Below, in pieces: positions 1 to 64,000 of a stretch of 64,000 nt of DNA. This DNA is from Yuukianura sp. NJ FZ-2021. Lineage: Eukaryota. Positions within the stretch are counted from its first letter, which is position 1. Each line of letters starts with the position of its first letter. Made by a program: the position numbers and the translations under genes. Location of the stretch: contig CM102287.1 in assembly GCA_046563655.1 (NCBI GenBank), positions 248,001 through 312,000 on the forward strand, in the 5' to 3' direction. The notes beneath the pieces were generated by a model that did not search any database, had not been told where the DNA came from, and saw only the letters and a program-made list of their open reading frames with translations.

Positions 1-3000
1 TAGAAAAACTACCTTTCTAAATACCCACCTTTGAAAGTGTACTCACATCAATTTCAAGTCGGTGAATCCGAATTTGCAATTAGATTTCACCGGCAATCCA
101 TATTTCTCGAGATACAGCCATTTTGTGAATTTGCAGAGGAATTTTACCCCATACAAAATTCTAGAAAAACTACCTTTTTAAATGTCCACCTTTGAAAGTA
201 TACTCACATCAATTTCAAGTCGGTGAATCCGAATTTGCAATCAGATTTCACCGGAAATCCATATTTCTCGAGATACAGCCATTTTGTGAATTTGCAGAGC
301 AATTTAACCCCCTACAAAATTCTAGAAAAACTACCTTTCTAAATACCCAGCTTTGAAAGTGTACTCACATCAATTTCAAGTCGGTGAATCCGAATTCGCA
401 ATCAGATTTCACCGGAAATCCATATTTCTCGAGATACAGCCATTTTGTGAATTTGCTGAGCAATTTAACCCACTACAAAGTTCTAGAAAAACTACCTTTC
501 TAAATACCCAACTTTGAAAGTGTACTCACATCAATTTCAAGTCGGTGAATCCGAATTTGCAATTTGATCTCACCGGAAATCCATATTTCTCGAGATACAG
601 CCATTTTGTGAATTTGCGGAGCAATTTAACACCCCTTCAAAATTCTAGAAAAACACCTTTCTAAATACCCAACTTTGAAAGTGTAATCACATCAATTTCA
701 AATCGGTGAATCCAAATTCGCAATTAGATTTCACCGGAAATCCATATTTCTCGAGATACAGCCATTTTGTGAATTTGCAGAGCAATTTAACCCCCTTCAA
801 AATTCTAGAAAAACTACCTTTCTAAATACCCACCTTTGAAAGTGTACTCACATCAATTTCAAGTCGGTGAATCCGAATTGGCAATTAGATTTCACCGGCA
901 ATCCATATTTCTCGAGATACAGCCATTTTGTGAATTTGCAGAGGAATTTTACCCCATACAAAATTCTAGAAAAACTACCTTTTTAAATGTCCACCTTTGA
1001 AAGTATACTCACATCAATTTCAAGTCGGTGAATCCGAATTTGCAATCAGATTTCACCGGAAATCCATATTTCTCGAGATACAGCCATTTTGTGAATTTGC
1101 GGAGCAATTTAACCCCTACAAAATTCTAGAAAAACTACCTTTCTAAATACCCAACTTTGAAAGTGTACTCACATCAATTTCAAGTCGGTGAATCCAAATT
1201 CGCAATTAGATTTCACCGGAAATCCATATTTCTCGAGATACAGCCATTTTGTGAATTTGCAGAGCAATTTAACCCCCTTCAAAATTCTAGAAAAACTACC
1301 TTTCTAAATACCCAACTTTGAAAGTGTACTCACATCAATTTCAAGTCGGTGAATCCGAATTTGCAATTAGATTTCACCGGCAATCCATATTTCTCGAGAT
1401 ACAGCCATTTTGTGAATTTGCAGAGCAATTTAACCCCCTTCAAAATTCTAGAAAAACTACCTTTCTAAATACCCAACTTTGAAAGTGTACTCACATCAAT
1501 TTCAAGTCGGTGAATCCGAATTTGCAATTAGATTTCACCGGAAATCCATATTTCTCGAGATACAGCCATTTTGTGAATTTGCAGAGCAATTTAACCCCCT
1601 TCAAAATTCTAGAAAAACTACCTTTCTAAATACCCAACTTTGAAAGTGTACTCACATCAATTTCAAGTCGGTGAATCGGAATTCGCAATTAGATTTCACC
1701 GGAAATCCATATTTCTCGAGATACAGCCATTTTGTGAATTTGCAGAGCAATTTAACCCCCTACAAAATTCTAGAAAAACTACCTTTCTAAATACCCAACT
1801 TTGAAAGTGTACTCACATCAATTTCAAGTCGGTGAATCCAAATTCGCAATCAGATTTCACCGGAAATCCATATTTCTCGAGATACAGCCATTTTGTGAAT
1901 TTGCGGAGCAATTTAACCCCTTCAAAATTCTAGAAAAACTACCTTTCTAAATACCCAACTTTGAAAGTGTACTCACATCAATTTCAAGTCGGTGAATCCG
2001 AATTTGCAATTTGATCTCACCGGAAATCCATATTTCTCGAGATACAGCCATTTTGTGAATTTGCGGAGCTATTTAACCCCCTTCAAAATTCTAGAAAAAC
2101 TACCTTTCTAAATACCCAACTTTGAAAGTGTACTCACATCAATTTCAAGTCGGTGAATCCGAATTTGCAATTAGATTTCACCGGCAATCCATATTTCTCG
2201 AGATACAGCCATTTTGTGAATTTGCAGAGGAATTTTACCCCCTACAAAATTCTAGAAAAACTACCTTTTTAAATGTCCACCTTTGAAAGTATACTCACAT
2301 CAATTTCAAGTCGGTGAATCCGAATTTGCAATTTGATCTCACCGGAAATCCATATTTCTCGAGATACAGCCATTTTGTGAATTTGCGGAGCAATTTAACC
2401 CCCTTCAAAATTCTAGAAAAACTACCTTTCTAAATACCCAACTTTGAAAGTGTACTCACATCAATTTCAAGTCGGTGAATCCAAATTCGCAATTAGATTT
2501 CAACGGAAATCCATATTTCTCGAGATACAGCCATTTTGTGAATTTGCAGAGCAATTTAACCCCTTCAAAATTCTAGAAAAACTACCTTTCTAAATACCCA
2601 ACTTTGAAAGTGTACTCACATCAATTTCAAGTCGGTGAATCCGAATTTGCAATTAGATTTCACCGGCAATCCATATTTCTCGAGATACAGCCATTTTGTG
2701 AATTTGCAGAGCAATTTTACCCCCTACAAAATTCTAGAAAAACTACCTTTCTAAATGTCCACCTTTGAAAGTCTACTCACATCAATTTCAAGTCGGTGAA
2801 TCCGAATTTGCAATCAGATTTCACCGGAAATCCATATTTCTCGAGATACAGCCATTTTGTGAATTTGCAGAGCAATTTAACCCCGTTCAAAATTCTAGAA
2901 AAACTACCTTTCTAAATACCCAACTTTGAAAGTGTACTCACATCAATTTCAAGTCGGTGAATCCGAATTTGCAATTAGATTTCACCGGAAATCCATATTT

Positions 3001-5242
3001 CTCGAGATACAGCCATTTTGTGAATTTGCAGAGCAATTTTACGCCCTACAAAATTCTAGAAAAACTACCTTTTTAAATGTCCACCTTTGAAAGTATACTC
3101 ACATCAATTTCAAGTCGGTGAATCCGAATTTGCAATCAGATTTCACAGGAAATCATATTTCTCGAGATACAGCAATTTTGTGAATTTGCAGAGCAATTTA
3201 ACCCCCTTCAAAATTCTAGAAAAACTACCTTTCTAAATACCCACCTTTGAAAGTGTACTCACATCAATTTCAAGTCGGTGAATCCAAATTCGCAATTAGA
3301 TTTCACCGGAAATCCATATTTCTCGAGATACAGCCATTTTGTGAATTTGCAGAGCAATTTAACCCCCTTCAAAATTCTAGAAAAACTACCTTTCTAAATA
3401 CCCAACTTTGAAAGTGTACTCACATCAATTTCAAGTCGGTGAATCCGAATTTGCAATTAGATTTCACCGGAAATCCATATTTCTCGAGATACAGCCATTT
3501 TGTGAATTTGCAGAGCAATTTAACCCCTTCAAAATTCTAGAAAAACTACCTTTCTAAATACCCAACTTTGAAAGTGTACTCACATCAATTTCAAGTCGGT
3601 GAATCCGAATTTGCAATTAGATTTCACCGGAAATCCATATTTCTCGAGATACAGCCATTTTGTGAATTTGCAGAGCAATTTAACCCCCTACAAAATTCTA
3701 GAAAAACTACCTTTCTAAATACCCAACTTTGAAAGTGTACTCACATCAATTTCAAGTCGGTGAATCCAAATTCGCAATCAGATTTCACCGGAAATCCATA
3801 TTTCTCGAGATACAGCCATTTTGTGAATTTGCGGAGCAATTTAACCCCCTTCAAAATTCTAGAAAAACTACCTTTCTAAATACCCACCTTTGTAAGTGTA
3901 CTCACATCAATTTCAAGTCGGTGAATCCAAATTCGCAATTAGATTTCACCGGAAATCCATATTTCTCGAGATACAGCCATTTTGTGAATTTGCAGAGCAA
4001 TTTAACCCCCTACAAAATTCTAGAAAAACTACCTTTCTAAATACCCAACTTTGAAAGTGTACTCACATCAATTTCAAGTCAGTGAATCCAAATTCGCAAT
4101 CAGATTTCACCGGAAATCCATATTTCTCGAGATACAGCCATTTTGTGAATTTGCGGAGCAATTTAACCCCCTTCAAAATTCTAGAAAAACTACCTTTCTA
4201 AATACCCAACTTTGAAAGTGTACTCACATCAATTTCAAGTCGGTGAATCCGAATTTGCAATTTGATCTCACCGGAAATCCATATTTCTCGAGATACAGCC
4301 ATTTTGTGAATTTGCGGAGCAATTTAACCCCCTTCAAAATTCTAGAAAAACACCTTTCTAAATACCCAACTTTGAAAGTGTAATCACATCAATTTCAAAT
4401 CGGTGAATCCAAATTCGCAATTAGATTTCACCGGAAATCCATATTTCTCGAGATACAGCCATTTTGTGAATTTGCAGAGCAATTTAACCCCCTTCAAAAT
4501 TCTAGAAAAACTACCTTTCTAAATACCCACCTTTGAAAGTGTACTCACATCAATTTCAAGTCGGTGAATCCGAATTGGCAATTAGATTTCACCGGCAATC
4601 CATATTTCTCGAGATACAGCCATTTTGTGAATTTGCAGAGGAATTTTACCCCATACAAAATTCTAGAAAAACTACCTTTTTAAATGTCCACCTTTGAAAG
4701 TATACTCACATCAATTTCAAGTCGGTGAATCCGAATTTGCAATCAGATTTCACCGGAAATCCATATTTCTCGAGATACAGCCATTTTGTGAATTTGCGGA
4801 GCAATTTAACCCCCTACAAAATTCTAGAAAAACTACCTTTCTAAATACCCAACTTTGAAAGTGTAATCACATCAATTTCAAGTCGGTGAATCCAAATTCG
4901 CAATTAGATTTCAACGGAAATCCATATTTCTCGAGATACAGCCATTTTGTGAATTTGCAGAGCAATTTAACCCCTTCAAAATTCTAGAAAAACTACCTTT
5001 CTAAATACCCAACTTTGAAAGTGTACTCACATCAATTTCAAGTCGGTGAATCCGATTTTTCAATTAGATTTCACCGGAAATCCATATTTCTCGAGATACA
5101 GCCATTTTGTGAATTTGCAGAGCAATTTAACCCCCTTCAAAATTCTAGAAAAACTACCTTTCTAAATACCCAACTTTGAAAGTGTACTCACATCAATTTC
5201 AAGTCGGTGAATCCGATTTTTCAATTAGATTTCACCGGAAAT

Positions 5243-5600
5243 TGTTGGCGTCTGCTACTCCGAGGATTAGGTTATGCCAGTTTTGGTGAGATGCGGCGGA
5301 GGAGTCGCGGTAGATTTGAGATGCGGTGTGGGTTTAGAGAGAGAGGAGATTTAGTGTAGTAGAGTTTAGTCTTGGATTGGCTTTAGAGTGAGTTGGAGAT
5401 CAGTAGTTATGATCATTCATTATTCAGTTGTTCTTTGAGTTTATTTTATCGATTCAATAAATATACATCATATATTTATTCATCGATCGGTTGTTCATGC
5501 AGTGGTGATTGTTTGTGGTCATTTGGGTCTGAGAGCCTGTTGGCTCAGAGAGTAGTCTGGTGGAGTATTTTTCAGTTGTTTAGCGTCGTAGGGCGTTACA
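5243..5600 (+). mobile_element. Solo LTR (358 bp) of the non-autonomous element at 6892-10378
   Basis: TGTTGGCG...GCGTTACA termini; 4-bp TSD AAAT at 5239-5242 and 5601-5604; matches the LTR at 6892-7254 except for a ~5-bp deletion near 5280. Confidence 0.95.
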
Positions 5601-6891
5601 AAATCCATATTTCTCGAGATACAGCCATTTTGTGAATTTGCAGAGGAATTTTACCCCATACAAAATTCTAGAAAAACTACCTTTCTAAATACCCACCTTT
5701 GAAAGTGTACTCACATCAATTTCAAGTCGGTGAATCCGAATTGGCAATTAGATTTCACCGGCAATCCATATTTCTCGAGATACAGCCATTTTGTGAATTT
5801 GCAGAGGAATTTTACCCCATACAAAATTCTAGAAAAACTACCTTTCTAAATACCCACCTTTGAAAGTATACTCACATCAATTTCAAGTCGGTGAATCCGA
5901 ATTTGCAATCAGATTTCACCGGAAATCCATATTTCTCGAGATACAGCCATTTTGTGAATTTGCGGAGCAATTTAACCCCCTTCAAAATTCTAGAAAAACA
6001 CCTTTCTAAATACCCAACTTTGAAAGTGTAATCACATCAATTTCAAATCGGTGAATCCAAATTCGCAATTAGATTTCACCGGAAATCCATATTTCTCGAG
6101 ATACAGCCATTTTGTGAATTTGCAGAGCAATTTAACCCCCTTCAAAATTCTAGAAAAACTACCTTTCTAAATACCCACCTTTGAAAGTGTACTCACATCA
6201 ATTTCAAGTCGGTGAATCCGAATTGGCAATTAGATTTCACCGGCAATCCATATTTCTCGAGATACAGCCATTTTGTGAATTTGCAGAGGAATTTTACCCC
6301 ATACAAAATTCTAGAAAAACTACCTTTTTAAATGTCCACCTTTGAAAGTATACTCACATCAATTTCAAGTCGGTGAATCCGAATTTGCAATCAGATTTCA
6401 CCGGAAATCCATATTTCTCGAGATACAGCCATTTTGTGAATTTGCGGAGCAATTTAACCCCCTACAAAATTCTAGAAAAACTACCTTTCTAAATACCCAA
6501 CTTTGAAAGTGTAATCACATCAATTTCAAGTCGGTGAATCCAAATTCGCAATTAGATTTCAACGGAAATCCATATTTCTCGAGATACAGCCATTTTGTGA
6601 ATTTGCAGAGCAATTTAACCCCCTTCAAAATTCTAGAAAAACTACCTTTCTAAATACCCAACTTTGAAAGTGTACTCACATCAATTTCAAGTCGGTGAAT
6701 CCGATTTTTCAATTAGATTTCACCGGAAATCCATATTTCTCGAGATACAGCCATTTTGTGAATTTGCAGAGCAATTTAACCCCCTTCAAAATTCTAGAAA
6801 AACTACCTTTCTAAATACCCAACTTTGAAAGTGTACTCACATCAATTTCAAGTCGGTGAATCCGATTTTTCAATTAGATTTCACCGGAAAT

Positions 6892-7254
6892 TGTTGGCGT
6901 CTGCTACTCCGAGGATTAGGTTATGCCAGTTAGGCCTTGGTGAGATGCGGCGGAGGAGTCGCGGTAGATTTGAGATGCGGTGTGGGTTTAGAGAGAGAGG
7001 AGATTTAGTGTAGTAGAGTTTAGTCTTGGATTGGCTTTAGAGTGAGTTGGAGATCAGTAGTTATGATCATTCATTATTCAGTTGTTCTTTGAGTTTATTT
7101 TATCGATTCAATAAATATACATCATATATTTATTCATCGATCGGTTGTTCATGCAGTGGTGATTGTTTGTGGTCATTTGGGTCTGAGAGCCTGTTGGCTC
7201 AGAGAGTAGTCTGGTGGAGTATTTTTCAGTTGTTTAGCGTCGTAGGGCGTTACA
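6892..7254 (+). repeat. 5' LTR
   Basis: TG...CA ends; direct repeat of 10016-10378; contains AATAAA. Confidence 0.95.
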
Positions 7255-7256
7255 CA

Positions 7257-7266
7257 TGGCGACCGT
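7257..7266 (+). promoter_or_regulatory. Primer binding site TGGCGACCGT (tRNA-Arg type)
   Basis: Lies 2 nt after the LTR; complementary to the ...ACGGTCGCCA 3' end of tRNA-Arg as recalled for 412/mdg1-type elements; same PBS at 48100. Confidence 0.8.
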
Positions 7267-7632
7267 TTGCGTACAGATCCAGTGACCTGGAGGTCACCAA
7301 AGGTCAACGAAGATAAACGTGAGCAAAAACTGTAAAAATTTTGTGTCAAAAAAGTGGTGTTTCATGCATTCAGAATATGGGAGTCGCTAACAGCGGCCTC
7401 CGTTTCACCAAGGGGAGTCACTGATAGTGGCCTCCGCTCATGTCAAAGGTCACGAATGACCAAGATTCAGTGTAATTTGTGCAGTTCCGAGATAAAGAAG
7501 TGATTAATCAGTACCATTTTGGTACCGAAAACGGATCTAGTTTTGCTGCGACAGAACATTTCATTCATTGTGTAGTTCGCCTCCGTGTGCGTGCTTAGTG
7601 ATTAAGTGCCGTCTCCTGCGGGTGATTGGGCC

Positions 7633-8436
7633 ATGGCAACTTACACACAAGAAGATGTAGAAAAAATTGTGCATGTGGTATTGCACAAAGTAGTGGATAG
7701 CATGCAGGTTGTAGTTCAAAAAATGGCAGAGGGAGTCGCTGCTGCGGCCTCCAGTGAAAGTGCACATTCGACAGAGGCGCTTATTTCGGCCCTGCAACAC
7801 GTGCAACTCGTTTCAAAACCAACTCACGCCATAGTTCCTGAGTGTGCCGCTACAAATAAAATGGCAGCGGTGTCTACCAGTAATGTGAAAATGTTCAGTG
7901 ATTCAAAAGTTGATGTAAACAAGAAATGTGACAAATGTGAACAAGTGAACAAGAAATGTGACAAATGTGAACAAGTGAACAAGAAATGTGACAAATGTGA
8001 CCGAGTGAACAAAAAATGTGATAATTGTGACCAAGTGCAGTCAAAAATTTTTAAGTCAAGAAAAGTGAGCAGTGACATTATGGTGGCACATGAGAGCCAC
8101 CAAAAGCATGAAAATTATTCAAAGCCCATGAGAGTCAACACCGTTGGCTTCCGCTCGACAAAAATTTTTGGAAGAAGTGGTGCTCGTGGAAATTATAGTG
8201 GAAGTGTTAGTACCCGTGGAAAGGGACAAGTGGTTAAACAGAGGATTCCGCAGAAGTTCGAAGACATATTATGCTATCGTTGCTCTGGCTACGGCCATAA
8301 GCAGTATCAGTGTCCAACGCCAGTGATTTTGGCTAGTGGCTCAGCTGATTTGGAAAATGTTTCAGAGGGATATGGCGAACATGGAGAGGAAAGTGATTGT
8401 GCAGAAGATGAAAATGTTCCAGAAGATTTAAACTGA
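7633..8436 (+). CDS. Gag-like / nucleocapsid-like protein with CCHC zinc knuckle and CxxC repeats
   Basis: ATG at 7633 in good Kozak context; CYRCSGYGHKQYQC knuckle; first ORF after the PBS; no clear capsid homology seen. Confidence 0.65.
   Translation: MATYTQEDVEKIVHVVLHKVVDSMQVVVQKMAEGVAAAASSESAHSTEALISALQHVQLVSKPTHAIVPECAATNKMAAVSTSNVKMFSDSKVDVNKKCDKCEQVNKKCDKCEQVNKKCDKCDRVNKKCDNCDQVQSKIFKSRKVSSDIMVAHESHQKHENYSKPMRVNTVGFRSTKIFGRSGARGNYSGSVSTRGKGQVVKQRIPQKFEDILCYRCSGYGHKQYQCPTPVILASGSADLENVSEGYGEHGEESDCAEDENVPEDLN
7918..8037 (+). repeat. 30-bp tandem repeat, about 4 copies, encoding NKKCDKCEQV
   Basis: AACAAGAAATGTGACAAATGTGAACAAGTG repeated in tandem. Confidence 0.9.
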
Positions 8437-8519
8437 AGAAGGGGAATGACATTTCGTCCATCATTCACCCTAGTGTCAAGTTGTGTCCGGACGAAGTAGT
8501 TCAGTGTTGTGGTGTAAAT

Positions 8520-10043
8520 ATGGAGTTGTATATTAGTCAGTTCGATTTTGTAAATAGTGGTTTCGTGTGGCAGAAGAGGGAAAATAAGAGGATTTTGGAG
8601 GATCTGGTGATTAAGTCATGGAGAGTTCCAGAGAAGCATCAATATGGCTGGATGTCTGCGGAAGGGGACGCCTTTTCACGGGATCCAGTGCCATTAGAAG
8701 ATGAAGATTGTACAGTGAACGAGGACTCTCCCGAAGACAGTTATTCGCTAATGCGCATGGCGGTACTGTGCTTCATCCCTCCAAGGATCCAGGAAGTGAG
8801 AAGTGAAGTGGATTGTGTAGTGTGTCGTGTTACCATGGAAGAAGAGTATGACCACGGGGGTGGCATACTGACGCAGAATGAGGGGTTGAAAGTAGTCCTC
8901 ATTGAAGAGAGATGTTCGGGAACGAGGCCTCAATCTTCCGACGTCGCTCAAGAGTACGTTGTCCCGGTCCAAAGTGACAAGGCTCGCAGCGTTACTCAAG
9001 CTCCAAAAAGAGAGCTTCTAAAGAAAGTCTTCGGTATGAAAGTTACCAAGACAGAGAACGTTGTCCCAGCCACAATCGGCGAGGCTCGCAGCGTTGCTCA
9101 AGCTCCAAAATGTGGGCTTTTACAAAAAGTGTTAGTTCTGAGTGTTAAAATTAAGGAGAACGTTCGCCCGGCAGTGCTGAAGTGCGGCGTTACTCAATTT
9201 GTCAAAAGTGAGAGTTACAGTGCTGTGGTACTAAGTGATAAGACAGAAGAAATTGAAAATGAGTTTAAAATTGAAATGAAGATCGCTGTCCTGGCATGGC
9301 TGGCTCGCAGCGTTTCTTGTGCTACATGCATTGTGTTGTTTAGGGTCTCATTCCCTCAAAATTTAAAAAGTGAAAAAGTTAAAAGTGTATGCAAAAGTGA
9401 TGATGTGAAATTATTGGTTCAAAATTGGTTGAAGTGCGGTGGTTTTCTGTGCACAGGTTCTGAGTCGTGGGTCTCACTGTCCCGTAAAGTGAAGGAAGGT
9501 GGAGCTCAGAATCTGTGGCAGTTAATGGGAGTCAATTTATTGGCCTCCGCTTATTTTAGTTCGAGTAGTGCTCATTGTCTACAAGTTCAGCCGAGGGTCT
9601 CACTGTCCCGTAAAGTGAAGGAAGGAGGTGCTGAACGCTTGTGGAAATGTAGTGGACTCAGTTTTTTAGCAAAAATTTTGCCGAACATGAATTTGAAAAG
9701 TGGATGTGATGATGTGGGTACAAAGGGAGTTGTCTTGAAAACTTCCATTCAAGTGAAAAGTGACTTAGTGAGTGACAAGAAGAATGTGAAAGTGCCTGAC
9801 GTGTTGGATGGAGCGCTCGGGAGGAATCGGATGCTGCGGTTGACGATTACCAGGATGATGACTACGATGATGACTATGAGGAAGACTCCGCTGATGTCCA
9901 GGAGGAGGATGATGGAGTTTCGGAGCAGCAGAGGCAGCAGCCGCCTTGGGGGTTTGTCGCTGATGGATGTCGGCCCGGGTCGTCAGGCTCGACACCCATC
10001 ATCTGGAGAGGAATGTGTTGGCGTCTGCTACTCCGAGGATTAG
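8520..10043 (+). CDS. Long ORF2 of unknown function with internal repeats (may be non-coding)
   Basis: About 508 open codons from ATG 8520, running into the 3' LTR; no pol motifs; the homologous region in 47714-50474 has many stops. Confidence 0.35.
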   Translation: MELYISQFDFVNSGFVWQKRENKRILEDLVIKSWRVPEKHQYGWMSAEGDAFSRDPVPLEDEDCTVNEDSPEDSYSLMRMAVLCFIPPRIQEVRSEVDCVVCRVTMEEEYDHGGGILTQNEGLKVVLIEERCSGTRPQSSDVAQEYVVPVQSDKARSVTQAPKRELLKKVFGMKVTKTENVVPATIGEARSVAQAPKCGLLQKVLVLSVKIKENVRPAVLKCGVTQFVKSESYSAVVLSDKTEEIENEFKIEMKIAVLAWLARSVSCATCIVLFRVSFPQNLKSEKVKSVCKSDDVKLLVQNWLKCGGFLCTGSESWVSLSRKVKEGGAQNLWQLMGVNLLASAYFSSSSAHCLQVQPRVSLSRKVKEGGAERLWKCSGLSFLAKILPNMNLKSGCDDVGTKGVVLKTSIQVKSDLVSDKKNVKVPDVLDGALGRNRMLRLTITRMMTTMMTMRKTPLMSRRRMMEFRSSRGSSRLGGLSLMDVGPGRQARHPSSGEECVGVCYSED

Positions 10044-10378
10044 GTTATGCCAGTTAGGCCTTGGTGAGATGCGGCGGAGGAGTCGCGGTAGATTTGAGAT
10101 GCGGTGTGGGTTTAGAGAGAGAGGAGATTTAGTGTAGTAGAGTTTAGTCTTGGATTGGCTTTAGAGTGAGTTGGAGATCAGTAGTTATGATCATTCATTA
10201 TTCAGTTGTTCTTTGAGTTTATTTTATCGATTCAATAAATATACATCATATATTTATTCATCGATCGGTTGTTCATGCAGTGGTGATTGTTTGTGGTCAT
10301 TTGGGTCTGAGAGCCTGTTGGCTCAGAGAGTAGTCTGGTGGAGTATTTTTCAGTTGTTTAGCGTCGTAGGGCGTTACA
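10016..10378 (+). repeat. 3' LTR
   Basis: No differences from the 5' LTR seen by eye; followed by TSD AAAT. Confidence 0.95.
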
Positions 10379-13300
10379 AAATCCATATTTCTCGAGATAC
10401 AGCCATTTTGTGAATTTGCAGAGGAATTTTACCCCATACAAAATTCTAGAAAAACTACCTTTCTAAATACCCACCTTTGAAAGTGTACTCACATCAATTT
10501 CAAGTCGGTGAATCCGAATTGGCAATTAGATTTCACCGGCAATCCATATTTCTCGAGATACAGCCATTTTGTGAATTTGCAGAGGAATTTTACCCCATAC
10601 AAAATTCTAGAAAAACTACCTTGTTAAATGTCCACCTTTGAAAGTATACTCACATCAATTTCAAGTCGGTGAATCCGAATTTGCAATCAGATTTCACCGG
10701 AAATCCATATTTCTCGAGATACAGCCATTTTGTGAATTTGCGGAGCAATTTAACCCCCTTCAAAATTCTAGAAAAACACCTTTCTAAATACCCAACTTTG
10801 AAAGTGTAATCACATCAATTTCAAATCGGTGAATCCAAATTCGCAATTAGATTTCACCGGAAATCCATATTTCTCGAGATACAGCCATTTTGTGAATTTG
10901 CGGAGCAATTTAACCCCCTTCAAAATTCTAGAAAAACACCTTTCTAAATACCCAACTTTGAAAGTGTACTCACATCAATTTCAAGTCAGTGAATCCAAAT
11001 TCGCAATCAGATTTCACCGGAAATCCATATTTCTCGAGATACAGCCATTTTGTGAATTTGCGGAGCAATTTAACCCCCTTCAAAATTCTAGAAAAACTAC
11101 CTTTCTAAATACCCAACTTTGAAAGTGTACTCACATCAATTTCAAGTCGGTGAATCCGAATTTGCAATTTGATCTCACCGGAAATCCATATTTCTCGAGA
11201 TACAGCCATTTTGTGAATTTGCGGAGCAATTTAACCCCTTCAAAATTCTAGAAAAACACCTTTCTAAATACCCAACTTTGAAAGTGTAATCACATCAATT
11301 TCAAATCGGTGAATCCAAATTCGCAATTAGATTTCACCGGAAATCCATATTTCTCGAGATACAGCCATTTTGTGAATTTGCAGAGCAATTTAACCCCCTT
11401 CAAAATTCTAGAAAAACTACCTTTCTAAATACCCACCTTTGAAAGTGTACTCACATCAATTTCAAGTCGGTGAATCCGAATTGGCAATTAGATTTCACCG
11501 GCAATCCATATTTCTCGAGATACAGCCATTTTGTGAATTTGCAGAGGAATTTTACCCCATACAAAATTCTAGAAAAACTACCTTTTTAAATGTCCACCTT
11601 TGAAAGTATACTCACATCAATTTCAAGTCGGTGAATCCGAATTTGCAATCAGATTTCACCGGAAATCCATATTTCTCGAGATACAGCCATTTTGTGAATT
11701 TGCGGAGCAATTTAACCCCCTTCAAAATTCTAGAAAAACACCTTTCTAAATACCCAACTTTGAAAGTGTAATCACATCAATTTCAAATCGGTGAATCCAA
11801 ATTCGCAATTAGATTTCACCGGAAATCCATATTTCTCGAGATACAGCCATTTTGTGAATTTGCAGAGCAATTTAACCCCTTCAAAATTCTAGAAAAACTA
11901 CCTTTCTAAATACCCACCTTTGAAAGTGTACTCACATCAATTTCAAGTCGGTGAATCCGAATTGGCAATTAGATTTCACCGGCAATCCATATTTCTCGAG
12001 ATACAGCCATTTTGTGAATTTGCAGAGGAATTTTACCCCATACAAAATTCTAGAAAAACTACCTTTTTAAATGTCCACCTTTGAAAGTATACTCACATCA
12101 ATTTCAAGTCGGTGAATCCGAATTTGCAATCAGATTTCACCGGAAATCCATATTTCTCGAGATACAGCCATTTTGTGAATTTGCGGAGCAATTTAACCCC
12201 CTACAAAATTCTAGAAAAACTACCTTTCTAAATACCCAACTTTGAAAGTGTAATCACATCAATTTCAAGTCGGTGAATCCAAATTCGCAATTAGATTTCA
12301 ACGGAAATCCATATTTCTCGAGATACAGCCATTTTGTGAATTTGCAGAGCAATTTAACCCCCTTCAAAATTCTAGAAAAACTACCTTTCTAAATACCCAA
12401 CTTTGAAAGTGTACTCACATCAATTTCAAGTCGGTGAATCCGATTTTTCAATTAGATTTCACCGGAAATCCATATTTCTCGAGATACAGCCATTTTGTGA
12501 ATTTGCAGAGCAATTTAACCCCCTTCAAAATTCTAGAAAAACTACCTTTCTAAATACCCAACTTTGAAAGTGTACTCACATCAATTTCAAGTCGGTGAAT
12601 CCGATTTTTCAATTAGATTTCACCGGAAATCCATATTTCTCGAGATACAGCCATTTTGTGAATTTGCAGAGGAATTTTACCCCATACAAAATTCTAGAAA
12701 AACTACCTTTCTAAATACCCACCTTTGAAAGTGTACTCACATCAATTTCAAGTCGGTGAATCCGAATTGGCAATTAGATTTCACCGGCAATCCATATTTC
12801 TCGAGATACAGCCATTTTGTGAATTTGCGGAGCAATTTTACCCCATACAAAATTCTAGAAAAACTACCTTGTTAAATGTCCACCTTTGAAAGTATACTCA
12901 CATCAATTTCAAGTCGGTGAATCCGAATTTGCAATCAGATTTCACCGGAAATCCATATTTCTCGAGATACAGCCATTTTGTGAATTTGCGGAGCAATTTA
13001 ACCCCCTTCAAAATTCTAGAAAAACACCTTTCTAAATACCCAACTTTGAAAGTGTAATCACATCAATTTCAAATCGGTGAATCCAAATTCGCAATTAGAT
13101 TTCACCGGAAATCCATATTTCTCGAGATACAGCCATTTTGTGAATTTGCAGAGCAATTTAACCCCCTTCAAAATTCTAGAAAAACTACCTTTCTAAATAC
13201 CCACCTTTGAAAGTGTACTCACATCAATTTCAAGTCGGTGAATCCGAATTTGCAATTAGATTTCACCGGCAATCCATATTTCTCGAGATACAGCCATTTT

Positions 13301-14905
13301 GTGAATTTGCAGAGCAATTTTACCCCCTACAAAATTCTAGAAAAACTACCTTTTTAAATGTCCACCTTTGAAAGTATACTCACATCAATTTCAAGTCGGT
13401 GAATCCGAATTTGCAATCAGATTTCACCGGAAATCCATATTTCTCGAGATACAGCCATTTTGTGAATTTGCAGAGCAATTTAACCCCCTTCAAAATTCTA
13501 GAAAAACTACCTTTCTAAATACCCACCTTTGAAAGTGTACTCACATCAATTTCAAGTCGTTGAATCCGAATTTGCAATTAGATTTCACCGGAAATCCATA
13601 TTTCTTGAGATACAGCCATTTTGTGAATTTGCAGAGCAATTTAACCCCCTTCAAAATTCTAGAAAAACTACCTTTCTAAATACCCAACTTTGAAAGTGTA
13701 CTCACATCAATTTCAAGTCGGTGAATCCGATTTTTCAATTAGATTTCACCGGAAATCCATATTTCTCGAGATACAGCCATTTTGTGAATTTGCAGAGCAA
13801 TTTAACCCCCTTCAAAATTCTAGAAAAACTACCTTTCTAAATACCCACCTTTGAAAGTGTACTCACATCAATTTCAAGTCGGTGAATCCGAATTTGCAAT
13901 TAGATTTCACCGGAAATCCATATTTCTCGAGATACAGCCATTTTGTGAATTTGCAGAGCAATTTTACCCCCTACAAAATTCTAGAAAAACTACCTTTCTA
14001 AATACCCACCTTTGAAAGTGTACTCACATCAATTTCAAGTCGGTGAATCCAAATTCGCAATTAGATTTCACCGGAAATCCATATTTCTCGAGATACAGCC
14101 ATTTTGTGAATTTGCAGAGCAATTTAACCCTTTACAAAATTCTAGAAAAACTACCTTTCTAAATACCCAACTTTGAAAGTGTACTCACATCAATTTCAAG
14201 TCGGTGAATCCGAATTTGCAATTAGATTTCACCGGAAATCCATATTTCTCGAGATACAGCCATTTTGTGAATTTGCAGAGCAATTTTACCCCCTACAAAA
14301 TTCTAGAAAAACTACCTTTTTAAATGTCCACCTTTGAAAGTATACTCACATCAATTTCAAGTCGGTGAATCCGAATTTGCAATCAGATTTCACCGGAAAT
14401 CATATTTCTCGAGATACAGCCATTTTGTGAATTTGCAGAGCAATTTAACCCCCTTCAAAATTCTAGAAAAACTACCTTTCTAAATACCCACCTTTGAAAG
14501 TGTACTCACATCAATTTCAAGTCGGTGAATCCAAATTCGCAATTAGATTTCACCGGAAATCCATATTTCTCGAGATACAGCCATTTTGTGAATTTGCAGA
14601 GCAATTTAACCCCCTTCAAAATTCTAGAAAAACTACCTTTCTAAATACCCAACTTTGAAAGTGTACTCACATCAATTTCAAGTCGTTGAATCCGAATTTG
14701 CAATTAGATTTCACCGGAAATCCATATTTCTTGAGATACAGCCATTTTGTGAATTTGCAGAGCAATTTAACCCCCTTCAAAATTCTAGAAAAACTACCTT
14801 TCTAAATACCCAACTTTGAAAGTGTACTCACATCAATTTCAAGTCGGTGAATCCGAATTTGCAATTAGATTTCACCGGCAATCCATATTTCTCGAGATAC
14901 AGCCA

Positions 14906-17900
14906 TTTGTTTGGAAACAAATTTTCATAAAAAAAAGTAACGAGATGAGGGACGACACAGCAAGTGAAAGTGGGTTCCTGTAGCCCTTTTTATGAGGATT
15001 TCAAAAATGTAGTTGACTTTTACCTAGCATCGTTCCTGAATGCATTTCTTTTGAATTTTTGTTGTGAAACATGAATTTTCATAAATAAAGGTAACAAGTT
15101 GTAGGACTACACAGCAAGTGAAAGTGGGCTCCTGTAGCACTTTTTATGAGGATTTCAAAGATGTAGTTGACTTTTACCTAGCATCGTTTCGGAATGCATT
15201 TCTTTTGAATTCTTTGTTTTGAAACATGAATTTTCATAAATAAAAGTAACAAGGTTAGGGACGACACAGCAAGTGAAAATGGGCTCCTGTTGCACTTTTT
15301 ATGACGATTTCAAAAATGTAGTTGACTTTTACCTAGCATCGTTCCTGAATGCATTTCTTTTGAATTTTTGTTGTGAAACATGAATTTTCATAAATAAAGG
15401 TAACAAGATGTAGGATTACACAGCAAGTGAAAGTGGGCTCCTGTAGCACTTTTTATGAGGATTTCAAAGCTGTAGTTGACTTTTACCCAGCATCGTTCCG
15501 GAATGCATTTCTTTTGAATTCTTTGTTTTGAAACAAGAATTTTCCTAAATAAAAGTAACAAGATTAGGGACGACACAGCAAGTGAAAATGGGCTCCTGTA
15601 GCACATATTATGAGGATTTCAAAAATGTAATTTACTTTCTGTTCATTCTCACATTAGCATGTTTATTCTCAGAAATTTAAGTCGTTTTCGACAAAATGGT
15701 GCTCGGCATTGCCCTGGGTACCGTTTACCAACCCAAGATAAACTCCGAGGCAGAGGGGTTCATCCAGACTCTTAAGTACGCTCTAACCAGATTTAATGGC
15801 GATCTATCCACGCCAATTATCCTTGGGTTCCTGTAGTACTTTTCAGGAGGATTTCAGAAAAGAAACTCGTTTTCACCCGGCATCGCTCCGCGTGGAGGTT
15901 TTTCGAAATATTTGTTTGGAAACAAATTTTCATAAAGAAAAGTAACAAGATTAGGGACGACACAGCAAGTGAAAGTGGGCTCCTGTAGCACTTTTTATGA
16001 GGATTTCAAAAATGAAATTTACTATCTGTTTATTCTCGCATTAACATGTTCATTCTCACAAATTTAAGTCGTTTTCGACAAAATGGTGCTCGGCATTGCC
16101 CTGGGTACCGTTTACCAACCCAAGATAAACTCCGTGGCAGAGCGGTTCATCCAGACTTTTAAGTACCTCTAACCAGATTTAATGGCGATCTATCCACGCC
16201 AATTATCCTTGGGTTCCTGTAGTACTTTTCAGGAGGATTTCAGAAAAGTAACTCATATTCACCCGGCATCGCTCCGCGTGGAGGTTTTTCGAAATAGTTG
16301 TTTGGAAACAAATTTTCATAAAAAAAAGTAACGAGATGAGGGACGACACACCAAGTGAAAGTGGGTTCCTGTAGCCCTTTTTATGAGGATTTCAAAAATG
16401 TAGTTGACTGTTACCTAGCATCGTTCCGGAATGTATTTCTTTTGAATTCTTTGTTTTGAAACATGGATTTTCATAAATAAAAGTAACAAGATGAGGGAGG
16501 ACACAGCAAGTGAAGGTGGGCTTCTGTAGCTCTTTTTATGAGGATTTCAAAAATGAAATTTACTTTCTGTTCATTCTCACATTAGCATGTTTATTCTCAG
16601 AAATTTAAGTCGTTTTCGACAAAATGGTGCTCGGCATTGCCCTGGGTACCGTTTACCAACCCAAGATAAACTCCGAGGCAGAGGGGTTCATCCAGACTCT
16701 TAAGTACGCTCTAACCAGATTTAATGGCGATCTATCCACGCCAATTATCCTTGGGTTCCTGTAGTACTTTTCAGGAGGATTTCAGAAAAGAAACTCGTTT
16801 TCACCCGGCATCGCTCCGCGTGGAGGTTTTTCGAAATATTTGTTTGGAAACAAATTTTCATAAAGAAAAGTAACAAGATTAGGGACGACACAGCAAGTGA
16901 AAGTGGGCTCCTGTAGCACTTTTTATGAGGATTTCAAAAATGAAATTTACTATCTGTTTATTCTCGCATTAACATGTTCATTCTCACAAATTTAAGTCGT
17001 TTTCGACAAAATGGTGCTCGGCATTGCCCTGGGTACCGTTTACCAACCCAAGATAAACTCCGTGGCAGAGCGGTTCATCCAGACTTTTAAGTACCTCTAA
17101 CCAGATTTAATGGCGATCTATCCACGCCAATTATCCTTGGGTTCCTGTAGTACTTTTCAGGAGGATTTCAGAAAAGTAACTCATATTCACCCGGCATCGC
17201 TCCGCGTGGAGGTTTTTCGAAATAGTTGTTTGGAAACAAATTTTCATAAAAAAAAGTAACGAGATGAGGGACGACACACCAAGTGAAAGTGGGTTCCTGT
17301 AGCCCTTTTTATGAGGATTTCAAAAATGTAGTTGACTGTTACCTAGCATCGTTCCGGAATGTATTTCTTTTGAATTCTTTGTTTTGAAACATGGATTTTC
17401 ATAAATAAAAGTAACAAGATGAGGGAGGACACAGCAAGTGAAGGTGGGCTTCTGTAGCTCTTTTTATGAGGATTTCAAAAATGAAATTTACTTTCTGTTC
17501 ATTCTCACATTAGCATGTTTATTCTCAGAAATTTAAGTCGTTTTCGACAAAATGGTGCTCGGCATTGCCCTGGGTACCGTTTACCAACCCAAGATAAACT
17601 CCGAGGCAGAGGGGTTCATCCAGACTCTTAAGTACGCTCTAACCAGATTTAATGGCGATCTATCCACGCCAATTATCCTTGGGTTCCTGTAGTACTTTTC
17701 AGGAGGATTTCAGAAAAGAAACTCGTTTTCACCCGGCATCGCTCCGCGTGGAGGTTTTTCGAAATATTTGTTTGGAAACAAATTTTCATAAAGAAAAGTA
17801 ACAAGATTAGGGACGACACAGCAAGTGAAAGTGGGCTCCTGTAGCACTTTTTATGAGGATTTCAAAAATGAAATTTACTATCTGTTTATTCTCGCATTAA

Positions 17901-20209
17901 CATGTTCATTCTCACAAATTTAAGTCGTTTTCGACAAAATGGTGCTCGGCATTGCCCTGGGTACCGTTTACCAACCCAAGATAAACTCCGTGGCAGAGCG
18001 GTTCATCCAGACTTTTAAGTACCTCTAACCAGATTTAATGGCGATCTATCCACGCCAATTATCCTTGGGTTCCTGTAGTACTTTTCAGGAGGATTTCAGA
18101 AAAGTAACTCATATTCACCCGGCATCGCTCCGCGTGGAGGTTTTTCGAAATAGTTGTTTGGAAACAAATTTTCATAAAAAAAAGTAACGAGATGAGGGAC
18201 GACACACCAAGTGAAAGTGGGTTCCTGTAGCCCTTTTTATGAGGATTTCAAAAATGTAGTTGACTGTTACCTAGCATCGTTCCGGAATGCATTTCTTTTG
18301 AATTCTTTGTTTTGAAACATGGATTTTCATAAATAAAAGTAACAAGATGAGGGAGGACACAGCAAGTGAAGGTGGGCTTCTGTAGCTCTTTTTATGAGGA
18401 TTTCAAAAATGAAATTTACTTTCTGTTCATTCTCACATTAGCATGTTTATTCTCAGAAATTTAAGTCGTTTTCGACAAAATGGTGCTCGCATTGCCCTGG
18501 GTACCGTTTACCAACCCAAGATAAACTCCGTGGCAGAGCGGTTCATCCAGACTTTTAAGTACCTCTAACCAGATTTAATGGTGATCTATCCACGCCAATT
18601 ATCCTTGGGTTCCTGTAGTACTTTTCAGGAGGATTTCAGAAAAGTAACTCGTTTTCACCCGGCATCGCTCCGCGTGGAGGTTTTTCGAAATATTTGTTTG
18701 GAAACAAATTTTCATAAAGAAAAGTAACAAGATTAGGGACGACACAGCAAGTGAAAGTGGGCTCCTGTAGCACTTTTTATGAGGATTTCAAAAATGAAAT
18801 TTACTATCTGTTTATTCTCGCATTAACATGTTCATTCTCACAAATTTAAGTCGTTTTCGACAAAATGGTGCTCGCATTGCCCTGGGTACCGTTTACCAAC
18901 CCAAGATAAACTCCGTGGCAGAGCGGTTCATCCAGACTTTTAAGTACCTCTAACCAGATTTAATGGCGATCTATCCACGCCAATTATCCTTGGGTTCCTG
19001 TAGTACTTTTCAGGAGGATTTCAGAAAAGTAACTCATATTCACCCGGCATCGCTCCGCGTGGAGGTTTTTCGAAATATTTGTTTGGAAACAAATTTTCAT
19101 AAAAAAAAGTAACGAGATGAGGGACGACACAGCAAGTGAAAGTGGGTTCCTGTAGCCCTTTTTATGAGGATTTCAAAAATGTAGTTGACTGTTACCTAGC
19201 ATCGTTCCGGAATGCATTTCTTTTGAATTCTTTGTTTTGAAACATGGATTTTCATAAATAAAAGTAACAAGATGAGGGAGGACACAGCAAGTGAAGATGG
19301 GCTTCTGTAGCTCTTTTTATGAGGATTTCAAAAATGTAGTTGACTTTTACCTAGCATCGTTTCGGAATGCATTTCTTTTGAATTCTTTGTTTTGAAACAT
19401 GAATTTTCATAAATAAAAGTAACAAGATTAGGGACGACACAGCAAGTGAAAGTGGGCTCCTGTAGCACTTTTTATGACGATTTCAAAAATGTAGTTGACT
19501 TTTACCCAGCATCGTTCCTGAATGCATTTCTGTTGAATTTTTGTTGTGAAACATGAATTTTCATAAATAAAGGTAACACGATGTAGGACTACACAGCAAG
19601 TGAAAGTGGGCTCCTGTAGCACTTTTTATGAGGATTTCAAAGCTGTAGTTGACTTTTACCCAGCATCGTTCCGGAATGCATTTCTTTTGAATTCTTTGTT
19701 TTGAAACAAGAATTTTCCTAAATAAAAGTAACAAGATTAGGGACGACACAGCAAGTGAAAATGGGCTCCTGTAGCACATATTATGAGGATTTCAAAAATG
19801 TAATTTACTTTCTGTTCATTCTCACATTAGCATGTTCATTCTCAGAAATTTAAGTCGTTTTCAACAAAATGGTGCTCGGCATTGCCCTGGGTACCGTTTA
19901 CCAACCCAAGATAAACTCCGAGGCAGAGGGGTTCATCCAGACTCTTAAGTACGCTCTAACCAGATTTAATGGCGATCTATCCACGCCAATTATCCTTGGG
20001 TTCCTGTAGTACTTTTCAGGAGGATTTCAGAAAAGAAACTCGTTTTCACCCGGCATCGCTCCGCGTGGAGGTTTTTCGAAATATTTGTTTGGAAACAAAT
20101 TTTCATAAAGAAAAGTAACAAGATTAGGGACGACACAGCAAGTGAAAGTGGGCTCCTGTAGCACTTTTTATGAGGATTTCAAAAATGAAATTTACTATCT
20201 GTTTATTCT
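14906..20209 (+). repeat. Satellite B array: 154/155-bp monomers plus a 387-bp long variant; includes a 928-bp higher-order repeat in about 3 copies
   Basis: CAAGTGAAA at 14961, 15115 and 15270; long unit 15579 to 15966; GTTTATTCTCAGAAA at 15661, 16589, 17517 and 18445. Confidence 0.97.
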
Positions 20210-20271
20210 TCTTAGTCATAATTCCTATTCCTATTCATATTCTATATGACGCCTAAGAAGTCCTAAAAACT

Positions 20272-22260
20272 GACGTTCGTCAGTTTTTAGGACTTTGCTC
20301 CTGGTATCGGCAGTTTGTCGACAAGTTTTCAGAGGTTAGTGAGCCCCTTAACAGGTTGTTGCATAAGGATGTCCCATTTGAGTGGTCAGATGCTCAGGAG
20401 TCCGCATTTTTAAAGCTCAGAGCAGCGATTTGTTCCGATAATTTAGTTTTGGCTTTTCCCGATTTTTCGAAAGAGTTCATCATCCGGACGGACGCGTCCA
20501 AGGTTGGTGTTTCTGCAGTCCTTGCCCAGGAAATCAATGGTTTTGAGAGACCAATAGCTTTTGCCAGTCGTTCCCTAAATAACGCAGAAAAGAACTACGG
20601 TTCCAGTGAAATTGAGTGTGTAGGTATTTTGTTTGCCCTTAAGAAATTCGAACATTACATTGACGGTCAGAGATTTCGCCTCGAGACAGACAATAAAGCT
20701 CTAGTTTGGTTAGACAAAATGAAAGATGTCAACAGTAAGTTTACCCGTTGGGCCCTTAGAATTCAGGATTTTCAGCCCATTATTACTCATTGTCCAGGGA
20801 AACTTAACGTTGTAGCAGACGCCTTGTCTAGAGCCCCAGTAGGAGAAAGTGAGGATGCAGAAGTTCATCGCGAAAATTTACATTTTCCACTAAATAGTTC
20901 TTCTCCCGCCATTTTTCTTTCACTCACAAGGAAAATTTCGTTAGATCAGCTCAAAGAGGAACAAAGTAAAGATTTAGAGGTCCAAGCGCTTTTAACTGAC
21001 ATGGGTAAAGATTTCGTAGTGCACGACGGAATCCTTTACCGATTAGGAAAGTACGCAGGGAAACTTCCTTTCATTCCTTCTTCTTTACGTTCCCAAGTTC
21101 TGAGTTATTTTCATGATCGTCCAGAGTCAGGTCACATGGGCTTCAGAAAGACCCTTTATCGCTTACTACGTCGAGTCTTCTGGTTTGGTATGCACGAAGA
21201 CATTTACAAATTCGTTACGTCCTGTGACATTTGTCAAAAGACTAAAAATCCCACTACGAAACCAGTAGGTGAGCTCCAAAGTGTTCAGACTAGAGGTCCA
21301 TGGGATATGTTAGCCCTTGATTTGATAGGCCCCCTTACGAAAACCCAACGCCAAAATACGTTTCTGTTAGTCGTGACAGACCATTTTACCAAATGGGTTG
21401 AGATTTTTCCCCTTAGAGAGGCTACGACTCCTCAGATTATTCAAAAGCTTGAGCAGGAAGTCTTTTGTCGTTTCGGTAGGCCTCGAGCGTTACTTAGCGA
21501 CAACGGTTCCCAATTTACTTCTGAGTTGTTTAAGAAACTTTGCAAAACTTGGCAGGTTAAGCTAAAATTCATTTCGACCTATCATCCTCAGGCGAACATT
21601 ACCGAGCGTGTCAATCGGAACGTCATAGCGATTCTTAGAGCCTATGTAGCAAGGAAACATTCAAAATGGGATGAGAATCTCCCGGAAGTTGCCATGGCAT
21701 TGCGTACTGCGATCAGCGATTCGACAGGTTTTAGCCCCTCTATGTTAAATTTCGGTCGTGAGCTTTCCACTCCCTTTGATTTGGCCTTAGACGATTCTCA
21801 GAGCGACGCATTTTCTGAGTGGACAGACTACCAATTGACCCTGATAGAGCGTCTCTCAAAAGTTTATCGATTAGCCAGGGAACATTTAGAAAAGTCGCAA
21901 GCCTCCCAGGCCAAGTACTACAATCAAAAACGTAGGTCAGACAGCTTTGAAGTTGGTGATTTAGTCCTTCTGCGCACTCACATACAGTCAGACAAGGCTA
22001 AAGGAATCATGAAGAAGTTTGCATTTAAGTGGGAAGGCCCTTATGTCATTTCGGAGAAGGTTACGCCCTTAGTTTACGGCCTAAAGTTGTTTGGTTCTGA
22101 GGAAAGTGCTGGTCGCCATAACATTGTCAATTTGAAAAGGTATTTTTCCCGCCCTTCAGAACCATTACCTGAGCCTATGACCTATGCTAAAGTCGTTAAG
22201 ACCAAGCCAGTACCTGTACAGAGTAGTTACCAGTTACGTAATCGTACAACAGGCATTTAA
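20272..22260 (+). CDS. pol: Pol C-terminal fragment: RT thumb/connection, RNase H, integrase
   Basis: DVRQFLGLCSWYR; TDASKVGVSAVL; ETDNKAL; NVVADALSR; HHCC (HD..GH..CDIC); LDLIGPL, SDNGSQFTS, YHPQANITER (DDE); WEGPY. Confidence 0.95.
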   Translation, partial: DVRQFLGLCSWYRQFVDKFSEVSEPLNRLLHKDVPFEWSDAQESAFLKLRAAICSDNLVLAFPDFSKEFIIRTDASKVGVSAVLAQEINGFERPIAFASRSLNNAEKNYGSSEIECVGILFALKKFEHYIDGQRFRLETDNKALVWLDKMKDVNSKFTRWALRIQDFQPIITHCPGKLNVVADALSRAPVGESEDAEVHRENLHFPLNSSSPAIFLSLTRKISLDQLKEEQSKDLEVQALLTDMGKDFVVHDGILYRLGKYAGKLPFIPSSLRSQVLSYFHDRPESGHMGFRKTLYRLLRRVFWFGMHEDIYKFVTSCDICQKTKNPTTKPVGELQSVQTRGPWDMLALDLIGPLTKTQRQNTFLLVVTDHFTKWVEIFPLREATTPQIIQKLEQEVFCRFGRPRALLSDNGSQFTSELFKKLCKTWQVKLKFISTYHPQANITERVNRNVIAILRAYVARKHSKWDENLPEVAMALRTAISDSTGFSPSMLNFGRELSTPFDLALDDSQSDAFSEWTDYQLTLIERLSKVYRLAREHLEKSQASQAKYYNQKRRSDSFEVGDLVLLRTHIQSDKAKGIMKKFAFKWEGPYVISEKVTPLVYGLKLFGSEESAGRHNIVNLKRYFSRPSEPLPEPMTYAKVVKTKPVPVQSSYQLRNRTTGI

Positions 22261-22290
22261 TTTTTCGTTCTGTTCTTTTGTTGGTTTAGC

Positions 22291-22899
22291 ATGTCTTCTC
22301 AGCGATCAGCCAGACCTAAACTTGATTTTCCTCAGTGGGACGGAGAGATCGTCACTGATTTCCTGAAGCGTTTGATCCCTAAGATAGAATCTGCTCTCCA
22401 GCGAAAGCCTACAGACTCTGAAATCGTTTACTATGCCAAGCGTAACTTGAATCCTGCGATTCTCGAAGCCATTCCTACCTCCTGGCATAAAACTGGCAGA
22501 GGCCTTACGACCTCCAAGCTCATGTACCTCGATTCTGTCCTGCGCGAGAAGTTCCCGCCTTCCATTTATTTTTGGAGTCGACCAAGGTCTCCGTCTCCTA
22601 AGTCTCCCGAGGAAAGGCTCCCGGACATTACAGTCACGGTCCAGTGTCAACCGGCTCCTCCGCTGCCTCCTCCACTTCCACCAGTTCCTCAGAATTTGCC
22701 TCCGCCGCCTCCTCCTCCGGCAAAACCATCTAAAACGAGCCAGTTTCCGCGTAGATGCGCTCCTACTCCTATTAAAAAAGAGCTACATTGCCTACGATGC
22801 GGTCAGCCCGGTCATCTTGCGTCGACGTGCAAAGCCCCGCGCAGAAACCAATTCAAAACGAACAAGAAAAGTAACCCTCGTTACGCAAAACCCACCTAA
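22291..22899 (+). CDS. Extra 3' ORF (202 aa): Gag-like N-terminus, proline-rich linker, CCHC knuckle
   Basis: Intact ATG-to-TAA frame 30 nt after the pol stop; PKLDFPQWDG start; poly-Pro; CLRCGQPGHLASTC. Confidence 0.75.
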   Translation: MSSQRSARPKLDFPQWDGEIVTDFLKRLIPKIESALQRKPTDSEIVYYAKRNLNPAILEAIPTSWHKTGRGLTTSKLMYLDSVLREKFPPSIYFWSRPRSPSPKSPEERLPDITVTVQCQPAPPLPPPLPPVPQNLPPPPPPPAKPSKTSQFPRRCAPTPIKKELHCLRCGQPGHLASTCKAPRRNQFKTNKKSNPRYAKPT

Positions 22900-23131
22900 A
22901 GCGACGATTTGTGTGCTCAGTAGTCTAGTGATAGATTAGTTGGGACTAGAGTCCCGTATTAAGTGCCTTCAGCACAGTAGTTTTAAGTTCAATTCATTTT
23001 TTGACACTTGTCATCAAATTCCAGTTAGTAGTTTTAAGCATTTTTCCTCTAAGTTTCATTTTCATTGTTTATTTGTTTTGATTTCAAAATTTGTGTCTTC
23101 CCTTGTCTTCCTCTCTTTGTAGCAAAGCTAC

Positions 23132-23146
23132 AAAGCGGGGAGGGGG
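23132..23146 (+). promoter_or_regulatory. Polypurine tract
   Basis: AAAGCGGGGAGGGGG just upstream of the 3' LTR. Confidence 0.85.
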
Positions 23147-23149
23147 TGA

Positions 23150-23727
23150 TGTGAGGATATGATCCTCAAATGTGTAATTAATTAGATAATTAAAAATATA
23201 AAATAGCTAAAATCTTAAAATAGTTAAAATAATTAAAATGTAGGGCCAATGCCCATAAGTGTTTCCCCCGTCTCCCGCCATCCCCAATTCAAAATCGGAG
23301 AAGAAGCAGAAGCAGAGGCAGCAGTTGCATCAGCCACTTCACTTCGACTCCGGATGCAGCAGCCTCAGCAGCAACAGCTCCCTCCTGCCACGCCGTGCTC
23401 GTCACCACCGTCTTCTTCTGCCTGACCAAGGGTCACGTAAGGTCACTGGACACTCTACGTCTCCTTGAGGCCAGGTAGTGGTCTCGGCCAGTTAGTGGTC
23501 AAAGGCCAGGTAGTGGCTTGTTCCCCTCCTTTCCCCCGGTATTTTTGGTTTAGGCCCTTAAGGCCCAGTATTGTTTGGTTTAGCCCGGATTGGGCTCTTG
23601 TTTGGTTTAGAGTTATGGCTACGATTCAATAAATCGTAGCACACAAATCGTTTTGGTATCGGTGTTTGTTTGTTCATTTATTTGAGGGCAGGCAAGGATC
23701 GGATATCCTTGTCTGTCATCCCTCATA
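23150..23727 (+). repeat. Gypsy 3' LTR (578 bp, TG...TA ends)
   Basis: Direct repeat of 26592-27185 but lacks a 17-bp internal duplication. Confidence 0.95.
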
Positions 23728-26591
23728 ATCCCCATAAAAAGTGCTACAGGAGCCCACTTTCACTTGCTGTGTCGTCCCTAATCTTGTTACTTTTCTTTAT
23801 GAAAACTTGTTTCCAAACAAATATTTCGAAAAACCTCCACGCGGAGCGATGCTGGGTGAAAACGAGTTACTTTTCTGAAATCCTCCTGAAAAGTACTACA
23901 GGAACCCAAGGATAATTGGCGTGGATAGATCGCCATTAAATCTGGTTAGAGCGTACTTAAGAGTCTGGATGAACCGCTCTGTCTCGGAGTTTATCTTGGG
24001 TTGGTAAACGGTACCCAGGGCAATGCCGAGCACCATTTTGTCGAAAACGACTTAAATTTCTGAGAATGAACATGCTAATGTGAGAATGAACAGAAAGTAA
24101 ATTACATTTTTGAAATCCTCATAAAAAGGGCTACAGGAACCCACTTTCACTTGCTGTGTCGTCCCTCATCTCGTTACTTTTCTTTATGAAAATTTGTTTC
24201 CAAACAAATATTTCGAAAAACCTCCACGCGGAGCGATGCCGGGTGAATATGAGTTACTTTTCTGAAATCCTCCTGAAAAGTACTACAGGAACCCAAGGAT
24301 AATTGGCGTGGATAGATCGCCATTAAATCTGGTTAGAGCGTACTTAAGAGTCTGGATGAACCGCTCTGCCTCGGAGTTTATCTTGGGTTGGTAAACGGTA
24401 CCCATGGCAATGCCGAGCACCATTTTGTCAAAAACGACTTAAATTTCTGAGAATGAACATGCTAATGTGAGAATGAACATAAAGTAAATTACATTTTTGA
24501 AATCTTCATAATATGTGCTACAGGAGCCCATTTTCACTTGCTGTGTCGTCTCTAATCTTGTTACTTTTATTTAGGAAAATTCATGTTTCACAACAAAAAT
24601 TCAAAAGAAATGCATTCAGGAACGATGCTAGGTAAAAGTCAACTACATCTTTGAAATCCTCATAAAAAGTGCTACAGGAGCCCACTTTCACTTGCTGTGT
24701 GGTCCCTAATCTTGTTACTTTTATTTATGAAAATTCATGTTTCAAAACAAAGAATTCAAAAGAAATGCATTCCGAAACGATGCTAGGTAAAAGTCAACTA
24801 CATTTTTGAAATCCTCATAAAAAGAGCTACAGAAGCCCACCTTCACTTGCTGTGTCCTCCCTCATCTTGTTACTTTTATTTATGAAAATCCATGTTTCAA
24901 AACAAAGAATTCAAAAGAAATGCATTCCGGAACGATGCTAGGTAACAGTCAACTACATTTTTGAAATCCTCATAAAAAGGGCTACAGGAACCCACTTTCA
25001 CTTGCTGTGTCGTCCCTCATCTCGTTACTTTTTTTATGAAAATTTGTTTCCAAACAAATATTTCGAAAAACCTCCACGCGGAGCGATGCCGGGTGAATAT
25101 GAGTTACTTTTCTGAAATCCTCCTGAAAAGTACTACAGGAACCCAAGGATAATTGGCGTGGATAGATCGCCATTAAATCTGGTTAGAGGTACTTAAAAGT
25201 CTGGATGAACCGCTCTGCCTCGGAGTTTATCTTGGGTTGGTAAACGGTACCCAGGGCAATGCCGAGCACCATTTTGTCGAAAACGACTTAAATTTCTGAG
25301 AATGAACATGCTAATGTGAGAATGAACAGAAAGTAAATTACATTTTTGAAATCCTCATAAAAAGGGCTACAGGAACCCACTTTCACTTGCTGTGTCGTCC
25401 CTCATCTCGTTACTTTTCTTTATGAAAATTTGTTTCCAAACAAATATTTCGAAAAACCTCCACGCGGAGCGATGCCGGGTGAATATGAGTTACTTTTCTG
25501 AAATCCTCCTGAAAAGTACTACAGGAACCCAAGGATAATTGGCGTGGATAGATCGCAATTAAATCTGGTTAGAGCGTACTTAAGAGTCTGGATGAACCGC
25601 TCTGCCTCGGAGTTTATCTTGGGTTGGTAAACGGTACCCATGGCAATGCCGAGCACCATTTTGTCAAAAACGACTTAAATTTCTGAGAATGAACATGCTA
25701 ATGTGAGAATGAACATAAAGTAAATTACATTTTTGAAATCTTCATAATATGTGCTACAGGAGCCCATTTTCACTTGCTGTGTCGTCCCTAATCTTGTTAC
25801 TTTTATTTAGGAAAATTCTTGTTTCAAAACAAAGAATTCAAAAGAAATGCATTCAGGAACGATGCTGGGTAAAAGTCAACTACAGCTTTGAAATCCTCAT
25901 AAAAAGTTCTACAGGAGCCCACTTTCACTTGCTGTGTGGTCCCTAATCTTGTTACTTTTATTTATGAAAATTCATGTTTCAAAACAAAGAATTCAAAAGA
26001 AATGCATTCCGAAACGATGCTAGGTAAAAGTCAACTACATTTTTGAAATCCTCATAAAAAGAGCTACAGAAGCCCACCTTCACTTGCTGTGTCCTCCCTC
26101 ATCTTGTTACTTTTATTTATGAAAATCCATGTTTCAAAACAAAGAATTCAAAAGAAATGCATTCCGGAACGATGCTAGGTAACAGTCAACTACATTTTTG
26201 AAATCCTCATAAAAAGGGCTACAGGAACCCACTTTCACTTGCTGTGTCGTCCCTCATCTCGTTACTTTTTTTATGAAAATTTGTTTCCAAACAAATATTT
26301 CGAAAAACCTCCACGCGGAGCGATGCCGGGTGAATATGAGTTACTTTTCTGAAATCCTCCTGAAAAGTACTACAGGAACCCAAGGATAATTGGCGTGGAT
26401 AGATCGCCATTAAATCTGGTTAGAGGTACTTAAAAGTCTGGATGAACCGCTCTGCCTCGGAGTTTATCTTGGGTTGGTAAACGGTACCCAGGGCAATGCC
26501 GAGCACCATTTTGTCGAAAACGACTTAAATTTGTGAGAATGAACATGTTAATGCGAGAATAAACAGAAAGTAAATTTCATTTTTGAAATCC
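23728..26591 (-). repeat. Satellite B block in inverted orientation, with an internal ~1237-bp duplication
   Basis: Reverse complement of satellite B; identical pseudo-ORFs at 24982 and 26219. Confidence 0.96.
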
Positions 26592-27185
26592 TGTGAGGAT
26601 ATGATCCTCAAATGTGTAATTAATTAGATAATTAAAAATATAAAATAGCTAAAATCTTAAAATAGTTAAAATAATTAAAATGTAGGGCCAATGCCCATAA
26701 GTGTTTCCCCCGTCTCCCGCCATCCCCAATTCAAAATCGGAGAAGAAGCAGAAGCAGAGGCAGCAGTTGCATCAGCCACTTCACTTCGACTCCGGATGCA
26801 GCAGCCTCAGCAGCAACAGCTCCCTCCTGCCACGCCGTGCTCGTCACCACCGTCTTCTTCTGCCTGACCAAGGGTCACGTAAGGTCACTGGACACTCTAC
26901 GTCTCCTTGAGGCCAGGTAGTGGTCTCGGCCAGTTAGTGGCCATGACCAGTTAGTGGTCAAAGGCCAGGTAGTGGCTTGTTCCCCTCCTTTCCCCGGTAT
27001 TTTTGGTTTAGGCCCTTAAGGCCCAGTATTGTTTGGTTTAGCCCGGATTGGGCTCTTGTTTGGTTTAGAGTTATGGCTACGATTCAATAAATCGTAGCGC
27101 ACAAATCGTTTTGGTATCGGTGTTTGTTTGTTCATTTATTTGAGGGCAGGCAAGGATCGGATATCCTTGTCTGTCATCCCTCATA
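26592..27185 (+). repeat. Gypsy 5' LTR (594 bp)
   Basis: TGTGAGG...CCTCATA; preceded by ATCC and followed by the PBS. Confidence 0.95.
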
Positions 27186-27187
27186 TC

Positions 27188-27198
27188 TGGTGCCGAAA
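27188..27198 (+). promoter_or_regulatory. Primer binding site TGGTGCCGAAA (tRNA-Phe type)
   Basis: Complementary to the ...TTTCGGCACCA 3' end of eukaryotic tRNA-Phe; 2 nt after the LTR. Confidence 0.85.
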
Positions 27199-27579
27199 GT
27201 AGCGTTGAACCGCCCCCTTCAGCTCTCCCATAACGTTAATCGATGATTAATCATGGATTAATCACCGATTCATGACATAATACCGACGAATTCGGTACAT
27301 TTCGGTGTTCATTCGGTTGAAAGCATGGCTCTGCATGCTATATAAGCAGAACAGCAATACGGTACGGTTTTGCACAGCAGTGCTGAGTGCACCGCTCTGC
27401 TTAACATTTTTCAAGTCGAGCGCGGTGCCGCACCCCAAATTAACAATTCGGATTTTTGCCTTGCAAATTCTTTTCACAGTTTAAATTCAAAACTTTTTCA
27501 AATTATGCCGCGTAAATCTAAACAAATCATCTAAAATTCATTTCTAAATGTCAGTTTTTGTTGTTTTATAGTTTCTTTC

Positions 27580-28812
27580 ATGGTAATTACTCGCAGCGCG
27601 AGTAGGGAACTACAGAAGTCTCAAGCAGAGGCTTCGCACACAGGACTACTTGTCCCTGCTGAACCGGAGCGGGCGAAAAGCGCACCCCCGTCTGTTCTTT
27701 TGATTTCCCCAGTAATTAACGAAAACAAATCCGATTCAGAGGAGGAATATTCGGATTCCCTCGCAATTATGGACCCCACGGATTCTAAAGACGTTGTAAT
27801 TGCTGACCTACGTCAAACTTTACAAGCGCAATTAGCGGCTATGCAAGCACAACAATTAACCGCCGCGCCAGTGGTTGCCGCGCCCCAGCCCAGTACCGCA
27901 CCCGCACTAGCTATCACACCACCTAACGCGCCCCAAGTTTTATTAGTGGAACAAGCAGCAGTGATTGCTATTCCTAAATATTCACAGCGCGTACCTATTT
28001 CCTGTTTCTTTAAAGACGCTGAAGATTACTTTGCACTTAAAAATCTAACTGAAGAAGGAAAATTGGTTCTAATTAGTCGAATGTTCCACAAAGATTCTGA
28101 CACTTTTCGATGGTGGTTGGATACGAAGGACAGTATCACAACCTTGGAAGATTTTAAAGTCGTTTTTCAAAATTATGAGGGAGTTGGTCAGTCAAAAGAC
28201 AAACTTCTTGCTGAATTATTTTCTCGAAAACAATTTTTTGCTGAATCATTTGAAACTTTTGCGTGGGACATTTCAAATTCCTACCGGAGAATCGATCCTC
28301 AGGTTTCCACAGAAACGATTAGGGACAGAATCATTAATTCGTGTATCCCAGAAATCTCTCTTTTGCTTAGATCTTCGCAAGCTACAGGGATAGCAGAGCT
28401 CATTTCACATGGTAAAGAGATTATAGGAGACTTGAATAGGACTAGGCGATTTGAGAATAAGCCCCTCCTTCGAGCGAAAACTTCCGATGATTTTTCTGAG
28501 TACAATCAAAGAATTAAAGAGAGAACGTCTGCAAGGTATCAGCCTAGGGCTTCTAACGATTCAGGATCTTCTAGTTCCAATGCACAGCGTCCTCCAGCTG
28601 CGTCAGGTTCAGTTCAGCCTAACAATTATGGTAAAGGTCGTCCACCCTCAGGAAATGAGAGTAAGCAGGGTATTTCAGGTCAGCCTCCACCCTCCAGAGA
28701 ATGGTCAATCGATCAGATTACGTGCTTCTACTGTAACCAGAAGGGTCACTACGCTCCACAATGTCCCAAAAAGCGAGGGAAAACAAATCAAGGTGGTTAC
28801 CCAAAAGCTTAA
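27580..28812 (+). CDS. gag: Gag polyprotein (410 aa)
   Basis: Retrotransposon capsid-like core (FRWW...FKVVF...RKQFFAESFETF); CFYCNQKGHYAPQC knuckle; position after the PBS. Confidence 0.92.
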   Translation: MVITRSASRELQKSQAEASHTGLLVPAEPERAKSAPPSVLLISPVINENKSDSEEEYSDSLAIMDPTDSKDVVIADLRQTLQAQLAAMQAQQLTAAPVVAAPQPSTAPALAITPPNAPQVLLVEQAAVIAIPKYSQRVPISCFFKDAEDYFALKNLTEEGKLVLISRMFHKDSDTFRWWLDTKDSITTLEDFKVVFQNYEGVGQSKDKLLAELFSRKQFFAESFETFAWDISNSYRRIDPQVSTETIRDRIINSCIPEISLLLRSSQATGIAELISHGKEIIGDLNRTRRFENKPLLRAKTSDDFSEYNQRIKERTSARYQPRASNDSGSSSSNAQRPPAASGSVQPNNYGKGRPPSGNESKQGISGQPPPSREWSIDQITCFYCNQKGHYAPQCPKKRGKTNQGGYPKA

Positions 28813-29396
28813 GGAGGAGTGACTCGCAGGAGAAGGTCGCTCTTCCGTCATTGTTTGATTCTCCAGTTTTCGTTCCTTTAACTTCCAGTACTCCTAACCC
28901 TCAGAAAGGTCAAATTCATCATGTTACTGGCGATGCAACCCAGCCCATTTTAAAGAATCAACGTTGTATCTTGGCACACATTTGTAACGATCAGGGTTTT
29001 TGGGGAAAAGGTTTTGTCACTTCGCTTTCCAAGGCATTTCGTGCTCCAGAAATGGAATGCAGAAAATTACGAGCCCCAATTCAGAGAGGTCATGTACAGT
29101 TTGTCCAAGTAGCCAAAGACATAGAAGTTGCCAACATGATTGCCCAAGGACACCCCAACGAGCCAGTCCCAATTGACTATGATGCTCTTCGTGTAGCTTT
29201 ACAAACTGTAGCCAAACGAGCCTTAGACACAAATTCAGTTGTTCACATGCCCAGAATCGGAGTAGGTCTTTCCAGAGGACGATGGAACATTATTTCCCAC
29301 ATTATTTGGTCTGAATTATGCATGAGGGGAATAGAAGTTGTTGTTTACACCCTGCCCCATCAAGTTCCCAGGGATCCAAACCCCCAAGGAAGGTAG
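28761..29396 (+). CDS. Macrodomain ORF (ADP-ribose binding/hydrolase, ALC1/SCO6735-like class) in the -1 frame relative to gag; domain about 28911-29354
   Basis: Motifs GDAT, AHICNDQGFWGKGF, VQFVQV, VANMIAQ, IDYDALRVAL, VHMPRIGVGLSRGRW, GIEVVVY. Confidence 0.88.
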   Translation: MSQKARENKSRWLPKSLRRSDSQEKVALPSLFDSPVFVPLTSSTPNPQKGQIHHVTGDATQPILKNQRCILAHICNDQGFWGKGFVTSLSKAFRAPEMECRKLRAPIQRGHVQFVQVAKDIEVANMIAQGHPNEPVPIDYDALRVALQTVAKRALDTNSVVHMPRIGVGLSRGRWNIISHIIWSELCMRGIEVVVYTLPHQVPRDPNPQGR

Positions 29397-29908
29397 GACG
29401 GGAGCCCCCTATCCTTCCACAATTAAATTTTTCTAAAGCAGCTCCCACCATAATGGTACGAATTCGGAATTCGGTGCATTCGGCCCACCTAGATTCTCTC
29501 TCCACCTACTCCCACATTTCCCTTTCCTTAGCAAATAAGTTGGGATTGGTTGTTACTAAGGATTGTAAAGTAACATTAACGATTGGTGACTCTAGTACGA
29601 TCAGTACTTTAGGTTCAGCTGATTTAAAATTCAAAATTTACAGCGACGAGTATATTCAAAGAGTACACGTACTCCAGTCTCCCCCTTTTCCATTAATTCT
29701 CGGACTTGACTTCATCAGGAACTATCATTTGGTTCCAGACTTTCATGACGGTACTTTTTCCATTAACGGGACAAAAACTAAAGGTAGATTGGAATACGAT
29801 TTTCACAATCGCGAGTACTTGTGCGCACTTCTTGGCCTCAGTGACGTACAGTCTCAGGAATTAAAGACCCTTACCGATAGTTTTCCTTCACTTTTCTCTT
29901 CTCAGTTA
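29381..29908 (+). CDS. pol: Pol N-terminus: aspartic protease, -1 frame relative to the macro ORF, interrupted at 29908
   Basis: AHLDSLSTYSHIS (atypical active site); LILGLDFI; the frame rejoins RT once the transposon is removed. Confidence 0.8.
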
Positions 29909-30149
29909 ATGTTCGTCTAAAAACGCAAGGCCCTTTGTTTATTCTCAAAATTGAATATTTTTGAATTGCTCGGCGCGGGTTGGGATGCGCATGCGCAAAA
30001 TCATGTATACACCAGCGCAATAGTCGGTTATTAGGTGTCATTTGACAAAAATCATTTCTTTGTCAGTTTTTTTTACCGTTTTCTGGTTCACTTTTTTCCT
30101 CGTAGTTAATTAATTCCACTTCTTAAGTTTAGTCGTGTTAATTAATACA

Positions 30150-32297
30150 ATGCCTAAAGCAAAGAGCAAAGAAGAGAAAGAATTAATCGAATCGACACAT
30201 AGAAAATTTACAGAAGAAAAATTGAAGATTCAAGAGAACGTTAGGTCGGGCAAGCTAGATCCAACAAGTTTACCTTTCCAATGGGTAAATGTTATCAAAA
30301 GGACATCAGCTACCCTAAACGTAAGTTCGCTGTTTGTGTTTGTTTGTCTGCGCCATTAATTAACAAGTTCATCCTACTTTTTCTAGGTTAGTGAGCAAAC
30401 TGTGAAGAGAATTATTCGGGAAATGAAAACTTCAGGCACGTTAGGCCAACCGTCCTTGAAAAGTACTGGAAGAAACAAGATTCAGATCGACAGCTTTACG
30501 GAAGGGGTTATTCGAAGGGCTGTCCTTGAGGCTTACAGCAAAAGAATTTATCCTACGCTGAGCTACCTTCACACTTACCTACAGGAGGATCCTAACTTTC
30601 CACGCATGTGCAAAGCGACTTTACATAACATTATGCGACGCCAACTCAAATTCAAGTTCGGGAAATTCAATGGCAGACCGGTCGCAATGGACAGGCCTGA
30701 CATAGCAGCTCATCGTGCCAAATACTTGAGACAAATGAAAAAGTACAGAAGACAAGGATACCATGTAACTTTATACTATTTAAACATACTTTTTTCGAAA
30801 AATTAATATCCGTGTTTTAATTACAACTACATTTGTATGCTTTGTTATCTTACAGATTTATTTTCAAGATGAATCGTGGGTAAATGAAGGACTGGGTGTT
30901 GAGAAAGGGTGGCACATTCCCGAGAAGGAAATTATTGGCATGGGTCACAGCCAACCACATCGTGATCCCTGGTTGCGGGGAATAGGGCACAGATTCCAGG
31001 AAGGGTTGTTAGGTAAGTTTGATATTGATTTGACTGAAGAGAACAGAATAGGGACTGCGGGGGACAGAGTGGGGACTGTGGGGAACAGAGTGGGGACTGC
31101 GGGGAACAGAGTAGGGACTGTGGGGAACAGAGTAGGGACTGTGGGGAACAGAGTGGGGACTGCGGGGAACAGAGTAGGGACTGTGGGGAACAGAGTGGGG
31201 ACTGTGGGGAACAGAGTAGGGACTGTGGGGAACAGAGTGGGGACTGTGGGGAACAGAGTAGGGACTGTGGGGAACAGAGTGGGGACTGCGGGGAACAGAG
31301 TAGGGACTGTGGGGAACAGAGTGGGGACTGTGGGGAACAGAGTAGGGACTGTGGGGAACAGAGTAGGGACTGTGGGGAACAGAGTAGGGACTGTGGGGAA
31401 CAGAGTGGGGACTTACAACTGGTGTTTACAATGTGTTTATTATTTTTTTGCAGGAGGGATCTCACCAAAACCAAGTGGAGCTGGCAAACGACTGATTCTT
31501 TTGGATATAGGTTCTGCTGATGGGTTTTTGGGAGTTGGTAAAGTGTTTCTGGGCAATAACAACTCATCTGATTATCACGGGGAAATAACCGCTGAACACT
31601 TTAACGCGTGGTTCCGAGACGTCGTCGCCATAATTCCAAACAAATCAGTTATAGTCCTTGACCAAGCGTCGTACCATCGCAAAGTTACGGAGGAGACCCG
31701 TAACCCAACTACTACTTACAGGAAAGCTGAACTTATCAATTGGCTGGAAAACAAGGGAGTTCCAATTCCGACTGACGAGGAATCGTTTTGGGACATGCGG
31801 GTTGTGGAACTTCTTGAGCTTGCCAAAAAGTTCCCGGTAGAACCTGTATTTGAAGCAGAAAAAATCATTTCCGATGCGATGGCTGTGGATCCCACCCGCG
31901 ATATCAAGTTACTTTGGCTTCCGGTGGCTCATTGCGAATTGAACCCTATCGAGCTGATGTGGGCTGCGATTAAAGGTAACGATTGACTTTTAATTTTTAT
32001 TTTAATTTTTATTTATTTTTTAATTTTAATTTTTTAGGTGCCGTTCGCAAGCGTAATGTCACTTTCAAGCTCAAGGACTTGCTGCCGCTTACAAAGGAAG
32101 TAATCGATTCCGACGAAATTGTTCAACTATGGCCTGCATGCTGTCGCCATGTGGAGGAACTGGAAGACATGATCATGGAGAAGGAAAAAATCGCTGAGGA
32201 GTTCATCAGGAACACCATTCAACCAATAATTATTGAACTTGGGAATGATTCCTCTGATTCGGATATCAGTGCCGATGATTTAGATTCGGATGATTAG
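30150..32297 (+). CDS. Spliced DDE transposase, about 495 aa; exons 30150-30320, 30387-30764, 30856-31012, 31454-31975, 32038-32297
   Basis: Four GT-AG introns with compatible phases; FQDESW, KRLILL, IVLDQASYH, LPVAHCELNPIELMW; 96 residues between the second D and E. Confidence 0.85.
31041..31413 (+). repeat. 21-bp G-rich minisatellite (about 18 copies) within transposase intron 3
   Basis: GGGGAACAGAGTRGGGACTGY in tandem. Confidence 0.95.
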
Positions 32298-32412
32298 TGG
32301 TTACAAATGATGTAGCGCAGATTGTTGTCAACATTTCAGTAACGTATGGCAACAAGTAAAAAATCAGCGAAAATTGGTGTAAACAAAGGGCCTTGCGTTT
32401 TTAGACAGACAT

Positions 32413-33152
32413 TAGACCTGACTGATTGGGTTAAGTGTGAGTTGACACCGTCTCCTGGACCCCCAATTGCTTCCAAGCCCTATCCCGTTAGTCCCTTTAA
32501 AAGACAATTGATTGCTGACAACATTTCTGAAATGCTAAAGTTAGGAGTCATTGTTCCCTCCGAATCTGAATGGGCTTCCCCTGTATATATGCATACCAAA
32601 GACAAAGGTGAATCTTGGAGATTTACCCTGGACTTGAGAAAAGTTAACGCGCGGCTTCCTCATGATCCATTTCCAATTCCTAGGTTAGATTATCTTTTCC
32701 ATAACTTAGGACAAGCTAAGTTTCTTTCTGTCATTGATTTAAAGAAAGGCTATTGGCAAGTAGCTCTAGATGAAAATAGTGCCAAATATACTGCTTTTAT
32801 TTGTCATGAAGGGAAGTTTCAGTTTACTCGAATGCCATTTGGTTTAAAGTCAGCCCCTTCTCTTTTTCAAAGGCTTGTAAATAAAGTTCTGGGCACAGCG
32901 AGAGGTCGCTTTGCTGATGGGTACATTGACTACATCATTGTATACTCCAACTCTTGGACAGAGCATTTAGAGCACTTAAAGTACGTTTTCGAACGTTTAA
33001 AATCTGCAGGTCTTACTGTAAATAAGGATAAATGTGAGTTTGGCAAAACTACATCAAAGTACTTAGGTTATATCATTTCTCCAAACGGAATTGAGCGTAA
33101 TCCGGAGAAAGTTTCGGCAGTTTCTGAGTTCCCCAGGCCAACGACGCCTAAA
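32413..33152 (+). pseudogene. pol: Reverse transcriptase domain of the gypsy pol (disrupted: YIDY instead of YxDD, truncated)
   Basis: SEWASP, WRFTLDLRKVN, DLKKGYWQV, TAF, MPFGLKSAPSLFQR, YIDYIIVYS, YLGYIIS. Confidence 0.93.
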
Positions 33153-33188
33153 CTTCCTATTCTATGTCATATAGTTTATTCTTCCTAA

Positions 33189-34239
33189 CATAATTGTTAG
33201 GCTGAACTGAACCTGACGCAGCTGGAGGACGCTGTGCATTGGAACTAGAAGATCCTGAATCGTTAGAAGCCCTAGGCTGATACCTTGCAGACGTTCTCTC
33301 TTTAATTCTTTGATTGTACTCAGAAAAATCATCGGAAGTTTTCGCTCGAAGGAGGGGCTTATTCTCAAATCGCCTAGTCCTATTCAAGTCTCCTATAATC
33401 TCTTTACCATGTGAAATGAGCTCTGCTATCCCTGTAGCTTGCGAAGATCTAAGCAAAAGAGAGATTTCTGGGATACACGAATTAATGATTCTGTCCCTAA
33501 TCGTTTCTGTGGAAACCTGAGGATCGATTCTCCGGTAGGAATTTGAAATGTCCCACGCAAAAGTTTCAAATGATTCAGCAAAAAATTGTTTTCGAGAAAA
33601 TAATTCAGCAAGAAGTTTGTCTTTTGACTGACCAACTCCCTCATAATTTTGAAAAACGACTTTAAAATCTTCCCAGGTTGTGATACTGTCCTTCGTATCC
33701 AACCACCATCGAAAAGTGTCAGAATCTTTGTGGAACATTCGACTAATTAGAACCAATTTTCCTTCTTCAGTTAGATTTTTAAGTGCAAAGTAATCTTCAG
33801 CGTCTTTAAAGAAACAGGAAATAGGTACGCGCTGTGAATATTTAGGAATAGCAATCACTGCTGCTTGTTCCACTAATAAAACTTGGGGCGCGTTAGGTGG
33901 TGTGATAGCTAGTGCGGGTGCGGTACTGGGCTGGGGCGCGGCAACCACTGGCGCGGCGGTTAATTGTTGTGCTTGCATAGCCGCTAATTGCGCTTGTAAA
34001 GTTTGACGTAGGTCAGCAATTACAACGTCTTTAGAATCCGTGGGGTCCATAATTGCGAGGGAATCCGAATATTCCTCCTCTGAATCGGATTTGTTTTCGT
34101 TAATTACTGGGGAAATCAAAAGAACAGACGGGGGTGCGCTTTTCGCCCGCTCCGGTTCAGCAGGGACAAGTAGTCCTGTGTGCGAAGCCTCTGCTTGAGA
34201 CTTCTGTAGTTCCCTACTCGCGCTGCGAGTAATTACCAT
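33189..34239 (-). pseudogene. gag: 3'-truncated gag lacking the zinc knuckle
   Basis: Identical to the 27580 gag up to QPNNY except for one L/W change. Confidence 0.93.
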
Positions 34240-35228
34240 GAAAGAAACTATAAAACAACAAAAACTGACATTTAGAAATGAATTTTAGATGATTTGTTTA
34301 GATTTACGCGGCATAATTTGAAAAAGTTTTGAATTTAAACTGTGAAAAGAATTTGCAAGGCAAAAATCCGAATTGTTAATTTGGGGTGCGGCACCGCGCT
34401 CGACTTGAAAAATGTTAAGCCGAGCGGTGCACTCAGCACTGCTGTGCAAAACCGTACCGTATTGCTGTTCTGCTTATATAGCATGCAGAGCCATGCTTTC
34501 AACCGAATGAACACCGAAATGTACCGAATTCGTCGGTATTATGTCATGAATCGGTGATTAATCCATGATTAATCATCGATTAACGTTATGGGAGAGCTGA
34601 AGGGGGCGGTTCAACGCTACTTTCGGCACCAGATATGAGGGATGACAGACAAGGATATCCGATCCTTGCCTGCCCTCAAATAAATGAACAAACAAACACC
34701 GATACCAAAACGATTTGTGTGCTACGATTTATTGAATCGTAGCCATAACTCTAAACCAAACAAGAGCCCAATCCGGGCTAAACCAAACAATACTGGGCCT
34801 TAAGGGCCTAAACCAAAAATACCGGGGGAAAGGAGGGGAACAAGCCACTACCTGGCCTTTGACCACTAACTGGTCATGGCCACTAACTGGCCGAGACCAC
34901 TACCTGGCCTCAAGGAGACGTAGAGTGTCCAGTGACCTTACGTGACCCTTGGTCAGGCAGAAGAAGACGGTGGTGACGAGCACGGCGTGGCAGGAGGGAG
35001 CTGTTGCTGCTGAGGCTGCTGCATCCGGAGTCGAAGTGAAGTGGCTGATGCAACTGCTGCCTCTGCTTCTGCTTCTTCTCCGATTTTGAATTGGGGATGG
35101 CGGGAGACGGGGGAAACACTTATGGGCATTGGCCCTACATTTTAATTATTTTAACTATTTTAAGATTTTAGCTATTTTATATTTTTAATTATCTAATTAA
35201 TTACACATTTGAGGATCATATCCTCACA
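33189..35228 (-). mobile_element. Inverted truncated copy of the gypsy element: 5' LTR (34634-35228), PBS, leader and most of gag
   Basis: Reverse complement of 26592-28630 with a few SNPs; same flank (GGAT at 35229-35232). Confidence 0.96.
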
Positions 35229-38200
35229 GGATTTCAAAAATGAAATTTACTTTCTGTTTATTCTCGCATTAACATGTTCATTCTCACAAATTTAAGTCGT
35301 TTTCGACAAAATGGTGCTCGGCATTGCCCTGGGTACCGTTTACCAACCCAAGATAAACTCCGAGGCAGAGCGGTTCATCCAGACTTTTAAGTACCTCTAA
35401 CCAGATTTAATGGCGATCTATCCACGCCAATTATCCTTGGGTTCCTGTAGTACTTTTCAGGAGGATTTCAGAAAAGTAACTCATATTCACCCGGCATCGC
35501 TCCGCGTGGAGGTTTTTCGAAATATTTGTTTGGAAACAAATTTTCATAAAAAAAGTAACGAGATGAGGGACGACACAGCAAGTGAAAGTGGGTTCCTGTA
35601 GCCCTTTTTATGAGGATTTCAAAAATGTAGTTGACTGTTACCTAGCATCGTTCCGGAATGCATTTCTTTTGAATTCTTTGTTTTGAAACATGGATTTTCA
35701 TAAATAAAAGTAACAAGATGAGGGAGGACACAGCAAGTGAAGGTGGGCTTCTGTAGCTCTTTTTATGAGGATTTCAAAAATGTAGTTGACTTTTACCTAG
35801 CATCGTTTCGGAATGCATTTCTTTTGAATTCTTTGTTTTGAAACATGAATTTTCATAAATAAAAGTAACAAGATTAGGGACCACACAGCAAGTGAAAGTG
35901 GGCTCCTGTAGAACTTTTTATGAGGATTTCAAAGCTGTAGTTGACTTTTACCCAGCATCGTTCCTGAATGCATTTCTTTTGAATTCTTTGTTTTGAAACA
36001 AGAATTTTCCTAAATAAAAGTAACAAGATTAGGGACGACACAGCAAGTGAAAATGGGCTCCTGTAGCACATATTATGAAGATTTCAAAAATGTAATTTAC
36101 TTTATGTTCATTCTCACATTAGCATGTTCATTCTCAGAAATTTAAGTCGTTTTTGACAAAATGGTGCTCGGCATTGCCATGGGTACCGTTTACCAACCCA
36201 AGATAAACTCCGAGGCAGAGCGGTTCATCCAGACTCTTAAGTACGCTCTAACCAGATTTAATGGCGATCTATCCACGCCAATTATCCTTGGGTTCCTGTA
36301 GTACTTTTCAGGAGGATTTCAGAAAAGTAACTCATATTCACCCGGCATCGCTCCGCGTGGAGGTTTTTCGAAATATTTGTTTGGAAACAAATTTTCATAA
36401 AAAAAAGTAACGAGATGAGGGACGACACAGCAAGTGAAAGTGGGTTCCTGTAGCCCTTTTTATGAGGATTTCAAAAATGTAGTTGACTTTTACCTAGCAT
36501 CGTTCCTGAATGCATTTCTTTTGAATTTTTGTTGTGAAACATGAATTTTCATAAATAAAGGTAACAAGATGTAGGACTACACAGCAAGTGAAAGTGGGCT
36601 CCTGTAGCACTTTTTATGAGGATTTCAAAGCTGTAGTTGACTTTTACCCAGCATCGTTCCGGAATGCATTTCTTTTGAATTCTTTGTTTTGAAACAAGAA
36701 TTTTCCTAAATAAAAGTAACAAGATTAGGGACGACACAGCAAGTGAAAGTGGGCTTCTGTAGCTCTTTTTATGAGGATTTCAAAAATGTAGTTGACTTTT
36801 ACCTAGCAACGTTTCGGAATGCATTTCTTTTGAATTCTTTGTTTTGAAACATGGATTTTCATAAATAAAAGTAACAAGATGAGGGAGGACACAGCAAGTG
36901 AAAGTGGGTTCCTGTAGCGCTTTTTATCAGGATTTCAAAGCTGTAGTTGACTTTTACCCAGCATCGTTCCTGAATGCATTTCTTTTGAATTTTTGTTGTG
37001 AAACATGAATTTTCATAAATAAAGGTAACAAGATGTAGGACTAAACAGCAAGTGAAAGTGGGCTCCTGTAGCACTTTTTATGAGGATTTCAAAGCTGTAG
37101 TTGACTTTTACCCAGCATCGTTCCGGAATGCATTTCTTTTGAATTCTTTGTTTTGAAACAAGAATTTTCCTAAATAAAAGTAACAAGATTAGGGACGACA
37201 CAGCAAGTGAAAATGGGCTCCTGTAGCACATATTATGAGGATTTCAAAAATGTAATTTACTTTCTGTTCATTCTCACATTAGCATGTTCATTCTCAGAAA
37301 TTTAAGTCGTTTTCAACAAAATGGTGCTCGGCATTGCCCTGGGTACCGTTTACCAACCCAAGATAAACTCCGAGGCAGAGCGGTTCATCCAGACTCTTAA
37401 GTACGCTCTAACCAGATTTAATGGCGATCTATCCACGCCAATTATCCTTGGGTTCCTGTAGTACTTTTCAGGAGGATTTCAGAAAAGTAACTCATATTCA
37501 CCCGGCATCGCTCCGCGTGGAGGTTTTTCGAAATATTTGTTTGGAAACAAATTTTCATAATAAAAGTAACAAGATGAGGGACGACACAGCAAGTGAAAGT
37601 GGGTTCCTGTAGCCCTTTTTATGAGGATTTCAAAAATGTAGTTGACTTTTACCTAGCATCGTTCCTGAATGCATTTCTTTTGAATTTTTGTTGTGAAACA
37701 TGAATTTTCATAAATAAAGGTAACAAGTTGTAGGACCACACAGCAAGTGAAAGTGGGCTCCTGTAGAACTTTTTATGAGGATTTCAAAGCTGTAGTTGAC
37801 TTTTACCCAGCATCGTTCCTGAATGCATTTCTTTTGAATTCTTTGTTTTGAAACAAGAATTTTCCTAAATAAAAGTAACAAGATTAGGGACGACACAGCA
37901 AGTGAAAATGGGCTCCTGTAGCACATATTATGAAGATTTCAAAAATGTAATTTACTTTATGTTCATTCTCACATTAGCATGTTCATTCTCAGAAATTTAA
38001 GTCGTTTTTGACAAAATGGTGCTCGGCATTGCCATGGGTACCGTTTACCAACCCAAGATAAACTCCGAGGCAGAGCGGTTCATCCAGACTCTTAAGTACG
38101 CTCTAACCAGATTTAATGGCGATCTATCCACGCCAATTATCCTTGGGTTCCTGTAGTACTTTTCAGGAGGATTTCAGAAAAGTAACTCATATTCACCCGG

Positions 38201-41200
38201 CATCGCTCCGCGTGGAGGTTTTTCGAAATATTTGTTTGGAAACAAATTTTCATAAAAAAAGTAACGAGATGAGGGACGACACAGCAAGTGAAAGTGGGTT
38301 CCTGTAGCCCTTTTTATGAGGATTTCAAAAATGTAGTTGACTTTTACCTAGCATCGCTCCTGAATGCATTTCTTTTGAATTTTTGTTGTGAAACATGAAT
38401 TTTCATAAATAAAGGTAACAAGTTGTAGGACTACACAGCAAGTGAAAGTGGGCTCCTGTAGCACTTTTTATGAGGATTTCAAAGCTGTAGTTAACTTTTA
38501 CCCAGCATCGTTCCGGAATGCATTTCTTTTGAATTCTTTGTTTTGAAACAAGAATTTTCCTAAATAAAAGTAACAAGATTAGGGACGACACAGCAAGTGA
38601 AAGTGGGCTTCTGTAGCTCTTTTTATGAGGATTTCAAAAATGTAGTTGACTTTTACCTAGCAACGTTTCGGAATGCATTTCTTTTGAATTCTTTGTTTTG
38701 AAACATGGATTTTCATAAATAAAAGTAACAAGATGAGGGAGGACACAGCAAGTGAAAGTGGGTTCCTGTAGCGCTTTTTATCAGGATTTCAAAGCTGTAG
38801 TTGACTTTTACCCAGCATCGTTCCTGAATGCATTTCTTTTGAATTTTTGTTGTGAAACATGAATTTTCATAAATAAAGGTAACAAGATGTAGGACTAAAC
38901 AGCAAGTGAAAGTGGGCTCCTGTAGCACTTTTTATGAGGATTTCAAAGCTGTAGTTGACTTTTACCCAGCATCGTTCCGGAATGCATTTCTTTTGAATTC
39001 TTTGTTTTGAAACAAGAATTTTCCTAAATAAAAGTAACAAGATTAGGGACGACACAGCAAGTGAAAGTGGGCTTCTGTAGCTCTTTTTATGAGGATTTCA
39101 AAAATGTAGTTGACTTTTACCTAGCAACGTTTCGGAATGCATTTCTTTTGAATTCTTTGTTTTGAAACATGGATTTTCATAAATAAAAGTAACAAGATGA
39201 GGGAGGACACAGCAAGTGAAAGTGGGTTCCTGTAGCGCTTTTTATCAGGATTTCAAAGCTGTAGTTGACTTTTACCCAGCATCGTTCCTGAATGCATTTC
39301 TTTTGAATTTTTGTTGTGAAACATGAATTTTCATAAATAAAGGTAACAAGATGTAGGACTACACAGCAAGTGAAAGTGGGCTCCTGTAGCACTTTTTATG
39401 AGGATTTCAAAGCTGTAGTTGACTTTTACCCAGCATCGTTCCGGAATGCATTTCTTTTGAATTCTTTGTTTTGAAACAAGAATTTTCCTAAATAAAAGTA
39501 ACAAGATTAGGGACGACACAGCAAGTGAAAATGGGCTCCTGTAGCACATATTATGAGGATTTCAAAAATGTAATTTACTTTCTGTTCATTCTCACATTAG
39601 CATGTTCATTCTCAGAAATTTAAGTCGTTTTCAACAAAATGGTGCTCGGCATTGCCCTGGGTACCGTTTACCAACCCAAGATAAACTCCGAGGCAGAGCG
39701 GTTCATCCAGACTCTTAAGTACGCTCTAACCAGATTTAATGGCGATCTATCCACGCCAATTATCCTTGGGTTCCTGTAGTACTTTTCAGGAGGATTTCAG
39801 AAAAGTAACTCGTTTTCACCCGGCATCGCTCCGCGTGGAGGTTTTTCGAAATATTTGTTTGGAAACAAATTTTCATAAAGAAAAGTAACGAGATGAGGGA
39901 CGACACAGCAAGTGAAAGTGGGCTCCTGTAGCACTTTTTATGAGGATTTCAAAAATGAAATTTACTTTCTGTTTATTCTCACATTAACATGTTCATTCTC
40001 ACAAATTTAAGTCGTTTTCGACAAAATGATGCTCGGCATTGCCCTGGGTACCGTTTACCAACCCAAGATAAACTCCGAGGCAGAGCGGTTCATCCAGACT
40101 CTTAAGTACGCTCTAACCAGATTTAATGGCGATCTATCCACGCCAATTATCCTTGGGTTCCTGTAGTACTTTTCAGGAGGATTTCAGAAAAGTAACTCAT
40201 ATTCACCCGGCATCGCTCCGCGTGGAGGTTTTTCGAAATATTTGTTTGGAAACAAATTTTCATAAAAAAAAGTAACGAGATGAGGGACGACACAGCAAGT
40301 GAAAGTGGGTTCCTGTAGCCCTTTTTATGAGGATTTCAAAAATGTAGTTGACTTTTACCTAGCATCGTTCCTGAATGCATTTCTTTTGAATTTTTGTTGT
40401 GAAACATGAATTTTCATAAATAAAGGTAACAAGTTGTAGGACTACACAGCAAGTGAAAGTGGGCTCCTGTAGCACTTTTTATGAGGATTTCAAAGATGTA
40501 GTTGACTTTTACCTAGCATCGTTTCGGAATGCATTTCTTTTGAATTCTTTGTTGTGAAACATGAATTTTCCTAAATAAAAGTAACAAGATTAGAGACGAC
40601 ACAGCAAGTGAAAATGGGCTCCTGTTGCACTTTTTATGAGGATTTTAAAAATGTAGTTGACTTTTACCTAGCATCGTTCCTGAATGCATTTCTTTTGAAT
40701 TTTTGTTGTGAAACATGAATTTTCATAAATAAAGGTAACAAGATGTAGGACTACACAGCAAGTGAAAGTTGGCTCCTGTAGCACTTTTTATGACGATTTC
40801 AAAGATGTAGTTGACTTTTACCCAGCATCGTTTCGGAATGCATTTCTTTTGAATTCTTTGTTTTGAAAAATGAATTTTCATAATAAAGGTAACAAGATGA
40901 GGGACGACACAGCAAGTGAAAATGGGCTCCTGTTGCACTTTTTATGAGGATTTCAAAAATGTAGTTGACTGTTACCTAGCCTCGTTCCGGAATGCATTTC
41001 TTTTGAATTCTTTGTTTTGAAACATGAATTTTCCTAAATAAAAGCAACAAGATTAGGGACGACACAGCAAGTGAAAGTGGGCTCCTGTAGCACTTTTTAT
41101 GAGGATTTCAAAAATGAAATTTACTTTCTGTTTATTCTCACATTAGCATGTTCATTCTCACAAATTTAAGTCGTTTTCGACAAAATGGTGCTCGGCATTG

Positions 41201-44200
41201 CCCTGGGTACCGTTTACCAACCCAAGATAAACTCCGAGGCAGAGCGGTTCATCCAGACTCTTAAGTACGCTCTAACCAGATTTAATGGCGATCTATCCAC
41301 GCCAATTATCCTTGGGTTCCTGTAGTACTTTTCAGGAGGATTTCAGAAAAGTAACTCATATTCACCCGGCATCGCTCCGCGTGGAGGTTTTTCGAAATAT
41401 TTGTTTGGAAACAAATTTTCATAAAAAAAAGTAACGAGGTGAGGGACGACACAGCAAGTGAAAGTGGGTTCCTGTAGCCCTTTTTATGAGGATTTCAAAA
41501 ATGTAGTTGACTTTTACCTAGCATCGTTCCTGAATGCATTTCTTTTGAATTTTTGTTGTGAAACATGAATTTTCATAAATAAAATTAACAAGTTGTAGGA
41601 CTACACAGCAAGTGAAAGTGGGCTCCTGTAGCACTTTTTATGAGGATTTCAAAGATGTAGTTGACTTTTACCTAGCATCGTTTCGGAATGCATTTCTTTT
41701 GAATTCTTTGTTTTGAAACATGAATTTTCATAAATAAAAGTAACAAGGTTAGGGACGACACAGCAAGTGAAAATGGGCTCCTGTTGCACTTTTTATGAGG
41801 ATTTCAAAAATGAAACTTACTTTCTGTTTATTCTCACATTAACATGTTCATTCTCACAAATTTAAGTCGTTTTCGACAAAATGGTGCTCGGCATTGCCCT
41901 GGGTACCGTTTACCAACCCAAGATAAACTCCGAGGCAGAGCGTTTCATCCAGACTCTTAAGTACGCTCTAACCAGATTTAATGGCGATCTATCCACGCCA
42001 ATTATCCTTGGGTTCCTGTAGTACTTTTCAGGAGGATTTCAGAAAAGTAACTCATTTTCACCCGGCATCGCCCCGCGTGGAGGTTTTTCGAAATATTTGT
42101 TTGGAAACAAATTTTCATAAAGAAAAGTAACGAGATGAGGGACGACACAGCAAGTGAAAGTTGGTTCCTGTAGCCCTTTTTATGAGGATTTCAAAAATGT
42201 AGTTGACTGTTACCTAGCATCGTTCCGGAATGCATTTCTTTTGAATTCTTTGTTTTGAAACATGGATTTTCATAAATAAAAGTAACAAGATGAGGGAGGA
42301 CACAGCAAGTGAAAGTCGGCTTCTGTAGCTCTTTTTATGAGGATTTCAAAAATGTAGTTGACTTTTACCTAGCATCGTTTCGGAATGCATTTCTTTTGAA
42401 TTCTTTGTTTTAAAACATGAATTTTCATAAATAAAAGTAACAAGATTAGGGACGACACAGCAAGTGAAAGTGGGCTCCTGTAGCACTTTTTATGAGGATT
42501 TCAAAAATGAAATTTACTTTCTGTTTATTCTCACATTAACATGTTCATTCTCACAAATTTAAGTCGTTTTCGACAAAATGGTGCTCGGCATTGCCCTGGG
42601 TACCGTTTACCCACCCAAGATAAACTCCGAGGCAGAGCGGTTCATCTAGACTTTTAAGTACGCTCTAACCTTATTTAATGGCGATCTATCCACGCCAATT
42701 ATCCTTGGGTTCCTGTAGTACTTTTCAGGAGGATTTCAGAAAAGTAACTCATTTTCACCCGGCATCGCTACGCGTGGAGGTTTTTCGAAATATTTGTTCG
42801 GAAACAAATTTTCATAAAGAAAAGTAACGAGATGAGGGACGACACAGCAAGTGAAAGTGGGTTCCTGTAGCCCTTTTTATGAGGATTTCAAAAATGTAGT
42901 TGACTTTTACCTAGCATCGTTTCGGAATGCATTTCTTTGAATTTTTGTTGTGAAACATGAATTTTCATAAATAAAGGTAACAAGATGAGGGACGACACAG
43001 CAAGTGAAAGTGGGCTCCTGTAGCACTTTTTATGAGGATTTCAAAAATGTAATTTACTTTTACCTGGCATCGTTTCGGAATGCATTTCTTTTGAATTTTT
43101 GTTGTGAAACGTGAATTTTCATAAATAAAGGTAACAAGATGAGGGACGACACAGCAAGTGAAAGTGGGCTTCTGTAGCTCTTTTTATGAGGATTTCAAAA
43201 ATGTAGTTGACTTTTACCTAGCATCGTTTCGGAATGCATTTCTTTTGAATTCTTTGTTTTGAAACATGAATTTTCCTAAATAAAAGTAACAAGATTAGGG
43301 ACGACACAGCAAGTGAAAGTGGGCTCCTGTAGCACTTATTATGAGGATTTCAAAAATGAAATTTACTTTCTGTTTATTCTCACATTAGCATGTTTATTCT
43401 CAGAAATTTAAGTCGTTTTCGACAAAATGGTGCTCGGCATTGCCCTGGGTACCGTTTACCAACCCAAGATAAACTCCGAGGCAGAGCGGTTCATCCAGAC
43501 TCTTAAGTACGCTCTAACCAGATTTAATGGCGATCTATCCACGCCAATTATCCTTGGGTTCCTGTAGTACTTTTCAGGAGGATTTCAGAAAAGTAACTCG
43601 TTTTCACCCGGCATCGCTCCGCGTGGAGGTTTTTCGAAATATTTGTTTGGAAACAAATTTTCATAAAGAAAAGTAACGAGATGAGGGACGACACAGCAAG
43701 TGAAGGTGGGCTCCTGTAGCACTTTTTATGAGGATTTCAAAAATGAAATTTACTTTCTGTTTATTCTCACATTAACATGTTCATTCTCACAAATTTAAGT
43801 CGTTTTCGACAAAATGATGCTCGGCATTGCCCTGGGTACCGTTTACCAACCCAAGATAAACTCCGAGGCAGAGCGGTTCATCCAGACTCTTAAGTACGCT
43901 CTAACCAGATTTAATGGCGATCTATCCACGCCAATTATCCTTGGGTTCCTGTAGTACTTTTCAGGAGGATTTCAGAAAAGTAACTCATATTCACCCGGCA
44001 TCGCTCCGCGTGGAGGTTTTTCGAAATATTTGTTTGGAAACAAATTTTCATAAAAAAAGTAACGAGATGAGGGACGACACAGCAAGTGAAAGTGGGTTCC
44101 TGTAGCCCTTTTTATGAGGATTTCAAAAATGTAGTTGACTTTTACCTAGCATCGTTCCTGAATGCATTTCTTTTGAATTTTTGTTGTGAAACATGAATTT

Positions 44201-47200
44201 TCATAAATAAAGGTAACAAGTTGTAGGACTACACAGCAAGTGAAAGTGGGCTCCTGTAGCACTTTTTATGAGGATTTCAAAGATGTAGTTGACTTTTACC
44301 TAGCATCGTTTCGGAATGCATTTCTTTTGAATTCTTTGTTTTGAAACATGAATTTTCCTAAATAAAAGTAACAAGATTAGAGACGACACAGCAAGTGAAA
44401 ATGGGCTCCTGTTGCACTTTTTATGAGGATTTTAAAAATGTAGTTGACTTTTACCTAGCATCGTTCCTGAATGCATTTCTTTTGAATTTTTGTTGTGAAA
44501 CATGAATTTTCATAAATAAAGGTAACAAGATGTAGGACTACACAGCAAGTGAAAGTTGGCTCCTGTAGCACTTTTTATGACGATTTCAAAGATGTAGTTG
44601 ACTTTTACCCAGCATCGTTTCGGAATGCATTTCTTTTGAATTCTTTGTTTTGAAAAATGAATTTTCATAATAAAGGTAACAAGATGAGGGACGACACAGC
44701 AAGTGAAAATGGGCTCCTGTTGCACTTTTTATGAGGATTTCAAAAATGTAGTTGACTGTTACCTAGCCTCGTTCCGGAATGCATTTCTTTTGAATTCTTT
44801 GTTTTGAAACATGAATTTTCCTAAATAAAAGCAACAAGATTAGGGACGACACAGCAAGTGAAAGTGGGCTCCTGTAGCACTTTTTATGAGGATTTCAAAA
44901 ATGAAATTTACTTTCTGTTTATTCTCACATTAGCATGTTCATTCTCACAAATTTAAGTCGTTTTCGACAAAATGGTGCTCGGCATTGCCCTGGGTAAGGT
45001 TTACCAACCCAAGATAAACTCCGAGGCAGAGCGGTTCATCCAGACTCTTAAGTACGCTCTAACCAGATTTAATGGCGATCTATCCACGCCAATTATCCTT
45101 GGGTTCCTGTAGTACTTTTCAGGAGGATTTCAGAAAAGTAACTCATATTCACCCGGCATCGCTCCGCGTGGAGGTTTTTCGAAATATTTGTTTGGAAACA
45201 AATTTTCATAAAGAAAAGTAACGAGATGAGGGACGACACAGCAAGTGAAAGTGGGTTCCTGTAGCCCTTTTTATGAGGATTTCAAAAATGTAGTTGACTT
45301 TTACCTAGCATCGTTCCTGAATGCATTTCTTTTGAATTTTTGTTGTGAAACATGAATTTTCATAAATAAAGGTAACAAGTTGTAGGACTACACAGCAAGT
45401 GAAAGTGGGCTCCTGTAGCACTTTTTATGAGGATTTCAAAGATGTAGTTGACTTTTACCTAGCATCGTTTCGGAATGCATTTCTTTTGAATTCTTTGTTT
45501 TGAAACATGAATTTTCATAAATAAAAGTAACAAGGTTAGGGACGACACAGCAAGTGAAAATGGGCTCCTGTTGCACTTTTTATGAGGATTTCAAAAATGA
45601 AACTTACTTTCTGTTTATTCTCACATTAACATGTTCATTCTCACAAATTTAAGTCGTTTTCGACAAAATGGTGCTCGGCATTGCCCTGGGTACCGTTTAC
45701 CAACCCAAGATAAACTCCGAGGCAGAGCGTTTCATCCAGACTCTTAAGTACGCTCTAACCAGATTTAATGGCGATCTATCCACGCCAATTATCCTTGGGT
45801 TCCTGTAGTACTTTTCAGGAGGATTTCAGAAAAGTAACTCATTTTCACCCGGCATCGCCCCGCGTGGAGGTTTTTCGAAATATTTGTTTGGAAACAAATT
45901 TTCATAAAGAAAAGTAACGAGATGAGGGACGACACAGCAAGTGAAAGTTGGTTCCTGTAGCCCTTTTTATGAGGATTTCAAAAATGTAGTTGACTGTTAC
46001 CTAGCATCGTTCCGGAATGCATTTCTTTTGAATTCTTTGTTTTGAAACATGGATTTTCATAAATAAAAGTAACAAGATGAGGGAGGACACAGCAAGTGAA
46101 AGTCGGCTTCTGTAGCTCTTTTTATGAGGATTTCAAAAATGTAGTTGACTTTTACCTAGCATCGTTTCGGAATGCATTTCTTTTGAATTCTTTGTTTTGA
46201 AACATGAATTTTCATAAATAAAAGTAACAAGGTTAGGGACGACACAGCAAGTGAAAATGGGCTCCTGTTGCACTTTTTATGAGGATTTCAAAAATGAAAC
46301 TTACTTTCTGTTTATTCTCACATTAACATGTTCATTCTCACAAATTTAAGTCGTTTTCGACAAAATGGTGCTCGGCATTGCCCTGGGTACCGTTTACCAA
46401 CCCAAGATAAACTCCGAGGCAGAGCGTTTCATCCAGACTCTTAAGTACGCTCTAACCAGATTTAATGGCGATCTATCCACGCCAATTATCCTTGGGTTCC
46501 TGTAGTACTTTTCAGGAGGATTTCAGAAAAGTAACTCATTTTCACCCGGCATCGCCCCGCGTGGAGGTTTTTCGAAATATTTGTTTGGAAACAAATTTTC
46601 ATAAAGAAAAGTAACGAGATGAGGGACGACACAGCAAGTGAAAGTTGGTTCCTGTAGCCCTTTTTATGAGGATTTCAAAAATGTAGTTGACTGTTACCTA
46701 GCATCGTTCCGGAATGCATTTCTTTTGAATTCTTTGTTTTGAAACATGGATTTTCATAAATAAAAGTAACAAGATGAGGGAGGACACAGCAAGTGAAAGT
46801 CGGCTTCTGTAGCTCTTTTTATGAGGATTTCAAAAATGTAGTTGACTTTTACCTAGCATCGTTTCGGAATGCATTTCTTTTGAATTCTTTGTTTTAAAAC
46901 ATGAATTTTCATAAATAAAAGTAACAAGATTAGGGACGACACAGCAAGTGAAAGTGGGCTCCTGTAGCACTTTTTATGAGGATTTCAAAAATGAAATTTA
47001 CTTTCTGTTTATTCTCACATTAACATGTTCATTCTCACAAATTTAAGTCGTTTTCGACAAAATGGTGCTCGGCATTGCCCTGGGTACCGTTTACCCACCC
47101 AAGATAAACTCCGAGGCAGAGCGGTTCATCTAGACTTTTAAGTACGCTCTAACCTTATTTAATGGCGATCTATCCACGCCAATTATCCTTGGGTTCCTGT

Positions 47201-47713
47201 AGTACTTTTCAGGAGGATTTCAGAAAAGTAACTCATTTTCACCCGGCATCGCTACGCGTGGAGGTTTTTCGAAATATTTGTTCGGAAACAAATTTTCATA
47301 AAGAAAAGTAACGAGATGAGGGACGACACAGCAAGTGAAAGTGGGTTCCTGTAGCCCTTTTTATGAGGATTTCAAAAATGTAGTTGACTTTTACCTAGCA
47401 TCGTTTCGGAATGCATTTCTTTGAATTTTTGTTGTGAAACATGAATTTTCATAAATAAAGGTAACAAGATGAGGGACGACACAGCAAGTGAAAGTGGGCT
47501 CCTGTAGCACTTTTTATGAGGATTTCAAAAATGTAATTTACTTTTACCTGGCATTGTTTCGGAATGCATTTCTTTTGAATTTTTGTTGTGAAACGTGAAT
47601 TTTCATAAATAAAGGTAACAAGATGAGGGACGACACAGCAAGTGAAAGTGGGCTTCTGTAGCTCTTTTTATGAGGATTTCAAAAATGTAGTTGACTTTTA
47701 CCTGGCATCGTTT

Positions 47714-50474
47714 TGAGACGCCTGCTCGTCCATAGCGTTAGTGTAGTGTTAGGATAGGGGCAAGGTGAGATGGTGAGTTGGCTCGCGGGAGATTTGAGTT
47801 GAGGCGAGGAGCGAGCGAGGATAGGTTTTTGTATATAGTAGAGATCAGTCTGGTTTTGGTTGTTAGAGGAGGAGGAGATCAGTTGTATTATATGATGTAG
47901 TCATCAGTGTTTTCAGTTCTTTTATTTATTCCAGTGAATAAATATATTTTCATACATTTATTCACTGCTCGTTGTTGTCAGTGTTTTGGTGAGTTCTGGT
48001 CTTTGGGTGGTTAGTTGTTGGATCTGCTGTCAGTGATGAGAGTCTGAGGGCATGGCTGCGGCCATATTTGTTGGAGTAGCGGTGTGAGGACGCTACACAT
48101 GGCGACCGTTCGTGTCACAACTACCAAAGGTCAGTGAGTTCATCAAAGGTCAAATGCGATTTGGCCAGGAATTGTAAAAATTGAAAAAATTGATGATCAG
48201 CTGCGGTTGTTCATAAAAAAGTGGAAGTGCATGGAGTCATTGCGATGGCTTTCATAATGTCAGGAGTCCACTAGTGGGCTCCAATCAGTGTCAAAGGTCA
48301 CCGATGACCAAAAAAGAAGATAATCATTCCAGTGTATGTGCATACGGTTAAACCAGACAAGTAAGAAGAAGCATGGTAATGGATTAAAAAAGTGATATAG
48401 AAAAAATTGTTGCTGCGGCAATGCATGAGCTAGTGGAAAGCATGCAGAAGGTAGTTCGAAAGTTAGCAGAGGGAGTCGCTGCGGTGGCTCCAATCATGAG
48501 TGGTGGAAGTGATCACACACAGGAGTTCATTTCGGCCCTAGGAAATGTGAAACTCACTTCAGCACCAGCCAAGTTGATAGTTCCATATTCTGCCACTATG
48601 AAGTAGGCGGCAGTAGTGTAGACATGTGATGTAAATAAGTTAGTGCAGTGATTTGTGCGGTTGAAGTGATCCAAAAATGTCATTGATGTGACAAAGTGAA
48701 TTCTAAAATTTTGAAAAATGAAAAAATGAAGTGTAACGAAAATGTTAGTTTCAAAAATCGTAGAAATTGCTCAAATGGCAAAGGAGTCAACTCAGTCGGC
48801 TCCAATTCAAGAATAATTTATGGAAGTGGAGGTTTTCGTGGAAAACTATTCTGGAAGTTTTTTGCCATTATGGGAGTGCAGTGTTGTGAATCGCTCATTG
48901 TAAAAAGTTGTTGTACAGTTAAAATTATTATTTGTGTGGGAGTTGCGTTTTAGCAGCTCCAATCAAGTGTAAATAGTGTTTTCTGGGAAAATAGTGCAGT
49001 GAGAAGTGGATAGTGTTGTGAGAAGTGTTAGTAAGGAAAATTTGTATGACCATGAAGATGGCATACTGCAGAATGATGGATTCGTAGGAGTCCACATTAA
49101 AGAGAGCATTCGCCCGGCCACGTTGCTGAAGTGCGGTGTTACTCTAGCTCCAAACAGTGAGCTTAAACAAAAAAAAAATGCTACGGAGGGTCTCAATCCC
49201 TAAAAATCAAGAAGAGAGCGTTTGCCCGGCCACGTTGCTGAAGTGCGGCGTTACTCTAGCTCAAACAAATGGGCTTAATAGTGCTGCGGTGCTAAAAAGT
49301 AAAGTTTCAAAGTGAGTGCAAGTGTAGTGAAGTGAAATTATTGCGAAAAATCGGTTGAATTGTATTGGTTTGCTTCAAGTTCTGTGTCGTTGAGGGTCTC
49401 ACTGTCTTGTAAAGTGAAGGAAGGAGGAACACGGAATTGGTCGCTGTGCAGAAGAGTGAAATTATTGAAATTTATGTGTAATCAGGGTCTTATCCCCTAA
49501 AGATGATTAAACAATGAAAAAAATGACAAAGTTTTTGTAAGTGGGTAAAAGTGAATTAATTGGTTTTTAAATTTGTGGAAGTGCTGTGGTTTTCTCTCTA
49601 CAAATTCTGAGTTGTTTTGGGTCTCACTATCCCGTAAAGTGAAGGAAGCTGGAACTCAGAATCTGTAGCAGCTGAAAGGAGTCAAGTCATTGGCTTCCAT
49701 TTGTTTGTGTTGTGGAGGTGCTCATTGTCTACAATTTCGACTGTTGAGGGTCTCACTGTCCCGTAAAGTGAAGGAAGGTGTAGTCGCAAATTGGAGGAAA
49801 TGCAGTGGCAATGGAGTCCATTTATGGGCTCCAATCCAGTTTATTTTGAAAAAATTAGTGAAAGTGCAAGTGTTGACGTGATGGATCATCAGGGAGGAAT
49901 CCGATGCTGCGGTTGACGATTACTATGATGAAGACTCCGCTGATGTCGATGATGAGATGACGGTGAGGATGATGCCGATGGAGATGGAGTTGCAGAGATC
50001 CGGGAGTAGCAGTCGTCTGCGGAGCTGCTGCAGTTGGATGTCGCCCGTGGTTCGACTGGAACGCCATCCATCGGAAGGGGGAACGTGAGACGCCTGCTCG
50101 TCCATAGCGTTAGTGTAGTGTTAGGATAGGGGCAAGGTGAGATGGTGAGTTGGCTCGCGGGAGATTTGAGTTGAGGCGAGGAGCGAGCGAGATAGGCTTT
50201 TGTATATAGAGAGAGAGAGATCAGTCTGGTTTTGGTTGTTAGAGGAGGAGGAGATCAGTTGTATATATGATGTAGTTATCAGTTGTTTTTCAGTTCTTTT
50301 ATTTATTCCAGTGAATAAATATATTTTCATACATTTATTCACTGCTCGTTGTTGTCAGTGTTTTGGTGAGTTCTGGTCTTTGGCTGGTTAGTTGTTGGAT
50401 CTGCTGTCAGTGATGAGAGTCTGAGGGCATGGCTGCGGCCATATTTGTTGGAGTAGCGGTGTGAGGACGCTACA
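47714..50474 (+). mobile_element. Non-autonomous LTR element (2761 bp), diverged relative of 6892-10378
   Basis: LTRs 47714-48097 and 50086-50474 (TG...CA); TSD GTTT at 47710-3 and 50475-8; PBS TGGCGACCGT at 48100; PPT GGAAGGGGGAA; colinear internal homology. Confidence 0.93.
48421..50085 (+). pseudogene. Degenerate remnants of ORF1 and ORF2 homologous to 7633-10043
   Basis: ESMQKVVRKLAEGVAA versus DSMQVVVQKMAEGVAA; RVSLSRKVKEG shared; many stop codons. Confidence 0.7.
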
Positions 50475-53400
50475 GTTTCGGAATGCATTTCTTTTGAATT
50501 CTTTGTTTTTAAACATGAATTTTCATGAATAAAAGTAACAAGATGAGGGACGACACAGCAAGTGAAAGTGGGCTCCTGTAGCACTTTTTATGAGGATTTC
50601 AAAAATGTAATTTACTTTTACCTGGCATCGTTTCGGAATGCATTTCTTTTGAATTTTTGTTGTGAAACGTGAATTTTCATAAATAAAGGTAACAAGATGA
50701 GGGACGACACAGCAAGTGAAAGTGGGCTTCTGTAGCTCTTTTTATTAGGATTTCAAAAATGTAGTTGACTTTTACCTAGCATCGTTTCGGAATGCATTTC
50801 TTTTGAATTCTTTGTTTTGAAACATGAATTTTCATAAATAAAAGTAACAAGATTAGGGACGACACAGCAAGTGAAAGTGGGCTCCTGTAGCACTTTTTAT
50901 GTGGATTTCAAAGCTGTAGTTGATTTTTACCCAGCATCGTTCCAGAATGCATTTCTTTTGAATTCTTTGTTTTGAAACAAGAATTTCCCTAAATAAAAGT
51001 AACAAGATTAGGGACGACACAGCAAGTGAAAGTGGGCTCCTGTAGCACTTATTATGAGGATTTCAAAAATGAAATTTACTTTCTGTTTATTCTCACATTA
51101 GCATGTTCATTCTCACAAATTTAAGTCGTTTTCGACAAAATGGTGCTCGGCATTGCCCTGGGTACCGTTTACCAACCCAAGATAAACTCCGAGGCAGAGC
51201 GGTTCATCCAGACTTTTAAGTACGCTCTAACCAGATTTAATGGCGATCTATCCACGCCAATTATCCTTGGGTTCCTGTAGTACTTTTCAGGAGGATTTCA
51301 GAAAAGTAACTCATTTTCACCCGGCATCGCTCCGCGTGGAGGTTTTTCGAAATATTTGTTTGGAAACAAATTTTCATAAAGCAAAGTAACGAGATGAGGG
51401 ACGACACAGCAAGTGAAAGTGGGTTCCTGTAGCCCTTTTTATGAGGATTTCAAAAATGTAGTTGACTGTTACCTAGCATCGTTCCGGAATTCATTTCTTT
51501 TGAATTCTCTGTTTTGAAACATGAATTTTCATAAATAAAAGTAACAAGATGAGGGACGACACAGCAAGTGAAAGTGGGCTCCTGTAGCACTTTTTATGAG
51601 GATTTCAAAAATGTAATTTACTTTTACCTGGCATCGTTTCGGAATGCATTTCTTTTGAATTCTTTGTTTTGAAACATGAATTTTCCTAAATAAAAGTAAC
51701 AAGATTAGGGACGACACAGCAAGTGAAAATGGGCTCCTGTAGCACATATTATGAGGATTTCAAAAATGAAATTTACTTTCTGTTCATTCTCACATTAGCA
51801 TGTTTATTCTCAGAAATTTAAGTCGTTTTCGACAAAATGGTGCTCGGCATTGCCCTGGGTACCGTTTACCAACCCAAGATAAACTCCGAGGCAGAGCGGT
51901 TCATCCAGACTCTTAAGTACGCTCTAACCAGATTTAATGGTGATCTATCCACGCCAATTATCCTTGGGTTCCTGTAGTACTTTTCAGGAGGATTTCAGAA
52001 AAGTAACTCGTTTTCACCCGGCATCGCTCCGCGTGGAGGTTTTTCGAAATATTTGTTTGGAAACAAATTTTCATAAAGAAAAGTAACGAGATGAGGGACG
52101 ACACAGCAAGTGAAAGTGGGTTCCTGTAGCCCTTTTTATGAGGATTTCAAAAATGTAGTTGACTGTTACCTAGCATCGTTCCGGAATGCATTTCTTTTGA
52201 ATTCTCTGTTTTGAAACATGAATTTTCATAAATAAAAGTAACAAGATGAGGGACGACACAGCAAGTGAAAGTGGGCTCCTGTAGCACTTTTTATGAGGAT
52301 TTCAAAAATGTAATTTACTTTTACCTGGCATCGTTTCGGAATGCATTTCTTTTGAATTTTTGTTGTGAAACATGAATTTTCATAAATAAAGGTAACAAGA
52401 TGAGGGACGACACAGCAAGTGAAAGTGGGCTTCTGTAGCTCTTTTTATGAGGATTTCAAAAATGTAGTTGACTTTTACCTAGCATCGTTTCGGATTGCAT
52501 TTCTTTTGAATTCTTTGTTTTGAAACATGAATTTTCATAAATAAAAGTAACAAGATTAGAGACGACACAGCAAGTGAAAGTGGGCTCCTGTAGCACTTTT
52601 TATGTGGATTTCAAAGCTGTAGTTGATTTTTACCCAGCATCGTTCCGGAACGCATTTCTTTTGAATTCTTTGTTTTGAAACAAGAATTTTCCTAAATAAA
52701 AGTAACAAGATTAGGGACGACACAGCAAGTGAAAGTGGGCTCCTGTAGCACTTATTATGAGGATTTCAAAAATGAAATTTACTTTCTGTTTATTCTCACA
52801 TTAGCATGTTCATTCTCACAAATTTAAGTCGTTTTCGACAAAATGGTGCTCGGCATTGCACTGGGTACCGTTTACCAACCCAAGATAAACTCCGAGGCAG
52901 AGCGGTTCATCCAGACTTTTAAGTACGCTCTAACCAGATTTAATGGCGATCTATCCACGCCAATTATCCTTGGGTTCCTGTAGTACTTTTCAGGAGGATT
53001 TCAGAAAAGTAACTCATATTCACCCGGCATCGCTCCGCGTGGAGGTTTTTCGAAATATTTGTTTGGAAACAAATTTTCATAAAAAAAGTAACGAGATGAG
53101 GGACGACACAGCAAGTGAAAGTGGGTTCCTGTAGCCCTTTTTATGAGGATTTCAAAAATGTAGTTGACTGTTACCTAGCATCGTTCCGGAATGCATTTCT
53201 TTTGAATTCTCTGTTTTGAAACATGAATTTTCATAAATAAAAGTAACAAGATGAGGGACGACACAGCAAGTGAAAGTGGGCTCCTGTAGCACTTTTTATG
53301 AGGATTTCAAAAATGTAATTTACTTTTACCTGGCATCGTTTCGGAATGCATTTCTTTTGAATTTTTGTTGTGAAACATGAATTTTCATAAATAAAGGTAA

Positions 53401-56400
53401 CAAGATGAGGGACGACACAGCAAGTGAAAGTGGGCTTCTGTAGCTCTTTTTATGAGGATTTCAAAAATGTAGTTGACTTTTACCTAGCATCGTTTCGGAT
53501 TGCATTTCTTTTGAATTCTTTGTTTTGAAACATGAATTTTCATAAATAAAAGTAACAAGATTAGAGACGACACAGCAAGTGAAAGTGGGCTCCTGTAGCA
53601 CTTTTTATGTGGATTTCAAAGCTGTAGTTGATTTTTACCCAGCATCGTTCCGGAACGCATTTCTTTTGAATTCTTTGTTTTGAAACAAGAATTTTCCTAA
53701 ATAAAAGTAACAAGATTAGGGACGACACAGCAAGTGAAAGTGGGCTCCTGTAGCACTTATTATGAGGATTTCAAAAATGAAATTTACTTTCTGTTTATTC
53801 TCACATTAGCATGTTCATTCTCACAAATTTAAGTCGTTTTCGACAAAATGGTGCTCGGCATTGCACTGGGTACCGTTTACCAACCCAAGATAAACTCCGA
53901 GGCAGAGCGGTTCATCCAGACTTTTAAGTACGCTCTAACCAGATTTAATGGCGATCTATCCACGCCAATTATCCTTGGGTTCCTGTAGTACTTTTCAGGA
54001 GGATTTCAGAAAAGTAACTCATTTTCACCCGGCATCGCTCCGCGTGGAGGTTTTTCGAAATATTTGTTTGGAAACAAATTTTCATAAAGAAAAGTAACGA
54101 GATGAGGGACGACACAGCAAGTGAAAGTGGGTTCCTGTAGCCCTTTTTATGAGGATTTCAAAGCTGTAGTTGATTTTTACCCAGCATCGTTCCGGAACGC
54201 ATTTCTTTTGAATTCTTTGTTTTGAAACAAGAATTTTCCTAAATAAAAGTAACAAGATTAGGGACGACACAGCAAGTGAAAGTGGGCTCCTGTAGCACTT
54301 ATTATGAGGATTTCAAAAATGAAATTTACTTTCTGTTTATTCTCACATTAGCATGTTCATTCTCACAAATTTAAGTCGTTTTCGACAAAATGGTGCTCGG
54401 CATTGCACTGGGTACCGTTTACCAACCCAAGATAAACTCCGAGGCAGAGCGGTTCATCCAGACTTTTAAGTACGCTCTAACCAGATTTAATGGCGATCTA
54501 TCCACGCCAATTATCCTTGGGTTCCTGTAGTACTTTTCAGGAGGATTTCAGAAAAGTAACTCATTTTCACCCGGCATCGCTCCGCGTGGAGGTTTTTCGA
54601 AATATTTGTTTGGAAACAAATTTTCATAAAGAAAAGTAACGAGATGAGGGACGACACAGCAAGTGAAAGTGGGTTCCTGTAGCCCTTTTTATGAGGATTT
54701 CAAAGCTGTAGTTGATTTTTACCCAGCATCGTTCCGGAACGCATTTCTTTTGAATTCTTTGTTTTGAAACAAGAATTTTCCTAAATAAAAGTAACAAGAT
54801 TAGGGACGACACAGCAAGTGAAAGTGGGCTCCTGTAGCACTTATTATGAGGATTTCAAAAATGAAATTTACTTTCTGTTTATTCTCACATTAGCATGTTC
54901 ATTCTCACAAATTTAAGTCGTTTTCGACAAAATGGTGCTCGGCATTGCACTGGGTACCGTTTACCAACCCAAGATAAACTCCGAGGCAGAGCGGTTCATC
55001 CAGACTTTTAAGTACGCTCTAACCAGATTTAATGGCGATCTATCCACGCCAATTATCCTTGGGTTCCTGTAGTACTTTTCAGGAGGATTTCAGAAAAGTA
55101 ACTCATTTTCACCCGGCATCGCTCCGCGTGGAGGTTTTTCGAAATATTTGTTTGGAAACAAATTTTCATAAAGAAAAGTAACGAGATTAGGGACGACACA
55201 GCAAGTGAAAGTGGGTTCCTGTAGCCCTTTTTATGAGGATTTCAAAAATGTAGTTGACTGTTACCTAGCATCGTTCCGGAATGCATTTCTTTTGAATTCT
55301 CTGTTTTGAAACATGAATTTTCATAAATAAAAGTAACAAGATGAGGGACGACACAGCAAGTGAAAGTGGGCTCCTGTAGCACTTTTTATGAGCATTTCAA
55401 AAATGTAATTTACTTTTACCTGGCATCGTTTCGGAATGCATTTCTTTTGAATTTTTGTTGTGAAACATGAATTTTCATAAATAAAGGTAACAAGATTAGG
55501 GACGACACAGCAAGTGAAAGTGGGCTCCTGTAGCACTTTTTATGTGGATTTCAAAGCTGTAGTTGATTTTTACCTAGCATCGTTTCGGAATGCATTTCTT
55601 TTGAATTCTTTGTTTTGAAACATGAATTTTCATAAATAAAAGTAACAAGATTAGGGACCACACAGCAAGTGAAAGTGGGCTCCTGTAGCACTTTTTATGT
55701 GGATTTCAAAGCTGTAGTTGATTTTTACCCAGCATCGTTCCGGAATGCATTTCTTTTGAATTCTTTGTTTTGAAACAAGAATTTTCCTAAATAAAAGTAA
55801 CAAGATTAGGGACGACACAGCAAGTGAAAGTGGGCTCCTGTAGCACTTATTATGAGGATTTCAAAAATGAAATTTACTTTCTGTTTATTCTCACATTAGC
55901 ATGTTCATTCTCACAAATTTAAGTCGTTTTCGACAAAATGGTGCTCGGCATTGCACTGGGTACCGTTTACCAACCCAAGATAAACTCCGAGGCAGAGCGG
56001 TTCATCCAGACTTTTAAGTACGCTCTAACCAGATTTAATGGCGATCTATCCACGCCAATTATCCTTGGGTTCCTGTAGTACTTTTCAGGAGGATTTCAGA
56101 AAAGTAACTCATTTTCACCCGGCATCGCTCCGCGTGGAGGTTTTTCGAAATATTTGTTTGGAAACAAATTTTCATAAAGAAAAGTAACGAGATTAGGGAC
56201 GACACAGCAAGTGAAAGTGGGTTCCTGTAGCCCTTTTTATGAGGATTTCAAAAATGTAGTTGACTGTTACCTAGCATCGTTCCGGAATGCATTTCTTTTG
56301 AATTCTCTGTTTTGAAACATGAATTTTCATAAATAAAAGTAACAAGATGAGGGACGACACAGCAAGTGAAAGTGGGCTCCTGTAGCACTTTTTATGAGCA

Positions 56401-59400
56401 TTTCAAAAATGTAATTTACTTTTACCTGGCATCGTTTCGGAATGCATTTCTTTTGAATTTTTGTTGTGAAACATGAATTTTCATAAATAAAGGTAACAAG
56501 ATGAGGGACGACACAGCAAGTGAAAGTGGGCTTCTGTAGCACTTTTTATGAGGATTTCAAAAATGAAATTTACTTTCTGTTCATTCTCACATTAGCATGT
56601 TTATTCTCAGAAATTTAAGTCGTTTTCGACAAAATGGTGCTCGGCATTGCCCTGGGTACCGTTTACCAACCCAAGATAAACTCCGAGGCAGAGCGGTTCA
56701 TCCAGACTCTTAAGTACGCTCTAACCAGATTTAATGGTGATCTATCCACGCCAATTATCCTTGGGTTCCTGTAGTACTTTTCAGGAGGATTTCAGAAAAG
56801 TAACTCGTTTTCACCCGGCATCGCTCCGCGTGGAGGTTTTTCGAAATATTTGTTTGGAAACAAATTTTCATAAAGAAAAGTAACGAGATGAGGGACGACA
56901 CAGCAAGTGAAAGTGGGTTCCTGTAGCCCTTTTTATGAGGATTTCAAAAATGTAGTTGACTGTTACCTAGCATCGTTCCGGAATGCATTTCTTTTGAATT
57001 CTCTGTTTTGAAACATGAATTTTCATAAATAAAAGTAACAAGATGAGGGACGACACAGCAAGTGAAAGTGGGCTCCTGTAGCACTTTTTATGAGGATTTC
57101 AAAAATGTAATTTACTTTTACCTGGCATCGTTTCGGAATGCATTTCTTTTGAATTTTTGTTGTGAAACATGAATTTTCATAAATAAAGGTAACAAGATGA
57201 GGGACGACACAGCAAGTGAAAGTGGGCTTCTGTAGCTCTTTTTATGAGGATTTCAAAAATGTAGTTGACTTTTACCTAGCATCGTTTCGGATTGCATTTC
57301 TTTTGAATTCTTTGTTTTGAAACATGAATTTTCATAAATAAAAGTAACAAGATTAGAGACGACACAGCAAGTGAAAGTGGGCTCCTGTAGCACTTTTTAT
57401 GTGGATTTCAAAGCTGTAGTTGATTTTTACCCAGCATCGTTCCGGAACGCATTTCTTTTGAATTCTTTGTTTTGAAACAAGAATTTTCCTAAATAAAAGT
57501 AACAAGATTAGGGACGACACAGCAAGTGAAAGTGGGCTCCTGTAGCACTTATTATGAGGATTTCAAAAATGAAATTTACTTTCTGTTTATTCTCACATTA
57601 GCATGTTCATTCTCACAAATTTAAGTCGTTTTCGACAAAATGGTGCTCGGCATTGCACTGGGTACCGTTTACCAACCCAAGATAAACTCCGAGGCAGAGC
57701 GGTTCATCCAGACTTTTAAGTACGCTCTAACCAGATTTAATGGCGATCTATCCACGCCAATTATCCTTGGGTTCCTGTAGTACTTTTCAGGAGGATTTCA
57801 GAAAAGTAACTCATTTTCACCCGGCATCGCTCCGCGTGGAGGTTTTTCGAAATATTTGTTTGGAAACAAATTTTCATAAAGAAAAGTAACGAGATGAGGG
57901 ACGACACAGCAAGTGAAAGTGGGTTCCTGTAGCCCTTTTTATGAGGATTTCAAAGCTGTAGTTGATTTTTACCCAGCATCGTTCCGGAACGCATTTCTTT
58001 TGAATTCTTTGTTTTGAAACAAGAATTTTCCTAAATAAAAGTAACAAGATTAGGGACGACACAGCAAGTGAAAGTGGGCTCCTGTAGCACTTATTATGAG
58101 GATTTCAAAAATGAAATTTACTTTCTGTTTATTCTCACATTAGCATGTTCATTCTCACAAATTTAAGTCGTTTTCGACAAAATGGTGCTCGGCATTGCAC
58201 TGGGTACCGTTTACCAACCCAAGATAAACTCCGAGGCAGAGCGGTTCATCCAGACTTTTAAGTACGCTCTAACCAGATTTAATGGCGATCTATCCACGCC
58301 AATTATCCTTGGGTTCCTGTAGTACTTTTCAGGAGGATTTCAGAAAAGTAACTCATTTTCACCCGGCATCGCTCCGCGTGGAGGTTTTTCGAAATATTTG
58401 TTTGGAAACAAATTTTCATAAAGAAAAGTAACGAGATGAGGGACGACACAGCAAGTGAAAGTGGGTTCCTGTAGCCCTTTTTATGAGGATTTCAAAGCTG
58501 TAGTTGATTTTTACCCAGCATCGTTCCGGAACGCATTTCTTTTGAATTCTTTGTTTTGAAACAAGAATTTTCCTAAATAAAAGTAACAAGATTAGGGACG
58601 ACACAGCAAGTGAAAGTGGGCTCCTGTAGCACTTATTATGAGGATTTCAAAAATGAAATTTACTTTCTGTTTATTCTCACATTAGCATGTTCATTCTCAC
58701 AAATTTAAGTCGTTTTCGACAAAATGGTGCTCGGCATTGCACTGGGTACCGTTTACCAACCCAAGATAAACTCCGAGGCAGAGCGGTTCATCCAGACTTT
58801 TAAGTACGCTCTAACCAGATTTAATGGCGATCTATCCACGCCAATTATCCTTGGGTTCCTGTAGTACTTTTCAGGAGGATTTCAGAAAAGTAACTCATTT
58901 TCACCCGGCATCGCTCCGCGTGGAGGTTTTTCGAAATATTTGTTTGGAAACAAATTTTCATAAAGAAAAGTAACGAGATTAGGGACGACACAGCAAGTGA
59001 AAGTGGGTTCCTGTAGCCCTTTTTATGAGGATTTCAAAAATGTAGTTGACTGTTACCTAGCATCGTTCCGGAATGCATTTCTTTTGAATTCTCTGTTTTG
59101 AAACATGAATTTTCATAAATAAAAGTAACAAGATGAGGGACGACACAGCAAGTGAAAGTGGGCTCCTGTAGCACTTTTTATGAGGATTTCAAAAATGTAA
59201 TTTACTTTTACCTGGCATCGTTTCGGAATGCATTTCTTTTGAATTTTTGTTGTGAAACATGAATTTTCATAAATAAAGGTAACAAGATGAGGGACGACAC
59301 AGCAAGTGAAAGTGGGCTTCTGTAGCTCTTTTTATGAGGATTTCAAAAATGTAGTTGACTTTTACCTAGCATCGTTTCGGATTGCATTTCTTTTGAATTC

Positions 59401-62400
59401 TTTGTTTTGAAACATGAATTTTCATAAATAAAAGTAACAAGATTAGGGACGACACAGCAAGTGAAAGTGGGCTCCTGTAGCACTTTTTATGTGGATTTCA
59501 AAGCTGTAGTTGATTTTTACCTAGCATCGTTTCGGAATGCATTTCTTTTGAATTCTTTGTTTTGAAACATGAATTTTCATAAATAAAAGTAACAAGATTA
59601 GGGACGACACAGCAAGTGAAAGTGGGCTCCTGTAGCACTTTTTATGTGGATTTCAAAGCTGTAGTTGATTTTTACCCAGCATCGTTCCGGAATGCATTTC
59701 TTTTGAATTCTTTGTTTTGAAACAAGAATTTTCCTAAATAAAAGTAACAAGATTAGGGACGACACAGCAAGTGAAAGTGGGCTCCTGTAGCACTTATTAT
59801 GAGGATTTCAAAAATGAAATTTACTTTCTGTTTATTCTCACATTAGCATGTTCATTCTCACAAATTTAAGTCGTTTTCGACAAAATGGTGCTCGGCATTG
59901 CCCTGGGTACCGTTTACCAACCCAAGATAAACTCCGAGGCAGAGCGGTTCATCCAGACTCTTAAGTACGCTCTAACCAGATTTAATGGTGATCTATCCAC
60001 GCCAATTATCCTTGGGTTCCTGTAGTACTTTTCAGGAGGATTTCAGAAAAGTAACTCATTTTCACCCGGCATCGCTCCGCGTAGAGGTTTTTCGAAATAT
60101 TTGTTTGGAAACAAATTTTCATAAAGAAAAGTAACGAGATGAGGGACTACACAGCAAGTGAAAGTGGGCTCCTGTAGCACTTTTTATGAGGATTTCAAAG
60201 ATGTAGTTGACTTTTACCTAGCATCGTTCCTGAATGCATTTCTTTTGAATTTTTGTTGTGAAACATGAATTTTCATAAATAAAGGTAACAAGATGAGGGA
60301 CGACACAGCAAGTGAAAGTGGGCTTCTGTAGCTCTTTTTATGAGGATTTCAAAAATGTAGTTGACTTTTACCTAGCATCGTTTCGGATTGCATTTCTTTT
60401 GAATTCTTTGTTTTGAAACATGAATTTTCATAAATAAAAGTAACAAGATTAGAGACGACACAGCAAGTGAAAGTGGGCTCCTGTAGCACTTTTTATGTGG
60501 ATTTCAAAGCTGTAGTTGATTTTTACCCAGCATCGTTCCGGAACGCATTTCTTTTGAATTCTTTGTTTTGAAACAAGAATTTTCCTAAATAAAAGTAACA
60601 AGATTAGGGACGACACAGCAAGTGAAAGTGGGCTCCTGTAGCACTTATTATGAGGATTTCAAAAATGAAATTTACTTTCTGTTTATTCTCACATTAGCAT
60701 GTTCATTCTCACAAATTTAAGTCGTTTTCGACAAAATGGTGCTCGGCATTGCACTGGGTACCGTTTACCAACCCAAGATAAACTCCGAGGCAGAGCGGTT
60801 CATCCAGACTTTTAAGTACGCTCTAACCAGATTTAATGGCGATCTATCCACGCCAATTATCCTTGGGTTCCTGTAGTACTTTTCAGGAGGATTTCAGAAA
60901 AGTAACTCATTTTCACCCGGCATCGCTCCGCGTGGAGGTTTTTCGAAATATTTGTTTGGAAACAAATTTTCATAAAGAAAAGTAACGAGATTAGGGACGA
61001 CACAGCAAGTGAAAGTGGGTTCCTGTAGCCCTTTTTATGAGGATTTCAAAAATGTAGTTGACTGTTACCTAGCATCGTTCCGGAATGCATTTCTTTTGAA
61101 TTCTCTGTTTTGAAACATGAATTTTCATAAATAAAAGTAACAAGATGAGGGACGACACAGCAAGTGAAAGTGGGCTCCTGTAGCACTTTTTATGAGCATT
61201 TCAAAAATGTAATTTACTTTTACCTGGCATCGTTTCGGAATGCATTTCTTTTGAATTTTTGTTGTGAAACATGAATTTTCATAAATAAAGGTAACAAGAT
61301 GAGGGACGACACAGCAAGTGAAAGTGGGCTTCTGTAGCTCTTTTTATGAGGATTTCAAAAATGTAGTCGACTTTTACCTAGCATCGTTTCGGATTGCATT
61401 TCTTTTGAATTCTTTGTTTTGAAACATGAATTTTCATAAATAAAAGTAACAAGATTAGGGACGACACAGCAAGTGAAAGTGGGCTCCTGTAGCACTTTTT
61501 ATGTGGATTTCAAAGCTGTAGTTGATTTTTACCTAGCATCGTTTCGGAATGCATTTCTTTTGAATTCTTTGTTTTGAAACATGAATTTTCATAAATAAAA
61601 GTAACAAGATTAGGGACGACACAGCAAGTGAAAGTGGGCTCCTGTAGCACTTTTTATGTGGATTTCAAAGCTGTAGTTGATTTTTACCCAGCATCGTTCC
61701 GGAATGCATTTCTTTTGAATTCTTTGTTTTGAAACAAGAATTTTCCTAAATAAAAGTAACAAGATTAGGGACGACACAGCAAGTGAAAGTGGGCTCCTGT
61801 AGCACTTATTATGAGGATTTCAAAAATGAAATTTACTTTCTGTTTATTCTCACATTAGCATGTTCATTCTCACAAATTTAAGTCGTTTTCGACAAAATGG
61901 TGCTCGGCATTGCCCTGGGTACCGTTTACCAACCCAAGATAAACTCCGAGGCAGAGCGGTTCATCCAGACTTTTAAGTACGCTCTAACCAGATTTAATGG
62001 CGATCTATCCACGCCAATTATCCTTGGGTTCCTGTAGTACTTTTCAGGAGGATTTCAGAAAAGTAACTCATTTTCACCCGGCATCGCTCCGCGTGGAGGT
62101 TTTTCGAAATATTTGTTTGGAAACAAATTTTCATAAAGAAAAGTAACGAGATGAGGGACGACACAGCAAGTGAAAGTGGGTTCCTGTAGCCCTTTTTATG
62201 AGGATTTCAAAAATGTAATTTACTTTTACCTGGCATCGTTTCGGAATGCATTTCTTTTGAATTTTTGTTGTGAAACATGAATTTTCATAAATAAAGGTAA
62301 CAAGATGAGGGACGACACAGCAAGTGAAAGTGGGCTTCTGTAGCTCTTTTTATGAGGATTTCAAAAATGTAGTTGACTTTTACCTAGCATCGTTTCGGAC

Positions 62401-64000
62401 TGCATTTCTTTTGAATTCTTTGTTTTGAAACATGAATTTTCATAAATAAAAGTAACAAGATTAGAGACGACACAGCAAGTGAAAGTGGGCTCCTGTAGCA
62501 CTTTTTATGTGGATTTCAAAGCTGTAGTTGATTTTTACCCAGCATCGTTCCGGAACGCATTTCTTTTGAATTCTTTGTTTTGAAACAAGAATTTTCCTAA
62601 ATAAAAGTAACAAGATTAGGGACGACACAGCAAGTGAAAGTGGGCTCCTGTAGCACTTATTATGAGGATTTCAAAAATGAAATTTACTTTCTGTTTATTC
62701 TCACATTAGCATGTTCATTCTCACAAATTTAAGTCGTTTTCGACAAAATGGTGCTCGGCATTGCACTGGGTACCGTTTACCAACCCAAGATAAACTCCGA
62801 GGCAGAGCGGTTCATCCAGACTTTTAAGTACGCTCTAACCAGATTTAATGGCGATCTATCCACGCCAATTATCCTTGGGTTCCTGTAGTACTTTTCAGGA
62901 GGATTTCAGAAAAGTAACTCATTTTCACCCGGCATCGCTCCGCGTGGAGGTTTTTCGAAATATTTGTTTGGAAACAAATTTTCATAAAGAAAAGTAACGA
63001 GATTAGGGACGACACAGCAAGTGAAAGTGGGTTCCTGTAGCCCTTTTTATGAGGATTTCAAAAATGTAGTTGACTGTTACCTAGCATCGTTCCGGAATGC
63101 ATTTCTTTTGAATTCTCTGTTTTGAAACATGAATTTTCATAAATAAAAGTAACAAGATGAGGGACGACACAGCAAGTGAAAGTGGGCTCCTGTAGCACTT
63201 TTTATGAGGATTTCAAAAATGTAATTTACTTTTACCTGGCATCGTTTCGGAATGCATTTCTTTTGAATTTTTGTTGTGAAACATGAATTTTCATAAATAA
63301 AGGTAACAAGATGAGGGACGACACAGCAAGTGAAAGTGGGCTTCTGTAGCTCTTTTTATGAGGATTTCAAAAATGTAGTTGACTTTTACCTAGCATCGTT
63401 TCGGATTGCATTTCTTTTGAATTCTTTGTTTTGAAACATGAATTTTCATAAATAAAAGTAACAAGATTAGGGACGACACAGCAAGTGAAAGTGGGCTCCT
63501 GTAGCACTTTTTATGTGGATTTCAAAGCTGTAGTTGATTTTTACCTAGCATCGTTTCGGAATGCATTTCTTTTGAATTCTTTGTTTTGAAACATGAATTT
63601 TCATAAATAAAAGTAACAAGATTAGGGACGACACAGCAAGTGAAAGTGGGCTCCTGTAGCACTTTTTATGTGGATTTCAAAGCTGTAGTTGATTTTTACC
63701 CAGCATCGTTCCGGAATGCATTTCTTTTGAATTCTTTGTTTTGAAACAAGAATTTTCCTAAATAAAAGTAACAAGATTAGGGACGACACAGCAAGTGAAA
63801 GTGGGCTCCTGTAGCACTTATTATGAGGATTTCAAAAATGAAATTTACTTTCTGTTTATTCTCACATTAGCATGTTCATTCTCACAAATTTAAGTCGTTT
63901 TCGACAAAATGGTGCTCGGCATTGCCCTGGGTACCGTTTACCAACCCAAGATAAACTCCGAGGCAGAGCGGTTCATCCAGACTTTTAAGTACGCTCTAAC

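Follow-up and report, generated by a model that had tools for sequence, protein, structure and literature searches.

Proteins and thymidine in ssDNA have been described as substrates from which SCO6735 of Streptomyces coelicolor removes ADP-ribose (PMC9411070), and it does the same for uracil in PARP10-modified ssRNA; TARG1 and DarG likewise reverse T-ADPr and U-ADPr (PMC13036486). In SCO6735, Gln85 sits where TARG1 has Lys84 and DarG has Lys80, and the Q85A variant is inactive (PMC9411070). According to the same study, Asn27 locks this Gln, Gly128 belongs to the phosphate-binding loop, the backbone of Val25 is proposed to place the catalytic water, and mutation of the Gln, Asn or Gly lowers or abolishes activity (PMC9411070). 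A long, lysine-bearing mobile loop, 5 aa longer than in DarG or TARG1, is given as characteristic of the subclass; its lysines help SCO6735 activity on DNA, and SCO6735 lacking Lys89 of this loop shows better activity on a protein substrate (PMC9411070).

In the window, that is the whole 64-kb stretch of DNA analysed here, a domain of this kind lies between the gag and the protease of a Ty3/gypsy retrotransposon. With slightly better than even confidence, we favour the reading that a Ty3/gypsy lineage carries a captured SCO6735/Bt_1257-type macrodomain, which would be made via two -1 shifts and would act as a particle-borne ADP-ribosylhydrolase in counter-defence. The most likely host is a springtail or some other arthropod of the soil. 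The features of the element in the window are the following.

20257..22260, plus strand: RNase H and integrase of the same family, 3' half (RT_RNaseH 1.7e-33, Integrase_H2C2 5.7e-20, rve 1.8e-14)
22261..22899, plus strand: extra 3' frame ending in a CCHC knuckle, which matches retroviral nucleocapsid chains (1.4e-4)
23132..23146, plus strand: polypurine tract AAAGCGGGGAGGGGG, before the 3' LTR
23150..23727, plus strand: 3' LTR, which pairs with the 5' LTR at 26592..27185
26592..27185, plus strand: 5' LTR, starting TGTGAGG and ending CCCTCATA, matching 23150-23727 at about 99% identity except for a 16-nt indel
27188..27199, plus strand: putative primer-binding site TGGTGCCGAAAG, 2 nt past the 5' LTR
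27580..28812, plus strand: gag, with a CCHC zinc knuckle close to its end (zf-CCHC 5e-05)
28737-29396, plus strand: macrodomain frame, stop to stop, 219 aa, -1 relative to gag, between gag and protease
about 28911-29345, plus strand: folded part of the macrodomain, inside the frame 28737-29396
29375..29908, plus strand: protease part of the pol frame, -1 relative to macro (RVP_2 3.5e-4); the expected active-site stretch reads HLDSLST
29909..32412, plus strand: Tc1/mariner-type DNA transposon inside pol, with 35-nt terminal inverted repeats, a TA duplication and a DDE_3 transposase holding a 21-bp tandem repeat
32415..33153, plus strand: reverse transcriptase (RVT_1 1.9e-34), whose YxDD box reads YIDY and whose homology stops at 33153
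33186..36490, minus strand: inverted copy of 25330-28633, taking in satellite, 5' LTR and most of gag, arms 99-100% complementary, gag 99.7% over 350 aa

LTRs, a putative primer-binding site, a polypurine tract and a zinc-knuckle gag are all found, as expected for Ty3/gypsy, and so is the domain order PR-RT-RH-IN, pieced together from two separate halves; the 3' half (20257..22260) starts at the point of the element where the 5' half stops. The reverse transcriptase matches Ty3 RT (4ol8 2.6e-43; 7q5b 2.3e-42) ahead of caulimovirus and retroviruses, which bears out the gypsy assignment made in an earlier interpretation by a model that saw the DNA alone (the sequence-only reading). Reverse transcriptase and protease share one frame once the Tc1/mariner-type insertion is discounted, and this insertion is missing from other copies, where the joint 29908>32421 is found. 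Over 329 aa, the gag shares 41% identity with the gag portion of the relative P0073 (2e-66); its identity to P0220 and to Orchesella dallaii gag proteins is 34-36%. The putative primer-binding site TGGTGCCGAAAG would match the 3' end of tRNA-Phe; a search of the 64-kb window for tRNA genes found none. The window copy of the element is dead, owing to the Tc1-like insertion, truncation and inverted duplication. The surrounding DNA is rearranged satellite DNA.

The macro frame is -1 to gag, the protease-RT-RNase H-integrase frame is -1 to macro, and the macro frame overlaps both the end of the gag frame (27535-28812) and the start of the protease frame (29315-29920). Because the gag and pol frames do not overlap, pol can come only from ribosomes that have first read through the macrodomain. 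The domain had been described as occupying its own ORF between gag and protease; the location was right, but the frame appears as a trans-frame part of Gag-Pol and is not free-standing. Candidate signals were found at both junctions.

28800..28806, plus strand: candidate -1 slippery heptamer C CCA AAA (gag frame), 3 nt upstream of the gag stop codon
28813..28846, plus strand: hairpin of junction 1, beginning 6 nt past the heptamer (-18.7 kcal/mol, z -3.9)
29375..29384, plus strand: candidate second -1 site, either U CCA AAC (29375-29381) or A AAC CCC (29378-29384)
29388..29418, plus strand: hairpin GGAAGG...CCUUCC of junction 2, 6 nt past the 29375-29381 site (-13.5 kcal/mol, z -1.2)

Two metagenome contigs, L001 and L003, have the same gag(CCHC)/-1/macro/-1/protease order as the window, with macrodomains 63% and 48% identical to that of the window, respectively; in a fourth relative, P0073, gag and macro are fused in one frame of 568 aa (80 loci were listed for the DNA context of relatives, the P0073 contig not being among them). 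At junction 1 the heptamer occupies the same place in the relatives (C CCA AAA in L001, G GGA AAA in L003) and follows the X XXY YYZ rule in all three elements. The hairpins behind it range from -16.8 to -18.7 kcal/mol and keep 12 pairs, two of them with compensatory changes, a covariation computed from three sequences only. At junction 2 the shift in L001 is confined to 16 nt holding G GAA AAA, and L003 has G GAA AAC; a canonical X XXY YYZ heptamer was found there in none of the three elements (U CCA AAC, G GAA AAA, G GAA AAC). The junction 2 hairpins keep 9 pairs, one compensatory, in the same three sequences, at -9.8 to -13.5 kcal/mol and with weak z in two of the three (-1.2, -1.0). A 6-nt spacer separates slip site and hairpin at both junctions in 3/3 elements.

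Most likely, the macro frame is entered by a -1 shift at 28800-28806, because both copy differences upstream of 28800, among those listed (the 41 best supported of 529), leave the gag protein unchanged but would alter an amino acid in the macro frame. The ATG at 28761, considered as a start codon, was rejected on the same two differences. Two successive programmed -1 frameshifts would thus give Gag, Gag-Macro and Gag-Macro-Pol in falling amounts. Since the macrodomain would be made as part of Gag-Macro and Gag-Macro-Pol, it would, judging from the reading frames only, be built into the particle, where the protease may free it.

The translation of 28761-29396 contains TGDATQP, HICNDQGFWGKGF, VQFVQV, VANMIAQ and HMPRIGVGLSRGRW, and hence all five motifs on which the sequence-only reading was built. 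By its matches, the window protein is a macrodomain of the ALC1-like class, in the SCO6735/Bt_1257 branch. Searched with phmmer against the PDB, it finds 2afc (3.5e-29), 5e3b (5.1e-29) and 2fg1 (7e-29), with weaker matches to CHD1L (6e-7) and C6orf130/TARG1 (4e-3). A profile of eight element-type sequences matches Bt_1257 at 2.4e-56 and SCO6735 at 6.2e-53 among solved structures, followed by CHD1L (2.7e-21), TARG1 (1e-9), the ADP-ribose 1''-phosphate phosphatase 6lfu (weakly, 3.7e-7) and DarG (2.6e-3). PHROG 335, labelled 'phosphatase', was matched at 4.6e-19. On the three-layer alpha/beta/alpha macro fold expected of the class, the analysis covered the Atlas structure model of a 64% identical homologue, P0002, which reaches TM 0.83-0.90 to macrodomain clusters, with 0.90 to bacterial clusters as its best scores and 0.87 to CHD1L. 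Solved macrodomains are matched far beyond chance in sequence, although the Pfam Macro model PF01661 stays below threshold (no match at E <= 0.01 on the window protein); this model also misses most relatives, being carried by 1/60 protein hits with some sub-threshold hits. NCBIfam and PADLOC hold no family for the window macrodomain. A protein search for longer relatives returned no polyprotein with the domain; its only finds were an ImmA fusion from bacteria and a truncated Exo_endo_phos protein.

Active-site residues were counted in an alignment of 217 sequences, 13 of element type and 204 others. The equivalents of Gln85, Asn27 and Gly128 are present in 13/13 element-type sequences each, and in 216, 216 and 214 of the 217 overall. 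VANMIAQ of the window aligns to VANMIGQ of 5e3b, so that the Gln reported to replace the TARG1/DarG Lys (PMC9411070) is indeed in place, as had been claimed. The catalytic lysine of DarG and TARG1, which in TARG1 goes with an Asp, is itself absent, Gln standing instead, and no toxin-like frame (DarT partner) was found in the element. The Val25 position holds Ile in the window (I 98, V 97, C 14, S 3, M 2 and L 2 over all sequences), and its side chain says little because the role is assigned to the backbone. The window copy carries a Cys, seen in no other sequence, at a column where 198/217 sequences have Tyr and 15/217 have Phe. The description of the domain as intact holds for the frame, which is open throughout, but not for the element copy, which is dead and rearranged and bears this unique Cys at a conserved Tyr column.

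The mobile loop sets the element-type sequences apart. It has 10 residues in 13/13 of them, compared with 13 in 114/204 of the others (the mode) and 14 in 40/204, and it contains 0-2 Lys/Arg where the others average 2.4; in the window, gaps of 3 and 4 residues open against 5e3b and 2afc. The long lysine-bearing loop of the subclass is thus absent from all 13 element-type sequences. Assignment to a SCO6735-like, ALC1-class subtype stands on the best matches (5e3b/2fg1/2afc) and the key residues, but the loop is shortened in 13/13. Because the loop is shorter and has fewer Lys/Arg, the substrate choice of the element macrodomain may differ from that of SCO6735.

Both IQ-TREE runs place the element-type sequences together in a single clade that branches from within named sequences of bacteria and phages; a FastTree run divided them into two groups, which IQ-TREE united. 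This placement fits the horizontal origin that had been suggested. The tree backbone is weak (41/64 and 47/104 forks open in the two IQ-TREE runs) and the sister of the element-type clade is unstable, being P0004 in one run and a Pyrinomonadaceae MAG in the other, and for these reasons we name no donor. All 57 loci from an IMG/VR scan were phage-like, at 29-47% identity, and none was of element type. The route into the element could also have been indirect, with capture of a host gene of bacterial descent, or reversed, with stand-alone eukaryote-type genes derived from the element; we regard this as possible, if well short of probable. It would account for L002, which has two tandem macro frames without visible gag and a dN/dS of 0.37 between them, and for P0076, which has a basic N-terminal tail and no gag, both of which fall inside the element-type clade, and springtail genomes are reported to be rich in microbial-origin genes. 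However, the missing gag of L002 is seen on short flanks only, and both IQ-TREE runs nest the gag-less sequences within gag-linked ones, at weak forks (81-86).

In the reading that we favour, the macrodomain is an active ADP-ribosylhydrolase, as its conserved catalytic residues suggest, and it would clear the element's own proteins, or the bases of its RNA or cDNA, of the ADP-ribose that host ADP-ribosyltransferases had attached. Such stripping would amount to counter-defence in the manner of RNA-virus macrodomains. More broadly, ADP-ribosylation of retroelement RNA, cDNA or Gag-Pol might be an arthropod genome defence that is evaded by a bacterial/phage-derived de-ADP-ribosylase, which would reach every particle since the only route to pol is through it; this we put forward as a tentative proposal that may well be wrong. 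We know of no arthropod host ADP-ribosyltransferase that acts on retroelements. If true, the conflict between viral Mac1 and PARPs would have a parallel in a retrotransposon, and so, possibly, would that between phages and DarT.

Two other functions have to be weighed. The domain could be a reader and not an eraser, binding ADP-ribose or PAR as the ALC1/CHD1L macrodomain does; Gag-Pol, or the integration complex, would then be anchored at PARylated chromatin or at DNA breaks, which would steer integration. CHD1L is the second-best solved family (6e-7; profile 2.7e-21; TM 0.87), the DNA-clamping loop is short and without lysines, and the element is located in satellite DNA; yet the similarity to Bt_1257/SCO6735 is more than 30 orders of magnitude better than that to CHD1L, and the Gln, Asn and Gly described as needed for SCO6735 activity are kept in 13/13 element-type sequences (PMC9411070). 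We therefore consider a pure reader unlikely, and hydrolysis and binding are not mutually exclusive. Equally doubtful in our view is action on small molecules (O-acetyl-ADP-ribose, ADP-ribose-1''-phosphate) or on host proteins generally, changing the state of the cell for the element. In its favour are the name 'O-acetyl-ADP-ribose deacetylase' that bacterial relatives bear in the sources, the 'phosphatase' label of PHROG 335 (4.6e-19), the weak match to 6lfu (3.7e-7) and the improved protein-substrate activity described for SCO6735 upon loss of Lys89 in its loop (PMC9411070). Against it, tethering in Gag-Pol would put the enzyme in the particle and not free in the cell, and the source names are automatic annotations.

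Comparison of copies and elements supports a macrodomain that is conserved in diverged relatives and is not evolving neutrally. Between elements, synonymous sites are saturated (pS 0.75-0.78) and pN is 0.28-0.42. Of the six listed differences between copies in the macro part, five leave the macro protein unchanged, and all six are non-synonymous in both other frames, the 5:1 count being a sample. The element family is high-copy in runs bearing two organism labels, and contigs from runs labelled as two different organisms cover the macro part gap-free. Neutral decay or loss, named beforehand as what would speak against the domain, is accordingly not what the relatives suggest: the domain is kept in them and pN is below pS. 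Separately, two macro-skipping joints (28376>29376 and 28672>29388) were seen in run X1 only, on one contig each with sides of 24-27 nt, and were set aside as too weak to stand for macro-less relatives. It is very improbable that the domain is carried along neutrally, arises from chimeric assembly or comes from contaminating bacteria: the copy is dead, its satellite surroundings are rearranged and include a near-perfect inverted duplication, and Pfam does not call the domain, but the layout is common to three independent records with an in-frame fusion in a fourth, the macro frame overlaps both the gag and protease frames, the family is high-copy in runs with two organism labels, synonymous changes prevail among the listed copy differences, and the active-site residues are retained despite synonymous saturation.

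To our knowledge, LTR retrotransposons rarely fix extra enzyme domains, and those that are fixed (dUTPase, AlkB) point to host pressure on element nucleic acids. Nucleic-acid ADP-ribosylation has, as far as we know, been studied mostly in bacteria, phages and mammalian PARPs. The capture of a macrodomain hints that ADP-ribose tags may serve against mobile DNA, and a conserved SCO6735-type eraser that would be obligatory in Gag-Pol would make it testable whether ADP-ribosylation of proteins or bases is used against animal retroelements. The locus would also illustrate cleanly how a mobile element brings a bacterial-type gene into an animal genome, and it would be a three-frame gag/X/pol layout with two -1 shifts outside retroviruses. 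Retroelement macrodomains go unmentioned in the reviews PMC8120803 and PMC7050489. In the literature covered, to which subscription journals, Repbase reports and supplements did not belong, searches for a gypsy macrodomain turned up only a one-line citation in PMC4977317, on fish endogenous retroviruses, and an earlier description may exist.

Among known systems, SCO6735 (S. coelicolor, 5E3B) and Bt_1257 (Bacteroides thetaiotaomicron, 2FG1/2AFC), both single domains of about 150 aa, are by far the best match. They share with the element domain the Gln at the place of the TARG1/DarG Lys, together with the Asn and Gly. In contrast to them, the element domain is encoded within a eukaryotic retrotransposon as part of Gag-Pol, is only 45-50% identical, and has an acidic, proline-rich loop that lacks the lysines and falls short of theirs by 3-4 residues. 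ALC1/CHD1L, TARG1 (OARD1/C6orf130) and DarG are placed in the same ALC1-like class (PMC9411070); their similarity is much weaker, the catalytic Lys of TARG1 and DarG is absent from the element domain, and neither a Snf2 ATPase nor a DarT partner accompanies it. The fish epsilon-like endogenous retroviruses of Basta et al. 2009, as cited in PMC4977317, are likewise retroelements with an extra macro-domain coding region; in that citation they are vertebrate Retroviridae with additional ORFs holding cellular genes.

In positive-strand RNA viruses (coronavirus Mac1, alphavirus nsP3, hepatitis E virus, rubella virus), the macrodomain is also a polyprotein domain, and the sources consulted hold it to undo antiviral ADP-ribosylation. 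These macrodomains are of the MacroD-like kind. They are located in replicase polyproteins, unlike that of the element, and none is among its PDB matches. Another parallel is the AlkB m6A RNA demethylase of orchid Ty3/gypsy elements, where a gypsy lineage has also fixed an eraser of a nucleic-acid modification, taken by its authors as a sign of host TE surveillance (PMC9289625). That case differs in being a plant element whose domain derives from a host AlkBH5-like gene, is encoded in a separate ORF2 and is described as active in vitro (PMC9289625). Finally, the dUTPase of retroviruses and some LTR retrotransposons resembles the macrodomain as an accessory nucleic-acid hygiene enzyme within the Gag-Pol precursor. 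In betaretroviruses, dUTPase has its place between nucleocapsid and protease, and ribosomes enter it through the first of two -1 frameshifts. In the rotifer elements Juno, Vesta and TelKA it is reported between protease and RT (PMC5408684). The macrodomain has another fold and another chemistry, and the middle frame of the element holds it alone, with the protease in the pol frame.

The macrodomain is encoded by a frame of 219 codons from stop to stop, lying between the gag and protease frames of an LTR element, and the window holds the following parts of this element and family.

26592-27185, +: 5' LTR
2 nt past the 5' LTR, +: putative primer-binding site TGGTGCCGAAAG, plausible by sequence
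27580-28812, +: gag with zf-CCHC, upstream of the macro frame
28737-29396, +: macro frame
downstream of the macro frame, +: retroviral-type protease frame (pol frame opens at 29315)
29909-32412: Tc1/mariner-type transposon inside the gypsy pol, with 35-nt inverted ends (94%), a TA duplication and a DDE_3 transposase
downstream of the protease, +: reverse transcriptase (RVT_1 1.9e-34), homology stopping at 33153
20257-22260, +: RNase H-integrase of the same family (3' half)
22261-22899, +: extra frame after the integrase, 212 aa, CCHC knuckle at its end
in the 3' half, same family, +: polypurine tract
23150-23727, +: 3' LTR

The RT is closest to the Ty3 RT (4ol8, 2.6e-43), ahead of the caulimovirus, foamy virus and MLV RTs, which bears out the gypsy label of the sequence-only reading. 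The primer-binding site would be of the tRNA-Phe type. The product of the extra frame is proline-rich and has no Pfam family, and its nucleocapsid-like knuckle matches PDB 2bl6 (1.4e-4). The two halves (20257-23727 and 26592-33153) look as if a single insertion had afterwards been permuted or amplified along with 2.9 kb of satellite. The 3' half starts (..VRQFLGL, about 20275) exactly where the 5' half stops (33153), and ATCC directly flanks the 5' LTR upstream and the 3' LTR downstream, in both cases as part of the same satellite motif.

All motifs quoted in the sequence-only reading were found in the translation of the macro frame. When all PDB chains were searched by phmmer, the protein matched Bt_1257 (2afc 3.5e-29, 2fg1 7e-29) and 5e3b ('Macrodomain protein', 5.1e-29), identified as SCO6735 in the available text of PMC9411070, with the CHD1L macrodomain at 6e-7 and C6orf130/TARG1 at 4e-3. 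A profile built from eight element-type sequences, i.e. macrodomains of the clade that holds the element's domain, widened this gap in the PDB, with Bt_1257 at 2.4e-56 and SCO6735 at 6.2e-53, against CHD1L at 2.7e-21, TARG1 at 1e-9 and DarG at 2.6e-3. Besides, the ESM Atlas model of a homologue that is 64% identical (P0002) reaches a TM of 0.90 against macrodomain clusters of bacteria, and of 0.87 against CHD1L, which is the nearest among the eukaryotic cellular relatives seen, though far more distant. The Pfam Macro model does not match the protein and also fails on 59 of 60 relatives from the homologue search; NCBIfam and PADLOC gave no match, while PHROG 335 matched at 4.6e-19.

SCO6735 has Gln85 at the position of the TARG1/DarG catalytic Lys, locked by Asn27; according to the available text of PMC9411070, Q85A is inactive, N27S nearly inactive and activity is reduced by G128E. 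The same text describes as a subclass trait a 'mobile loop' with lysines, five residues longer than in TARG1/DarG, that aids DNA activity, and reports that a Lys89 mutation weakens activity on DNA and strengthens that on protein. Gln is found in 216 of 217 aligned domain rows, as is Asn, and Gly in 214; 13 of 13 element-type rows keep the three residues, in agreement with the Gln claimed earlier from the sequence. The loop from this Gln to a conserved Tyr has a length of exactly 10 residues in each of the 13 and is rich in proline and acidic residues with 0-2 Lys/Arg, whereas in the 204 other rows it measures 13 residues in 114, 14 in 40 and 11 or fewer in 12, with a mean of 2.4 Lys/Arg. Since the active-site residues are kept and the loop is shortened, the element domain is an offshoot of the SCO6735/Bt_1257 branch that has lost the structural hallmark, the long loop, and probably retained the chemistry; it may differ in substrate preference. 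The SCO6735-type pattern of the sequence-only reading thus stands for the best matches and the active site. SCO6735, TARG1 and DarG also strip ADP-ribose from uracil in PARP10-modified ssRNA, in the available text of PMC13036486, which makes the RNA genome and cDNA of a retroelement conceivable substrates of the element domain.

Codon starts modulo 3 are 1 for gag, 0 for macro and 2 for protease, so that macro is -1 relative to gag and protease is -1 relative to macro; protease and RT share one frame once the Tc1-like insert is discounted, and in contigs of other copies 29908 runs straight on to 32421, the insert being absent. The gag frame ends at 28812 and the pol frame is open only from 29315, hence pol is reachable only via the macro frame. 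At junction 1, the gag/macro frame change, the gag frame reads C CCA AAA (28800-28806); three bases separate this heptamer from the stop codon, after which stands a 12-bp hairpin (-18.7 kcal/mol, z -3.9). Just upstream, the listed between-copy differences at 28791 and 28794 are silent in gag and change residues in the macro frame, which argues against a start at ATG 28761; the open frame between gag and protease proposed from sequence is there, and that start is disfavoured. At junction 2, the macro/protease frame change, a GGAAGG...CCUUCC hairpin begins at 29388, with U CCA AAC ending six bases upstream and A AAC CCC as an alternative candidate site. Two single contigs of run X1 join 28376 to 29376 and 28672 to 29388 without the macro part, the latter bringing gag and protease into one frame; with matching sides of only 24-27 nt, these joints may be false.

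JGI metagenome contigs were scanned, giving 523 confirmed relatives. Among the best 80 of these, the nearest with flanks are two metagenome contigs, L001 (63% identity) and L003 (48%). Both have a homologous gag end with a CCHC knuckle (36% identical to the window gag, 1e-21, and 35%, 7e-16, respectively), a macro frame at -1 and a protease frame starting at -1 again. Before the gag stop, in the same place as in the window, stand C CCA AAA in L001 and G GGA AAA in L003, with a hairpin six bases past the heptamer in which two pairs covary. The pol frame of L001 opens just 16 nt ahead of the macro stop, which confines the second shift to a 16-nt stretch with G GAA AAA; L003 has G GAA AAC. The hairpin of the second junction is likewise conserved, one of its pairs covarying, and is weak in two of these elements and the window's taken together; at the second site, none of the three has a canonical heptamer. 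In a fourth relative (P0073, 568 aa), gag (41% identical to the window gag, 2e-66) and macrodomain share a single frame, with a stop after the domain. No gag is visible in P0076 or L002; the latter has two tandem element-type macro frames (229-804 and 866-1423, dN/dS 0.37 between them), and could represent a domesticated form or one that was amplified independently.

Between the window, L001 and L003, pairwise pN is 0.28-0.42 with pS at 0.75-0.78, synonymous sites being saturated. We also aligned contigs from four public runs to the window for between-copy differences; the family has a high copy number in runs that carry two different organism labels, and contig coverage of the macro part is gap-free. 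In the best supported 41 of 529 differences, a sample counted in each part's own frame, variation is mostly synonymous in gag (10/13) and macro (5/6), and half synonymous in protease (3/6); all six macro differences change the protein in both other frames. The one non-synonymous macro site among those listed is the Cys/Tyr column, in which the window copy has Cys and most aligned rows have Tyr.

An exhaustive HMMER search gave 3342 representatives at E <= 1e-3, 11 of which reached E <= 1e-30. Many are fused to ImmA, NADAR, ADP-ribosylglycohydrolase, RNase H, GNAT or DUF4291, bacterial conflict or ADP-ribose domains, and such fusions point to conflict or repair systems. The fused relatives P0062, P0063, P0097, P0105, P0109, P0187 and P0214 are probably bacterial, and partners also include an Exo_endo_phos nuclease. 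Identity to the element domain does not exceed 50% in named bacterial genomes, which span many phyla, and goes up to 47% in large phage-like contigs. FastTree (217 rows) recovered the gag-linked clade and placed gag-less rows elsewhere; in IQ-TREE with 67 rows, a branch (SH-aLRT 93) had all 11 element-type rows on the same side, and a run with 111 rows, of which 99 came from bacterial genomes or IMG/VR viral contigs, made them one clade (support 84) nested among bacteria, in line with the horizontal origin suggested earlier. These data suggest that the domain was transferred once from a bacterium or phage, either straight into the element or by way of a host gene; no donor is named since the trees are unrooted with weak backbones. 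The gag family has just two named relatives, both of them proteins of Orchesella dallaii, a springtail (34% identity), and L001 and L003 come from metagenomes; the host of the family is presumably a soil arthropod.

The window copy is dead: the Tc1/mariner-type insertion separates protease from RT, RT ends at 33153, and from 33186 a 99-100% inverted copy of 25330-28633 follows. The YxDD box reads YIDY, the protease has HLDSLST where D-S/T-G is expected, and the macrodomain has Cys in a column with Tyr in 198 of 217 rows and Phe in 15. The transposase frame of the insert contains an in-frame 21-bp tandem repeat (about 18 units, 31041-31413, GTVGNRV repeats). The 3.3-kb inverted duplication (25330-28633 / 33186-36490) takes in satellite, the 5' LTR and most of gag, with about 32 nt of other sequence (33154-33185) at its junction with the truncated RT, and may reflect a genuine fold-back rearrangement or an error of assembly. 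The entire 64 kb is satellite DNA carrying inserted elements, without tRNA genes or Rfam matches, and is probably pericentromeric heterochromatin. Arrays of 161/482 bp fill 1-14908 and 155/309/387-bp arrays occur elsewhere, flipped in orientation at 23727-26295; inside the 161-bp satellite, a stretch of higher G+C (7606-10043) has two long open frames (276 and 543 aa) without Pfam match, the longer also without PDB match.

The identity of the domain, the order of the frames, the conservation and the mostly synonymous variation are observed, and a mechanism is proposed from them. Two -1 frameshifts would yield Gag, Gag-Macro and Gag-Macro-Pol and would thereby place the domain in every particle. 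It may hydrolyse ADP-ribose off proteins or nucleic acids of the element, which would cancel a host modification. In betaretroviruses, a dUTPase occupies the slot between nucleocapsid and protease and is reached by the first of two -1 shifts, the slot and the access proposed here for the macrodomain. A binding-only reader role, as in ALC1, would be an alternative to hydrolysis, as would action on small molecules or host proteins; a neutral passenger is contradicted by the conservation of the domain.

In the full-text literature and ADP-ribosyl hydrolase reviews searched, much transposon literature lying outside, we found no gypsy element described as carrying a macrodomain. A related statement was met only for some fish epsilon-like endogenous retroviruses, which have macro-domain ORFs (available text of PMC4977317, citing Basta 2009). 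Accessory enzymes of an 'eraser' or hygiene type do have precedents in LTR elements, in the available texts a dUTPase between protease and RT in rotifer gypsy-like elements (PMC5408684) and an active m6A demethylase in orchid gypsy elements (PMC9289625). The element belongs with these LTR retrotransposons that have captured an accessory enzyme.

Follow-up and report, generated by a model that had tools for sequence, protein, structure and literature searches.

Organization of the element

In the window, the 64,000-nt stretch of DNA analyzed here, the forward strand carries a copy of an LTR retrotransposon that starts with a 5' LTR at 26592..27185. This LTR (~595 nt, with a TG start) is a 96.8% repeat of positions 23150-23727 and lies within an inverted duplicate. 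It is followed, from position 27188 on the same strand, by a PBS-like sequence read by eye (TGGTGCCGAAAG). The gag ORF (27580..28812, forward strand) runs from the first in-frame ATG over 410 codons to its stop, and its product combines one CCHC zinc knuckle (zf-CCHC, 5e-05) with an Arc-like capsid region (Arc capsid, 2.8e-4). Next on this strand come a macro ORF (28737..29396), whose macrodomain covers about 28905-29360, and the start of a pro-pol ORF (29315..29906), with a protease domain at about 29456-29755 (RVP_2, 3.5e-4) in which the catalytic motif is D-S-L (29492-29500).

Beyond this point, the pol gene is interrupted by a copy-specific insertion of a Tc1/mariner-like DNA transposon (29907..32414, forward strand). 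The insert is bounded by 35-nt inverted ends (29907-29941 / 32380-32414) and contains a DDE_3 ORF (1e-09) and an internal 21-nt tandem repeat; other contigs of the family continue beyond 29908 into sequence like that from 32415 onward. The RT part of pol then occupies 32415..33188 of the forward strand (RVT_1, 1.9e-34), and its best PDB matches are the Ty3 RT (4ol8, 2.5e-43) and the Ty3 Gag-Pol polyprotein (7q5b, 2.1e-42). RT ends at 33188, where an inverted duplicate of the LTR and 5' gag begins (33189..35229, reverse strand), which matches 26591-28633 (99.8% by blastn over 2.0-2.2 kb) and stands in the place of RNase H, integrase and the 3' LTR. The window copy is thus defective, owing to the DNA-transposon insertion, the truncation by the inverted duplicate and the D-S-L protease motif. 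Judged by the sequence features that this truncated copy retains (5' LTR, PBS-like TGG, CCHC gag, PR then RT, Ty3-type RT), the element probably belongs to the Ty3/gypsy type of LTR retrotransposons.

The preliminary description had placed gag, macro and pro in successive -1 frames, with a shift signal (heptamer, spacer of 6 nt, stem) close to the stop of gag and another close to that of macro. Both statements were borne out, and each signal falls in the overlap of two ORFs. The stop-to-stop ORFs are 27535..28812 for gag, 28737..29396 for macro and 29315..29920 for the protease, each in the -1 frame of the preceding one, and they overlap at 28737-28812 and 29315-29396; the three parts of each signal were found where they had been placed.

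Signals at the two junctions

At the gag/macro junction, the slippery heptamer C_CCA_AAA (28800..28806, forward strand) is read in the gag frame as TA[C CCA AAA] GCT TAA, where GCTTAA (28807-28812) is the spacer, and reading of macro after the shift would proceed from 28806. Across the whole gag ORF, no canonical X_XXY_YYZ heptamer other than CCCAAAA at 28800 lies in frame. Six nucleotides after it, a stimulatory hairpin is predicted at 28813..28846 (forward strand; arms 28813-28823 / 28836-28846). When the folding of this stem was checked, the 11 bp previously claimed were recovered, including 2 G:U pairs and closing a 12-nt loop, and the RNAfold minimum free energy (MFE) structure adds one C-G pair to give 12 bp. 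This structure has an MFE of -20.1 kcal/mol (z = -2.74; 3 of 200 shuffles fold as well), and it ranks 1st (-20.4) among the non-overlapping local structures of a 38-nt sliding fold over 27580-29906 (2289 windows). A possible pseudoknot partner, UUCUCC (28859..28864, forward strand), could pair with the loop segment GGAGAA (28829-28834). This weak candidate was rejected, as nothing beyond the conserved sequence speaks for it: a 6-bp helix arises in 481/2000 shuffles, and there is no covariation, since 6/6 pairs are invariant in the relative described below.

At the macro/pro junction, the candidate shift site is U_CCA_AAC (29375..29381, forward strand), which is read in the macro frame as GA[T CCA AAC] CCC CAA GGA AGG TAG, with CCCCAA as the spacer. 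Its first triplet is non-canonical, and TCCAAAC is the only heptamer of the NNN_YYY_Z type within the second overlap. The predicted stimulatory hairpin (29388..29418, forward strand; arms 29388-29397 / 29408-29418) has 10 bp and one bulged U. Its MFE is -15.0 kcal/mol (z = -1.64; 15/200 shuffles fold as well), and in the same sliding fold it ranks 3rd (-15.2). Furthermore, its loop segment GGGAGC (29400-29405) is predicted to pair with GCUCCC (29441..29446, forward strand) as stem 2 of a pseudoknot; an equally long helix was obtained in 93/2000 shuffles.

Two other sources of frame change were examined and discarded. Canonical heptamers inside the macro ORF (28949, 28994, 29003) are not conserved in the relative and lie outside any open -1 frame, and runs of A no longer than 3-5 nt speak against transcriptional slippage.

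Conservation of the junctions in a metagenomic relative

Among the 29 loci returned by a metagenome scan, one alone, L025, carries a CCHC knuckle. This contig of 1018 nt shares 59% amino-acid identity with the window over 187 aligned macro-ORF codons. Its frames (gag 2..373, macro 346..930, pro from 915) are again offset by -1 at both junctions. The preliminary description had named copy-specific indels as what would contradict it; the retention of both offsets in L025 argues against such indels. As the overlaps in L025 amount to merely 28 nt (346-373) and 16 nt (915-930), with an aligned heptamer inside each, the shift sites are pinned to these heptamers. The site-1 heptamer is identical in L025 (361-367), despite the diverged gag C-terminus around it, and is the only canonical in-frame heptamer of the L025 gag as well. 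The spacer is 6 nt long at 4/4 sites, two in the window and two in L025.

The second site had been described as a heptamer with a non-canonical first triplet, a 6-nt spacer and a stem. These elements stand, and the sequence of the heptamer differs in L025, where it aligns with G_GAA_AAA (918-924). In neither element does it fit X_XXY_YYZ, the YYZ half alone conforming. It could nevertheless act like a shift site, without being the canonical motif.

The L025 hairpins fold at -19.4 and -13.8 kcal/mol and, as in the window, rank 1st and 3rd among local structures. Against shuffles, L025 hairpin 1 is unremarkable (31/200), and hairpin 2 taken on its own is nothing special in either element (26/200 in L025). 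Because of the two ranks, and because C_CCA_AAA is the sole canonical heptamer of gag, the signals look real rather than the product of decay.

In addition, the helices were compared pair by pair between the window and L025. Stem 1 (11 pairs) has 6 invariant, 2 one-sided, 2 compensatory and 1 broken pair; stem 2 (10 pairs) has 7 invariant, 1 one-sided, 1 compensatory and 1 broken pair; and the site-2 pseudoknot helix, which reaches 8 bp in L025, has 6 shared pairs, 4 of them invariant and 2 compensatory. Across these three varying helices, five compensatory pair changes were thus counted, and 0-1 such changes when the 3' partner was slid by 1-3 columns. In the shuffle controls, 104/500 and 56/500 reached the observed score, which is not significant at n = 2. 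The covariation, drawn from two sequences, is suggestive and not statistically secure.

Over the whole macro ORF, the comparison gave pN 0.29 and pS 0.77, values which indicate that the ORF is under purifying selection and that synonymous sites are saturated between the window and L025. At conserved residues, third codon positions are identical in 9/12 codons of cassette 1 and in 37/92 codons of the rest of the ORF (Fisher p = 0.024). The two frameshift cassettes also resemble each other, with 22 of 84 aligned columns invariant over the four sequences, and they may be duplicates of one another.

A probable double -1 frameshift

The preliminary description had proposed two consecutive -1 frameshifts, and the offsets of L025, the site-1 heptamer, the spacers and the covarying stems support this interpretation. 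A double programmed -1 frameshift, with two successive shifts, is the probable mode of expression of this Ty3/gypsy element. Most ribosomes would produce Gag (27580-28812). A fraction would pause at the hairpin 28813-28846 and slip by -1 on C_CCA_AAA, giving a Gag-Macro protein of ~605 aa. A fraction of the latter ribosomes would in turn pause at the hairpin 29388-29418, probably pseudoknotted with 29441-29446, and slip on U_CCA_AAC (29375-29381) into protease-RT, giving Gag-Macro-Pol. We infer the slippage itself, its efficiencies, the ratios Gag > Gag-Macro > Gag-Macro-Pol and the role of Macro for the element.

The alternative that survives best, and which we regard as quite unlikely, is that only the first shift is a classical -1 event. 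Gag-Macro would then be the main transframe product, and the second junction would be poorly used or crossed by another route, e.g. by single-tRNA P-site slippage on A_AAN or by very low-level shifting. The asymmetry between the junctions speaks for it: the heptamer of site 1 is canonical and the same in the window and L025, that of site 2 is non-canonical and reads U_CCA_AAC in one and G_GAA_AAA in the other, and hairpin 2 is the weaker one (-15.0 and -13.8 kcal/mol). Ribosomes would still have to get into pol out of the macro frame, however, and the 16-nt second overlap of L025 leaves no other place to shift. At this junction, moreover, the aligned A-site codon would slip onto AAA in the window copy as well as in L025, both have a spacer of 6 nt, and the stem and pseudoknot covary between them. 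In the P site, judged from base pairing, re-pairing from CCA to UCC or from GAA to GGA would take no more than one G:U pair.

Copies of the family and more distant relatives

Conservation of the offsets among genomic copies was examined in Logan contigs from four runs (287, 290, 108 and 5 contigs), which represent two organisms and one metagenome. Identities range from >99% down to <90%. The 12 indels listed are multiples of three, compensated pairs or located in the 5' UTR, and the only one of the listed indels between 28004 and 29950 is a +3 at 28901. The offsets are thus kept among the copies as far as these indels go; a further 24 indels and 425 substitutions stand outside this set, where frame-breaking changes in minor copies are possible. 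In run X1, the joints 28376>29376 and 28672>29388 might be macro-less variants; no conclusion is drawn from them, as they have sides of just 27 and 24 nt.

In P0008, which is more distantly related, a single ORF covers Gag and Macro (gag 41% identical, E = 2e-66; macro 54% identical). Not every member of the wider lineage thus depends on the first shift, which is dispensable in at least one lineage. The preliminary description had regarded macro in frame with gag or pol in other intact copies as evidence against frameshifting; with both offsets kept in L025, this test comes out for programmed shifting, qualified by the single Gag-Macro ORF of P0008. The gag ends of three other relatives read ...KN* (P0158, P0159) and ...GN* (P0160). 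Further searches gave nothing: gag alignments found no DNA relatives in viral contigs or in genome contigs, a 35-letter degenerate DNA pattern of cassette 1 had no match in either set, and a protein search for near gag relatives found none.

P0008 also bears on a second alternative, in which the lineage is dead and inactivating indels have produced the offsets from an ancestor with an in-frame Gag-Macro, the heptamers and hairpins being coincidental. Although the single ORF of P0008 and the defective state of the window copy agree with it, this explanation is very unlikely and is already largely refuted. L025 has the two offsets, the position of the heptamer, the length of the spacers and the stems in common with the window copy, and the hairpins hold ranks 1 and 3 in both elements. 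The macro ORF has remained under selection (pN 0.29) at a distance where synonymous sites are saturated (pS 0.77), and in a highly repeated family the listed indels keep the frame.

A third alternative dispenses with frameshifting and has Macro and Pol translated from spliced or subgenomic RNAs, or through internal initiation or reinitiation. It is just as improbable: an ATG is present at 28761 in the macro ORF of the window, within its overlap with gag, but this codon is not conserved, the L025 macro ORF lacks an ATG before the middle of the macrodomain, the L025 pro ORF opens just 16 nt before the macro stop, and the conserved slippery site, spacer and structure would be left unexplained.

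Comparison with known recoding systems

Double -1 frameshifting is textbook knowledge for a few retrovirus genera, and the middle ORF of betaretroviruses also holds a dUTPase. A review states that two shifts are used by MMTV/HTLV and by IAP, and gives efficiencies of 23% and 8% in one case (PMC5009743). The decoding proposed here resembles that of these beta- and deltaretroviruses (MMTV, HTLV) and of IAP in having two -1 shifts, three nested products and, for each shift, a heptamer with a downstream structure. The parallel drawn earlier with beta- and deltaretroviruses is thus valid for the number of shifts but not for the gene between them. The protease takes the middle position in those viruses, whereas here the middle ORF encodes Macro only and the RVP_2 domain is in the third ORF with RT. 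The hosts differ too, MMTV and HTLV being retroviruses and this element a Ty3/gypsy-type retrotransposon, with an RT that best matches Ty3.

With animal Ty3/gypsy elements that use a single shift, the element shares the LTR, the Arc-like CCHC gag, the PR-RT order and a pol in the -1 frame; it differs from them by its two probable shifts and by the extra enzyme ORF between gag and pro. Our literature search found no description of double -1 frameshifting in a Ty3/gypsy retrotransposon. For Dictyostelium Skipper, the first description reportedly had pro as an ORF of its own. A figure legend of 2016 gives Skipper two ORFs (PMC5006619). Macro-domain ORFs have been noted in epsilon-like endogenous retroviruses of ray-finned fish, in a statement that cites Basta et al. 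2009 (PMC4977317). There too a retroelement has captured a macrodomain gene, in a retrovirus in the fish case and in a Ty3/gypsy element here.

What sets the present arrangement apart is that the probable double shift brackets a captured accessory enzyme and not the protease. If the proposal is right, a retroelement would have added a new gene and set its dosage through a second use of the recoding cassette that it already had. The element would also offer a compact natural pair of stimulators, one canonical and one non-canonical with a covarying pseudoknot.

The macrodomain and its possible role

The label "macro", previously given from the sequence alone, proved right by sequence. In a phmmer search against the PDB, the ORF matched the bacterial macrodomain proteins 2afc (3.7e-29), 5e3b (SCO6735; 5.5e-29) and 2fg1 (7.5e-29), and, in the PDB search, the ALC1 macro domain at 6e-07 and TARG1 at 0.005-0.016. 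A search of protein representatives returned 3277 proteins at E <= 0.001. Pfam Macro (PF01661) gave no match for the macro ORF even at E <= 1, and the PF01661 scores of its relatives are just under or just over the threshold.

The residues His24, Asn27, Lys34, Gln85, Gly126 and Gly128 are named as important for SCO6735 in a part of PMC9411070, and 6/6 of them align to identical residues in the macro ORF in an alignment read by hand. The same source states that the ALC1-like class takes ADP-ribose off proteins and off thymidine in single-stranded DNA. From these similarities, Macro is predicted to be an ADP-ribosylhydrolase domain of the ALC1-like class (SCO6735/DarG/TARG1-like). In contrast to SCO6735, DarG and TARG1, the predicted hydrolase domain is embedded here in a retrotransposon polyprotein. 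The macrodomains of the transposable-element lineage form their own clade (7 rows, SH-aLRT 84) and read GL(A/S/G)RGxW, where the bacterial proteins have GLAGGxW, and the domain would have been captured once by the retroelement lineage. Such a capture would identify ADP-ribosylation, possibly of nucleic acid, as a pressure on retrotransposons.

A broader reading, which goes well beyond the double shift and seems to us rather unlikely, joins these elements. A DarG/SCO6735-like DNA-(ADP-ribose) hydrolase would have been captured, and the frameshift cassette duplicated around the domain, to counter a host defence against retroelements based on ADP-ribosylation of nucleic acid or protein. A set fraction of Gag would then carry the enzyme into the particle, where ADP-ribose might be stripped from single-stranded cDNA or from Gag/nucleocapsid. 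This would be the transposon counterpart of viral macrodomains, and the P0008 type, with Macro on every Gag, would represent its un-titrated version.

A macro search for longer proteins found three long multidomain proteins, and the two that were examined have no retroelement gag or pol. Alignment of macro against viral contigs found 24 loci, none above 46% identity; the contigs measure between 15.7 and 527 kb, and one of them is labelled GVMAG.

Organization of the element

The retroelement in the window contains three stop-to-stop ORFs on the forward strand (27535..28812, 28737..29396 and 29315..29920), each in the -1 frame relative to the preceding one. The first encodes Gag: its product has a single CCHC zinc knuckle (Pfam, 5e-05) and resembles Arc in its capsid region (PDB 7r1z, 2.8e-4). 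When the second was compared with the PDB by phmmer, the bacterial macrodomain proteins 2afc, 5e3b (SCO6735) and 2fg1 were retrieved (E = 3.7e-29 to 7.5e-29), and the third carries a retropepsin domain (RVP_2, 3.5e-4). Farther 3' of the protease lies a reverse transcriptase (RT; RVT_1, 1.9e-34), whose nearest solved structures are the Ty3 RT (2.5e-43) and the Ty3 Gag-Pol polyprotein (2.1e-42). An LTR of about 595 nt, beginning with TG (26592-27185), is located 5' of the ORFs and is followed by the PBS-like sequence TGGTGCC. On the basis of the LTR, the PBS-like sequence and the gag, protease and Ty3-type RT matches, the element was therefore classified as a Ty3/gypsy-type LTR retrotransposon with a predicted macrodomain ORF between gag and pro.

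Signals at the two junctions

The preliminary description had placed two consecutive -1 frameshift signals, leading from gag to macro and then to pol, at 28800..29418, and reading of the sequence confirmed both sites at exactly these positions. At the gag-macro junction (site 1), the gag-frame sequence is TA[C CCA AAA] GCT TAA, with the bracketed heptamer at 28800-28806. After a 6-nt spacer follows a stem (28813-28823 / 28836-28846) of 11 bp including two G:U pairs, extended by one C-G pair to 12 bp in RNAfold. The stability of this hairpin is -20.1 kcal/mol (z = -2.74; 3/200 shuffles equally stable). At the macro-pro junction (site 2), the macro-frame sequence is GA[T CCA AAC] CCC CAA GGA AGG TAG (heptamer 29375-29381), and a spacer of 6 nt is followed by a 10-bp stem with one bulge (29388-29397 / 29408-29418; -15.0 kcal/mol, z = -1.64; 15/200 shuffles equally stable).

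Both heptamers are singular in their context: CCCAAAA at 28800 is the sole canonical in-frame X_XXY_YYZ heptamer of the entire gag ORF, and TCCAAAC the sole relaxed NNN_YYY_Z heptamer within the second overlap. Furthermore, when the coding sequence (27580-29906) was folded in sliding 38-nt segments (2289 windows; mean -4.2, sd 3.0), hairpin 1 (-20.4) was the top-ranked non-overlapping local structure and hairpin 2 (-15.2) ranked third, virtually level with the second (-15.3).

Conservation of the frame offsets

The window copy is defective, RNase H, integrase and the 3' LTR being absent, and for this reason the possibility that the -1 offsets are indels specific to this copy was worth testing. 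A Tc1/mariner-like DNA transposon (29907-32414) splits pol between protease and RT. Between its 35-nt inverted ends (29907-29941 / 32380-32414) lie a DDE_3 ORF and about 18 tandem copies of a 21-nt repeat (30948-31493). As other family contigs pass from 29908 directly into sequence resembling 32415 onward, this insertion is private to the window copy. At 33188 the RT is truncated where the element's own LTR and 5' gag recur in inverted orientation (26591-28633 versus the reverse complement of 35229-33186, 99.8% identity); this inverted duplicate is either a genuine palindromic rearrangement or an artefact of assembly. In addition, the protease motif at 29492-29500 reads D-S-L instead of the usual D-S/T-G. 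The gag-macro-pro junctions are untouched by these lesions.

Two lines of evidence argue against copy-specific indels. First, a relative was sought by searching the macro ORF against 1.84 billion representatives, which gave 3277 matches at E <= 0.001. Among the best 150, most are 150-300 aa long with the match covering most of the protein and, as expected, appear to be stand-alone macro proteins; the few matches checked for domains carried other, non-retroelement ones. The closest relatives among these 150 were the proteins P0007 (64% identity) and P0008 (54%). In a metagenome scan yielding 29 loci, a CCHC knuckle was found in L025 alone, a 1018-nt contig of the sibling of P0007. Its gag frame (2..373) ends in SPKD*, the macro ORF (346..930) lies in the -1 frame, and a further -1 step leads to the pro frame, open from 915. 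Both offsets are thus kept in an independent element. Because the ORF overlaps of L025 are just 28 nt and 16 nt, any shift must occur within them. Site 1 of L025 has the identical heptamer C_CCA_AAA (361-367), again the sole canonical in-frame one in its gag, and its site 2 has G_GAA_AAA (918-924). In both cases 6 nt separate the heptamer from a hairpin (374-407, -19.4 kcal/mol, and 931-961, -13.8 kcal/mol, respectively), and these two hairpins likewise rank first and third among the local structures of L025. As the L025 macro ORF has no ATG before mid-domain, independent initiation of this ORF would not be feasible.

Second, Logan contigs from four runs were aligned to 27186-29950; two of the runs came from a single sample of organism A, the third from organism B and the fourth from a metagenome. 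The numbers of contigs aligned per run (287, 290, 108 and 5), with identities from >99% down to <90%, indicate a highly repeated and diverse family. Among 12 listed indels of 36, five fall in the 5' UTR and the coding ones comprise +9, -2 with -1, -18, -1 with +1, and +3; the last, at 28901, is the single one listed within 28004-29950. Contigs spanning site 1 (run X1 28720-28945, X4 28795-29179, X6 28725-28875) are gap-free except for this +3, and the substitutions listed beside the site (28791 A>G and 28794 T>C) are both synonymous in the gag frame. Within the variants listed, rare ones being lost in contigs, the family speaks for coding constraint with the frame offsets kept.

In run X1, the joints 28376>29376 and 28672>29388 omit 999 and 715 nt, stretches that correspond roughly to macro, and resume at or beside the second cassette (heptamer, spacer and downstream structure). 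Their sides measure just 27 and 24 nt, and the joints may represent either family variants that lack macro or mis-alignment of the two similar cassettes. The transposon ends are very abundant in the Logan runs, with a depth jump at 29883-29950.

Covariation and selection

To compare the RNA structures, the window and L025 were aligned (two sequences, alignments A5 and A6). In stem 1, 6 of 11 pairs are invariant, 2 changed on one side, 2 compensatory (A-U to G-C) and 1 broken in L025; the 10 pairs of stem 2 comprise 7 invariant, 1 one-sided, 1 compensatory (U-A to C-G) and 1 broken in L025. At site 2, the loop can also pair with downstream sequence, GGGAGC (29400-05) with GCUCCC (29441-46) in the window and AGGAGUCG with CGACUCCU in L025, where the helix is lengthened to 8 bp. 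No pair of this helix changed on one side only: the 6 common pairs are 4 invariant and 2 compensatory (G-C to A-U, C-G to U-A), and 2 exist in L025 only. Such a helix would be the signature of an H-type pseudoknot; in the window alone, one of this length arose in 93/2000 shuffles of the downstream 70 nt. The corresponding helix of site 1, GGAGAA with UUCUCC (28859-64), is invariant between the two elements, but 481/2000 shuffles match it, so it is a possibility no better than chance.

When the 3' partners were slid by 1-3 columns, 0-1 compensatory pairs were obtained, versus 2 and 3 observed. In a shuffle control, which is weak with two sequences, the observed score was attained by 104/500 and 56/500 shuffles.

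Over 187 aligned codons, the macro ORFs share 59% protein identity, with pN 0.29 versus a saturated pS of 0.77. Third codon positions at conserved residues are identical in 9/12 cases within cassette 1 (28806-28866), versus 37/92 in the rest of the ORF (Fisher one-sided p = 0.024), as expected if RNA structure added a constraint. For cassette 2, the proportion is 6/10.

Proposed mechanism

The frames, the signals and their conservation in L025 support the earlier proposal of three products from double frameshifting; from these observations we infer slippage, its efficiencies and the product ratios. With two sequential -1 programmed frameshifts, the products would be Gag, Gag-Macro and Gag-Macro-Pol. 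The tRNAs bound to CCA and AAA at site 1 would re-pair with CCC and AAA. For site 2, re-pairing with AAA is proposed for the tRNA in the A site (AAC or AAA), and P-site re-pairing (CCA to UCC, or GAA to GGA) would need one G:U pair, a non-canonical but plausible event. Programmed frameshifting is very probable at site 1 and probable at site 2; that both operate together is still rather likely.

Double -1 shifting is established in MMTV, HTLV and IAP (PMC5009743), where the middle ORF is pro, whereas here it is macro. A single -1 shift is frequent among animal LTR retrotransposons (28/51 in a 2003 survey, via PMC5009743), and macro-domain ORFs are reported from fish epsilon-like ERVs (PMC4977317, citing Basta 2009). 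Our literature search, which reached few subscription journals or Repbase reports, retrieved neither a macrodomain in nor double frameshifting of any Ty3/gypsy element; an earlier description is thus possible.

The Macro domain and its history

In phmmer searches of the PDB, the macro ORF also matched the macro domains of ALC1 (6e-07) and TARG1/OARD1 (0.005-0.016), and no Pfam match was obtained even at E <= 1. By these similarities, the domain belongs to the ALC1-like class, of which SCO6735, DarG and TARG1 are reported to remove ADP-ribose from ssDNA thymidine and proteins (PMC9411070). The residues His24, Asn27, Lys34, Gln85, Gly126 and Gly128, described as important in SCO6735 (PMC9411070), are all identical in the window Macro when the alignment is read by hand. 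The domain is probably active, and one may speculate that it counters ADP-ribosylation of Gag or cDNA.

In P0008, a 568-aa ORF on a 3644-nt metagenome contig, a gag 41% identical to that of the window (E = 2e-66), with a CCHC knuckle, is followed by the macrodomain in the same frame. Macro is thus simply the Gag C-terminus in this more distant branch, which makes the first shift an evolvable feature and does not refute shifting in the branch of the window. The relatives P0158-P0160 are gag-only proteins ending in KN* (P0158, P0159) or GN* (P0160). A quick ML tree was built from the window, L025 and the 64 top hits. In it, the seven retroelement-like macros formed one group (SH-aLRT 84), and the window, L025 and P0007 grouped at 96. 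This is compatible with a single capture, although linkage to gag is established only for the macros of the window, L025 and P0008.

When the cassettes of both sites and both elements are aligned with one another, 22/84 columns are invariant across the four sequences, including the heptamer AAA, the stem-start GG, the loop GGAG, the 3' arm CT.CC and the downstream TTCT. Both L025 sites, furthermore, read AAAAGACTAGGG. This likeness suggests that cassette 2 is a duplicate of cassette 1, formed at the time macro was acquired or moved to another frame; alternatively, a shared functional constraint may have led to convergence.

Additional observations

The retroelement is embedded in a long array of a ~155-bp satellite (window ~15600-26590 and 35228-64000) with higher-order periods of 387, 542, 696, 850 and 1160 nt; the satellite flanking the inverted duplicate is likewise inverted on the far side. 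A second LTR copy, possibly a solo LTR, lies 3.4 kb upstream within the satellite (23150-23727, 578 nt, 96.8% identical).

G-patch domains adjoin some retroviral proteases, and a weak G-patch-like match (E = 0.0096) follows the macro domain of P0013, a 294-aa metagenome protein (macro 47% identity). Macrodomains of the ALC1-like type (33-46% identity) were also observed in the viral contigs L001-L024 (15.7 to 527 kb), several of which exceed 200 kb and one of which is labelled GVMAG.
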